A DNA stretch of 64,000 bases from Yuukianura sp. NJ FZ-2021 (lineage: Eukaryota). The stretch's first letter is position 1. The number at the start of each line of letters is the position of its first letter. Positions 1 through 64,000 of this stretch are shown piece by piece. The stretch is from the NCBI GenBank assembly GCA_046563655.1, contig CM102283.1, forward strand, positions 4,278,001 through 4,342,000, written 5' to 3'. The position numbers were made by a program, and so were the translations under genes. Under the pieces are notes generated by a model. That model was not told where the DNA came from and did not search any database. It worked only from the letters and a program-made list of their open reading frames with translations.

Positions 1-514
1 TTACTTTATAGTGTCGGCACGCCTAAAAAGAAGACCGCTGTCAAGAGCCAAATGCTATGGGCAATTGACAACTTCAGTAGGTCTAAATGCGGTCAGATTA
101 TGTTGTGGTTATTTAGAGACATTTTGTAACATTTTGCGACATTCGACGACAAAAAACGACAAACGTTGAAGTTGAGTTAATTTGACAAATATGCTTCTGT
201 GGGCTTATGTTTGACGAGATTTACTCGACACACGTCTCTTGAGGTAAGTGGTTCGATAAACCACCTTGAGATGAAGAATAGGAAGCGTTATGTTTATTTG
301 ACCGGGAGTAAACAGGGAATTCATCTCGTTGTTATTTGTTTTCCAATATTTACTTTATAGTGTCGGCACGCCTAAAAAGAAGACCGCTGTCAAGAGCCAA
401 ATGCTATGGGCAATTGACAACTTCAGTGGGTCTCCTTGCGGTCAGATAATGATGTGGTTATTTAGAGACATTTTGTACCATTTTGTGACATTCGACGACA
501 AAAAACGACAAATG

Positions 515-2412
515 TGTAGTCCCAACGAAGAAGGGCGTACCTCGGATTTTGAAATTTTTTTTTCCTTGGAGACGAGAAAAGTAAATAAATTTCGCCAATA
601 GTCGGAATCAAAAATGTCTGCAGATTTCGATTTCAAAAATGCAATTAGAAATCGCCTTACCAAAGTGTCGATGGTACAAGTAACTTTTTTCCGATAAAAA
701 CTTCGTACTTAGCAAAGTAGCGAAAGTGCAAAATATTTTTCATTGTATTCACGAAAACTTTGGAAATTACTGAAATAGTTTCGCACCCTCATTAAATTGT
801 GGCAACTGCTTTGAAAATTTTCAATTGCATTGACGAAAAGAACTGAAAATTATTTCATGGAAGCCAATTTGTCAAAGTACATATCCAGCCTCACTAAACC
901 TAGATAAGGGCCAGAGTGGGGAAGCGGGCCCTTACTTCAGAAGTCAATGTCAACTCGATTCAGAGAACTCAAGTGTTTTCTTGTGAGGTCGACGTTTCGC
1001 ACATCACTTTTCACAGGCGCCACAGTCATATAACTTCAAATTTTTTCAAAATTTTCGAATATCTTCAATGATATTAAAAGATCAGCGAGAAGTAGACCGA
1101 CCTGAATTTAACCATACAATATAATAAAATAATTGCTCAGCAATAAGGCGGTTTTCTACAACAAACTCAAAGTAACCTAGTAACCCCGTTTTACACATTA
1201 ATGATCAAATCCGGGTCATTATATGTTCATTCGTGAAAACCGGAACGAAATCCGTCCAGCAGTTTCTGACTAGTGTGGCTGGTTTTTTCCAGCGTTGCTG
1301 CAAGCTTAAACGTACAGTGGCTTAGTAGCCACTCCCACTGGATATCCACTGGAAGAAATGCACCCAAAATGGGAACTTTTAGCGGATGTAAGAAATTCAG
1401 AATTTAGCGCGAAATTCAAAAAAAAAATTCAAATTTAAAATTATAAAATAATATCACAAAGAGGTTCTTTTATCTTTCATCGTTAAATTTAATAATTTAT
1501 TTAAAACTCATACAAAAACGGTATATCCTTCGTCTTGTACGGTAATTTGAATTGTTTAGGCTTTTTGTATCTAATTAATTCAAACCCCGAGCGCAACGCT
1601 CAAGCGAGTTGGGTTTGATTTGGGTTTCGATTTGGGTTCATCCAGTTTGTCCTTTGCTTCCACCGGATATACAGCCGTGGACCAAATGTCGAAACAGTGG
1701 ATATCCAACAACACTGTTTTTTTTAATACAAACCAAAAATACCTGGTTTTTGGTTTAAAGCATGATTTATTTGGTTTTTAACCAACCAACCAACCACTTT
1801 AAACCAACATGTCCACAAAAACTCGATATTTCTCAGAAAAATGAATATATCCATTGATTTCAGTTCCAACAATGTTCCTAACAGTGTGAAAAAGGGTTAG
1901 TAATTTGGAAAAAGAAAAACGAGTTACTACAAAAGAGAGAATGAATTTCATTTCATTCAAAAACAAGACTTTTCTGTTCATTCGGTATCCCCTTTTCCCC
2001 ATTTACTCAAGTTGGTTTAAACCTAATTAATGTGAATAAAAACCGTTTGGTTTAAATCGTGGTTTAAACCATGGTTTAGATCATTTCTCTTAAACCAAGG
2101 CCACCCTGTTTCTCATAATTAATCCGGACAGACAGACATACAGACATACAGACAGACACACAGACAGACATGTATAATATTATAATAATATTGTCGCCTT
2201 TACAATAACTCTTAACAGCCAACGAATTTACAACACAGCTCGCCGAAACAGAATTACACACAGACAGACACCCAAACATAATAACATGAATCTTTCGGAA
2301 ATGAATTCGTTAATTTCGTTGCCGACTCTCGTTAAATTTTGTTTACGTTTTTTCTTGGCAACGCAAGTCGTCATCGCGTTTTGAGGTACGCCATTCTTCG
2401 TCGGAGCTATAG
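515..2412. mobile_element. ~1.9-kb non-autonomous TIR DNA element, copy 1, inserted in the satellite
   Basis: Imperfect terminal inverted repeats: TAGTCCCAACGAAGAAGGGCGTACCTC (517) versus the reverse complement of GAGGTACGCCATTCTTCGTCGGAGCTA (ends 2409). Satellite AAATG is duplicated at 510-514 and 2413-2417. No transposase ORF. Contains a (CAGA)n-type microsatellite near 2126-2170. Superfamily not assigned. Confidence 0.75.
1271..2108. mobile_element. Degenerate nested hAT-like MITEs inside the 1.9-kb element
   Basis: Outer ends TAGTGTGGCTGGTTT / AAACCAAGGCCACCCTG, flanked by TTTCTGAC / TTTCTCAT. Inner element 1290-1716 has ends CAGCGTTG / CAACACTG and GATATCCACT motifs shared with the MITE at 39368. 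TSDs are imperfect. Confidence 0.4.
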
Positions 2413-4779
2413 AAATGTTGAAGTTTAGTTAATTCGACAAACATGCTTCTGTGAGCTTATGTTTGACGAGATTTACTCGACACACGTCTCTTGAGGTAAG
2501 TGGTTCGATAAACCACCTTGAGATGAAGAATAGGAAGCGTTATGTTTATTTGACCGGGAGTAAACAGGGAATTCATCTCGTTGTTATTTGTTTTCCAATA
2601 TTTACTTTATAGTGTCGGCACGCCTAAAAAGAAGACCGCTGTCAAGAGCCAAATGCTATGGGCAATTGACAACTTCAGTGGGTCTCCTTGCGGTCAGATA
2701 ATGATGTGGTTATTTAGAGACATTTTGTACCATTTTGTGACATTCGACGACAAAAAACGACAAATGTGTAGTCCCAACGAAGAAGGGCGTACCTCGGATT
2801 TTGAAATTTTTTTTTCCTTGGAGACGAGAAAAGTAAATAAATTTCGCCAATAGTCGGAATCAAAAATGTCTGCAGATTTCGATTTCAAAAATGCAATTAG
2901 AAATCGCCTTACCAAAGTGTCGATGGTACAAGTAACTTTTTTCCGATAAAAACTTCGTACTTAGCAAAGTAGCGAAAGTGCAAAATATTTTTCATTGTAT
3001 TCACGAAAACTTTGGAAATTACTGAAATAGTTTCGCACCCTCATTAAATTGTGGCAACTGCTTTGAAAATTTTCAATTGCATTGACGAAAAGAACTGAAA
3101 ATTATTTCATGGAAGCCAATTTGTCAAAGTACATATCCAGCCTCACTAAACCTAGATAAGGGCCAGAGTGGGGAAGCGGGCCCTTACTTCAGAAGTCAAT
3201 GTCAACTCGATTCAGAGAACTCAAGTGTTTTCTTGTGAGGTCGACGTTTCGCACATCACTTTTCACAGGCGCCACAGTCATATAACTTCAAATTTTTTCA
3301 AAATTTTCGAATATCTTCAATGATATTAAAAGATCAGCGAGAAGTAGACCGACCTGAATTTAACCATACAATATAATAAAATAATTGCTCAGCAATAAGG
3401 CGGTTTTCTACAACAAACTCAAAGTAACCTAGTAACCCCCGTTTTACACATTAATGATCAAATCCGGGTCATTATATGTTCATTCGTGAAAACCGGAACG
3501 AAATCCGTCCAGCAGTTTCTGACTAGTGTGGCTGGTTTTTTCCAGCGTTGCTGCAAGCTTAAACGTACAGTGGCTTAGTAGCCACTCCCACTGGATATCC
3601 ACTGGAAGAAATGCACCCAAAATGGGAACTTTTAGCGGATGTAAGAAATTCAGAATTTAGCGCGAAATTCAAAAAAAAAATTCAAATTTAAAATTATAAA
3701 ATAATATCACAAAGAGGTTCTTTTATCTTTCATCGTTAAATTTAATAATTTATTTAAAACTCATACAAAAACGGTATATCCTTCGTCTTGTACGGTAATT
3801 TGAATTGTTTAGGCTTTTTGTATCTAATTAATTCAAACCCCGAGCGCAACGCTCAAGCGAGTTGGGTTTGATTTGGGTTTCGATTTGGGTTCATCCAGTT
3901 TGTCCTTTGCTTCCACCGGATATACAGCCGTGGACCAAATGTCGAAACAGTGGATATCCAACAACACTGTTTTTTTTAATACAAACCAAAAATACCTGGT
4001 TTTTGGTTTAAAGCATGATTTATTTGGTTTTTAACCAACCAACCAACCACTTTAAACCAACATGTCCACAAAAACTCGATATTTCTCAGAAAAATGAATA
4101 TATCCATTGATTTCAGTTCCAACAATGTTCCTAACAGTGTGAAAAAGGGTTAGTAATTTGGAAAAAGAAAAACGAGTTACTACAAAAGAGAGAATGAATT
4201 TCATTTCATTCAAAAACAAGACTTTTCTGTTCATTCGGTATCCCCTTTTCCCCATTTACTCAAGTTGGTTTAAACCTAATTAATGTGAATAAAAACCGTT
4301 TGGTTTAAATCGTGGTTTAAACCATGGTTTAGATCATTTCTCTTAAACCAAGGCCACCCTGTTTCTCATAATTAATCCGGACAGACAGACATACGACATA
4401 CAGACAGACACACTGAAGCGGACAGGGACTGACGAGGGACGGATTCGGAACTCCGGAGGAAACCGAGTAGTTAGGCATAGGTCAAGTAGGAGGACTATGT
4501 TCTCTGAGTGTAGGTTACAGAAAGATCTTGATTCACATTTTCTGTAGCGGGAGTCTCTTCCCAACCTTCAACAAGTGAACATCTCAATAAAAGTTATTCC
4601 ATTAGTTCACTGTTGTTGTCACGACCAGTTCATTTTCCAGTTGATGTTGGCACATTAGGAGAACCAAGTATTGTTGACCTCAGGTCAAATCTTCTCTCCA
4701 GGAAGATTCGACCTGAACTGAAGATTTCCCTGTAGAGGAAATCACAGTATCGGTCTCAGGGACTGCGGGGTTGTTGCAG

Positions 4780-4794
4780 TGGCGACCGAAGGGA
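4780..4794 (+). promoter_or_regulatory. Primer-binding site of the Gypsy element (probably tRNA-Arg)
   Basis: TGGCGACCGAAGGGA begins 1 nt after the 5' LTR end. TGGCGACC is complementary to the GGUCGCCA 3' end typical of tRNA-Arg; the tRNA identity is inferred. Confidence 0.75.
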
Positions 4795-5055
4795 TCATTC
4801 CAGTGATGTCATGTTCTCAACTGAAATGAAAGGTCAAGAGGTCAAGTGAGACTTTCCGGTAGAGAAAGGCTCAACTGAAGACAATTGAAGAAGAAGACGA
4901 GATAAACCGATGAGAATTTCCCTGTAGAGGAAATTCTGACCTACCAGCTGATTGATTTTCCTGTAGAGAAAAGCAATCCAGCATTGGAATAAATCAACAA
5001 CCTACCTGTATTTTCCGGTAGAGAAAAGACGGGTCAGGTCAAAGGTCAAATAAAG

Positions 5056-5435
5056 GCACGGGTGCTGCCAAAAATTTTCCAAAAATCGTTTTCACGCACG
5101 GGTGCTGCCCGATTTTTTCAAAAATTCAAACACTTTGAAATTTTCCCGTAGAGAAATGTTCAGAGGTCAAGGACACCAAACCAAAGGACAGAGAGCAATT
5201 CGTCGCTCATTTTGAAAAATCCTGAAGAGATTTTTCGATAGACTGAACCGATTTTTCCGTAGAGAAAATCGTTCATTGTCCATTTGATGCCAAATTAAAG
5301 GAAGGAAGAGATTCATATAACAACCCTGACATAAAATAAAGGCACGGGTGCTGCCAAAAATTCCAAAATCAAACATTACGCACGGGTGCTGCCCAAAATT
5401 TTTTCAAAAATTCGAAATCACGCATGGGTGCTGCC
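5056..5435 (+). repeat. Five copies of GCAYGGGTGCTGCC in the Gypsy 5' leader
   Basis: Copies at 5056, 5096, 5342, 5380 and 5422, each followed by a related A/T-tract spacer. Confidence 0.9.
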
Positions 5436-5656
5436 CGATTTTCCAAAAATTACCAAATACTTTGATTTCCCGGTAGAGGAAATCAAAAACCCAAGGAGAG
5501 GAACAAGTTATAAATTGGAGTTGAAGCTCCTGAAGAGAGCATCGACACCAAGACCATTTCAAAACCAATTGAAACAAACAGAATCCTAAAAAACCAACTC
5601 AGTTAACTGGATTAATTGAAATTCCTGTAGAGAATTTCGTTTTCCAGTATTAACTA

Positions 5657-6094
5657 ATGAGCAGAAGGGAAGTGAGAGATTTGGATCGAAACTCTCGTGC
5701 ATTCCTACAAGGATTTAACATGGACAGACAAAACATAAATCAAATTCCTGAAGAACCAATTGATGATGATGATGTTGAAAGTGACATGCAAATTCAAAAT
5801 CCAGTAGATGAAGATGATTACTCAAATGGAAGTTCAGATGCAAGTTCCGTTGTTCAACGAACTGTAGCAAACCAAGTCCCTATCGTCTCATCTACTGCTT
5901 CAACTATCACAACCCAAGCTCCAACAGCAACAACAGGCATGCGCACTACGGCTTCTGGTCAATCCAGTTCACGTGCTGTACCGAGTGGAGCAGATTACGT
6001 TCGCATTCCAGAATCGAGTCAAGTTAATGAACAAAATGATGCCGAGAGTACCAATCAGAAACCAGATTTAAACTCCCAAGGGAGACACCAATAA
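5657..6094 (+). CDS. Low-complexity acidic, Ser/Thr-rich ORF1 of the Gypsy element (possible gag N-terminal remnant)
   Basis: 145-aa ATG ORF in the gag position. No capsid or zinc-knuckle motif is recognisable. Confidence 0.4.
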   Translation: MSRREVRDLDRNSRAFLQGFNMDRQNINQIPEEPIDDDDVESDMQIQNPVDEDDYSNGSSDASSVVQRTVANQVPIVSSTASTITTQAPTATTGMRTTASGQSSSRAVPSGADYVRIPESSQVNEQNDAESTNQKPDLNSQGRHQ

Positions 6095-6102
6095 CCACCT
6101 CG

Positions 6103-7683
6103 ATGTGTGTTCTCCCGATAATCCACAAAATCTCAAGAGGTGTACCTACAACTCAAGTTATTTCAATTCAATTCAAATTTTCTGCATTCTTGGACTCAGT
6201 GTCTAAGTTTTGCATGATGACAGAACAATTGACAAAACACATCCAATCAAAAATCAAAATTCAATCCAAAATTCCAATTATTCTCAAATGTGACGCATCC
6301 GACATTAGCTTGGGCACCGCGCAAGTTCAAGCGTTAGATGGAAAGGATCGGCCAATCTTATTCATCTCCAAAATCCTAAAGAAACCGGAACGGAGTGCAC
6401 ACATTTTCGTTCTCTCACGAGCTCCAGTTGACAGTCATGACACTGAAGGAACGGACGATCCAGAAGAGATCGTCTGTACCCTTGTGTGTTTCTGTTACGA
6501 GACACCGACTTCGAACCAAATCAAAATTGATCAAGAAAATGAAATTCAAACTTCACGTCTCAAGAAATTGATTCGTGATGACCCTTCAAATTCCAAGTGT
6601 ACACACTTCTTAATTGAAGTTGGAATAGTGAAGCGTCAAGTCGAGATTCCGCTCAAGAGAATCAAAAAGTACTCTCTCGCAGATACTACCGAGGTTCACT
6701 CAAAAGTAGCTGAAACTCAAATTCAAAAAATGGAAATTCCGGGTTTCCAAAAATGTACATCCAGTGCAGAGGAACCTAATCAAGTTCAGTCGGCAGGGAT
6801 CGTACCAGAGTCAAACCAAACCAATATGTCAAAACAGAAGCGCGTTTTGCAAAAAATCAAGATTCCAGTTATCCTAACGTCACTCCAAAATGAAATTCAG
6901 AAGATTTTTCATGATGCACCGAAGTCAGGTCATCTTGGAGTTAAGAAGACAAAAGAGGAAATCGAAGATCGATGTTTCTGGAACAGAATGAATAAGGACA
7001 CTGCTGACTACGTCAAGTCATGCAAAATTTGTCAAACGACGAAGCCAGACAATACCCTACCATCTGGGTTACTTCAATCAACAAAAGTTACACTTACCCT
7101 TTTGAACTTAGGCAACGATTTGCCACTTCCGTTTGACAGAAATTTGGAAGCTAAAGGAAACACCAATTTTGATGAAGAAAGCGCGAAATTGACAGATTTA
7201 CCCGAGAAACTACAAGAATTAATCAAATGGGTACGCGAGAACATGGAGGAGGAACATGAAGAAAATAAGAAAATGTACGACAGTTCTCATCGAGATGTTA
7301 CATACGACAGTGGTGATTTAGCCTTAACTCGAAATCACCCAATTCCCAAGAAGGACGATGAGATGATGCAAAAATCTTCAAAACGATGGCTAGGCCTTTT
7401 CAAAATTACATCAAAAACCGCAGATGCAAACTACGAGTTAGCAGATCCAGTCACAAACAAGAAATTCGGGAGACGTCACGTTTTGGAGCTAAAACCATTT
7501 TTTGTTCGAGAAGAATCTGTGTCAGAAATCAAGAACAATGACATTCGGAAAAGTCAACCAATTACCAGGAAGTTACGCGAGAAGAAACCAACCAGTGACA
7601 TTCCGACAAGTACAGCAGTTACCAGCAAATTACGCGAAAGAAAACAAGTAAATTATAGGTCATTGGCAGGCCTACGTCATTAG
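6103..7683 (+). CDS. pol: Deleted Gypsy pol derivative: RNase H fragment, integrase H2C2 zinc domain and integrase C-terminus
   Basis: LKCDASDISLG...RPILFISK matches the start of RNase H. FHDAPKSGHLGVKKT...CFW...VKSCKICQ is the HHCC domain. KRWLGLFKI is GPY/F-like. No RT YxDD and no rve DDE core are visible. Confidence 0.8.
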   Translation: MCVLPIIHKISRGVPTTQVISIQFKFSAFLDSVSKFCMMTEQLTKHIQSKIKIQSKIPIILKCDASDISLGTAQVQALDGKDRPILFISKILKKPERSAHIFVLSRAPVDSHDTEGTDDPEEIVCTLVCFCYETPTSNQIKIDQENEIQTSRLKKLIRDDPSNSKCTHFLIEVGIVKRQVEIPLKRIKKYSLADTTEVHSKVAETQIQKMEIPGFQKCTSSAEEPNQVQSAGIVPESNQTNMSKQKRVLQKIKIPVILTSLQNEIQKIFHDAPKSGHLGVKKTKEEIEDRCFWNRMNKDTADYVKSCKICQTTKPDNTLPSGLLQSTKVTLTLLNLGNDLPLPFDRNLEAKGNTNFDEESAKLTDLPEKLQELIKWVRENMEEEHEENKKMYDSSHRDVTYDSGDLALTRNHPIPKKDDEMMQKSSKRWLGLFKITSKTADANYELADPVTNKKFGRRHVLELKPFFVREESVSEIKNNDIRKSQPITRKLREKKPTSDIPTSTAVTSKLRERKQVNYRSLAGLRH

Positions 7684-9944
7684 TTGAGTCAAAATAATAA
7701 TTAATCATTAGTTAAGAAAATATTCAAATTATTATAATATAAATCACAATGTTGATAGATTTATAATTTTCCTTCATTATTTATTGGTACTGAAATAGTA
7801 TTAGTCCAGTACATTTAGGCGTAAGTGAAGAATAATCGTATGTTAAAAGTTAAATCAGTTTCCGATAAGTCAGAGTTTTAGTCACAACCTCACTTTAGAG
7901 CGCTAACTCACAATCATTTATCTAACTATCTCACTTGCTTTCTAGATTCAGCACAGTACAGTCTAAAGATTCACTCTAATTTCCCTGTAGAGGAAATTGG
8001 TAATTGAAATTCTCCAGAAGAGAGAATTTCTACTTCTAAAAATGTTTTACTGATTTTCCTGAAGAGAAAATCGGTGTTGACTTCTCCGTAGAAGAAGTGG
8101 ACAATGTCACAAACGTTGAACTGAAGAAGAAATCAAAATTATTGCCGACTTCTGACGAAAGTGTCAACAACACTCAATTTACTGACAAACCAATGGAAGT
8201 GACAAGCAGTTGAAACGTAACTTTACTTCAAAACAAATTGGCACAACGATATGCTGAAGAAGACATTGCTGACATAACTGATGAGATCAACATCTAACAA
8301 CATCAGAGACAAGTTTTGACAGTTCCTACAACAATTCAACAATCTAACTTCAAAGATTTACTCATTTGTTTCTCGAATGGACACAACAGGCAAGAATGCC
8401 CGAAAGTCAACCAACAACCGGACAGAAAAGCAATATTTTGGAAAGAAAACAATCCCGGAACCTCTATTTTGAACAATGTCCAGTCAACAGAATTCATTTG
8501 ACTCAAAGAACTAACATGAAAAAACGGGAGAACCTTAAGACAAAACGTGGGAATTCTGGACGTGTCGAGTGGAAACGAGACGATAAGAAGACGAAGATTT
8601 TATCCGCTGGTCGAGGTCGGAGGACCGAGCATGGAGATGGCGCTGATGGAGGTGCGTTTCGCGGGCGCAATATGAAGCGGACAGGGACTGACGAGGGACG
8701 GATTCGGAACTCCGGAGGAAACCGAGTAGTTAGGCATAGGTAAAGTAGGAGGACTATGTTCTCTGAGTGTAGGTTACAGAAAGATCTTGATTCACATTTT
8801 CTGTAGCGGGAGTCTCTTCCCAACCTTCAACAAGTGAACATCTCAATAAAAGTTATTCCATTAGTTCACTGTTGTTGTCACGACCAGTTCATTTTCCAGT
8901 TGATGTTGGCACATTAGGAGAACCAAGTATTGTTGACCTCAGGTCAAATCTTCTCTCCAGGAAGATTCGACCTGAACTGAAGATTTCCCTGTAGAGGAAA
9001 TCACAGTATCGGTCTCAGGGACTGCGGGGTTGTTGCAACACAGACAGACATGTATAATATTATAATAATATTGTCGCCTTTACAATAACTCTTAACAGCC
9101 AACGAATTTACAACACAGCTCGCCGAAACAGAATTACACACAGACAGACACCCAAACATAATAACATGAATCTTTCGGAAATGAATTCGTTAATTTCGTT
9201 GCCGACTCTCGCTAAATTTTGTTTACGTTTTTTCTTGGCAACGCAAGTCGTCATCGCGTTTTGAGGTACGCCATTCTTCGTCGGAGCTATAGAAATGTTG
9301 AAGTTTAGTTAATTCGACAAACATGCTTCTGTGAGCTTATGTTTGACGAGATTTACTCGACACACGTCTCTTGAGGTAAGTGGTTCGATAAACCACCTTG
9401 AGATGAAGAATAGGAAGCGTTATGTTTATTTGACCGGGAGTAAGCAGGGAATTCATCTCGTTGTTATTTGTTTTCCAATATTTACTTTATAGTGTCGGCA
9501 CGCCTAAAAAGAAGACCGCTGTCACGAGCCAAATGCTATGGGCAATTGACAACTACATTGGGTCTCCTTGCGGTCAGATAATGATGTGGTTATTTAGAGA
9601 CATTTTGTACCATTTTGTGACATTCGACGACAAAAAACGACAAATGTTGAACTTTAGTTAATTCGACAAACATGCTTCTGTGGGCTTATGTTTGACGAGA
9701 TTTACTCGACACGCGTTTCTTGAGGTAAGCAGTTCGAAAACCACCATGAGATGAAGAATAGGAAGCGTTCTGTTTATTTGACCGGGAGTAAACAGGGAAT
9801 TCATCTCGTTGTTATTTGTTTTCCAATATTTACTTTATAGTGTCGGCACGCCTAAAAAGAAGACCGCTGTCACGAGCCACATGCTAGGAGCAATTGACAA
9901 CTACAGTGGGTCTCCATGTGGTCAGATAATGATGTGGTTATTTA

Positions 9945-11219
9945 CCCTCTTCGCGACGGGTAACCCAAAAAGTGGCTTTGGCTTGCTCGTACTCACAGAC
10001 GGGATCGACAGAACCAAAGTGTGTTTTCTGGACGGGCGACCCAGAAAGGGGCTTTTGTTCCTGTGCATACCTGGACGGGAGTCCCAAAATAGGGTTTTCC
10101 TATGTTTAAGCCTACTTATTGCTTTTCGCTTTTGTCTTACTCTTTGCTTATTACTACCATCGTGTAGCCCCATCTGTTGTGATAATTTTTTGTTTTTACG
10201 CTGTTCCAAAATTCCAATATCTTCTCATTCAATATTGGAGTTGAATATATTTTGTGCTTTTTCTGGAAAGATTTTGATCGTTTCGGTCTCTGTAATTAAT
10301 TCTGGATCCGAATTGTTTTTACGGGACCAAAATCAATTCTTGAGATAATTTAATAACATATAATATAAATCTTATTAAGTTATGGTATTAGTGCTTCAAG
10401 TTCGGACCCGAAATGAAAAGTTCGAACTTCGAACCTTAAGTTCCAACTTCTTCACAAGGAGTTCGAACTTTCGAACCTTTTTTAACAGGCAAAAAGCAAG
10501 GTTAGGTTAGGTTAAAAGCAATGGTCAGTGAAAAAAAAAAGTGAACGCGATCATTTTAGCAAGTCACTTTTGAAATGTGTTTTCCTCTGTATATGTATTC
10601 TTTTTCAGACAATGACTTTAAAAAATGGTTTAAATTTAAGAAAAACTTATTCTTGTGGCAATGTGCTAGGACTTTGGTTGAAATCCATATGTTGCTGGAT
10701 ATTTTGCCTATATTGACCTATAGATTCGAACTCTTTTGGCTGAGGTTCGAACTTCGAACCGGGAAAAATAGTCGAGTTCGAGTTCGAAAGTTCTAACTTG
10801 AAGCACTATATGGTATATATATTATGTTATTATATAATATAATAATGATAAAATGCTATTATATTATATGCTTATTTTATAACTTTATTTTTTATTACAT
10901 ACTATATATGTAATATGTAGTATATTATGTAATATTATATAACATATATAATATTATAAGCTATATAATATAATATAACGTATAATATTATTTAATATTA
11001 TACAATAGATAATAATATTATTTAATAAATATACAGATTGAAATGGGCTATTCGATTTATGGGCAGAGACTGTAATGAGATTTGTTGCTTAGAAAAAGAG
11101 TCTGGTGGAATCAGTCTACGATTTGGTTACCCGTCTGAGATGTCCGAGTAGGGAGAACCCCAGAATGGGTCCCCCGTCTAACAAACGCACTCGGTGCTAA
11201 TGACCTTGTGGCGAAAAGG
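9945..11219. mobile_element. Non-autonomous TIR element with CCCT..AGG termini (piggyBac-like), inserted in a satellite monomer
   Basis: The satellite stops at GGTTATTTA (9944) and resumes at TTAGAGAC (11220), with TTA duplicated. Ends CCCTCTTCGCGACGGG / CCTTGTGGCGAAAAGG are imperfect inverted repeats. The site is not a canonical TTAA, so the superfamily is tentative. Confidence 0.65.
10389..10808. mobile_element. hAT-type MITE nested in the 9945-11219 element
   Basis: TIR TAGTGCTTCAAGTT / AACTTGAAGCACTA. Perfect 8-bp TSD TATGGTAT at 10381-10388 and 10809-10816. Many subterminal GTTCGAAC motifs. Confidence 0.9.
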
Positions 11220-14091
11220 TTAGAGACATTTTGTAACATTTTGTGACATTCGACGACAAAAAAACGACAAATGTTGAAGTTCAGTTAATTTGACAAACAT
11301 GCTTCTGTGAGCTTATGTTTGACCAGATTTACTCGACACACGTCTCTTGAGGTAAGTGGTTCGATAAACCAAATTGAGATGAAGAATAGGAAGCGTTATG
11401 TTTATTTGACCGGGAGTAAACATGGAATTCATCTCGTTGTTATTTGTTTTCCAATATTTACTTTACACTGTCGGCAAGCCTTAAAAAAAGACCGCTGTAA
11501 CGAGCCAAATGCAAGGGGCCATTGACAACTACAGTAGGTCTAAATGCGATCAGATTATGTTGTTATTTAGAGAGATTTTGTAACATTTTGTGACATTCGA
11601 CGACAAAAAACGACAAACGTTGAAGTTCAGAGCATAGGTCATCCAGAGGCAGTTGACACTTGATTCTACTTAAACCGGCCTGCCTAAAAATGTAGAACTG
11701 AGAAACCGTTTTCACGGAGTTGATGCACCAAAACGCAGCTCAAAATTTTCTGTGCGGATGTGAGGTCGTATTTTGTGCATGAGTTCCACCAAAATTGGGT
11801 TGGCAAATCTATCATTTAAGGCTCTGTTAGCCCGGCAACGACGAGGTCTGATAACTACTGAAAATTGACCATTTTCTAAAATCAGTTAAAAATCGTAGCA
11901 TCGACATAGAAGGTCAAGTAAGGTATCGAAACCTGCGGAAGAGCATGTTGGGGTATTCTATAGAATCATACTTTATATACCTTAACCCGTTTAAAAGTTA
12001 CAGCCGATAAAACAAAAGTAGTTACGAATTATCGTTGTTTTTTAGGTTTAAAAGGTGGAATTTCTAACTTTTTATTCTATAGAAAACCCCGCAATCACTT
12101 TTCACAAATTTTGATACCATTAATTGTATTTCTATGTCCATCCTAAGGGTCCCTGGCGCAAATTTTACAAACTGAGAAAAAATTCCGGAAGTTTAATTTC
12201 GAATGGAAGTAAATCACCAAGACATCGGCAATTGTTTGCATGTTTGTACGAAAGGTAAAACGAATCTCCGCATTCCACTCTGATTCCTCCGCGGAAGGAT
12301 TTGAGTGAAAACGAACAAACATGCCGATGTCTGTTGTTAAACAGAAACCGATTTCGCAGTTGTTAACAGAAACGATTGATGTTAAATAATCAACAATAAG
12401 CCGTCCTTAATTGAACCAAAATCATGTTCCAGATTTTTAGGCCCAAAATATTTGCACCGAATTGATGTTCTTAATTTGTTGAGCAAGGTGCACATAATGT
12501 ATTGTCGATGTTGCTATGGCAATGTACTATTAGCGAAAAGAGCGTAAACCAAATGCCATCAAAATAATGATATAGAAATTGAGATTTGTGCAGGATGCAC
12601 AAATTTGAACGCTGAAGGAGGACGGGTCGGATATCCCTTCCTTTAAATCGAAATCGGTTCATGAAAATGCACAGTGAGTGAAATTAAGCGCATAAGTTAT
12701 TGAACCGAAAATCGCTTGTTTATAATCAAAATTATAAAAATTTGTTGCAAAGGCAAATTTTAACCCTGCCAAGCACTGTTTCCATATTATGAGTTTAAGC
12801 CAGATTTTCTACCCTCTAGTTAAGTTTTAATTTAACAACGTAATTAAACTAGCTGTCAGAAAATGACAGGATCAAAGCTTCGTTGTTTAAATATATTTTG
12901 AGTGTAATCGAAACCAAAATGTTTCCGGGAAACGACTGCACTTAGGGTGCATAAAGTGGTCGCCCATTTCCACGTTGTTAATATAACACTTTGAGTGCAA
13001 TGCAGACTTAATGTAAACACTTGAGGCATACATAACCCCCCGGACAAAATGGAGCTTATGTTTTAGCGCAAAAGATACTAAAAAAGCGAACGGACAGACA
13101 GACAGACAAAGTCGTATCAATAGTCTTCTTCAGCATGTCGTAGACATGCGTCTCCAGAAGACTAAAATGTATTCGCCGAAATCTGTCACTAAAAGCTGTT
13201 AAGAGTGCACAATTAGTAGGAAGGTACTTCACACAAAATATAGCTAAACAATACAGAAAAGGGTTAATATCTGTGATTAAGAACTGTCGGCCAGAAACAG
13301 TGTCAGCAAGCATTTGTATTGCAACTAGTAATTTAAAAATTCAAATCGACAGGACCGGGGAGGCATATGAGCGCTCGCCACGGGCGAGACTCACAAACAT
13401 CCGTCTCCAGTGTCACTCCATTTATGGACAGGCCTTGAGAGCTGTATGGCTGACGCAACTATGGGTGTATATAAGTAGCGATCCAGATGCGGTCTGGGAC
13501 ACACTGTAGTAGGACACTCTCTAGTAAGATACTCTAGTAGGAGTCATTCTCCTTAGTAGGAGTCGCTCTCTAAGCATTATGTAGGAAGTACGGATAAGAG
13601 TACCCTGTAAGAGTATGGGTAAGACTCACTATGTGAGACCAGCACTAAGTACTAGGATAGGGAGTAACTGTGAGAGAATGCGTACCCGTAGGATAGGTCA
13701 TGTAGGTCAGTAAGTTAAGCAGTAGTAAGCAGTAGTGACCTCAATAAACTATTCACCGGAGTTGGTCTGTGTATTGTCATCGGCCTTTATTGCCTCATGT
13801 ACGGAAGGTCATCTTAGAGGGAATCAGGGCTGACATTTTGGTACGAAACTTAGGATGTACTAAGTCAGGCCCATCCTAACTATTTAGGAGAAAAGATGGG
13901 ACTCCTCTAAGATTTCCTAAGTTGCCGTATTTTGATACGAATCCCAGGACTGTCCTAAGTCTGGAGTTGGGCAATGGGAGATAGGTACTTAGGATCGCCC
14001 ATATTTTGGAAAAGATATGATTTCCTATCTTTGTCAAAATTCCTCCTATCTTTAGGGTCGGTCTTTCCACGTCCTAACTCAATCCTAACAA

Positions 14092-14181
14092 TTATTAAGT
14101 AGCGAAAGCTACTTATTGGTTTGACCTAGTTTGTCTGTCCGTCTGTCTGTCTGTCTGTCCGTCTGTCTGTCTGTCTGTCTG

Positions 14182-14212
<31 letters not shown>

Positions 14213-14822
14213 GTCTGTCTGTCTGTCTGGCCGTCTCCGGCAATTATCTCGGAAACGGTTCAACATTTCCGGGATATGTTTTCACCAGTGGACACCTAGT
14301 GACCCGGTGATGTACGCTTTTGAATATCATCCCGGTGGGTCAACTCCTTCCGGGTCAAAGGTCAACCGGCTTCATCCCCCATAACATGGAAAATGTCCTC
14401 TACAAAAGTTGTTCGTCTCATCGAGACCAGCAACTTTTGTGTACATCACATGACCCCAAGTGACCTGCATCCGGGTCAAAGGTCAGCTTTTTTTTATTTT
14501 AACGTCGTATTACCACGGAGGGGAGAACCCATCTCCACTTTTCCCGGGGGAACCCATCTCCACTCCCCTGGGGGGAACCCATCTCCACCCCCTGGAGGGA
14601 ACCCATCTCCACTCTCCGCCACGGGTAACCCGTCTCCACTTTTTCGGGGGGAACCCATTTCCACTCCCCCGGAGGGAACTCATCTTCACTGCCCATGGAG
14701 GAACTCAGCTCCACTCCCCCGGGGGACCCACCCTCATTCTTCCAGGGAGGGCGGGAAAGCGCAGGGGGAGCCCACGTTTTTTTTCGCTACTTCCGTACAT
14801 CGGGTTACAACCGTTTATTTTA
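14092..14822 (+). mobile_element. DINE-1/Helentron-associated (HINE)-like non-autonomous rolling-circle element
   Basis: 5' subTIR AAGTAGCGAAA (14097) within hairpin AAGTAGC-GAAA-GCTACTT, (GTCY)n microsatellite at about 14133-14235, inverted subTIR TTTCGCTACTT (14782-14792), 3' stem-loop at about 14801-14813, T-rich flanks. This matches the established DINE-1 architecture. Confidence 0.75.
14520..14745. repeat. GC-rich ~24-28-bp minisatellite (GGGAACCCATCTCCACTCCCC) inside the DINE-like element
   Basis: About 8 diverged tandem units are visible. They explain the Pro/Gly-rich spurious ORFs here. Confidence 0.85.
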
Positions 14823-15486
14823 TAATGTGAATTTATGTGAAAGTTTGACTTCAAAACAATATACTATACTTATATATAATGTAATAGTGCAATATACATT
14901 AATTAATATGCATTAATTAATACATTAATGTACTATACCATACTATATAATACAATAATTATATTTAATCATAAGTTTTTAATTATTTATAGGAATATTT
15001 TTTGTTAATAGTAATTATTTAACAATATTTTAAAATCCGATAAGCTGTGTTAATAGTAGGTTCAGGGATCCTATCTTTACGAAAATCTGGTTTGTCCTAT
15101 CTGTTCCTAAGTTTGGTGCTATCCTAAAGTTTGGACGTCATAAGTGTACCAAAATGTCAGCCCAGTGTTCCGTCCGTCATACAGGCTCCACTGAGTCCTC
15201 GGTGTGCTTCTGGACGATATGACGACTCATTCATACCACAGAGGTCACACTAAATTCAACACGAGATTTTGTGCTCAAGGAGTGTAAAGAAAACAAGGAT
15301 TTCCGAACCGCACGGCTAATCTGGATTTATTAAATGGATTCAAGAAACGTCAATTGTCTACCTTTTAATACTAACTTCAATTCAGATATGCGACCTTGAC
15401 TTTTTGGGAAAAAAAATTTTTTTTTTTTGCTTTTTAAAAATTTTCAATACATAAGTCGATTAGGAACTTTATGTAACTCACAAGGC

Positions 15487-16864
15487 GTAGGCAAGGCCTG
15501 GTTATTTTGGATTTTGATGAAACTCGACAGATGACCTCGAAATGACCCCAAATGACCCCCAAATTTTTCTTTTGATGCAATGGGTCGAAATGAAAAAGTC
15601 GGTCAAAAAGTTCAAAATTTTGAAATCCTTATGAGGTTTAACACGTCTTTTTCAAGTTTCACGTGTCCCCCCTTGGGAGTTTTTGTGGAACTGCGCTTTT
15701 TAGCTTCAAATATAAAACAATCCCAAAATATAGTAAGCCGCGAGTGAACAAGAACAAGAACAGCCTTTTCAAAAAATGCACAGTTTTTGTTGTAAAAAGT
15801 GCAACTTTTTCTACATTCTACAATCCTACGATTGCTACAGAAGTGAAGTTGCGTTGTTACTTCGAAGTTTCAAGGTAAATTAAAATGTGTATATGTTTTT
15901 TTTTTATATTCCCACTGACTGTTGCCTAAAATGAATTTGATTTTTTCTGTACCGTTATTAGCAAAGGAGACAAATCCTGTAGCTGTCGGTGCAGAGCTGC
16001 TGCGTTTATTGGAAGCGGAGTATCCATCCTACGTACAAGGAATTCCATCCGAAATTGACTTCATGATTGCAAAGAAACTTTGAACTTTTTCAAAATTTTG
16101 AACGTTTTTTCAAAATTTGAACTTTTTTTTCAAAATTTTGAACGTTTTTCAAAATTTCGAAATTTTTTTTGAAATTTTGAACTTTTTTCAACAGTTCAAA
16201 AAAAATCGAAATTTTGAAAAAAAAAGTTTAAAATTTTGAAAAAACGTTCAAAATTTTGAAAAAGTTCAAAGTTTCTTTGCAATCATGAAGTCAATTTCGG
16301 ATGGAATTCCTTGTACGTAGGATGGATACTCCGCTTCCAATAAACGCAGCAGCTCTGCACCGACAGCTACAGGATTTGTCTCCTTTGCTAATAACGGTAC
16401 AGAAAAAATCAAATTCATTTTAGGCAACAGTCAGTGGGAATATAAAAAAAAAACATATACACATTTTAATTTACCTTGAAACTTCGAAGTAACAACGCAA
16501 CTTCACTTCTGTAGCAATCGTAGGATTGTAGAATGTAGAAAAAGTTGCACTTTTTACAACAAAAACTGTGCATTTTTTGAAAAGGCTGTTCTTGTTCTTG
16601 TTCACTCGCGGCTTACTATATTTTGGGATTGTTTTATATTTGAAGCTAAAAAGCGCAGTTCCACAAAAACTCCCAAGGGGGGGACACGTGAAACTTGAAA
16701 AAAGACGTGTTAAACCTCATAAGGATTTCAAAATTTTGAACTTTTTGACCGACTTTTTCATTTCGACCCATTGCATCAAAAGAAAAATTTGGGGGTCATT
16801 TGGGGTCATTTCGAGGTCATCTGTCGAGTTTCATCAAAATCCAAAATAACCAGGCCTTGCCTAC
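15487..16864. mobile_element. Foldback element: ~1.38-kb near-perfect palindrome
   Basis: GTAGGCAAGGCCTGGTTATTTTGG (15487) is mirrored by CCAAAATAACCAGGCCTTGCCTAC (ends 16864). The arms match over about 650 bp apart from homopolymer lengths. The centre (16080-16270) consists of TTCAAAATTTTGAA repeats. Confidence 0.9.
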
Positions 16865-17170
16865 TCCTTGTCAGTAACATCATATCCCTTCGCACCTTCC
16901 ACTTTTTATTCCATACTACAGCCAATTCAATTTCAAAGTTTCTTCGGTTTTTGAAAAAAAAAATGCTAGTAGCGGTATTTTGTTCAGGTACTTTGTTTTT
17001 AAAAAATGCACCAACTTTATTTTGTGCTTTTGAACGTCTTAAGGTAAATGCTACGTTTTAACAATAGAAAAAGTTCTACGAGTCGAGCTATGTTCAGGTT
17101 TGAACAAATCAGCGATCGGAAGTTGGAAAGTGAATATGAATATAAAGAAAAATCTATTTCTGGAAATTTT

Positions 17171-20100
17171 CTAAGTACTACTGTTAATGGAGTGGATTCG
17201 ATTGTACTTTGACTCCATTTCGTAAGTGGAGCTGGGATCTGTTGTGGTATACGTTGAGGCTGTGGAACAGTCGCTAAACTTCCGACTTTTGTCGAATGTT
17301 CCAGAGGTGACGGTGATTGTGTTGGAGCGAACTCTCCTGTTGTCCATCGAAGATCTCTTTCTGTGACCACAAATGTGGAAGATTCGTCGAAAAGCATTCA
17401 CAATTGGAAGCAGAAGAGCACATGCGCAAAGCATCAACCGATTTCCAAACAACGGACAAAACTTGCTTCTCTGACTTCCTATCTCCAGCGCATCTTGTTC
17501 TGAAAAAGGCGAAAATGCTAATAAAGATTTTTTTTTTATATAGATTTACTATTTGATATAATGAGATGGATTTACCGCGCTGGCGCTCTAGGAGCAACGA
17601 CAGTTTTTTGAATTTTCCTTCTAGCTGCCTGCATGTGTTTGGCTTGCAAGTGAAGATGATGAAGATCCAGAGACCTTGCAAGGCATTTATGATGTCAAAC
17701 GGAATGAAGGCGTCTTTTAGCGGTTCATTTGAACTGTAAACCTCCACAATCCAGCTGATGACCTCGAAAATCCATAATACGCCCATCACAATGAAAATCT
17801 TCATGAAAAGCACAAACCTAAAAAACAAAATCAGTGTTAGGAAGTGCATTTCACGTTTATAAAATTGCGTTGTCTGAAACTTTTTCTTGTCCTGCTTGGA
17901 GCTCTGCCTCGTCGCAAATTTAGTGTCTTGCTGCAACTTCTGGAGAGAGTAGACTGTGTTGATGAAGAAAATCAAATCGATGAGCAGGAGGACGCCAACG
18001 GGACCGTAGAAGTACGGGAGTTGCTCTGCACTTCCGTAGAAGTAACACTTTCGCTCTCCAAATCGCGGTCTCACCACTCCAGAATCTGGTTCGTCTCTAA
18101 AAGAAAACGAAAAAAAACTGTTGAAAACAATTTTTGTTATTGAAATTTTTTTTTCGAAATTTTTGGCCACCGTACTCGTAGAGGAAGTCGAGAGCCAATC
18201 CAATGCCAGCGATGATTCCGGGAAATCCCCACGAGAAGATGGCGAAGATTATGAATCGTTTTTTGTCTCCAGTTTTGGAACTTGGACGCAGAGGACGGCA
18301 TCCGCTGAAAAAATTGAAAACAGGAAAACACAAAATTATCTTTGGTTTTATCTCAGCTTGTGATGCAGTTTCGAAATATCCGCCAACTCTTGAATACAAA
18401 TTTGTTTTTGTTTGAATCTCACCTAAAGGTCCACCAGAGGTCAAAGTTCATTGAGGTTAACCAGAAAAAGGCGGCAAGAAAAGAAAAGTGAATAATTGCG
18501 CCTGGAATAAAAACAGAAAGTGATGAAATTTTTCAAAGGAAGTGTGACTTTCCAAATAAACCAGCGAAATTCACTTCTTTAGTACCCATTGATTCGCAGA
18601 GATTCTGATCGATGTCGTTGATCTGATTGGTGTAGAGCTGGACTGTTGCGAGGAACGTGAAGGAAAAGAAGCAGGAAACGACGTATGCGAACTGAAGCCA
18701 TCCATGGATGTTCTGAAACTCCCATAACAGCAAGTATACAAATGCTGTAAGCAGCAGGAAGAGGGAAGACACGAGTTCGCATTTGGCGTAAACGCCATAT
18801 CGCCAATCCTAAATGATACAGAAATTATTTTTTAAGGAAAACGCTGCTTTTTGAAAAAATTAGCGCTTACTTTTTAATGAAAAGTTGCCTACCTCTTTTG
18901 AAATGTTTGCAATTGGTGGATAGCATATGACCGCAACCTGATCCAATTTCGTCCCACCAGACTTGACTTGTGGATCCAATGGAGCTGAGTCTGGCGCATG
19001 CGTGTTGGGTTCCACAGCTCCATCTACGCAAAACGTGTTTGGTGGATAGACGACTGTTCTGCCTCGAGCAACCGTTATCAGTGATCCGTTTGTGAGAACG
19101 TACATTCTTGAAGCACAAAATTTCGAAATCAATAAATTCCAAAATGAGGCGAAATATAAATTTCCTAATTTCTAATTTTACAATTCTGCTGTTACTTTTC
19201 TGCCAAGTTTTGCCAGGGTGTGAACGAGTAGGAGTCGCACTCTGGGATGCCGTAGATGTAATGGGCGTTGTCAGCGGCATTGGACTGTGTAGGAACAAAA
19301 GCATTTTGGTTGTAAAGGGACGGAGTCCACTCCTTTTCGCTTGACACGCAGCTCCATTTGTCCGTGTCCAGAATGTCCCCTGGACTGCAGCACTTGGGAA
19401 CGCACGGCTGCTCGGCGTTACACCGTGGCTCACAAGTCAACGCGATGAACGCCGTGTCATTTATCCTGCGTAGAACCCAAGAAAATTAAACGGCTTCATT
19501 GTAAAGTACTGCGCAGAAGCTGCAATTTCCGCAGAATTGTCATTAGTGATGTACTCACTGGTCAATACAATAGTCCGTGGATTTGTACATGCTCATTAGT
19601 CCAAGTTCGTCTTTCCAGATGAGCTGACCATCCGTAGATAGGAAAACGAACGAAGTAGGTTCGTTTTCATGCATTCGGAAAACTTCGGAGACGTTGAGCA
19701 TCTTCTCCTTCGACAGGACGTCCTTCTGAATGATTTTTTCGATCATTTTTTTCGATGATGACAAACATTTTGGCATTGAGACACGAAGTCTGCAAATGGA
19801 AAAGGAAAAGCGTTTAGTAGTCAAATTTGAAATTCAAAATGTGGCGCTTCCCCTGCATGTTATCTGATTTGGAGTAAACTAAAGCGAACAAAGCACATCC
19901 AGAGGACATCCAACACCCAGACCCAACCCAATTTATATTCATCACTTCTATACAAAACTTTGCAAAAACAAAAGAAACAAGAAAATCAGACTCCTTTGTC
20001 CTGTTTTTTCCTTAGCATTACAAATTCAAATTGGTTTGGAGGTTGACCAGAGTTGGATTGAAACAAAAATGACTTGAAGGTCGCTGGAGTTAATATTCGC

Positions 20101-21851
20101 AAAGTAGTTTCATGGCCGTTGTGGCCCGTGGATTACATTTGGAACAGACTGCGCATGCGATGAAGCAGGAAACCTGTCCTGGATTTCCCACGCCTTCCCA
20201 TTAACTTTGAATTCCGCTATGAATGTTGAAACTGGTTAAATTAACGAATGGACAGAGTTTCAAAGCTTCACATGACTTGTGTTCCAGAAGAATGGAGAAA
20301 TTAAAAAGGAAACTAATCTAATCAGAGCAAAGTTTACGTTTTCTACTGGGCGTCAGTGACCTCTTCTCTGAATCCTGTTACACTGCTCTGCTGCGAGTTG
20401 ATGACATTTTCCAATGTCATCGTCAACCCTTTCCCCTTTAATTATCTACAATTACTCATTTCTGGAGTTAGCCCTTTCTACATGACAGTGCATACCATGA
20501 AGTTCAAAGTTCCGGATTGTCCCTAGCACGCTCACAAGATTCAACACTATAAACTTTAATTAATGAGAATAAATCGGTTCGCTTTCCATAACTAGCTAAT
20601 AAGCCTTTTGCCTGGTCAGTGTTCCAAATGACCATATTCCTGAATTTATGACTAAAAAGCCGGAAAAGTCTGCAATGCAGACTTGCCAAAAATATTTACT
20701 AAAAACAGTAAAATATTTAAATAAATACAATATTTACTGAAAAATCTCGAAATATATGCGAACTTAACATTAAGGGCATGGCGGCATGGGTAAATAAATA
20801 AATATTTAGTAACAAAAAGAATCGAAACAGTGATTTTGCTAACATTACAGGCATGCGAACTAAATATCTTTGGCATGTCTGGAATGGCCGACTCTATCAC
20901 CTTATTTTGGAGCACGCCATATTTTCTGGAAAGAATCACATTCCACTTTCGTTATAATTCGCTTCGGGGCAATTTAACTTTCGTTGTAATTGGTTTTTGG
21001 GAAGTTCATTCGGGGAAATCCGTGTCGTTGTAAATAATTCATTCGATGAAATTGCATTAGAAACGATAGGGTCTTGTGGCTGACGGCATAATTCATACGG
21101 CCCAGCGGCATGGAATGGAGTCGTTTAGCCCTATTAATGCCACAACTGCTAAAATTTTTCAAATATTTTTTCTTTCACCACAACTGATAGTCTTCCGGAT
21201 CAAAGGTCATCTAAAGCATCACACAAGAGGTCAACCTCACTTAGTAATTGAAAAATCATTTCAAGAGTTGTGTCCGTGTTGCGATTCGCAAGTTGCGACA
21301 GATGCAATTCCAGTAGACTACGTAAATGCAAACTTATTACAAAAATGTTGGTATTTACGTAGTCTTTCAAAGTTGTTATAAGGAAAGAATTTTGTTTTGT
21401 TATCGTGTTCTGCCTATTTCGTCAGTGGCATTTGAAATGTTACCAAACTAGTTTTTACCCCATTTTATCAATATTTTTGACTGTTTTACCTGAATACAAC
21501 TGGTGCGTCAACGAGGGGGCGCGTGGTATTGACATTGATGGAACCTACGTCATTCCAAGATGCTTCCATAGACTCCAGTTGATAAGTGTTGGATTCCGAG
21601 TTGTAGATTCTGTGGGTAAGAGACTCCGATGAGGTCACACATCCGCCTCCGCTCACCCATCGCTCACCCAGAGGGCAGCACTTGTTCACTATCGGGAAAC
21701 TGTCCGTAAACTTAGCATATCCGTTCCGAATAAACGACGCTTCCTCTCTTTCCGTCAATACAGTCACGGCCTCTGTTGAGAACGATCGCCCGAAGAGCAC
21801 TAAGTAACTGCCAAGCAGCATACGGGTCAGGAGGTCAATGGTTGATGTCAT
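17171..21851 (-). CDS. mthl: Methuselah-like (family B3) G protein-coupled receptor, multi-exon
   Basis: Cys-rich ectodomain exons (NKCCPLGE, CVPKCCSPG, FCVDG), then 7TM exons: ELVSSLFLLLTAFVYLLL..QNIHG, IHFSFLAAFFWLN..FDLWWTF, RFIIFAIFSWGFP, VRPRFGERKCYF..YFYGP, FMKIFIVMGVLWIFEVISW, DIINALQGLWIFIIF. The last exon splices in frame to the ORF ending at 17171. The 5' exons (19.8-21.85 kb) are less certain. Confidence 0.88.
20678..20881. mobile_element. MITE of the same family as 40379-40575
   Basis: TIR CAGACTTGCCAAAAATATTTA / TAAATATCTTTGGCATGTCTG. Internal sequence aligns with the MITE at 40379. TSD not clear. Confidence 0.75.
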
Positions 21852-24122
21852 TGCGAAGGAGCGCTTTCGCCTGGAAAACTTTCACGAACGAAACGCTTCA
21901 AGCGCTTTCATAGGAAATTGTGAAACCGATGCGTTGAAAACACGCATGTGCTTTTTCACTTCACTGAACCACCATCTTGTGATTGCAATTTTGAAGGTGA
22001 TTTTTGGGTGTGCGCAGTGACCACTTTACTAAATCAACTGCTCATAGTCCATTCCCATTGGGGCATAGAGAATCAAGTCTTCTCGAGTCGTTTTTACAAC
22101 TTCCCTTCCTCGCTTTGGTAACATTGAACTAAATTCCAAATGGTGTCAATTACTTCTTCAATGTAAAGAGAAGAAAGGACAATCCAATTGCATCACGAAA
22201 CATTAAAAAAATGACATTGAAAAATTCCTTACCAGGCACAAAGGAAATGAAACTGAAACAATTTTCACAAACTTCGGAATTCTGAAGTACGACAGAGAAA
22301 CGAAAACTTCAGAAGAATTTGGATGAATAACGTGGAATCAAAATTTTGAGAAATGAGGATATTGAAATAACTAGAATTTGAAAAGTGATCTGTCGTTGTA
22401 ACTAATCTTGTTCTTTGGAACTGTCGGGCCCTTTCAGTTCTTCTCACTAAGTGACACGACAAAGAAAATTTAAGACGTCCGTTCTGAGAAAGGTTTGGAG
22501 ATCGACTGAGCCTGGAAACTTGACTATTCTCTCATCTTAAGATGAGAATTGAAGCAAATGACGTTTGGTTTCTCAGAGTAGTAAACACGATAACTGACAG
22601 GAATGCTGTTTTGACTGCGCGTGCTCAAAGTGGCTATAGAGGCCAAAACGGCATATTCCAGGAATAATATGGAAGGGTATCAGCTTTCGGCTTTTGAAAG
22701 AACTGTCAGCGTTTGGTCCTGAGCAGTGGATTTTTACGGTGTTTAAAAGTTGTTGTTCCACTTGTGATGTAACTTGACACTGGGCTTGGCGGGTGTGGGA
22801 GTGGTTGTGCTCGTAAGGTCAGACAAGGCCATACTGTGTGCACATATCTCATACTGGCCCATACTTTCATGTAACGTTCAATCGCAGCGTAAACAAAATT
22901 TTGAATGGCGAGACATTTCAAAACCCAATTACCTAATTTCCACATTTTGCTGAAAATACTTTTAGCTAGCCTTTAAATTTTAGTAATTTATTGACTCTTT
23001 TTGCCTTTGCAAAATGCGCTGCTTAACTACGTGTTACGGCCGACTTAAGCAATGGATCATTTGGAGTATGCGGTCATTCACTTTACCTTTTGAAATCAAC
23101 CGCGTGTCCAGTGTCTATGCTGACCTTGGCATGTTGAATTTACGAGATCTGAGAATAACCTCCGAGTTGACCTCGACCCCAACACGAAGAAATGAATCAT
23201 TTTTCATCCATTCCCATGCCGCCAAAGCAACTCTCGCACCATCACCACAAGTTCAACCCTGAAGCGACGTCTAGAAATCTTATAGAATTTGTACATCTTG
23301 TTTCCACGTGCCGAATTCCTTGAGCTGATTTAAGGCATCATTTTCAATTCTTTTTTCTATTGACCTGGTTTAATTTTAATTTAAATTTTTTACCCCCGTT
23401 TTAAACACTTGCAATTAAGATGTCCTAGAATAAGGAGGATTTGACTTTATTATAACCTATTAATTAATTAAGAAATACTTCAATTTGACGTAAAATCGTC
23501 AAGTTATAGACGGACCAGTTAAGCTACAAATCAGTGTATGTGACGTCCAAAGAGACGCAACACACAAAGATAAGCTTTTAGTCAAATTTTGAAACCTCAA
23601 TTCTGAGGATTAGTCAACTACTACACAAACTACCGCCTAGTTTGAGACAGGTTGAGACGAGAACCGCGAACACAAATTTAAAAGTAAAAGTAAGCCGTAT
23701 TAGAATAAAATAAAACACGGCGGTTGGAATAAGGCTTAACAAGCGTCACTGTAATCCTACAGTGTATCCACTTAGCGTCAGCAGCTACTTAATGCTTTCA
23801 ATTTAGGTTACATTTTTAAGGCAGACGGCTACTAATTTTGCCACTAGATGTACCGGCACCCGGCTAAAATAGCCACACAAAATGGCCAATGGTAGTACAC
23901 CGCGCCCTGTTATTAATTAGGGCCGCTAAGCCTTAGCTTAACCAACCCAACAATCCAATTTCTTAATACGGTTTAAGCTGTTGATCTACATAACTTAATT
24001 GAATGAGCTAAACTATTTTCTAGTTAAACCTTTTGTTTACTTTCAAAGGTGAACGTCGATTGCAGCTAAAGCTGTAGTAAACTGGTTAAGTTGAGTGTAC
24101 TAAATAGGGTCCCTCTTGCATA

Positions 24123-25421
24123 ATGAGACCTAAAGTTGTTCCTAACACAAATCGAAGCCTTGCAATTGCACTATCCGAACTCGGATTCCGACTGAACGGC
24201 ACACGGCCGAACGATTTCAGGACCAGTGAAATGACCTTCGGCAAGACCGCCGGGTCTTGTGAAGTAGTTTTTCCCGAAGGAACTCGAGTGTTCTGTCAGG
24301 CAAGTATTATTATTTACAAGCTACGCACAGGACAGGACCCTGACTCGACGCTTGAACTTTATACATTCGTATAGTACAATTTTGCTAAATTGTTTTGCGG
24401 TATTGCTCTCAACAGGTATCTGCATCAGTCGGAGAACCCAGCGAATCACGACCCGGAGAGGGGATTTTGACCGTGTCAGCATGGATCTCACCCAGTGCAA
24501 CTGGAGAAACTGGAGGAGGCGGTTCTGGAGCTAAGAAACCTGCAATTATCGCCAGAACTGTTGAGAAATTGTTTAAGGACAACCGTGTTGTTGACCTTGA
24601 GTCTCTTTGTATCAAGTTCGGGGAAAAGGTTTGCGCTTCTCTCTCGCCTTTAAACGTAACCTGTAAATGATATGACAAGCACTTTTATTACGTTAGGTGT
24701 GGGTTTTGCGGATCGATGTTCACATCCTAGACACAAACGGCTGTCTAGCAGAGGCTGCTGCATTGGCCGTGCTTGGTGGACTGTTAACCTTTCGAATGCC
24801 GCAAGCGAGCGTTGAGACGAACACGGGAAAACTGACAGTGTTGACTTTGGATGAGGCAGTTCCTGTTCGCCTGCATCTTCACCACCATCCTATTCTTACG
24901 TCTTTCGTCCTAACCCCAACTAACAAAATTTTGGCAGAACCGGATCAACAAGAAGAAGACGTAAGACATTTTTATGGGATAATTCGCTAAAACGCTGAAG
25001 TTTGTTTAAAGTATATACCGTTTTGTTGTCACTTCAGATTTTCCCGGGAAAAGTGCTGATTGGAATAAATGAGAGCAAGGAAGTTTGTTATCTCCATTGC
25101 ACTACCCCAATCAACTACGACATTTTAAGCGAAGCCACGACATTAGCCCAAGCCAAATGCCTGGAACGGGTGAAGTGGATAAAAGAATTGGTGCGACGCG
25201 ACGACGAAGTTCGTGCTGTTCCGTTATACTTGCAAGAAAATCACTCCCGGAAGGAAGGCAATGTGATTGATATAACCTCCATACTGGAGCAGCATCTTAT
25301 CAAAGATCCAGTGAAAGAAAGCGGCGCAAAGGTTTGTCCGATTTCATTGGCAGACGAAATTAGAATTTTACAATTGGAATCCGAACTATCTCTTTAGTGT
25401 CTAGTGTCCAAGTATAATTGA
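24123..25421 (+). CDS. EXOSC9: Exosome complex component RRP45 (RNase PH family)
   Basis: Exons 24123-24299, 24416-24628, 24697-24960, 25038-25331 and a short last exon from about 25398 (acceptor ambiguous). Motifs RLNGTRPNDFR, RPGEGIL, VDLESLCIKFGEK|VWVLRIDVHILD..G, FRMP, LHLHHHPI. Confidence 0.9.
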
Positions 25422-25868
25422 TATCTACGGCAACAATAAGAATCCAGGAAGCATTCGATTTTGATACCAAAACAATAACCTAACCAACCTTAATAACGTA
25501 TAACGTTACATTTCATTCCTCTTTGTTTTGGAGTTTTTTTTAAAGAGAATTAAAAGTTTTGTGTAAATCTGTGGATTTGAGTGCTACATCCTTGATATCC
25601 CCCAGTTAAGTTGAACTATAGTCTTACAGTTTCAAAGAGGATCTGGTTAGTTGTGACATCCGCCCCTCTCTCTAAAGATGAAGTTCGTTAGGGGCTATGG
25701 AGTGGATCCAGATACCTGGACAAAACTCGTCTTGGTCACATTCAAGTGAGGGCAGTCGAGACATCAAGACAGCTTCAGGACATGAACATTTCCAACCAAA
25801 CTGGCTGACGGCGAAACAACAGCCTCCCGTCGTAGTTTTCCACTTCTTGGTCTTTCAGCAATACTCTC

Positions 25869-26941
<1,073 letters not shown>

Positions 26942-27333
26942 AACGCAGCAATCTCATCAGCCCCCTCGTCGCGCACCACCTCTTATTTAACCGAAATCTA
27001 AATTCATAGTCGAAACACCACCTAAAGTTAACGTATACGAAGACGAACCCCTTATCTTTATTGTCCCAGCAACTAAATGTAGAAAAGCTTCAGCTACTAG
27101 CACACACTGTTTAATTTAAATTAACTTAATTAAAGCCTGACGCTGAAATTATTCATAAAAACACCAAAAATACAAGTTAAATATTAAAAAGTCAGTAAGA
27201 AAGCTAACTAAACCTAAATAATTGGAGGAATGAGTTGCTTGAGGCACAATCACAAGGACAATCACACCACCGACACGAATTTTAAAAGGAACAATTATCA
27301 ACACTGTTTCTGTGAATACACAGACAGAGAGAA

Positions 27334-29494
27334 TTAGTTTTCCAGCAGGTCTTTGGCCACTCGAAGTCTCCAAATGCTAATTGGCATCTTTGGAAGGTTG
27401 GACGTCTGCTGACCTCCGATAACAAGCAAGTAGTTGGGTGTTGTTATTTCAATATCGGATCTTCCAGGCCCAGCATCCGATGATAGCGTTTGCATTTCGA
27501 TCATCTCTGGTGGTGTGTTGTAATTGGGATTTTCGAAACCATTTCGTCTCAACTCCTCCAGTGTCTCCATGGAAGCGTAATCAGAAGTGGAGTTTGGCAT
27601 GGCTTCGAAGTCAGAGAATCGAACAGAGTTTGACTTGTGAACACGTTGGTTATGGCCGCTGGAGGCTGCGTAATAATTAGACTTGTAAAACTTCTCGAGT
27701 ATCTCATACGGTACTGTTTTTTACTGTTACCTGATCGGAAGCATGTCGTTGTTTCTGATCGTTTCGGATTTTGCTGCGGCGAGAGTGGCGAGTCGTCAAA
27801 CTCATCTGGACTGGAGTCACCGTTTTTCCATTCGTCACATTCTTCGTCCGGAGCAGATCCCAGCATCTGATAGGTTCCACTACTCATGCGTTTCAGGAGC
27901 GAAGTCATGTGGTTTGCGGTGCTGACTTTGGCATCGTCATGGGCCGTGTTGTCCCACCAATAAGAACCGTCTTCCTCCCTTCTTCCCTGTATTGCAACGC
28001 CATTACGTTTAGTCGTCAATCCGGAGTTGTTTTTCACTTTAATAATGGCTGGAAGCATTGCCACTGCGGCATATAGGGCTGGAGTCGGTTTAACTCCGTG
28101 AAAAGAAAACTTCTCCCATGTATCGCTGACTGCAACGTACAAAAAAAATTTTCAGTGAATGGTTAAGAGGCGGCGTACAAGAGAAAATCTATGGTTATTT
28201 TGCTTACAAAACGAAAATCGCCACAACTCGTCCGTTGCTCGTCCATTTCTGTCACCAGCATAAAGAAAGATGAAACCAAAGGCTTTCGTCATCAAAGGAC
28301 CCGCAACCGCGCCTGGATTTGGTTTGCATTTTAATTGAATCCAGCACTGAGAGTCTAGAATGCAAGAAACAACGTTTTGGTTTTGTGTTTGAATAAAACG
28401 AGTTATGAAGTTTTTTGTAACGGGTACGAGAGGTTACAGTTTACCTAAATCAAACTTCCAGAAGTCCCCCTTTTCCTCCAAATCTGACATTCCACCATAG
28501 ATGAAGAGGCCTCCGCCGTGCATAATTCCGGCATGAGAATGACGAGCTGCTGGAAATGAGTTGTACCAGGCAGGAGATTGGTGTTGATAGAAAATATGCC
28601 AAGACTCCGTTTCTGAAAAGAGCAGTATTAAACTCATTAACATATTCATACGTATGAACTCATCGCCTTTTAAAAGTTACCAAAATGAAACGCCCAAATA
28701 TCTCCTAAGCTTCCTTTCAAATCACGATAGCCCCCGTGAATCAGCATGTAACCAGAATGCACGGCAGCAACGTGACCTCTGGACCCAGAAGGGGACTTAA
28801 CTTTGGAGTCTCCTTTCCACTTCCTCCACTCCATTTTCTAACATTGAAAACAAATTAATCCTAAACGAATCCCGAACTGTCAATGATTTTTAGAACTTAT
28901 CCCACGCACTTTGAGGTTGAAGATCCATAACGGAGTGTTGTCACCGATTCCGATCTCTCCACCGAACATATAGATTTGTTCCTGGTGATGAACCATGGTG
29001 TGTTCCTGCAATGGTGGTGGGGAGTTTCTGCCCTTGACTCGACTCCATCGCCCAGCACCTATCCGAGTAAAAACATTCTTAGTTAGAGGCAAAGGCCACT
29101 TGTCATCATTACGTTGCAAGTTCCATCAATATAACTTACAAAGTTCCAATTTCCAGAAGTCTTTCAAATACGACGATCCTGATTTGCCTGCAATTACCAA
29201 AGAGTAAAATCATTTTGGATTTCTAAAAATTTAATGAGTTCAGCTCAGTTATTCAACCCGTGAATACACTAAGCAGCAGATACTAGCAGATCACATACTA
29301 ACTTGTAGATTGAATTTTCAGAATTCCATAATAATTCGTCCCTAGCTTAAGCACTACGTATTTATTAGTAATTGGATGATTAAATGCTTTTAATACCAAC
29401 CTCCGTATAAATACAAATCGTGTTTGACCAGAACTACAGCGTGTTTACATCTGCCTTGAGGTGAGTCACCGTCGATGATGACATTGGACCACAT
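27334..29494 (-). CDS. Kelch-repeat beta-propeller protein, multi-exon
   Basis: Repeats PQGRCKHAVV..LYLYGG, PPPLQEHTMV..IYMFGG, PSGSRGHVAA..MLIHGG, PAARHSHAGI..LFIYGG. A long low-complexity insert is followed by a final YLLVIGG..ISIWRL blade. An intron at about 27668-27730 joins the last two ORFs in frame. Confidence 0.85.
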
Positions 29495-30245
29495 TGAGAC
29501 TGGATGGCACTGCTGGCAATCTATCCTCTGGACGTTATAATTAATCCGGTATTAGAACAATCTTCCTGCTTAAAACATTCTGAAACTACCTTCATCCATG
29601 GTCTACGTCAAACCTATATAGTCGAGTCGTACCGTTTCGTTAGTAAAATTAGTTGTTTTGATTTGGCACACAAGTTTTAATGTCAAGTCAAGAGTTTACA
29701 ATTTCTAATGATAGTAAATGGTGGTCGCAACTTAACTCAACCCAGCCGCATGCGAAAGGTCGCGGTATCAATCTACCAAGCGGCGATTGATGTTGCGATT
29801 GCGACTGATGAGTTATGTTCCAGCATTTTTTAGTTTATCCAAATTGCTCCTGAAGTACTATGATGAAAGTTTGATTTTTAATTTTCATCGATAGATATAA
29901 ATAATTATATCAGTCTCAAATAATTATAATAACAAAGGTCTGTATCTGTTGAGCGTTCTAAGTCACTCGAGAATTTCAATTTGTGATATCTAAAAATATT
30001 TTAACACAGAAGTACATAAAATTGCTAGTGGATCATAAAGTTTTGAAATTAACAATGCTCAAAACCTTCTATTAAATCGTCGATTGAAATGCATTGAAAG
30101 AAGTTTTGTTATTCCGAGAGACAAGAAACGAAAGGGCGAGACCAATATTTAATATTAAATTTGACACTATAAAGTTTCAGCTTACTGAAAAAGCTCAATC
30201 TCGAAATTTTGAATTTATATAAATTCCACTTTACAAATTAAAACA

Positions 30246-31012
30246 TTAGTCAACTTCTGTTATTCGCCATGCACCAATGCTGTAAATAGCATCAGGGAGA
30301 CTTTCCACTTCAAGCGTCGTTGACCTGCATGTGCATCGGAGGCATCCTGGTGTCGCCGGTTCTGTTGGCCAGCAACCACTGGAACATGAATGCTTTGGCA
30401 AGCATTTTCTTGTTTCATATGCTGGAGCAAGAGTAACGGTGCAGCGGCACATGCCGCCAGTTCCTTCAATTCGGTCAGTCAATTTACACTTCAACCCGCA
30501 GCTACCGTCTTCGCCTGGGAACTCGGAGTACGTAATAACAACTGCAGAGCAGTTGCAAGTAAAGCAGTTGTCAGGATTAGTATAGTTCGTCACGATGCAA
30601 TTGTTTGGACAAACACCAAACCCGGGATAACAAATAATTTCGTGAGCTTGATAAACATAGCTTGAAGTTGCACTAAAATGCAATGGAATAGCTTTCAAAT
30701 TCTCTGTAAGACGGTTTGAGATTTGCAGTTCTGCAAATAAATATTACGAAAAGTTGATTTAAGTGTTTAAATTAATTAATTTAAATTGATTAAAAATTGT
30801 TAGAAATATATTGAAAGAGGCATTTCTAAATAAAACAATAGACAAAAAAGTAAACTATCCTCCTTCACTTTCAGTTTGCCGAAATGGGATACATTTCTTT
30901 AAATGCAGATAGCATTATTTTTTTTTACTTTAGTTTTAATATTTTATATGTAGTGATATTTTTTTCTTACGTGTTGCTGGAGCTATGAGTATGTTGTCTT
31001 CCTCCCTCATTG
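30246..31012 (-). CDS. Cys-rich protein, paralogue A (3' exons)
   Basis: Exons 30971-31012 and 30246-30730 join in phase. Three Cys-rich modules (CYPGFGVCPNNC...CFTCNC) and C-terminal IYSIGAW, paralleling 38351-38874. Family unknown. Confidence 0.65.
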
Positions 31013-31311
31013 CTGATATGATGAGATTTTGCAAATGTTCTTTAAAATAATTTTAAAAAACTACATGAAAAAGGCATAAGATAGCTTAAGTAAATTGCTA
31101 GGTAACTTTCGACCATAGGTTATGCTGGAATCAGCTACTTTTTGGTGGTTCCAAGCCATTGCTTCAAATGCTTTGTTTCTGACCGAAAAGTTTCTAAAAA
31201 TTACTTCTAAAACCCTAGCTTTGAGATTTTAGAAACAAACTTTTTAGAAACAATTCTCCTTTAGAACCAATAATTCATTTGCGCACTTTTGGCGTGCTTC
31301 TCTTCTGGGTA

Positions 31312-34300
31312 TGTTGAGGAATCAGGTGGAGATCCGCCAATCTCCCTTCCTCTTTGTGTGACCTCCACTTTAGGTTAAGAGAGTACACTTGTACTCATAG
31401 CGCTCTTCCGACTCCACTTGTCGCCTTGAGAGAGGACGAAGTGTCAACCTCACCGGAGGTGACGTGGCCATTCTCAAGGGCGATGAGTGGAGGCGGAATC
31501 GCCTCAAATCCTAGTTTTAGTTTCAAGTCTAAGTCTCATTCCAGCACTCGCTGCAATAGCTTCTCTTTTTGTCGTGCTCACTTGAGCCAAATTGTTTTCC
31601 CTACAATAGTGGTCACGTGACCTTGTTATTGTTCTAAGTCAGGCCCACTGGGGTTAAGTCTAACTCTCTCGAGTAAGTTAAGGTTGCCTTTAATTGTGTC
31701 CTCCTCCTTGGAAAGTGGCAACAATAAAGCAACTAAAAATCATCTACAGTTTTCAACCCGGACCAGCAAGAAAGCTACAAATTTCTTGACACATCCCTTA
31801 ATATACACGCCTTAAGTGTACAAAAGGATTTCAGAATCTGGACAGTCGTTTTTGTGGTAGCAGCAAAAGAATTGCACTTGACAAATTGACCGCATTCATC
31901 CACCCATTTCATTGGCGCCCAACGCCGGGATCTCTCCCGAAACTACTTCAAAGGGTGTGAAAAGTGTGTGACAATAACTGAAAGTTCGCCAAACCAAAAT
32001 GGCGACACAGAAGAAATCCATGAGCGGGTCAGGGACATCTGAAGGTCAACTTCAAGAACCACCAGTGCTGTTCGAGTGGGCTCAGTTTGGACTCAAAGCG
32101 ACCTTTGACCAGATCCAAGACTGCTACAACAAGGAGTTCAAGGACTGGAAAAAGGTAATGTCTGTTGATGTTCCTCTCAAAGAAATGCTGATCACTGATC
32201 TGAAGAACAAGTTCTCATCTTGGGAGAGGGAGGTACTTTTGGCAATGTCAGTCATCAAGGATGACGCTGCACTCGCAGATTGCAAATCCACCATCAGTAA
32301 AGGTCAGGAAATAATTACTTCTTGTTTTCGTGCATTGTTTACGGCCAAAGGGTTGTTGGAAGAAACCGCTGCCAAAGCGGAAGCAGCCGCCAGAGCTTCA
32401 CTTCCACCAGCTTCTATGAACAATACCAGTGTTTTGAACTCGTCAGTGACTGGTGCTTCTAAAACGCCCTCTGTGAAGTTGCCAAAAGTTGATTTGCCGA
32501 CATTTGATGGAAAGCATGAGGACTGGGTGAGCTTTCGTGATTTGTTTTCCGCTATTGTTGTGAACAACGATGACCTCAGCAGTGTGTTTAAGATGTCATA
32601 CCTCAAATCGTCATTGAAAGGAGACGCTGCTCTGCAAATTCGGAATTACGCAGTTGCTGAGGGTCAGTTCGAGGAGGCGTGGCAAGAAGTCATAAAACGG
32701 TACGAAAATACTCGCGAAATTGTTCTTTCATTGATTCGTAGGATTGCTGACGCCAAGTCAGTGACCTCTGATAGTGCCACGTCTCTCCAGCGCCTTATCG
32801 ACACCGTGACGGAAGCTTTGAGGTCACTCAAGGTCCTCAAAAGAAAGGTAGACGACTGGGACGACCTCCTTGTCTATCTTATCTTGGAGAAGCTAGACCT
32901 TGAGACAAGAAAGGAGTGGGGCAAAGTTCTTCCTGCGGACAACAAAATGCCCAAGTTCAAGGACTTGACGGACTTTTTGGAGGTCAGGATCCGCAGCCTT
33001 CAATCCATCTCCAAGGGCAACACTCGTCGCACTGATAATCACCATCGTGTACATCATGTGGCAGAAGGGAATTCCACTTCCAAAAACTGCGTTTGTTGTA
33101 GCAAGGAAAAGCACCCCATCTACAAGTGTCCTGAATTCAATCAGCACACAGTTGCTGATCGTCAGAAGCTCGTCACGCAGAAACGTCTCTGCTACTCATG
33201 CCTTTCTCCTTCTCACTTCACGAAGGAATGCAACTCTACGTCTCGCTGCCGCCAGTGTCAGAAGAGGCATCACACCCTTCTTCATGACACTCAGAGGGGT
33301 GGGAAGGGCTCTCCGTCCTACAATACTGCCCCACCTCCAATCACATCTTCATTTGTTCCTGGTGGCACTGCATTCCTTCCAGAGGCCTCTTTAGCTCCAG
33401 CCACCATCAACTCGGCCATCATCAGCGGCTTATCTTCTTCTCGACCTCTGCTGGCTACTGCCATGGTCAAGGCGAAGAACAAGCATGGGACAGATTCCTG
33501 GGTGCGTGTCTTCCTGGATTCTGGTGCTCAGGGTAACTTGATAAGTGAAGCTTGTGTTCGTCGACTTGGACTTCCTCGGTCAAGAAACGAACCCCATATC
33601 TACGGTGTTGGAGACACGTACGTTGGCCAGAGTAAAGGAGTGACAACGCTCACCTTGACTTCACATGATGGAGCTTATCAATTCTCTGTTGCTGCTCTCA
33701 TCATGCCAAAGGTCACGACCCCTCAACCCGACCATCCGTTGGACACTTCGACGTGGATCCACCTCAAGCGACTTCCCCTAGCTGATCCAAACTTCAACAC
33801 ACCAGGAGAAGTGGATATGATCCTTGATGTCTCCTGCTTCTTCACCTTGGTCACTGGAAGGAAGGTTGATGGCCCACCAGGAACTCCTTCTGCTCTCAGC
33901 ACTCGCCTAGGATGGATCATTGGTGGCTCAGTCTCAGAACAACATGCTCAAGTTCATGTCATTCGAGTTCATCAAGTTTCACATTTGGACACACTGGACA
34001 TTGTGAAGCGGTTCTGGGAGTTGGAAGAAGTTCCACATGCGATCAACTGGACTGAAGAAGAAAGGAGAACCGAGGACCATTTCACATCTACGATTTTACG
34101 TGACACGGATGGAAGGTATGTCACTCGACTTCCTTTCAAACGTGATCCCAAGGTCCTCGGAGCGTCTCGCGACATTGCAGAACGCCGTCTCTTCAGTCTG
34201 GAGCGTCGCCTTGACAAGTTTCCAGAGAAGAAGCCGGAGTACATTGACTTCATGCGACAGTACGAGTCTCTTGGCCACATGAGGAAGCTTCCGTCTTCAA

Positions 34301-37300
34301 CTGATTTCGAGATTCGTGGGAGAACCAACTACATTCCCCACCATTTCGTTATCAAAGAAGACAGCTCCACCACAAAACTTCGTGTTGTTTTTGACGCTTC
34401 CGCACAGACATCAAATGGAATTTCCTTCAATTCAGTTTTGATGGTGGGACCAAAGGTGCAGCCAGACTTGTTTGAGATTCTTCTGGGCTTCAGACGTCAT
34501 CCAGTTGCACTGAAGGCAGATATCACCAAGATGTACCGCCAGTTCAAGGTCCACGACGAAGACTGCAGTTTTCTCCGAATCCTGTGGCGAGAAGATCCCA
34601 GCCTACCAATTCAAGCGTACGAGCTCACCACTGTGACTTATGGGACCTCATCAGCACCTCACACAGCAACCCGCTGCTTGCTTCAATTGGCAGAAGATGA
34701 AGGAGCCAAGTATCCACTCGGAGCGAAGGCCCTTCGAAGCAACTACTACGTAGATGACTTCTTATCTTCTTACCGTACCACAGAGGAAGCAGTTGAAGTC
34801 CAGAAGCAACTCACCGCCTTAGCTGATTCTGCCAAACTGGAACTCCGGAAGTGGGACTCCAACTCTGAGGCAGTACTGGAACACATCCCAGCGACCATGA
34901 GGGAGAGGAACAGCACCATTGAAACTTCATCCTCTACCCTTCAGAAGGTACTTGGAATCTCCTGGGATGCCACCAAGGACTCCTTCGTCTTTACTGGCTT
35001 TCTTCCGGAGACATCATCCAAGGTCACCAAGCGACATGTCCTCTCGGAGATGTCAAGGGTATTCGATCCTCTCGGGTTCTTATCTCCACTGACAATCTCT
35101 GTTAAATTATTCTTTCAAAGGCTGTGGCTTCCAGTTCCTTCCGACAATGGAGAGTACGTGCTCGACTGGGATGACGAAATTCCAGAATTGATGTTGGAAG
35201 AATGGTTCCAGTACTTGGACGGACTGAAGGACATCACAAAGGTGGCCATTCCACGATGTATCCTTCCTGCTTCACAAACTTCAAATGCTGAATTCCATGG
35301 CTTCTGCGATGCCTCCAGCAAGGCTTACGCTGCAGTCGTCTACATGCGGAGCACTGCAGCTGATGGTAGTACTGTCGTCCGCCTTGTTGCATCGAAGACC
35401 AAGGTGGCTCCAAACAAGAATCTTTCCATTCCTCGGCTTGAACTGTGCAGCGCCTTGCTCCTATCTAAGCTGATCAACGCTCTCAAAACAATTCTTGATG
35501 CTCAATTCAAGATCCACACTTGGACCGATTCCGAAATTGTTCTTCGCTGGATAAGCTGCCAATCCAGACGCTTCGAAACTTTCGTCGCCAACCGGATTGC
35601 TATTATCCAAGAGCTCATCCCAACGGAATCATGGAGATACGTTCCCTCTGCGCTGAATCCAGCCGACTGTGCCTCACGTGGGGTCACAGCGGCAGAACTT
35701 CTGAACCATGACCTGTGGTGGGAAGGACCACCGTGGCTCAAACTCCACACCACAGCATTGTTCCAGACACCACAGAAGGAGATCTCATCCAAGGACTTTG
35801 AGGAGAAGAAACGAATCCATTTCGTTACCTCACGGCCTACGATGTCATTCTTCATCGCTACACGCTTTTCAAAACTCAAGATTCTCAATCGTGTTGTTGC
35901 CTTTGTGCTCAGATTCGCCAGGAATTCCAGTAAACCAAAGGACAAGCGATTGACCGGTCACCTCACCATTCCGGAATTACGCGGGGCACTGCTCATCATA
36001 ATTCGCCAAGCACAAGGAGAATCTTACAACTCCGAATTCTCTCAACTTGAACAACAGAACGAGGTTGCACATTCAAGCACTCTCCTAGCGTTGAATCCAT
36101 TTGTGGACAAAGAGACTGGGTTACTTCGAGTCGGGGGCAGACTCCAGCATTCGGCTCTGAGTGACACCACCAAACACCAAATCATTCTTCCTGCACACCA
36201 TCACGTTACCAAGCTCATTATTGAAGATCTCCACTCGGACTTACTTCATGCGGGGTTTCAACTACTTTGGGCAGAGCTGCGCAGGAAGTACTGGATTCCT
36301 CGTGCTCGAAATGTCATCCGCACCATCATCCGAAGATGCGTGGTGTGCAGAAGATTCCGAGCTGATCATGCCAACCAACTGATGGGATCTCTCCCGTCAG
36401 CACGGGTCACCCCGTCCCGTGGATTCCAAACAGTGGGAGTGGACTTTGCTGGGCCTTACACTATTCAAGTCACCAAAGGAAGGGGCAGAAAACAGTTCAA
36501 GGCCTACATGTGTCTCTTCGTCTGTTTCGCCTCCAAGGCACTTCATCTTGAGCCAGTCACCGAACTCTCCACCCCAGCATTCTTAGCAGCGCTCCGTCGG
36601 TTTGTCTCCCGTCGCGGAATTCCATCTGATATCCATTCCGACAATGGAACAAACTTCGTGGGGGCCGAGCGGGAACTTCGTGAATTTTTGGACATCGCAC
36701 GGAAGGACGAAATTCACCACTACCTGACAGACAAGTCGATTCGATGGCACTTCATTCCACCAGGAGCGCCTCACCAAGGTGGACTTTGGGAAGCTGGAGT
36801 GAAGAGTGCTAAGTACCATCTTCGTCGCGTCGTTGGTCAAAGCACCCTCACCCTCGAAGAATTCTGGACGTTGCTCTGTCAAGTCGAGGCCGCTCTCAAC
36901 TCTAGACCGCTGTGTGCTCTCTCCAATGATCCACTGGACCACAACGTGCTGACCCCAGGTCATTTGCTGATTGGGCAGCCACTTACCGCTCTTCCCGAAG
37001 ACGATGTCACCCAGCAGCGAGTCAACCGGCTGACGAGATGGCAACATGTGACCCAGATGTTCCAGCATTTCTGGCGACGTTGGAGTGCTGAGTACCTGAC
37101 CTCGTTGCAGCAGCGCTACAAATGGAAGAAGAAGACAGCAAATGTGCAGATTGGAGATTTGGTGCTGATCCGAGACGAACAGCTTCCTCCTCTCAAGTGG
37201 AAATTGGCAAGGATCACCGAAACTCACCCCGGCAGTGATGGTCTAGTTCGAGTCGTCTCCCTGAAGACAGCCACTGGGACCCTTCAACGCCCTATTTCGA

Positions 37301-38230
37301 AGATTGCCCCACTTCTCCAACCAACAGATTAAGTTAGGGTAAAACTATAACTTTTCTTGACCGCCACGGCAAGTCCTTAATTTTCTCACATACTAGACCC
37401 TTAAGGCTAGCTACCCACCAAGTTTCACAAAAATCGATGGTAGGGTTTCGCCAGAGTAGTTAGTTTAAAATTTGCACAAAAATTTAATCTTTATTATCTA
37501 GTATGGGCCTATCTATAGGTAGAGAGCTATCCTTTCATTTGAGTTGGTGGATCTCCATGACACTTGACGTCCGATTCCATAAGGTTTTGATCCCGTAATT
37601 GAGCTCATCGCTCAATGGGGGCAGAATGTTGAGGAATCAGGTGGAGATCCGCCAATCTCCCTTCCTCTTTGTGTGACCTCCACTTTAGGTTAAGAGAGTA
37701 CACTTGTACTCATAGCGCTCTTCCGACTCCACTTGTCGCCTTGAGAGAGGACGAAGTGTCAACCTCACCGGAGGTGACGTGGCCATTCTCAAGGGCGATG
37801 AGTGGAGGCGGAATCGCCTCAACTCCCTAGTTAGTTTCAAGTCAAGTCTAAGTCTCATTCCAGCACTCGCTGCAATAGCTTCTCTTTTTGTCGTGCTCAC
37901 TTGAGCCAAATTGTTTTCCCTACAATAGTGGTCACGTGACCTTGTTATTGTTCTAAGTCAGGCCCACTGGGGTTAAGTCTAACTCTCTCGAGTAAGTTAA
38001 GGTTGCCTTTAATTGTGTCCTCCTCCTTGGAAAGTGGCAACAATAAAGCAACTAAAAATCATCTACAGTTTTCAACCCGGACCAGCAAGAAAGCTACAAA
38101 TTTCTTGACACATCCCTTAATATACACGCCTTAAGTGTACAAAAGGATTTCAGAATCTGGACAGTCGTTTTTGTGGTAGCAGCAAAAGAATTGCACTTGA
38201 CAAATTGACCGCATTCATCCACCCATTTCA
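31312..38230 (+). mobile_element. Intact BEL/Pao LTR retrotransposon
   Basis: LTRs 31312-31911 and 37627-38230 (TG...CA), differing only in one short patch. 5-bp TSD GGGTA at 31307-31311 and 38231-38235. PBS TGGCGCCCAACG at 31913. PPT GGGGGCAGAA precedes the 3' LTR. Single long ORF. Confidence 0.97.
31999..37332 (+). CDS. gag-pol: BEL/Pao Gag-Pol polyprotein (1777 aa)
   Basis: LPKVDLPTFDG gag start, three Cys/His knuckles (CVCC..H..C, CYSC..H..C, CRQC..HHTLLH), protease LDSGA, RT KLRVVFDAS..ADITKMY..YVDD, RNase H FCDAS..IPRLEL..WTDS..NPAD, integrase HHCC plus VDFAGP/SDNGTNF/WEAGVK, C-terminal FWRRWSAEYL. Confidence 0.97.
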   Translation: MATQKKSMSGSGTSEGQLQEPPVLFEWAQFGLKATFDQIQDCYNKEFKDWKKVMSVDVPLKEMLITDLKNKFSSWEREVLLAMSVIKDDAALADCKSTISKGQEIITSCFRALFTAKGLLEETAAKAEAAARASLPPASMNNTSVLNSSVTGASKTPSVKLPKVDLPTFDGKHEDWVSFRDLFSAIVVNNDDLSSVFKMSYLKSSLKGDAALQIRNYAVAEGQFEEAWQEVIKRYENTREIVLSLIRRIADAKSVTSDSATSLQRLIDTVTEALRSLKVLKRKVDDWDDLLVYLILEKLDLETRKEWGKVLPADNKMPKFKDLTDFLEVRIRSLQSISKGNTRRTDNHHRVHHVAEGNSTSKNCVCCSKEKHPIYKCPEFNQHTVADRQKLVTQKRLCYSCLSPSHFTKECNSTSRCRQCQKRHHTLLHDTQRGGKGSPSYNTAPPPITSSFVPGGTAFLPEASLAPATINSAIISGLSSSRPLLATAMVKAKNKHGTDSWVRVFLDSGAQGNLISEACVRRLGLPRSRNEPHIYGVGDTYVGQSKGVTTLTLTSHDGAYQFSVAALIMPKVTTPQPDHPLDTSTWIHLKRLPLADPNFNTPGEVDMILDVSCFFTLVTGRKVDGPPGTPSALSTRLGWIIGGSVSEQHAQVHVIRVHQVSHLDTLDIVKRFWELEEVPHAINWTEEERRTEDHFTSTILRDTDGRYVTRLPFKRDPKVLGASRDIAERRLFSLERRLDKFPEKKPEYIDFMRQYESLGHMRKLPSSTDFEIRGRTNYIPHHFVIKEDSSTTKLRVVFDASAQTSNGISFNSVLMVGPKVQPDLFEILLGFRRHPVALKADITKMYRQFKVHDEDCSFLRILWREDPSLPIQAYELTTVTYGTSSAPHTATRCLLQLAEDEGAKYPLGAKALRSNYYVDDFLSSYRTTEEAVEVQKQLTALADSAKLELRKWDSNSEAVLEHIPATMRERNSTIETSSSTLQKVLGISWDATKDSFVFTGFLPETSSKVTKRHVLSEMSRVFDPLGFLSPLTISVKLFFQRLWLPVPSDNGEYVLDWDDEIPELMLEEWFQYLDGLKDITKVAIPRCILPASQTSNAEFHGFCDASSKAYAAVVYMRSTAADGSTVVRLVASKTKVAPNKNLSIPRLELCSALLLSKLINALKTILDAQFKIHTWTDSEIVLRWISCQSRRFETFVANRIAIIQELIPTESWRYVPSALNPADCASRGVTAAELLNHDLWWEGPPWLKLHTTALFQTPQKEISSKDFEEKKRIHFVTSRPTMSFFIATRFSKLKILNRVVAFVLRFARNSSKPKDKRLTGHLTIPELRGALLIIIRQAQGESYNSEFSQLEQQNEVAHSSTLLALNPFVDKETGLLRVGGRLQHSALSDTTKHQIILPAHHHVTKLIIEDLHSDLLHAGFQLLWAELRRKYWIPRARNVIRTIIRRCVVCRRFRADHANQLMGSLPSARVTPSRGFQTVGVDFAGPYTIQVTKGRGRKQFKAYMCLFVCFASKALHLEPVTELSTPAFLAALRRFVSRRGIPSDIHSDNGTNFVGAERELREFLDIARKDEIHHYLTDKSIRWHFIPPGAPHQGGLWEAGVKSAKYHLRRVVGQSTLTLEEFWTLLCQVEAALNSRPLCALSNDPLDHNVLTPGHLLIGQPLTALPEDDVTQQRVNRLTRWQHVTQMFQHFWRRWSAEYLTSLQQRYKWKKKTANVQIGDLVLIRDEQLPPLKWKLARITETHPGSDGLVRVVSLKTATGTLQRPISKIAPLLQPTD

Positions 38231-38350
38231 GGGTAATAAAATAATATGGGAGAGAAAATGGGGAGAAAACGGAGACTTCTCTGGGAATGGCAAGCCATGG
38301 TTTAAAAGAAACGTAACAGTTTTATTGTAGCTTCTTATTGATCATGTTGT

Positions 38351-40793
38351 CTACTTAAATATCAATGGTTCACGAACGTTCTCCTGAAGTACCACAGCCC
38401 AAGCGTTTACGCTAAAAATACACCCGTCGCATTGGGCCACTATTTTTGATTTACTATATCCCAGACAATGGCAGGACCAACAGCCTGGTTTATGGCTTCC
38501 GTCTGTTCTCAAAATACAGGCGTCAGGACAAACGGGACCGTTCCAACATTTCTCCGTAGTCTTGGTAAACGGAGACTTGCAACTACAGAAAGGACAATTC
38601 GCGTAGCGCTGAGTCTCAAGTTGAATGCAATTGTCAGGACATCCTTCCGGTAGGCATGTCCAAGTGTGGTTCGTCACCTTTACTCCAGAACATTGGCAAC
38701 TAAAACAATATTGCTTTTCACTATTGTCTGTACGAGTACACCCTTCTGGACAGACGCCAAATGAATCAAAGCATTTCTCTTCAATTGGATACAAGGCGGC
38801 AGTAGCTTCAATATAGGTAAAGGGGACCCTAGACAGCTTAAACTTTTTTGACGAATTTCCTGCTATTTGCCAATCTGAAAGTAATTGCCAAAAAAAGTTG
38901 GAAAATCTGTACGATAATTGTAGATTGTAGCTTTATGTCAGTTGTATTTAAATAAAACATCGTAATACTGCGAAATATTTTAGATTTAAAAAAAAAAGTT
39001 AGCTGGTGGTAAACGCGCGTAGCCATTGATTGGGAGTCTTTGGCATGGCTGTACACACCCGAATTGGCTGCAAGGGATGCAGGTTTGCTTCATCGATTCA
39101 AGGGATACACGCCAGAAGGCGGAAAACTATTTTCTATTGTGAGCTCGACGATAGTGTCGAATTCAATTTGCGTAGAGTAAACATACTCTATATTAATAAT
39201 GCTGTTACTAATGAGGGGTGACACTTGAGAGGGGTTGCAAATAAAGGTAAAATTTTCAAACTTACCTTCTGGTCTTCCCACAATTTTGGGTTTTGTTTCC
39301 CCATCCAGTTCCGCTTTAATAGCGTCATGACCAGCTAAGAATAAAGAGTAAATCATATATTTAAAATCAGTGTTGGTAGATATCCACTATTTCGACATTT
39401 CGTCCAGTGGATATCCAGTGGGTATCTAGTGAATAGTATATTTCATCCGGTTTATCCAGAAGGAATGGCTGGGTAAAATGGATATAAACGTATATTTCCA
39501 GATACTTCCACCTAATTTGATGTTGGTAGGAGAAATATTTTATACATACACCAACACTATTTAAAATATGCAAGTATGTACAAGCTCCTGATATTATATT
39601 CCAATATCCCTAGTAGCACAAACTTGTCGTAGAGTTAGAGGTTATTCAAGGCAGCTCCCTAAGGTTAGGTCATAGGTTAGATCAGTCTCGAATTCATTAC
39701 ACTCGCCGGCAAGCTTGTTTAACTCGAAATTTTGTTTATTTTTGCTTAAAGGTTATGTCAAAACTCCTTTTTTCTTGATTTGAAATTTTTTGAACCTCAA
39801 ATCCTACGCTACCATTACGCACTTCCGTTGCGTTAGCAACTCAAATTCAAATTATATATTCCTATAGCAAAACAGTAAGAAAAAACCAATATTTTCGGTG
39901 ACACAACAAAATTCGTATGAAATTCGTACCAAATTTGTTTTTTCGTGTTTTTTTTTAAATCGGACTTATGACATAACCTCTTACGCCATTTGTATAAATG
40001 GTCGCTATAGCAACCTTGCTCGCCAGGAAGCAGCGGTAGCCGTTTTTCCGCTCTCCTGAAGTCTATACGTTGTCAGCGGAAACACAATAGTTTTCATGTC
40101 ATAGTCTTGACGCGGTCGTAGGCGTCGTCCTCATGCTCGTCTAAAGTTAGGAGTTTTGGACTCGTGTTTGTACTTCTGTTTACGGATGAAATTCGAGTTT
40201 TGAGGACAGCGAAAACATAACATAACGACAGCGGAGGTACGGCAGCTCTAATTGAGAATAGCGTTTTGCTACGACTTGCTACTAGCTATGTTTCTCCACG
40301 AAAATCTCCAGTTCAAGGATAAGTTTATCATAAGCTTACATTCAATAGTGAGACACACATTATGTCTTGAACTATTATCAGGGTTGCAAAAAATATTTAC
40401 TAAAAACCAGCGAAATATTTAAATAAATGCAATATTTACTGAAAAAGCTCGAAATATTTACTAGCTTAACATTACGGGCATGGGGAAATAAATAAATATT
40501 TTGTAACAAAAATGCTCAAAATATTGATTTTGTTAACATTACAGGCATGGGAAGTAAATATTTTTTGCAACCCTGACTATTATGAAATACTACGCAAAAA
40601 TAATAATATTAATCTCACCTTTGCTTACACCTCGGATTCTGGTAGTTCCTTCACCGTATCCCAATTCGATAAATTCGTGATCAGTTGATTCGTTTTTCTC
40701 CAAACTTTTTTTTGTATCTGTATTCCCACCATTAGGTAGGCTTTCACCAAGACACATTGCTGCGCTAAGAATCAAAATCACAGTCACCCTCAT
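38351..40793 (-). CDS. Secreted Cys-rich protein, paralogue B (possibly a pseudogene)
   Basis: Exon 40619-40793 has a signal peptide (MRVTVILILSAAMCLG). Exon 39266-39334 follows, then a putative exon from 39223 containing TGA at 39090-39092. Last exon 38351-38874 has three Cys modules (CFDSFGVCPEGC..CFSCQC) and IFSVNAW. Linkage of the middle exons is uncertain. Confidence 0.55.
39368..39559. mobile_element. hAT-type MITE (192 bp), intronic
   Basis: TIR CAGTGTTGGT / ACCAACACTA. 8-bp TSD TTTAAAAT at 39360-39367 and 39560-39567. Confidence 0.85.
40379..40575. mobile_element. hAT-type MITE (197 bp), intronic
   Basis: TIR CAGGGTTGCAAAAAATATTTACT / AGTAAATATTTTTTGCAACCCTG. 8-bp TSD ACTATTAT at 40371-40378 and 40576-40583. 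Confidence 0.92.
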
Positions 40794-41259
40794 TGTAATA
40801 CGGAAGCTCCGAGTGTAAATACGCAAACCAGAATTCGATGACGCTAAGGACAGAAAGATTTAAAGTGAGCCTGAATGATACGAACAACAAGGACTCTGCT
40901 TTTATTATGACTGTCCAAAATTACAGTTACTTAGCTTTAGTTTCTTGTTTTTCTTTCCTTGCTATACAAATTCGTTAAGATCCTTTTCTAGCGATGACAG
41001 ATAACTTTGTTTTTTGAACAAAACATAGGCACTCTTGAATAGACCAAGAATGGCAGTTGAAGTACCGCTAAAGGTACCGTTACACTCTTGAATCGCGACG
41101 GGGTCCTCTATGGAAGAATATCACTTGCAAAACTACTTTCCATTTCCGCACCTTAACAAACGTTCCGCCAATTAACGCGCGACATAGTAATGCGTTAAAA
41201 CTTTTTTAATTACAGTATACTGCAGACAAATTTTGAACGGAAAAAAGGCTAAGCATATA

Positions 41260-42487
41260 TGGAGGGATTTCGGTTGCATAATTGTTACATTTTCGCGCTT
41301 TAAAAATTTCCGCCAATTAAGTTTCCCGCGTGGAATTTCGAGATAACCCCTAATGGAAAGCTAACACTGCCGTATATTTTAAGAGTACATTTGCCTAAAA
41401 GCGTACAGAGGCTTTACTGTATGCTTAGTTTTTTGTTGCCATAGGTATTATTAAGCGTACGATTTTCTAAGCGTACGTTTATTTTACTGTACGCTTAATG
41501 TTCGTCTAAAAATACAAGACCCTTTGTTTACACAAATTTTCGCTGATTTTGTATTTGTTGCCATACGTTACCGCAAGGTTGAATACAACGCGCGACACAT
41601 CATTTGTAACCACTAATCATACATCTAAATCATCAAAACTAATATCGGACTCAAAGTTGGAACTTTTGCACTATCCCTGTCCTTTTTTTTTTGCATCGCA
41701 GGTGAAAAAAAATGCGAGAAAGTGAAATAAATGCAACTAATGCAATAAAGTGCAATAATATGCAATAGAATATAAAAAACTTACAATTTACTGCACTTTG
41801 TTGCATTTGATTGCAATTTATTTCATTTTATTTCACATTAAGAGTCAAAAATACTGCACAAAAATGCAAGAAAAGGTGCAAAAATGTCTTTTTTTCATTG
41901 CATTTTGTTTGCGCTTCATTTCAGTGAAAATGTCACTTCTGAAACATTTCACTTCGTAGCATGCCAATTCTATTTAGGTTGTCTTTAATCATAATTGTTA
42001 TGCAAGTTTTCTGAGTCAATCCATGCCTTTTCCTTTTTGCCATAGGCATTTTAGTAATTAATACAACTACGAAGTAGAATTAATTAAATAAAAGGAAAAG
42101 AATGGACCAGAAAACGGTAATAGTAAAAGGTGACAAAGAAACGAAGGTAATTTTTGACAAATGACGACAGTGATATTAAGTTCCTAAATAACCCACTCAG
42201 TCGCTGGTGTATACATGGTGTTGCGCACGCGCAAACCCAACCCGCGCCGAAAAAATTAAAAATACCAAATTGCGAGAATAAATAAAGGGTCTTGCATTTT
42301 TAGACGAACATTAGACCTTTTCCTATTTCATTTTTTTTTTCAATTAACTTTTCTGCAATAAATGTTGGTGCAATTAAAAAAAAGTTTGGCGCATTACTTT
42401 AATGTGGGGATAGCGTCATTTTGAAGTGGCGGAACGTTTTTAAAAGCGCGAAAATGTAAAATAATTTTGCAACCGATATCCCTCCAG
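41260..42487. repeat. Diverged long inverted repeat (old TIR/foldback relic)
   Basis: TGGAGGGATTTCGGTTGCA..CATTTTCGCGCTTT (about 41260) and TAATGTTCGTCTAAAAATACAAGACCCTTT (about 41496) recur in inverted orientation at about 42428-42487 and 42284-42313. Confidence 0.55.
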
Positions 42488-43675
42488 GATAGTAAAGTAA
42501 ATAGTTGCTCCGCGAAAATTTTAATCGTTTCGATTACGGTCAAAATATTTAGGTAATTAACAGCAAAGTGTAGCGCATGCCATTTAATGATTCAATGCCA
42601 CTCACAGTTTCAAATAAATTAATTTCTTTTACAAAATACGTCAACACGAAAAAGAACTTTTCTTAAATTTTAGTTAGAGTCCAAGTTCAAGTTAACCCCA
42701 ACTTTGATATATTCTGTGTCATTCTTCTACGGCATTCCTATGCTGAATTGTCAAGCATCATTTTTTAGCTAAGGTTAATAGTTCGGGAATTTACCTGATT
42801 TAAAGCATACAGATTTGTTGTTTAGAAATCCTTGCACATTTTCTTTGTATGCATATTACACCAAAGTTAAAATTATGTTTGCAATTGTGATGGTCGAAGG
42901 CACTGCACTGAAATAATGTTGCTTAATTGTTAACGGTGTACAGTTTGAATCTGTGCATGCCCTGTCGACGCAAGCATTTTTTCCGGAGATAGGAGTTCAT
43001 AATCCACATGACTCACAAAACAAAACCAGCATACCAGCAACATCAAAAAATCAATTTCTAATTTGGGTTGCATTTTCAAATTTCACCTGAAGCATAAAAC
43101 GGACTTCTGGAACACACGATTACGCATAAATGAATTAGTACATAAGCATAAATCATTTCCAACACAAACAGAAAAAAATCAAAAAATTTTAAATAAAGAT
43201 AGAAGCGGAAAGAAGGATTAACACTGGAAACCTTGAATTGCATATTATTAAACTTATCGCTATTTTCTTTTCAGGATGTAATTTCTACTACTAACCTAAC
43301 CTTTAATTCCAACCTCAATCATGCGTCGTATTACTTGTTGATTCCCACGAATTCTGGACGCTTAAGAAATTGAAAAATTACCAAAAAATACTCGTCCGTT
43401 TCGTGAAACACCAAATTTTCAGTTCTAACCGAAAAAATAATCATACTTGATTCAATTCGATTTGCTAATTGCCCTTTTCTGATTACCTTTTGGTCATTAT
43501 GTTTCTCGTCTAAATCATGATTTACGAGTTTAATGACCTCTTATCGTTCTTGTTAACATAGTTTCTGGAAAAGTTCATAACAACTCGACACACGTTTTTT
43601 TTCATTACGTTTATTTTTCGACTTTATTTGTTTTTACCTAGTATTAAACGTAGCTCGTAATATGGTAGAAATATT

Positions 43676-44340
43676 GTCGCAAGTAGTAAGGTCACATGTA
43701 ATACGGTCGGCAGTAGAAATGCCGAAAATTGAAAAGATCGAAAGGAAAATGTTGGCCATGTAAAAAGATCGGAATATAAAAAGGACGAAAAGTGAATAGA
43801 TTGGAATTAAAATGGTCGAAAAAGGACGCTGGGAGTTTTTAGTATGTATTAAATTATATGTATATATACATATATATTCGTTGGCGTAGATTCCGAATCT
43901 GAAACTCTTTTTGGGGGTTACCCGTCCTTCCTAACATTGGGTTAATTAAGGTTGTGATTAGATTAACAATGTGAATTTCCATTGTATAATCAGTAGTTAT
44001 AGTAAGAATTATGTGCTGTGTCTCCGCGCAAGTTAGATTATTAAATTTAATAACAATAATGGTTAGGCTTTTCAAAAATTATCAAATTTTGACATTCCTG
44101 AATCTTTTTTCCTGAATCGCATTTTTGTTGTTTCTATACATTGAAATGTTTCTGCTACTATACTGTTGCTACCATTTTACTTCAGATTTCGGCTAAAGAT
44201 TTACTTTTACTACACTTTTCGGCATTTTTATATTCCGATTTTTTTTTTACATTTTAACCCATTTACCTGTGATCTTTTCACATTTAAGCCTTATTTCCGA
44301 CCTTATTACTTGCGACCAAATGATTTCGACCGTATTACAT
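43676..44340. repeat. Degenerate inverted repeat built from short subunits
   Basis: GTCGCAAGTAGTAAGGTC and ATGTAATACGGTCG (43676-43709) are mirrored by GACCTTATTACTTGCGAC and CGACCGTATTACAT (44299-44340). Confidence 0.5.
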
Positions 44341-44596
44341 TGAATCCTATTAGAACCCATGTTCACAACCTTTTATCTAATCTTTTTTTTATCTTTTTAG
44401 CAAACTAAATTACTTCGATTGGAGAAAAATAGAGTTTCGAGTGTTTTTCGTAGTGCATTTGCGAGCATAACATCGATATAATTCCGCATTAGTTTTTCTG
44501 TTGGAATTATTGTCTTCGGCCACGGACGGACGCAAAGAAAGGACACGAAAAGCAACCTGATCGAAGTTTGAGTAACCGTACCAGAAATAAGAAACG

Positions 44597-47518
44597 ATGG
44601 TAAGCTTCTCAATTACATATGTTAATTTTTCAAACGTGGAAGCATAAAGAGATGGTAAACTTATCATTTCTTAAACCTTGCCAAATTGTCAAATATAATA
44701 TAAACACAACTAAAAAATAAAAATTATTAACCCGTATTTACTTCGTGTACGTTAGAACGAGCAGTCAAACTTCACAAAGATCCGCAATTTGCTGCACATA
44801 GTGAATGAGTATCTTCGAGCATTATTCTTGCAACGATGGAGAGATGAGATTGGCCAAGATTGGACCACACAAACCGCAACCCTATTCATCAAAGGACGCG
44901 GAAAAAAACTTTATAAGAACTCAATGTTCATCCAGAAAGAGGCACTTGACTCAGGAGATGTAAATCGCTGGGATACACCCCTGTTAGTTGATGTATTACT
45001 TCACATACGTGTTAAAAGGTCGGCGAACGATTCAAGACTCGAGGAGGAGCGCCAAATGTTCGAGGTCATAAAGCAAGTCAGAAATTTCTTGTACCATCAT
45101 CCTTCTATGCACATTGAAGATGACTTGTTCCAAACTTGGTGGGAGAAAGCAGTACCAGTTTTAGAATTTTTTGGAGGCTGTATTGCTGACGTCATTGAAT
45201 TAGTGGAGGATGTGTCACAGCCTGACGCAATGGCGAGCATCGCTAAAGCGGAGAAATTAAAAGAGGATGGAAATGCGGCTTACAGGGAAGGTAAGCACAG
45301 CGACGCTGTAAAACTGTACACAGAGGCCATATTACTGCCAGGATTACCCGCAACAGAGCTGGCTATTCTGTACTCCAACCGGTCGACCGCTCATCTTGGA
45401 ATGTCAAAAGTAGATACGACTCGGATTGATGTAGAGTACGTATACCTAGCCCTCCAAGACGCAAAAGAAGCAGTGAATTTAAACAGAACTTGGTACCGAG
45501 GTTACTTTCGCGCCGCAAACGCGTATATGGCTTTGGAAAAGTTTAGCGAAGCCTTGGAATATTACGACTCAGCCCTTGGCTTCTGTCCTGCTCGACCAGA
45601 TCTAATAACAGCTAGAGACATTTGTCGTGTGAAGTTTGGTGAGCAGGAAAGGCAGGAGCACCTTGATCCATTTAAAATGCTACCTACTGCACAAGAGTTT
45701 CTCCAAAAAATTAAAAATATGACAGATTTGAAGGACGATACTGCCTCCAAACAATTCTCCGAAATCAGATCGCAAGTTACGGAAAAATTAATACCGGGTA
45801 CAAGTGAAGTCCGTCAGGCACATTTGATCTGTCTGGAGTGTGGAGACTATAATCGGGCAGCGTTATTATTCCGTAAAGCTGCTGCATTGGGTAATGCCGA
45901 AGGAATTTATAACTTAGCAGTCATGTATATGCATGGAAACGGAGTAAAACAAAATTTTGAAATGTCACTCAACCTGATGCATGACGCTGCTTCACAGCCT
46001 GTTTGGATTGGTGACATTCCAAACGTTGGCGTTGTGGAAGCCCAACATGCTATTGGGCTAGCCTATCAAGAAGGAACTGGAGTAAAAGAAGACTGGCATC
46101 AGGCTGCTATCTGGTATAAGAAAGCATCCGATCTTGGTTCTCATGCCTCGTCCAATAATTTAGGTATAATGCACCTATTTGGGCGGGGAGATTTCTTGGA
46201 TCCTGAAAAAGGAGTTCAGTATTTGAAGTTAGCAGCATCACAAGGCAATGTCCGTGCAATGGACACCTTGGCAAATTGCTTTTTGAATCATGGGGATCCG
46301 GAAGAGGCTCGGGAGTACTTTAACCTCGCAGTGAAACACGAATACCTTCCCTCCCAACTTAATGCTGCTGATTTTGAAGCCAAATTAAAAGTACTAGAGA
46401 TGCATAGTTTAGCTCTTGAAAAAAAAGTGGCAAAACACGAGTTCATCACTGGAGCCGATTCCCGTGGCCTTAGCTTAAAGGAAAGAGCAACTAACATGAT
46501 GACTGCTATTGCTCCTGACATCGTCCGTTTAAGCGATACCAGCAACAATATCTACTCACGTTGTCGAAAAGACAGCTCAACTCCAATGCAGTCGTCCACA
46601 GGAAATAAGTTTGATTACCGCGAAATAGAAAGCTTTGCAAATCGTTCTGAAACGGCGAGAACGATTTTAAGAACAATGAAACATTTTGGGAGAGGGTCGC
46701 GCATACTCGTAGATCAGAGCTCACGGTCGTCACAAAATTTCCAACAGCAAATGATTTATGAGTTTGCCGAGAGTTTCCGGCGTGAAGAGACGGTGGTGCG
46801 GTTACCACTGAGGCTTAGGGAACATTTAAGCGAAATTATAGACACCGTTCTGAAGTCAATTCCTCCAACAGAAACTTCGGATCTGGACCGCAACGCCAGA
46901 ATCTGTTACGCTTACATGAACTTCGAAAATTTGGCACGATGCACTCATTTTGTTAAGTGCTCAAAACTAAAATACCCTGAGGAGATAGCATTTCACCATC
47001 TCTATTCAAGTTTGCTTTGCTTTCTGAAAAAATTTGATGAAGGGCTAAGTGAATCCGTTAAGTCATTGAAGCAATTTCCAAATGATGTTGAGCTGTCCTA
47101 CATCAAAGCAGTACACATGAGATGTGGTGAGACTTCAAGTACAGATGACGTGATTTCTGCGTATGAAACATTTATTAGCCTTGCACCGCAGGATCATAAG
47201 AGGCTTCCTGAATCCTTCTATGCAATTGCCAACCAGCATTTCAACGAGAACTACTGTACGAAGGGCATCGAAAAAGAAAGTAAGATGGGCAAGACTACGA
47301 AAATAAAGCGGGACTTTTCCTGGTTTCCCAACGTTGAAGAATTTTACGAAATGGGTTTGAGAGCTGAACATAATCAACTGCCATGCTTTCTTCCGTACGA
47401 TTCCAAACAGAAGGAGATTCTTGAACAAGTGAACCTGGTAATCATTGGCAAGTTGAAAACTAGCAGCGGCAATAATCAAGAAAAGGAACACGACGCCTCT
47501 TCTCCCGTTTCTTTTTAA
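44597..47518 (+). CDS. DZIP3-type HEPN + TPR + Sel1-repeat protein
   Basis: ATG|GTAAGC at 44597 splices in phase to a ~2.75-kb exon from 44756 (NEQSNFTKIRNLLHIVNEYLRALF). HEPN-like WDTPLLVDVLL..IKQVRNFLYH. TPRs AEKLKEDGNAAYREG..LYSNRS..GYFRAANAY. Sel1 repeats GNAEGIYNLAVMYMHGNGV, AQHAIGLAYQEGTGVKED. The 3' end probably continues after an intron at 47507. Confidence 0.8.
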
Positions 47519-47581
47519 TTCCCTGACGGGTTGTAGTATTATTGCAATGTCAATAATACTACAACCCGTCAAGGGAATTAA
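47515..47581. repeat. Short TTAA-flanked hairpin (micro-MITE-like)
   Basis: TTAA-TTCCCTGACGGGTTGTAGTATTATTG-caatgt-CAATAATACTACAACCCGTCAAGGGAA-TTAA. Confidence 0.8.
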
Positions 47582-47789
47582 TGTAAGATGTACGTGTAAT
47601 GAAATGACTAAGTAAATTAGACTCAACATTCTCTCCTCTCCATTGTGATTTTAGACTTAGAAAATTGTAATACGTGATTATTTACGGCTCCATGGTCCCA
47701 ATTAGTCAATAAACTCAATCCAATCCAAAAATACTACAACCCACTAAACGATCCTATGAGAAATTTACGGATATTAATTAGGTGTGTCG

Positions 47790-48340
47790 AATCATAATTC
47801 ATCGCTGCGAATTGGCACACTGGAGAGATAAAGTGGTCGTTAAGTACACCATGCCGCCATACAGTGCACCCAATGCGCCTTTACGACGGAGTGGTTTCAA
47901 GTCAACCAGATCACCTTCAGCCGAATGGACCCCTTAGAAGACAAAGTCTACTTTTTCAAGTAACTAGTATTGCAGATGCTTTTAGTCACGCAGTTCTTTC
48001 GTCGACTTTCCTCTGTCTGGAAGATGACAATATGGAAATGGGATGCGAGCGTTTATTTAGAACTTTCCAGACAAGGACCCAAAGCTTGTACTAGAAAAAT
48101 TCGGATTTAGAGCAAAATTCAGTATCCTAAATGCATACATGAGGTTAGCTTATGACGGGAAATGTGGCATTCGAGTTGACGATGTACAAGGTTTTTTTCT
48201 AGCATTCCATTTTGGGGGCATACATTTTTATCAAGTTTGGAGTTTGACGAAGTTCGGACAACTAACTGTAAAGAAGACAATTCAAGTTTTTGCCCATGTT
48301 CCATTCCTGAAACAGGGTGAGTTTGGTGGATTCGTGTAGA
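47790..48340 (+). pseudogene. Frameshifted C-terminal exon of the HEPN-TPR-Sel1 gene
   Basis: Protein-like pieces in changing frames: NQITFSRMDPLEDKVY / FQVTSIADAF..LEDDN / NFPDKDPKLVLEKFGFRAKFSILNAYMRLAYDGKCGIRVDD. These resemble, from memory, the NPY..DG..IRVD module of TPR/SET proteins. Confidence 0.45.
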
Positions 48341-48779
48341 CTTTAGAGAGGAGCAAGGGAGAAAGGAGGTGAAAGTTAGCAGTAGCGTTTGTGGTGTGGA
48401 GGACGCTGGTAGTTCGTGATGTCGTGTGGAATATTGCACCACTCCAAGCCGTGAGTAGATGAGGGTCTTAAGTGGAATTGGCAATTTGTCTCACGTCAAG
48501 TGTCCTGTGTTTGTTTGCTGATATTGATCTGCCATTGGCCTATTTCAAGTAAGAACCTTCATCCCACTTATCCAGTCACACGTCGCAAGACACCCTAAGA
48601 CGACAACTACGCGTTTTCATTTTTGAAATACTTCCGCTCAAAGTTGAGCCGATTTGGAGTGGGCCAAGCATTTGTGATTCAGAGGATGACTCTGGCATTG
48701 GATCCAACTGTGATTCAGTCTGAAGAACTAAAGTGCTATTAAGGTTACGAAGAATCAAAAACTGTCTACAAAATACGAA

Positions 48780-51700
48780 ATGAGTGAATCCGTGAAAGTG
48801 GTTGTGCGATGTCGCCCTATGAATGGACGCGAAACGGCTCTCAACTCCAAGGTAAGCCTATCGTGGGGGGAAATGCTGAACGTTATTGGAACTGTCGTCG
48901 AATCTTTTTTTGTTCATACATTGACAAAAGTGTAACATATGCGAATGAAAGTTTTTTTTAGGGGGAAGTGGTGAAAGTATTTGAATTTCTGCATTAAAAT
49001 AGAAGTTGTGAAAAGAAAGACAAGAGAAGAAGGATTCGTTGACTTTTGGTTTCGATTTCCTCCTGTGAATGACCTATTCAACTGTAATTTGATGCTCCAT
49101 TGTAGGGAATTATGGAGAAAATGAAAAAAATATGAAATCCAATTTTGATGAGTGGGATAAGAGGTGTTATTTGGAAAAAGCCAGAAATGAGTCAAGTGTT
49201 AATTGGAAAACAGAAGGAAGGTAGTGGGCCAAAGGTCAGCGTCTGTAGAGTCATTCACCCTCCAGCCACACTCATCCAAAACTAAATTCGTTGAGCTTTT
49301 AGGTTGTAATTACGTGGCTAACTTTAGCCATTAAGTTCCAGGAAGTCGCACTAATGCTCTCCATTCATATTTCAGTGCATTGTGTCGATGGATGGGAGTC
49401 ATTGCTCCTGTGCATTGCAGAACCCACAGGATCCAACAGCCCCGCCCAAGACGTTCAGTTTCGACGGAGTCTACTTCACAGATTCCACTACAGAAGCACT
49501 CTACAACGAAATCACGTACCCCTTAGTAGAGGTAACTCAAGGTCTTTCGATTTAACAATCCAAATAGTCTTGAGGTTTACAGCTTTTTAAAACACGTTTT
49601 GCGTGTATTTCACCACTGCAATGAAAACTTAAAACAAACGGCTTAATACATTCTCCTTTTTTCCTGGAAAAAACACGGAGCAAATGTTTTTCTCATAAAG
49701 ACTTCCGGTGCGGTTAATTATGTTGAATTCCTAATGATTTTGTAAAACGTTAACGGTTTTGTTTGGATTTTGACATGCCGTTAGGGCGTGCTGGAAGGTT
49801 ACAATGCGACCATCTTCTGTTATGGCCAAACAGGCTGCGGGAAGTCGTTTACTATGCAGGGCATTCCCACACCGGTACAGCAGAAGGGAATCATTCCAAG
49901 GGCATTTGAACAACTATTCGAGGGCATTGACAGCTCAGACGACATCAAGTTCCTCGTCCATGCCTCATATCTCGAAATCTACAATGAGGAAATCAGAGAT
50001 CTTTTGGGAACAGACATCAAGCGAAAACTAGATCTCAAGGAACATCCAGACAACGGAGTATACGTCGCGGGTAAACAATTTAAGTTCAATTAGGTTAAAG
50101 TTATGAAGAATTAGTTCTTAAATTTAGGCGAACTTCACTTGGAGAAGTTCAGTTAATGTAAGATTTCATGCAAAGCGTGCGATTTGAAGGTCACTTCGGA
50201 AGTAATTTTGGTAAAATTTTTGGAAAGTTCTGGAAATGAAATTTGAAAGAGCGATGAGTCAGTTTGTCCATTGTCCAGGCTGTTGCGTCGCCTCTCCTCG
50301 TGACGCTTTTAAGAAGCTTATGATTGACTTGACCTTCAAAACCACTTCACTCACCTTCAAAAACTGTCAATCGAAGAAACTAAATATTTCATATCCATCG
50401 CTCACTCCCGTACCCCTCCATTCTTGCAACATTCTTCCCTCTAAGCAAACCTGGTCACTGAAGCATAAATAACACTCACGCAAGCCACCACAAAACAAAC
50501 AATGCTCCCCCTTCCCCATCAATGCTATTCCTTTATATCAAAACATTCCTGCAGAAATTGCTCAAACTTTAACAAAAAAGAGAAAGTAATAAAAGTACCT
50601 AAGTTTGAGAGAAAACTTTTACTCCTTGTACTTTTAAAGCATAGAACGCGAATTGACAATCTGAACCAAAAATGGAACTTTTTCGTATTGATGAAAATGA
50701 ATTGATTTTGATTCAATATTTTTTTTTTAGATTTGTCACAGCATGCTGTACACAATGTTGCCGAGTGTGAGGAATTGGTTGAACGTGGGTGGAAGAATCG
50801 GTCGGTGGGTGCTACATTGATGAACGCCGATAGTTCTCGCTCCCACTCAATTTTCACAATTAACGTGGAGATGATGACGGGTGACGAACATATTCGTAAG
50901 GGCAAGCTCAATCTGGTGGACCTCGCTGGGTCAGAGCGACAAGCCAAAACTGGTATACATACCACATGACCCCTGAATTTGAAGTTTATTTTATATTTGA
51001 CCTGACCTTGTAGGTGCCACTGGAGACCGTCTCAAGGAAGCTACGAAGATCAACCTGTCGCTCTCCGCCTTGGGTAACGTCATCTCAGCACTCGTAGACG
51101 GAAAGTCCAAGCACATTCCATACAGGGACTCAAAATTAACACGACTCCTACAGGTTTGTGACAACGAATCATGTGCAGACTTTTCTTGATATGTTTATTT
51201 GAAGTTAAGCGTTGTGGTTTTAGGACTCGCTGGGGGGAAATACAAAAACGCTTATGGTTGCCTGCGTCAGTCCTTCAGATAACAACTACGATGAAACGTT
51301 GAGTACGCTGCGTTACGCCAACCGAGCCAAGAACATCAAGAACAAACCGACGATCAACCAGGATCCAAAGGACGCTTTGCTACTTGAGTACCAGGCAGAA
51401 ATCCAGCAACTGCGCACTCTGCTCGAATCGCAGAAAGCATTGGCACCGGACCCTGGCCACGCCCCGATCTCTCGACGCCACTCCATCTTGGACATGGAGG
51501 AAGAAAAGGCCAAGATCCGTGCAGAGTACGAGGCGGAAGTTGTGCGTCTGCGTGTCAACTATGCTGCTGAACAGGAGAGTTGTCAGCGTCTTCAAGCCGA
51601 TGTGGAAGAGCTGCGTCGGCGCTATGAAAAGGACATGGAGAGAGTTGCCATGGAAGCAAAGCAAGACGGACTGAATAACCCCCTCAGCCCCCTCCAGCAG

Positions 51701-53270
51701 GAAACGCTCGCAAGGTCACACAGAAATGACATCATTTCATTTATTATTATTATTATGCTTTTTTTTATTACATTTTTTTTCAATCCTTGTAGGTTGCATG
51801 AGATCGAGGAGAATATGGTCGGTGGCGAACGTGCGCACGACACTGAACTGAAGGAGAAACGGCAGAAAAAGCGTCGTGCAGCGGAAAAACGCTCACGCGT
51901 TGCTGCAGATTCTTGTCGCAGCGACGATGAAGAAAATCAGATTCTGCTCAAAGCCTACGACTCTGTTCAGGAAGAATTGCGTGTCAAAACGGAAGCGGTC
52001 AAAAAGTTCAAACAGAAAGTAGGACATATTTCAATATTTTACTTTTTAATAATAGTAATTGTTATTAATAATTGTAATTGACAGATCCGTGCTCTTAACT
52101 GTGAAGTACATGACTTGTATGCCGAGTTCCAGAATGATCGAGCCGACTACTTAGAAACGATACGGAAGCAAGACCAACAGCTCAAACTGCTACAAGCAAT
52201 TCTAGAGAAAATCCAACCAACAATCCGAAGAGACTCCAACTACTCGTAAACTCTCGCTTTTCAAAATCAGTTTAAAAAAAAATCATTTTTTAAAATTTTG
52301 AAACTATGGCGTTTGGTAGAAATTTGGACAAAGTGAAGAGTGAGGCTGTTTGGAGTGAGGAGACGCTCAAGTGGAAAATCCCTGACCTCATCTGCTCCAA
52401 AACCAAACTACCGCCGGCGGGAAGCGGTGCCCAAACACGTACTACGCGTGCGTCATCTCGCACTGCCCCAGGACGTCTTCAAGACGATGAAGCGATGGAG
52501 GAAGATGGCGACAACCAGAGAAGTGTTCTTTCCAAGGTTAGGTCATTTGTATTCTTGTATTCTGTAACAGTTTATTTTAATTGATTACTTTCTTAATATT
52601 ATTTATAATACAATATATTGAACTAATAATTTGTAACAAACTGTTTTGCAGAAGTTTGAAACAAACCATCCAGAAGTGTTTACTGAAAACTACTTCAAGC
52701 CCAAAAGAGCCACAGAACTTTTGATGAAGGCACAAGAAGATGCATCTCGCGTCATCCTCAACAAATGGAATGGTACCGGCACACAATTATGGACAAGTAT
52801 AAACCTAACTCCTAAAAACCATAACCTAATAAGTTAGGTTTAGACTTCCTTAGGCCCACTTAAGCTTAACATAATTTACTCAACCTAACTGCATCTCTCC
52901 CTCACTAACGCAGCAGTAGTTGCCGATGGAAAACCAAAGACGCCGAATGGGATCATGGCCAACTGGAACAATCACTTCAACGTCATTTCCAAATCTCACG
53001 TGACAGCTCAGTCACCCGAGGCTGCCCATTCGTGGGGTGCGGCTGCATCGTCTCCAGTTCAGACGTTTGGTGAGTCAGTTTTATCTCCATTGCCAACGAT
53101 AGTGCATGTAATACATGAGAGTTCTTGCAGGGCTAAACAGTGGACATAACTTTCTCACGTCGCCGCAGTTGAGTTCCTTTCGAAGACCATTGCGTCTGGA
53201 GGCGTTGACGCTGCCTGCTGAGGGGCCTGGGAAGAGCATGCGCAAAATGAAGGCACTCGAAGTAACTTAA
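48780..53270 (+). CDS. KIF17: Kinesin-2 family motor, KIF17/OSM-3-like, multi-exon
   Basis: [14 protein letters not shown]-loop [72 protein letters not shown], coiled-coil stalk and tail RRPLRLEAL. Stop at 53268-53270. Confidence 0.92.
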
Positions 53271-53609
53271 GGTCGCAGGGACACACTGGGCCAATCGGGA
53301 CCTGAAACGAAACGTGAAAAATGTCAATATTCCTAAATTTGCCACACTTCATCAACGTAAAGTGCATATCAAATGCCTTTTCCAGCCCATTCCCTGCATG
53401 CACGTCTCATTTCTTTTTAAAATCAATTGTTATATTCAAACAATAAGGAAATGACGTCATGCAAGGCAGGTTCTGGAGGTAGTAATATTAGTATATTATT
53501 CAATTAAAACAAATGAAGTTCCAATTTAATAAATTCTGACGTACCTGGAGTTGTCTTTTGTTTGTTTGGGCGCTTAATTGGAATTCGGGGAATTGTGAGA
53601 CAATTTGGG

Positions 53610-56600
53610 TTACGCTTGGGTGTACGTAGCTGATTCGGATGGTTTTGGTTCGATTTCTTTGTTGAGGTAATGCAGTACGTAGTGGAGTACGACGTCGTAG
53701 CAGTACTTGTACTCCGTCTAAGCATTTCGATTTGGATAATGATAAAATAATTATATCATTATATTATATTTTATAATTATTATAAAATATATTTATATTA
53801 ACCACTATTTATATAAAACGAGTGTGGTTGGGTTTCCTCACCATGTTGTCGATGAGCTGCGGTCGATGTCTCCTGACTGTTTTGACTGCAGTGAATACAT
53901 CTACTTCGCCGTATTGGATAACCTGCTCAATGCAAGCATTGGCACCACAGTAAACGCCAGCACGACTGCGTCCATCACTACGAAAGGAAAAGTATTTAAT
54001 TTTTTTTTTAAATTATCGAACTATGACTAAATGTTTTGATTGGTTGGATTACGGAGAAACGACGACGATTGGTCCACTGTCTGCTCTCTTCTGACGCCAT
54101 CTCTCCACCATGTTCATGAGCTCCACCAGGGAATTGGTGGATGTGGGGACTTTGTGCTCCATTGGCCAACATGTCAACTGAAACAACTTACACGTCTTTG
54201 GCTCCGCCTTCACTCCAGCCATCAATTCCGTCAGTGAGACGATCTGTAACAAATTAAAAGTTAAAATCGTCGAACAAAATCAATGCCTTTCATTTTCCCG
54301 CGTTTTGAGTAAGCAGACTCTTCTTACCTTCTTGTTGATACGAAAGAGCCAAGACTTGATGTTTGGATAAAAGTCGTGGGAGAGGTGGTCAATTGTAAAT
54401 ACTGGTCCATACTTCTTACTTCTGTTTGAATCTGGCCAGAACTGCGGGTAGTGCTACAAATTTGGCATAAAATATTTTTTATCAATAAATTACTCAAATT
54501 ATTTATATAATTAAAAAAATGAAATTGGTTACGGTTGATGGAGCAGGGTTACTGAGAACAACAATGGCCGCTGCATCGTAGTCGTAAACGAGCGACCAAA
54601 GGTATGAGCAAGTTTCGACCAAAGGCCACTCTGTGACGATGTAGCCCCTCGACTGGCGGTAGCCCTATTCAAAAAATTATTAACAAAACTTGAATTTCAC
54701 CGCAATTTTTCGGTGCTATAAATTGCGTTAAAAGGAATTTTATTTTTGATTGTTGAAGTATGAAATGTCTTACATCTACAAAGACAGCATTGATGTAGTC
54801 AGTGAATGTGTTCCCTTGGAAAGACGTCAAGTACGGTCGAAAGTTGTCAGCTGAAATAATAAGTTCAATATATAATTCGTATTTATAGAAAGATTTTATT
54901 TTTATCATTTATATTAATTAAGTTGGTTGTTACGTGGAATGACAAGTACGTCTCTGTTCTTGTCTCGGTTGTCCGCCCGATGACCTCCCGCGCAGTCCCC
55001 AATTGTGAATCTCGGCGTCTGCTTGCAGATTAGCTGAAAAAGTCAAAGTTGCGCATGTCAGATGCGTGAGTTGCGTCATTCCATCTGCATCGCTTACCAA
55101 AAACTCCCTCTGGTACTCGTTGATTTTCGTTTGCGGGTCTTTGGTGGACTTGTGCTTGAGCCTCTGTGACAACTCGGCGACGGGAAACCAAGTCTTGCGA
55201 CAAATTACGTACTCCTCTAGTACGTCGTAGACGAACTTGATTTGATCTACGTCGCTCACAAGCCCTTTGCGCATGCTACGTTGCTTCTTCAAGTAACCAA
55301 ACACATCCACCATCCCATCCTCATCTAGCAGTTCCAAGTTGGCATCAACCTGACAGTACACTCCAGAACGCCCTCCGCCATCACTAAATGCAACATGTAC
55401 ATATATTTAAGCGCATCAAAAATTTTCAATTCATTGCGCTCCGTTTTTTGAATTTCTAAAAATTTCCTTTTTTCCACATTCACCACGCTTTATATTCAAA
55501 ATCCAAACAGTATGACTCACTTGCAGTGAACGAGAACTTGACCTCTGCCGATTTCTTCCTTTTCAAGTAAAATCTGCCTGACACGACGCCGGAAGTCAAG
55601 TAATGCTGTTGGGAAAGGGCAGGAGTGACTGGGCCACTCGACGTAGTGAAACTGAACTAACCACCGCTCCTCACTTTCCTAAAAACACAGGTCAAAGGTC
55701 AATGCAAAGGCAATTGATTTTATAACTTTTCCTTACCCCTCCTCCCTTCCTCTCCCTGATTCGAAAAGTGCGAATGTAGAAGCTGGCCAACTTGACCTCC
55801 TGCATGACCTCTACGTGGATGGAGCCGTAGGTTGCGGCTTGGCCGGGTTCTGGCCAGTACTGGACGCACATGACCTTGATGAAGTCGAATGTCTTGGTGA
55901 GCATGATAATGCATGTGACCTCCCTTTGCCAAATGAGGCGCCAGAAGTCGTTGAGCGTATTTTCCATTGGACCCTGTGACACGATGTAAGCGTTCGGCTC
56001 AAGCAGACTCTGCATAAAAACATAATTTCATTTTAGGTTAGGGAATATTTAGGTAATCTTTTATAATATTTTTTCGTAATTTCAAGCTCAATCATATTTG
56101 GGTGGAGTAAACCAAAACTGCACCAGTTGTAACCACACAGCGAAGACAGGCTGCTATATCATACACTTGAAATTGTAACCATTGGGTGGTTACTAACTCA
56201 AATTCGAAAGTCATTTTCCATGTTACCACTCGATATAGTTACAAGTTTTGTATAAGTTCAAACTTCTATATGTTTGTTTTTAACTTTTGCAGTGTAAACA
56301 CACTTAGTCGATACAAACAATCGCGCTTTACATTGCGGTTACGACAGAGGCAGCTTAGGTTTACTCTAGCCGAGCAGAGTTAGGTTACTAAATATTAGAG
56401 ATAACTAGTTACTCCCTCCAAACACCACTTCAAAAAGATATTTTGATTACATCGACATATGAAGCGTTGATGTAGTCCTCTGTATTGTCCCCGTCACAGT
56501 CCAGTACCACTCGATTGTAGTCATCTGCACAAATTAAAAATTAAAATCCAATCATTTGTAGTTCGTTTTCCATTCTATGAATTAGCAACGTTTGAAATGA

Positions 56601-57569
56601 GACAGACAGCGCGGAATGTAGCGTCTGGTTGTAATGCTTCTTAAAACATTACACTTATAAAAACCGTTACAAGCTTCTTGCTATCACTTGAACGGAGTTT
56701 TACGTACATGGAATGGCTTTGAAGTTCTGGTTCTTGTCCTTGTTGGAGGGCTTGAGAGCATGACGACAAGAGAAGGAAGATTCGCTCTTGGACGCAATCT
56801 AAAAACAAAAGTTTTTTTTTTTACTTTCTTTTTCGAATAAATTTTTATGAATTTCTCAAGGTCGAATCATCGTAGCTGAATGAGGCAGAGGGAAACGCAC
56901 TACATTTAAAAAAATTCTTGGCATGCGGTTGAGGTCATGACCTTGACCTTGAGTCCTTTCAAAGCCAACAATCAACAACCCAAATTTTTCTAGAAGCTTC
57001 CGCAAATTGTATTAAAGGTTCCAAAAACTGACAACTTCTCGTCACTCAAATTTTCAAAAATCGTTTGGCTGATGTAAATCATAAAGCAAATTAATTTGAA
57101 ATTGAGTTCTGAAAATTCCGAAGACAAAAGTAAAAGCTTGGTTGCTTGGTTTTTATGTGGAGTGGCCTTGTGCAAAAACCAAAAATAGAAGAGTGCAGAA
57201 GCTGGGATGGGATTTGGGATGTGCCAAAGCCATGTTTGCAAAAAACAGTAGTTTTCGGATGGTGTTTATGGAATTTACCTGAAATTCTGCCCTGTACAGT
57301 ATAGGAAACTTCCTGCGTTCATCACAGACCTTGAGGAAAGTCTCTTTGTCCACGGGGCCCTTGGGAAGAGACGATAGCACCTTCTCATCCTCATCTTCTG
57401 CAATTTACACCACAAAACAAACGACAAGCACTCTTCATTTTTCCAAATTCCAAAATTTTGAACAAGAAAAGGTCAATTTCGGCATAATTTAACAAAAAAA
57501 AAAAACATTACTTATTGAGATTAATCCACTGTTGAGCATGGACAACTTGAGTGCCTGGGGGAACGACAT
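53610..57569 (-). CDS. Ptp36E: Tandem-domain protein tyrosine phosphatase, Ptp36E-like
   Basis: D1: YNRVVL, DYINASYVD, YIVSQGPMENT..DFWRLIW, CVQYWP, EWPSH, VHCNDGGGRSG. D2: DYINAVFVD, YIVTEWP, GPIVVVS, final TEYKYCYDVVLHYVLHYL. No TM segment seen. Start at 57569 (MSFPQALK) or upstream in the same ORF. Orthology assigned from recalled motifs. Confidence 0.85.
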
Positions 57570-60017
57570 AAGAGATGTAGAGTGGGCTGACGATAGGGCG
57601 TGCGTCTTCTTGGGTTTGTCTGGATCTGCATGTCGTTTTCTCGGTTTTTGTTTTTTCCTGTGACCTGACCTGACTTCTGGCCCAGTAGCGGTGGATCTAG
57701 TGGAGACGGTGGATTCGAGTCCATTGATGGGAGTGGAGCTAGAGGCGGAGCTGGAAGTTGTAGCGACGGCGGGGCAAGGAGCTCCCCTTCGGTCACCAGA
57801 CACAAATGACATGGAGAGGTTCAAATGACACAGTTTTTAGTTCTTGATCAAACAGAGACCACAGCCACACTGCCAAACGGAGACTGAAGAGTCTCTTTTG
57901 GCAACTGGTTTGTGGAGTTGCCAATATTTCGCAAATGTGCAGAATCCGCAGAAGAGGAATTTCGCCAGTGACGTCAGGAGGAGGTGATCCACTGATTTGG
58001 CCGATTCAATCTCTGCCAAAAGGCGAACCAGGCCAATTATGGTCAAAAATATAAAATGTAAATAATAAAAAGTAATACAACATAAACAATATACGAGTGC
58101 AATGGCCCTAAGTTGAGGAGAAAGTGGTGTGAAGGAGGCTTAAGGAAGAGTGACTTTGCGAAGTGACTATAAAGGGAAGTGTGGCCCAAGAGAAAGCATA
58201 AAAGCAGTTTTGCTTTCAGTTCTGCTCTCGAGGCTTTCTCTCCTTAAGAGCAAAGTGAACCTAAAGCGTTGTGTTTCACTCTCTGGCTGGTCTTCCGACT
58301 TGCCTGGCGCCAATTTTCAAATTTTAAAAACGAAAATATGTGGCTACCGATTTTGGCGCCAAAGTTTCTGTCCTAAACGCGCCTGCTGGAGAACGCAAGA
58401 CAAGAGAAAGTTCTGAGAAGCTTTCGGCTCAAGTGGAGTAAAGTTTTTTACTGGTGCAGCAGTAAAGAAATGAAGACTTGCGGGAGGAATTGTGATGGAA
58501 TTGGAGGAATTTAGAAGACTCGCTTAGGAGAGGGTGGATGTCTGGCGAAGGGGTGGGGGTAGTGGGTGGGTGGCTTTTGTCCGCAGACGCTGCTGGAGCG
58601 ACTGAAATGAAAAGAAGAGGCTCAACGACTTCCCATTCCACTTTCACCACTCTCTCATTACAGTCTCAATCCCACTCTCCGCAAATGCTCAACCTCATCC
58701 GCCCTAAGTGACTCATTCATCAACTATTCACCTACGACCTCTTCAAATAACATAGGATAGGTGTTTCAAAAAACACCTTTCGCCACTTTCCCTTACTTTA
58801 CTTTATTTGTTCGGCTTCTACCCAGTGGAGCTACAACTTTCAAGGAGAAAGTTGTGGAGAAATTTAAGTTTTTCAGTTCAAGACAAAAGGAAAAGTGAAA
58901 TTGGTGACTAAGGTCTGTTTAGTTTGTGATTTGTTAGTTTAAAGTGGAATGACCTGTGACATGTGGAGTGGTGAGTGGTTTGATTTGGCTTGAGGGATGT
59001 CGTAGTTAGATTGAAGTGAAAGTGGAGAGATGGTTGAGTTGAGTTGTGTGATGGGCGAGAGGGAGAATCTGGAATCTCTATACGTCTCCCCACCCATAAT
59101 CGATAAAACCAGCCCCCACTCTATGGCGGATAACCACGACCACGCAAAGTCTCCTTAAAATTTGAATTTTCAATTCATGTTTGTAACCGAACAGGTTTAT
59201 TCAACATCGCAACGGCAAAACTAACGATAAAGCATCGAGTTCGGTTTTTAGAACGTTTAGATTACGTTTCACGTTGATGTTGCAGTTGTTGAATTTGCGC
59301 TAATTGTTTTCACGCGAACGACCTGGAGACTCTATTATTATTAAGTTTTTTTTTAATTTTTATTTAATTTTGCAAACTTTCACTCCGTACAATTTTTTCA
59401 CATACGTTACATTCTATCCTATTTCATTTATAAGTACTACTATAAATATAACTCCATTTATAATCAAACGTTTCTATTCACAAAGGGACACACGATTTGG
59501 TTAACAGTGAAGGTTTTCTTCTAATTTTTTTCACCTGTGCAATACCGTTAGTTTTTTGTAAAATTTTAGCACTTTGTACATTGTTCACTTCGTTTTCATT
59601 TGACAAGAGAGCAATTTTTGCGGCGCTTACAAAAGACTTGCTAACATTCATAAGGAAGCACAGGAACGTAATGTAGTCTTTCAACCGTCGAGTTCAGTTT
59701 CATTCTGCATCTGTGTCAAATATCTGCGACCCTTTAATTTGAAAACGAAACAAAAATTCCGAGGTTTAATTAAGTTTGATTTGAATTATTTAGTAGTGAA
59801 TCGGAAAAGGTTTAAGGCGACAAGGATTGGATTAAAAGCGGTTCTAGTTTTGTGAGTAGTTTTTGGAGAGAGTGGTGTGCCGCCATAGTCGCTTGTGTCC
59901 CCAGTGCTTAGAGTGGGGTGGTGGATTTTAGGGGGTGGGGACGGGGAGTGAAAGTAGAAAGCCCATTCACTTTGGTTTCTCCTTTTAGAAAGCAGGAGTT
60001 GGTGACTGGAGTGGAGG

Positions 60018-63000
60018 ATGCCAACACGGGACGGAACTACGGCCGAAGAGACCCCTTTCCCCCCGGACAACGAGTCCTCCGAAGGCATTGGGAAACTCAT
60101 CAACTCCGGCACAGTGGACTCTGGCGTCTCTGGTGTCGGATTGGACGATTACTCTCTCCAACAACCAATCAGCACTCGAGGTCAAGGGTCACCTCGCAAC
60201 TTGGCCCTACATTTAGAGAAGCGCGTGGGGGAAGAGGGATTCGGTTTTTCTGTCATTTGGTCATGTCCACCTCAGTAAGTATTTCATTTCCTACTATTAT
60301 TACTTAATATTATATTAAGTATTAATTATTATTAGTATTTTTGCTACTTTATGGTTTTTAACCGTCTGTTTTGTCTGACTGTCTACTGATCACAATAAGT
60401 CTGGATTACAAGACCAATTTTGAATTTGTTTTCACAAATCAACTCCACATGCTATAAACTTTACCGGGTTATTCCTGGTTTTCATGTAAACAATTTCCGG
60501 GTCAAAGGTCAAAGTCGAACACAACTCAAGGAAAGACCGAAACAGAAGTTATTATCATTTTGTTGCGAAAAGCAACGTTGATGAAACAATGTTGTTAAAA
60601 CCACTATTAAAATTAGTTCCGGTTAAAATGGTTTTATTATTATTGCGGTGATAAATGAATGTATTAGAATTCACTGTTAGCTACTTTAAGTATTTATCGT
60701 GTCTGCCTGTCCGACGACAGCAATTACCTTTTTCCTTATTATTAATATTTTAGTTTATAAATTATTAATTATTAAGTTTATTATTATGTTTATTGAATTA
60801 GGTATTTGTTGAGTTGTACTATAGTAGTGAAAGTGGAGAAAGTACTTATTGTCTTGTTACGTAGGATTGGGCGTGTAGTGGAACGGACGGCAGCAGAGCG
60901 TGGTGGGTTGATGCGAGGAGACCTCATGACACGAGTCAACGGACACGACGTATCCAATCTTCCGAAAGACACAGTCATCGCACTCATGCAGTAAGTACAC
61001 ACATCATTTAGTACTTCCATTTGGTTCCACTTTCACCCTCACTTCTATCACTCTTCAAAAACACTGCCATTTGAATACGTTTTACAAAGTTAAGTATACT
61101 TTTCACATTATAATAACAATTTGTATAATTAATACCAGGAGCGTGTTCACAAGTGATTGATCATGTTATGCACTACATGTTTGCCCAAGGTTGAGCGCAT
61201 GATTCAAAATTGCATTCTGTAGAGTAAAGTGAAAGCTTCTCCCGTGATATTCAGTTGGTTGGGTGGAGTGACTTCTTTCCTTTTGTACAAACCAATCCAG
61301 AAACAACTCGATAAATTGAACAACTATTTTTAGTAGAGCGCATGCGCACCAAATTCTATTTTGACCAAAAAGTTAGTGACTTCCTGTCAGACTTGTTCAT
61401 TTTGACAAATTGTTTCAGTGCCTCTGGAGCATCGCTCAACCTGGAAGTTACGAGGGAATGCACAGAAAAGGTGGAAGGGAAGGAGGTGAATGCGCAGATG
61501 CCAAATGGAGTGTTGTGCCACCCAGGAATGAAAAGTCTGCCGCCAGTTTCAATTTTGAAACCATCGGCCCCACCACAACCATTCTCCACCCCTCAGATCA
61601 AGAAAGTCGGTGGGACCGGCGGCACTGCCTGGAAAATCCGATTCAATCTTGAGGTACGTGGGGCAATGTGAGACTAAACCTTTACTCGGCTGAAATGGCG
61701 ATGATTAATTGTGGGAATGCCGACGTAGGAAGACAAAAGGGCGAGAAAGTACGAAACTAACCATGTTATGTAAAATACTTTCCATTTTTTAGTATTTGGA
61801 GAAAGAAGAACAAGTAGTGAGGGAGTTCGTGATCACTGAACTCAAATTTTTCAGAAAAGTTGTAGCTGCTCTCGACAGGTGATCATAATTTATCCACAAA
61901 AAGAAGTTTTTTTTTGAAAAACAATTTTCAACCAAAATCAACATTGCGTGGATGTAGGTACTTGATACCAGCTCAGGCAAACTGCTTGTTGTCAAACGTT
62001 GAACTAAACGGAATATTTGGTCATGTTATCAAGGTAAACTTTAAAATTTTGAAATCACTTTTAGGCAAAGCATTTGAAATGAAACAAATCACTTTTGAAT
62101 TGGCAGATCATCACGATTACCAAGAGAATTCTGGAGTGTGTGTCCCATGGAGGGGGGCCTCTGGGGGAAGTACTGCTGCGCACGCACTCCGACCATGTAA
62201 GTATTTATATAGCTACCCAGATGTAAGTATTCACTAAAATGAGAGGTCAAAGGTTATGTCAGCGTTAAACCTTGAGCGTATTGCATTTCCAGATGCCTGA
62301 ACTCTTGGATGGATACAGTTCCTACGCAACGCATCTTGGAAGTTCTGCCACAATCTTGGCGGACAAGATGACCTTTCAACTTTTCGCCAAATTTGTACTG
62401 GAGACTCCTGTTCCCAAAGGTCATTTGGACATGACCTCGCTTCTTTTTGCTCCTCTGGAGGTCAGTTTTTAATTAACCAACTTAAACTGAAGTCACTTAA
62501 GCAATTGACACTTGAATCTCCCAAATCTAACCTGTTGTTCATAGCATCTGAGAAACCTGTGTGAGATATCTGAAGAGATTTTGCATTCCTCCCCCGAATG
62601 GAGTCCAATCGCCCAGGAACTGAAGGTCACTTTCAAAAAACCTCAAAATTGTGCCAAATTCAAAAAGGTTTTTGGATTTTCATTTCAAAATTTTGATATT
62701 AGGATTGTTACGGTGACATTGTTTGTGAAACGGACTTTATGGAGCCCATTTCTCACCTGAGCATGAAAAAGTCTCCGCTCCTATCCGTCAGACATCTCGA
62801 AAAACGAATTGTCTCTACACGGTTTCAAGTCAGTTGACCTTTGACCTTACATTTTTTCTTAAATTTTTTAAAGTAACACTTTGAATTGGATTTCAGGAGT
62901 TCAAAGTTTGTGAAAAGGGTCGTAAATGGTTATTTGGAAGTCGACTGTTTCGGAAGGAGAGTGACGGATCGTTTTCTGCCGTTTGGGCGTTTCTGTTTAC

Positions 63001-64000
63001 CGACATCCTCGTGCTGACTTCGCATCATACGACGCGTGACCGCGTCTTCTTCGTCAGAGACGCGCCGCTCAAGCTCCAGGACGTCACAACCCTCCATTTC
63101 AATGTACCTAAGAAACACGGTAATGATCAAAACGCTTTCTCACCTTCATTGTTCTCGCCTATCATCAATTGATTACAAATCAATCATAAATCATCTTCTA
63201 AACCACTTTTCTTATGAACTGATAACGAATTAACGCCATGTTTCAGAAAATGAATTCCGGTTGCTGTTTGGTCCGGAAGTGACTCCACCCCACTCCCGTC
63301 TCGATCGACTGCTAAAGAAAACGAAGAAGCCAAATCAGCTTATCCTTAGAACACCCAATAGTGAACTCAAAAACATTTGGAAACTGCTGCTCCAGAGACA
63401 AATGTGAGTCCAAAGTTTTTCACAAACTTAACAATTTTTTTTTCAAAAACTTTGAATATTAAATTTTGTGTTGAATAGCATCACACTGAACACCCGAATC
63501 TCAAAGTCATCGTCCTCGAATTTCTCCATTTCCGAATTCTGTGAAAAGTTTCCAGAGACTGTGCCTGTGGAAGACGAAAAGGAAGAAGTGAAATGTGAAG
63601 TTCAAGAAGAGGCACCGGATGCATCAGACAAATCAAGGATACCGTCCCAGGAAGAAGAGAGGCCAATTGATGAGCATGCGCATACCAGCGAAGCGAGTCC
63701 TGCGCATAGTACTGAAGAAATAGACGAGGTTGTGACAGTAGTGCCAAAAGACAAGAGTCCAGAGAAGGTTGTGGAAGGGGAGAAGGGGCCAGAGGGGGTT
63801 CGGAACAAGAAGAAGGTGGACCACAAGGACTCCCCCATGATCGGAGGAGGGAGTGAGGGACGGCGCAGACGCATTCTGGTAGACTACAAGGTCAGAGGTG
63901 ACTACCCCGAACTATTTGGAATCTCACCCAGAGACAGACGCTCTTTCATCAAGAGTCTGGGCCACAAAGTTGACCTGCGCACTGGAGACGAAGCTGAACT
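60018..64000 (+). CDS. PDZ + DH (RhoGEF) + PH domain protein, 3'-truncated by the window
   Basis: PDZ: EGFGFSV..PPQ|IGRV..AAERGGLMRGDLMTRVNGHDV. DH-like: VREFVITELKF..YLIP..IFG..YSSY..LLFAPLEHL. PH-like: WLFGSRL..VWAFLFTDILVL..LRTPNSELKNIWKLLL. An acidic tail is open to the window end. Confidence 0.8.

Follow-up and report, generated by a model that had tools for sequence, protein, structure and literature searches.

An array of covarying CNGWAGA hairpins along a Ty3/gypsy-type element, a possible Gag-read packaging signal

A young LTR element and its hairpins

The window (the whole 64-kb stretch of DNA analysed here) contains, on the plus strand, an LTR element at 4414-9037 that carries the hairpin array described below. 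The element has the following parts:

4414..4778, plus strand: 5' LTR, 365 bp, TG...CA; AATAAA at 4586
4780..4796, plus strand: putative tRNA primer-binding site (PBS), starting with TGG one base past the LTR end
5657..6094, plus strand: ORF1, a truncated, disordered-looking Gag N-terminus
6040..7683, plus strand: pol remnant, an RNase H fragment and the integrase zinc-binding domain
8673..9037, plus strand: 3' LTR; AATAAA at 8845

This is a young, defective retrotransposon copy. The two LTRs are identical at 364 of 365 positions, the sole difference being at 4483, and a 4-bp target-site duplication, ACAC (4410-4413 and 9038-9041), flanks the element. Pfam matches are limited to an RT_RNaseH fragment and Integrase_H2C2; alignment to full-length relatives (P0001, P0003, and P0004) indicates that RT and the integrase core (rve) are missing. 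No Pfam family was found in ORF1, the zinc knuckle is absent from the element copy, a search for homologues of ORF1 or of the family's Gag produced none, and this copy showed no accessory ORF; the 64-kb window yielded no tRNA genes, leaving the PBS without a matching tRNA. With its LTRs, target-site duplication, PBS, RNase H followed by integrase, and loss of essential domains, the element is, judging from its sequence, a deleted, non-autonomous Ty3/gypsy derivative, as the earlier note on this DNA had held. A longer variant of the family has an additional 1215 bases in the gag region and the same leader as the element.

The plus-strand hairpins listed here come from a scan for the CNGWAGA motif, the minus-strand ones from the covariance model; bit scores are those of the model, and each hairpin was folded as RNA:

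4720..4746, plus strand: CTGTAGA, U5 of the 5' LTR; 31.2 bits
4847..4873, plus strand: CGGTAGA, leader; 35.6 bits; 5 bp, A-G mismatch, 4 bp
4912..4938, plus strand: CTGTAGA, leader; 34.3 bits
4951..4977, plus strand: CTGTAGA, leader; 37.6 bits; 5 bp, A-G mismatch, 4 bp
5006..5032, plus strand: CGGTAGA, leader; 32.8 bits
5136..5162, plus strand: CCGTAGA, leader; 32.3 bits; 4 bp, 2x2 internal loop, 4 bp
5212..5238, plus strand: CTGAAGA, leader; 31.0 bits; arms swapped relative to the common stem
5247..5273, plus strand: CCGTAGA, leader; 32.2 bits; closing pair U-G (C-G in other family copies, position 5256)
5461..5487, plus strand: CGGTAGA, leader; 37.1 bits; 10 perfect pairs
5520..5546, plus strand: CTGAAGA, leader; 31.4 bits; inner stem GC-rich
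5615..5641, plus strand: CTGTAGA; 34.0 bits; 3' end 16 nt ahead of the ORF1 ATG
6451..6477, plus strand: CAGAAGA, pol remnant, in a poorly conserved linker; 31.1 bits; -13.5 kcal/mol
7975..8001, plus strand: CTGTAGA, 3' UTR cluster; 36.1 bits
8005..8031, plus strand: CAGAAGA, 3' UTR cluster; 32.5 bits
8049..8075, plus strand: CTGAAGA, 3' UTR cluster; 38.5 bits
8076..8102, plus strand: CCGTAGA, 3' UTR cluster; 30.7 bits; closing pair U-A
8979..9005, plus strand: CTGTAGA, 3' LTR; identical to 4720-4746
4685..4711, minus strand: inverted family member, U5 of the 5' LTR, loop CTGGAGA; 27.9 bits, E 1.6e-4
8944..8970, minus strand: second copy of the inverted hairpin, 3' LTR; located with the covariance model

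The hairpin at 8979-9005 lies past the AATAAA at 8845 and, being probably beyond the poly(A) site, would be missing from the RNA. The inverted LTR hairpin was outside the training set of the covariance model; its stem of 10 bp includes a single G-T wobble, which reads as an A-C mismatch on the opposite, plus strand, and the hairpin folds at -9.4 kcal/mol on the minus strand versus -7.1 kcal/mol on the plus strand.

The earlier note had counted 17 stemmed CNGWAGA hairpins, all in sense orientation, and its numbers were reproduced throughout: CTGTAGA x6, CGGTAGA x3, CCGTAGA x3, CTGAAGA x3, and CAGAAGA x2. As had been stated, each LTR has one hairpin (loops at 4730 and 8989); ten precede the ORF1 ATG in the stretch that follows the PBS (4857-5625), a single one sits within the pol remnant (6461), and the 3' UTR has the other four (7985-8086). 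These represent 16 distinct hairpins and the second LTR copy. When at least four flanking pairs were required (G-U allowed), 17 of the 57 plus-strand CNGWAGA copies in the window, with loops spanning 4730 to 8989, were stem-flanked, against none of the 25 minus-strand copies. The element itself contains 25 plus-strand copies, 17 of them stemmed, whereas its dinucleotide-shuffled sequence contained on average 3.6 copies, 0.077 of them stemmed, with maxima of 12 and 2 over 2000 shuffles. Elsewhere in the window (59 kb), none of the 56 copies is stemmed, and the BEL/Pao element located there, a comparison that the earlier note had suggested along with the shuffling, produced no hairpin match. The motif also stands out in an unbiased list of plus-strand hairpins of the element (7-nt loop, at least five Watson-Crick pairs), where it accounts for 14 of 17 entries. 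Among 49 related Ty3/gypsy loci, a pattern scan detected four lone stem-flanked copies, never two per locus, and the top score in a covariance-model scan of these loci (227,558 bases) was only 16.8 bits. Rfam searches gave no match at E≤1 over 4300-9200, nor did the window as a whole have one at the gathering score; the hairpin motif, which the earlier note had not recognised either, corresponds to no catalogued RNA motif (Rfam).

Conservation of the loop and of base pairing

Across the 16 distinct hairpins, the loop never varies at C1, G3, A5, G6, or A7. At N2, U occurs 8 times, G and C 3 times each, and A twice; position 4 (W) has 11 T's and 5 A's. The stems had been described as paired, which they are, but they are longer than noted, at roughly 10 pairs, and in many cases contain a single internal mismatch. 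The closing pair, C-G, is almost invariant, and an A six bases 5' of the loop is invariant; these two features, and the inverted LTR copy, had been missed. All 16 hairpins fold as predicted, both singly and inside the minimum-free-energy structure of the leader, with RNA stabilities of -2.5 to -13.5 kcal/mol.

The claim of compensatory stem variation is borne out, with covariation in 9 of the 10 stem pairs. Overall, 90.6% of the pair cells are paired, compared to 63.5 +/- 2.6% after shuffling (none of 500 shuffles reached the observed value), and sliding the partner lowers pairing to 36-60%; both sides are altered in 46 cells, against 14.8. Pairing in the six outer positions, which are independent of the hairpin selection, is 84.4% versus 55.0% in shuffles (0 of 5000). 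The identity among the hairpins is 0.83 in the loop, 0.47-0.51 in the arms, and 0.26-0.28 in the flanks (background 0.27); the hairpins are not pieces of longer repeats, and their flanks are unrelated. Purifying selection acts on the five fixed loop letters and on base pairing, whereas the stem sequence is free. The G-U pairs, previously taken as a sign of RNA structure, do show the expected excess on the plus strand (9 wobble cells versus 1 A-C cell), but this evidence is weak: they lie mostly in the outer columns, where a T-rich 5' arm opposite a G/A-rich 3' arm makes G-U likely by composition. The minus strand folds with equal energy.

One full copy was read letter by letter, and, as an independent check, other copies of the family were compared through a listing of variants. 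Among the 40 substitutions listed (462 more exist), at least seven fall inside hairpin windows: three at loop N2, one at W4 (T>A), and three in stems, where a pair is preserved or newly formed (5256, U-G to C-G; 5485, U-A to U-G; 5157, U-U to U-A). All seven listed hairpin substitutions, then, either affect free loop positions or leave pairing kept or restored. The three listed N2 variants are all to T, so that N2 is possibly less free than it appears in the element copy. A minority of contigs have small insertions at 7999-8003, which would alter the outer pairs of the hairpin at 7975-8001.

Candidate readers of the array

Each hairpin probably serves as a docking site for some protein that deals with the RNA of the element. 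The plus-strand genomic RNA would bear 16 distinct copies of an approximately 10-bp stem topped by the heptaloop C-N-G-W-A-G-A, each a candidate binding site of one common loop-reading protein, and the array may act by multivalency. Our preferred reading, to which we assign a probability of roughly 40%, is that the array binds, multivalently, a protein encoded by the element, with Gag as the likeliest candidate, and serves as a packaging signal. The reader would be the Gag/nucleocapsid of an autonomous partner, the array would constitute a multipartite Psi-like signal, and deleted copies would have to retain it for mobilisation in trans. More speculatively, the inverted U5 copy might fold in minus-strand strong-stop DNA or antisense RNA and be bound by the same reader.

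Several observations argue for Gag. Eleven of the 16 hairpins are located in U5 and the leader (4720-5641), and the stretch from the PBS to gag is the classical position of Psi; there is structured genomic-strand RNA between R/U5 and the ORF1 ATG (5657). The motif is family-specific and has been kept despite the loss of most of gag and pol, as well as in the longer variant, and the loop exposes two invariant unpaired G's, with a purine-rich 3' half. On the other side, the four tightly packed 3' UTR hairpins and the one in pol are in non-classical positions for Psi and are equally compatible with export or stability elements, ten stable leader hairpins would impede scanning ribosomes, the copy has no zinc knuckle, and the search for the family's Gag found none. 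It is plausible, as the earlier note suggested, that a defective copy exploits helper machinery with the aid of the array; given the same leader in the longer variant, the array is not demonstrably special to defective copies.

The main rival to the Gag reading is that the hairpins recruit a host loop-reading RNA-binding protein for stability, nuclear export, localisation, or translation control, which we consider possible but doubtful; the candidates include a SAM-domain protein of the Smaug/Vts1/ZCCHC14 type and an NXF1-type export receptor. Like the Smaug element, the hairpins combine a 7-nt loop beginning with C1, a free N2, and G3 with a non-specific stem, CNGG-type loops recruit ZCCHC14/TENT4 for viruses including HBV, itself a reverse-transcribing virus (PMC9282228 and PMC2275152, in excerpt), and the inverted LTR loop CTGGAGA is an exact match to CNGGN3. 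Position 4, however, is A or U in all 16 sense loops and never G, so that the C1:G4 pair defining the CNGG fold is impossible; even a permissive synthetic UUGAC loop retains the 1:4 pair, according to excerpts of PMC2275152. As for export, the 3' UTR is a typical place for export or stability elements, and GAAGA, found in 5 of the 16 loops, resembles the AAGACA of the NXF1-binding CTE loop (PMC4174252, in part), but AAGACA is never complete, and the CTE motifs are located in internal loops. The absence of the motif array from 59 kb of host DNA (genes and the BEL element) and, by the model, from the 49 gypsy loci also argues against a host reader.

The remaining alternatives appear improbable. 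Correction of imperfect inverted repeats by template switching is an established mutational process, and the hairpins might be functionless palindromes that arose by local duplication and were kept perfect by quasi-palindrome template switching during reverse transcription or replication. Reverse transcriptases readily switch templates, the arms have a loose common form, and the inverted LTR copy could be a loop flip; such a process would explain perfect stems but not five fixed loop letters in 16 copies with flanks at background identity, nor the uniform orientation (17 versus 0), nor the confinement of loop changes between copies to free positions (4 of 4 among those listed). Only slightly more remote is a kissing network, in which the plus-strand U5 loop UCUCCAG (4695-4701) would pair with CUGWAGA in cis (cyclisation) or in trans (dimerisation). 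Six of the 7 positions of this loop are complementary to CUG-W-AGA, all five invariant letters included, and U is the commonest N2 (8 of 16), as well as the state of the three listed N2 variants elsewhere. The central W, however, always faces C as a mismatch, never being G in the 16 loops, N2 is other than U in the other 8, and the greater stability of the U5 hairpin on the minus strand suggests an inverted member rather than a partner loop. Quite improbable, too, is that the hairpins work as single-stranded DNA or cruciforms, in reverse-transcription intermediates or the integrated copy: the stems do fold on both strands, and the inverted member sits in the part copied into minus-strand strong-stop DNA, but 17 of 17 stemmed CNGWAGA loops are sense-oriented, the wobbles, for what this weak signal is worth, favour the plus strand, and the short, AU-rich stems would make poor cruciforms. 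Least probable of all is mimicry of tRNA anticodon stem-loops that would attract a tRNA-binding enzyme or synthetase, given that the stems have about 10 rather than 5 bp, the position equivalent to the universally conserved U33 (the second in the anticodon loop) is non-U in 8 of 16, and the PBS is tied to neither tRNA concerned (the window holds no tRNA gene for comparison), even though the loops have 7 nt and 8 of 16 are CUGWAGA, with CUGAAGA and CUGUAGA being what we take to be the anticodon loops of tRNA-Phe(GAA) and tRNA-Tyr(GUA).

The cis-acting RNA signals of Ty3/gypsy elements, those for packaging among them, are poorly characterised, yeast Ty3 included. Here, one element offers 16 natural stem-swap variants of a small motif with five fixed and two free loop letters, a fixed closing pair, and a fixed stem A, a ready-made mutational set for identifying the reader protein and testing multivalent RNA recognition. 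Should the reader be Gag, the array would explain the mobilisation of deleted copies, which would parasitise the autonomous partner just by retaining hairpins. It is a tentative and rather unlikely proposition that we have here the first explicit code, in sequence and structure together, by which genomic RNA is recognised in a Ty3/gypsy element (Metaviridae): the heptaloop C-N-G-W-A-G-A, set 16 times on a 10-bp stem of any sequence, with the Gag of the family as its reader and the inverted copy acting in minus-strand strong-stop DNA. Should the reader be a host protein, the loops would represent a new code, related to yet distinct from the CNGG code of Smaug/ZCCHC14, which several viruses exploit (PMC9282228, PMC2275152, as excerpted).

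Comparison with known RNA signals

In the excerpts available of PMC4053848, the Smaug recognition element (SRE) is a hairpin with a CNGGN0-3 loop, a free N2, and a non-specific stem; there and in PMC2275152 (also in part), the loop fold is defined by the pairing of G4 with C1. ZCCHC14-binding CNGG loops are described for HBV, HCMV, and HAV (parts of PMC4053848, PMC2275152, and PMC9282228), and viral use of such loops extends to 5' and 3' UTRs alike. The array resembles the Smaug element in the non-specific stem (9 of 10 pairs covary), the C-N-G start with N free, and a loop length of 7 nt, which is allowed; unlike in SREs, where they are free, A5, G6, and A7 are invariant. Assignment to the Smaug recognition elements was rejected at G4, and only the inverted LTR copy fits.

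The constitutive transport element (CTE) of MPMV and the gammaretroviral CTE-like stem-loop are, like the array, cis-acting RNAs of retroelements; AAGA loops (5 of 16) and the 3' UTR cluster add to the likeness. NXF1-binding CTE loops bear AAGACA, with weak copies additive at 4-8 copies (PMC4174252, in excerpt), and the array is likewise multicopy. The array, however, has apical heptaloops rather than the internal loops of a hairpin of about 100-150 nt, and U occupies the first A position in 11 of the 16 loops. The CTE was rejected as an identity for the array, the five closest loops continuing from GAAGA with G; the anticodon mimic was rejected as well, with U at the second loop position in only 8 of 16. 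As in Rev/RRE and the CERV export system of Cer1 (PMC10309623, in part), the array is a multivalent structured RNA that an oligomerising, element-encoded protein could read. The element copy, however, showed no accessory ORF, and no structural resemblance of the array to the RRE was seen.

HIV and MLV have Gag-binding loops with unpaired G's. Another retroviral Gag-binding loop is the purine loop of MMTV (PMC8096270, in excerpt), and packaging of Ty3 relies on imprecisely defined UTR or POL sequences (PMC4974528, in part). Dispersed packaging signals of RNA viruses and of HBV pregenomic RNA consist of many stem-loops that have a recognition motif in common in their loops but differ in stem and affinity (PMC6281560, in part). 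The array differs from described Psi signals in that CNGWAGA is not among the known loops and that pol and the 3' UTR together contain five of the copies. The likeness consists in several stem-loops with a common loop motif concentrated in U5 and the leader, unpaired G's and purines exposed in the loop, and retention by defective copies; as in dispersed signals, one loop motif is combined with stems of varying sequence and stability, and, with 16 near-uniform copies, the array is far more regular than the Psi signals described.

The carrier element and its hairpins

All hairpins with the loop motif CNGWAGA that were detected in the window map to a single Ty3/gypsy-like element:

4414-9037, plus strand: LTR retroelement, the sole carrier of the stemmed CNGWAGA array in the window
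4414-4778 and 8673-9037, plus strand: LTRs of 365 bp each, with one position differing between them
5657-6094, plus strand: ORF1

The LTRs are bounded on both sides by the 4-bp repeat ACAC, and the primer-binding site (PBS) begins with TGG, one base past the 5' LTR end; the window itself contains no tRNA gene. Given the AATAAA at 4586 in the 5' LTR, we infer the R/U5 boundary and take the hairpin-bearing LTR end to be U5. A gag of the family was not recognized, ORF1 belonging to no Pfam family and producing no homologue in the searches made. The domains that Pfam detects in the 547-residue pol remnant are limited to a fragment of RNase H and the zinc-binding domain of the integrase; alignment with full-length relatives shows that the reverse transcriptase and the integrase core are missing, and a CCHC knuckle was sought in the element without success. 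The element is therefore a derivative of Ty3/gypsy that is young and also non-autonomous, the latter in agreement with the earlier note.

The element is inserted in a tandem repeat of the host whose period is ~2252 bp (~2.25 kb; window 1-11630); the repeat families around it (D1-D6) show spacings of 2252 and 6880, the latter being 2252 plus the 4628-bp insertion. For the neighboring Sel1/TPR gene, the closest named relatives come from bdelloid rotifers (~30-34% identity), a weak pointer to a rotifer or a related animal as the probable host. The public runs listed as matching comprise five DNA runs from two studies and no RNA run, and DNA contigs from four public runs (two studies) make it evident that the element belongs to a multi-copy family. 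Compared with the copy in the window, one variant gains 1215 bases between 6037 and 6050; further differences are 217 additional bases after 6406 (site 6406-6411) and a tandemly duplicated 90-base stretch at 8127-8216. Full autonomy would seem to require more sequence than even the longer variant has.

The motif occurs 57 times on the plus strand of the window and 25 times on the minus strand. Stems of at least 4 flanking pairs are seen in 17 of the plus-strand copies, all of them inside the element, and in no minus-strand copy. Within the element, 17 of the 25 plus-strand copies are stemmed, compared with a mean of 0.077 stemmed copies (maximum 2) among a mean of 3.6 copies in 2000 dinucleotide shuffles of the element; in the rest of the window, 0 of 56 copies are stemmed. 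An unbiased list of the element's hairpins (plus strand, 7-nt loop, at least 5 Watson-Crick pairs) contains the motif in 14 of 17 entries. One hairpin is located in each LTR, ten in the leader (the stretch between the PBS and the ORF1 ATG), one in pol and four in the 3' UTR; this placement and the tallies of the loop variants reproduce those of the earlier note. An unstemmed copy, CAGAAGA at 6898 (window 6888-6914), lies in an 11-nt loop closed by the perfect 6-bp stem ATGAAA/TTTCAT, within conserved integrase coding sequence, and may be either a degenerate family member or a chance occurrence.

Covariation, strand and variation between copies

When the 16 distinct hairpins are aligned without gaps over 27 columns, loop positions 1, 3, 5, 6 and 7 are invariant, position 2 is free (U 8, G 3, C 3, A 2) and position 4 is U in 11 hairpins and A in 5. 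The stem is ~10 pairs long, in many cases interrupted by a single internal mismatch, and is closed by a C-G pair in 14 of the 16 hairpins; the A located six bases upstream (5') of the loop never varies, pairing with U in 12 hairpins and standing unpaired opposite G in 4. Every hairpin adopts the expected fold in isolation (-2.5 to -13.5 kcal/mol), and the hairpins also form inside the minimum-free-energy folds of the leader and of the 3' UTR. RNAalifold also proposes a putative C1-G6 pair across the loop, between two invariant letters. In the hairpin at 5212-5238, the arms of the common stem are exchanged, with the loop orientation unchanged.

The compensatory variation of the stems claimed in the earlier note is borne out. 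Across the ten-pair helix, 90.6% of the 160 cells are standard pairs, compared with 63.5 +/- 2.6% after shuffling of the 3' letters (0 of 500 shuffles as high), and sliding the partner by 1-3 columns lowers pairing to 36-60%. Cells with both sides changed number 46 vs 14.8 +/- 3.1, and double changes occur in 9 of the 10 pairs. The hairpins were chosen by at least 4 loop-adjacent pairs, so that the inner pairs are biased, but the outer six pairs, unused in the choice, are 84.4% paired vs 55.0% in 5000 shuffles (shuffle maximum 69.8%). Identity between hairpins is 83% in the loops and 47-51% in the arms; the 30-base flanks are 26-28% identical, that is, at the background level (27% for random leader 30-mers), so the hairpins are not fragments of longer repeats.

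All 17 hairpins are oriented with transcription. The earlier note took G-U pairs to indicate RNA: wobble cells indeed outnumber A-C cells 9 to 1, but this is weak evidence because most of these cells belong to outer columns whose composition favors wobble. Folding energy does not discriminate between the strands of the leader (plus, -258.4 kcal/mol; minus, -274 kcal/mol; both ~4 sd below shuffles). The most economical reading is that the hairpins act in plus-strand RNA, a role at the DNA level being a lesser alternative.

Variation between family copies was assessed on the 40 of 502 substitutions and 12 of 54 indels that were listed. Seven of these 40 substitutions fall inside hairpin windows: loop position 2 changes at 4858, 5258 and 5472, each time to T; loop position 4 changes from T to A at 5474; and in the stems, a U-G closing pair becomes C-G (5256), U-A becomes U-G (5485) and a U-U mismatch becomes U-A (5157). 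By a rough reckoning, about one in six random substitutions would be tolerable in the same way; that all seven listed changes are tolerable argues for constraint on the hairpins. Counter-evidence comes from a minority of contigs with small insertions at 7999-8003, which would alter the outer pairs of one hairpin.

Family specificity, an inverted copy and other repeats

A covariance model trained on the 16 hairpins and run with filters off gives the training hairpins 30.7-38.5 bits. One untrained site in each LTR scores 27.9 bits, and no other site in the window exceeds 17.6 bits:

4685-4711 and 8944-8970, minus strand: inverted hairpin with the loop CTGGAGA and ten pairs including a G-T wobble

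On the plus strand, this wobble becomes an A-C mismatch; the predicted energy is -9.4 kcal/mol on the minus strand vs -7.1 kcal/mol on the plus strand. The molecule in which the inverted copy folds would be minus-strand strong-stop DNA or an antisense transcript.

In 49 gypsy loci from metagenomes (227,558 bases), all of them distant, with best-segment amino-acid identities of 46% or less, and none of which is a copy of the element's own family, the best model score is 16.8 bits, and a pattern scan yields four lone stem-flanked copies, never two per locus. A crude search of 13 of the longer gypsy loci for similar arrays built on different loop words revealed nothing systematic. The BEL/Pao element at 31311-38141, whose terminal repeats are identical and which has an ORF of 1784 residues (Peptidase_A17, DUF1759, DUF5641 and integrase domains), contains none of these hairpins vs 17 in the gypsy-derived element, a comparison proposed in the earlier note. 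The array thus characterizes the element's family and not gypsy elements at large. Searches of viral contigs with the pol remnant yielded no relative, and those with the LTR-end/PBS word yielded no match; a 17-base hairpin word has one match in each of two large phage-like contigs, which we take as chance.

Several other repeats are present in the window. On the plus strand of the leader (5056-5435), five copies of the 14-mer GCACGGGTGCTGCC, four of them exact and one with a single change, are interleaved with the hairpins (0.12 copies expected; absent elsewhere in the window). This 14-mer is GC-rich inside an AT-rich leader, shows no covariation and may serve either as the target of a factor that acts on DNA or as another RNA motif. 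The hexamer AGGTCA, the nuclear-receptor half-site, is found 101 times on both strands vs ~30 expected (0 of 100 shuffles as many), often paired 7-8 bases apart, direct or inverted, also in the element's LTR and leader:

4675-4687, 4831-4844, 5036-5048, 55689-55701 and 62835-62847: examples of AGGTCA pairs

At 15462-16889, a large and almost perfect inverted repeat joins two 464-nt arms (99% complementarity, 88-nt spacer) that lie in turn within 191-nt arms at 96%; it may be a foldback-type element.

Candidate readers of the loop and known systems

A fixed asymmetric loop on free stems, many times repeated, is the hallmark of recognition by a protein through the bases of the loop and the shape of the helix. 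An element-encoded reader is favored because U5 and the leader contain 11 of the 16 hairpins, the motif is specific to the family, the array persists in copies whose gag and pol have been lost, and the loop displays two unpaired G's in its purine-rich half. We put at roughly 0.4 the probability that this reader is encoded by the element, most likely as Gag, and that the array is a putative packaging signal; the family's Gag would bind many hairpins, whereupon the genomic RNA would be packaged.

The main rival, capture of a host loop reader, is somewhat less likely. The loop is similar to those of the Smaug/ZCCHC14 CNGG family, which HBV, HCMV and HAV exploit; however, all 16 sense copies violate the position-4 rule of that family, with A or U there, and the Smaug recognition element was rejected on this ground, whereas CTGGAGA of the inverted copy does match the Smaug consensus CNGGN3. 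With the NXF1-binding loop AAGACA, the hairpin loops have only AAGA in common; no loop contains AAGACA, and a CTE was rejected. Among lesser alternatives, a kissing network between the hairpin loops and the plus-strand U5 loop UCUCCAG is suggested by complementarity at 6 of 7 positions, but the central position is always mismatched, and quasi-palindrome correction, which would make the hairpins a mutational by-product, leaves the fixed loop unexplained. Mimicry of tRNA anticodon loops, which the hairpin loops presumably resemble, was rejected on the second loop letter.

The earlier note did not recognize the motif as a described one, and the searches agree: Rfam has no match for the element region or the whole window, and literature searches of limited coverage, confined to the main texts of openly accessible articles, found no description. 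In a paper on bdelloid LTR elements (PMC5408684), hairpin, stem-loop, UTR and secondary structure have 0 occurrences each. As for known systems, many stem-loops with a common loop motif cooperate in the assembly of RNA viruses and HBV (PMC6281560), and Ty3 packaging relies on UTR or POL sequences described as still undefined (PMC4974528). The array, with its putative reader, is of a kind with the cis-acting multi-hairpin signals known from retroelements and is distinguished by an unusually clean internal proof of structure.
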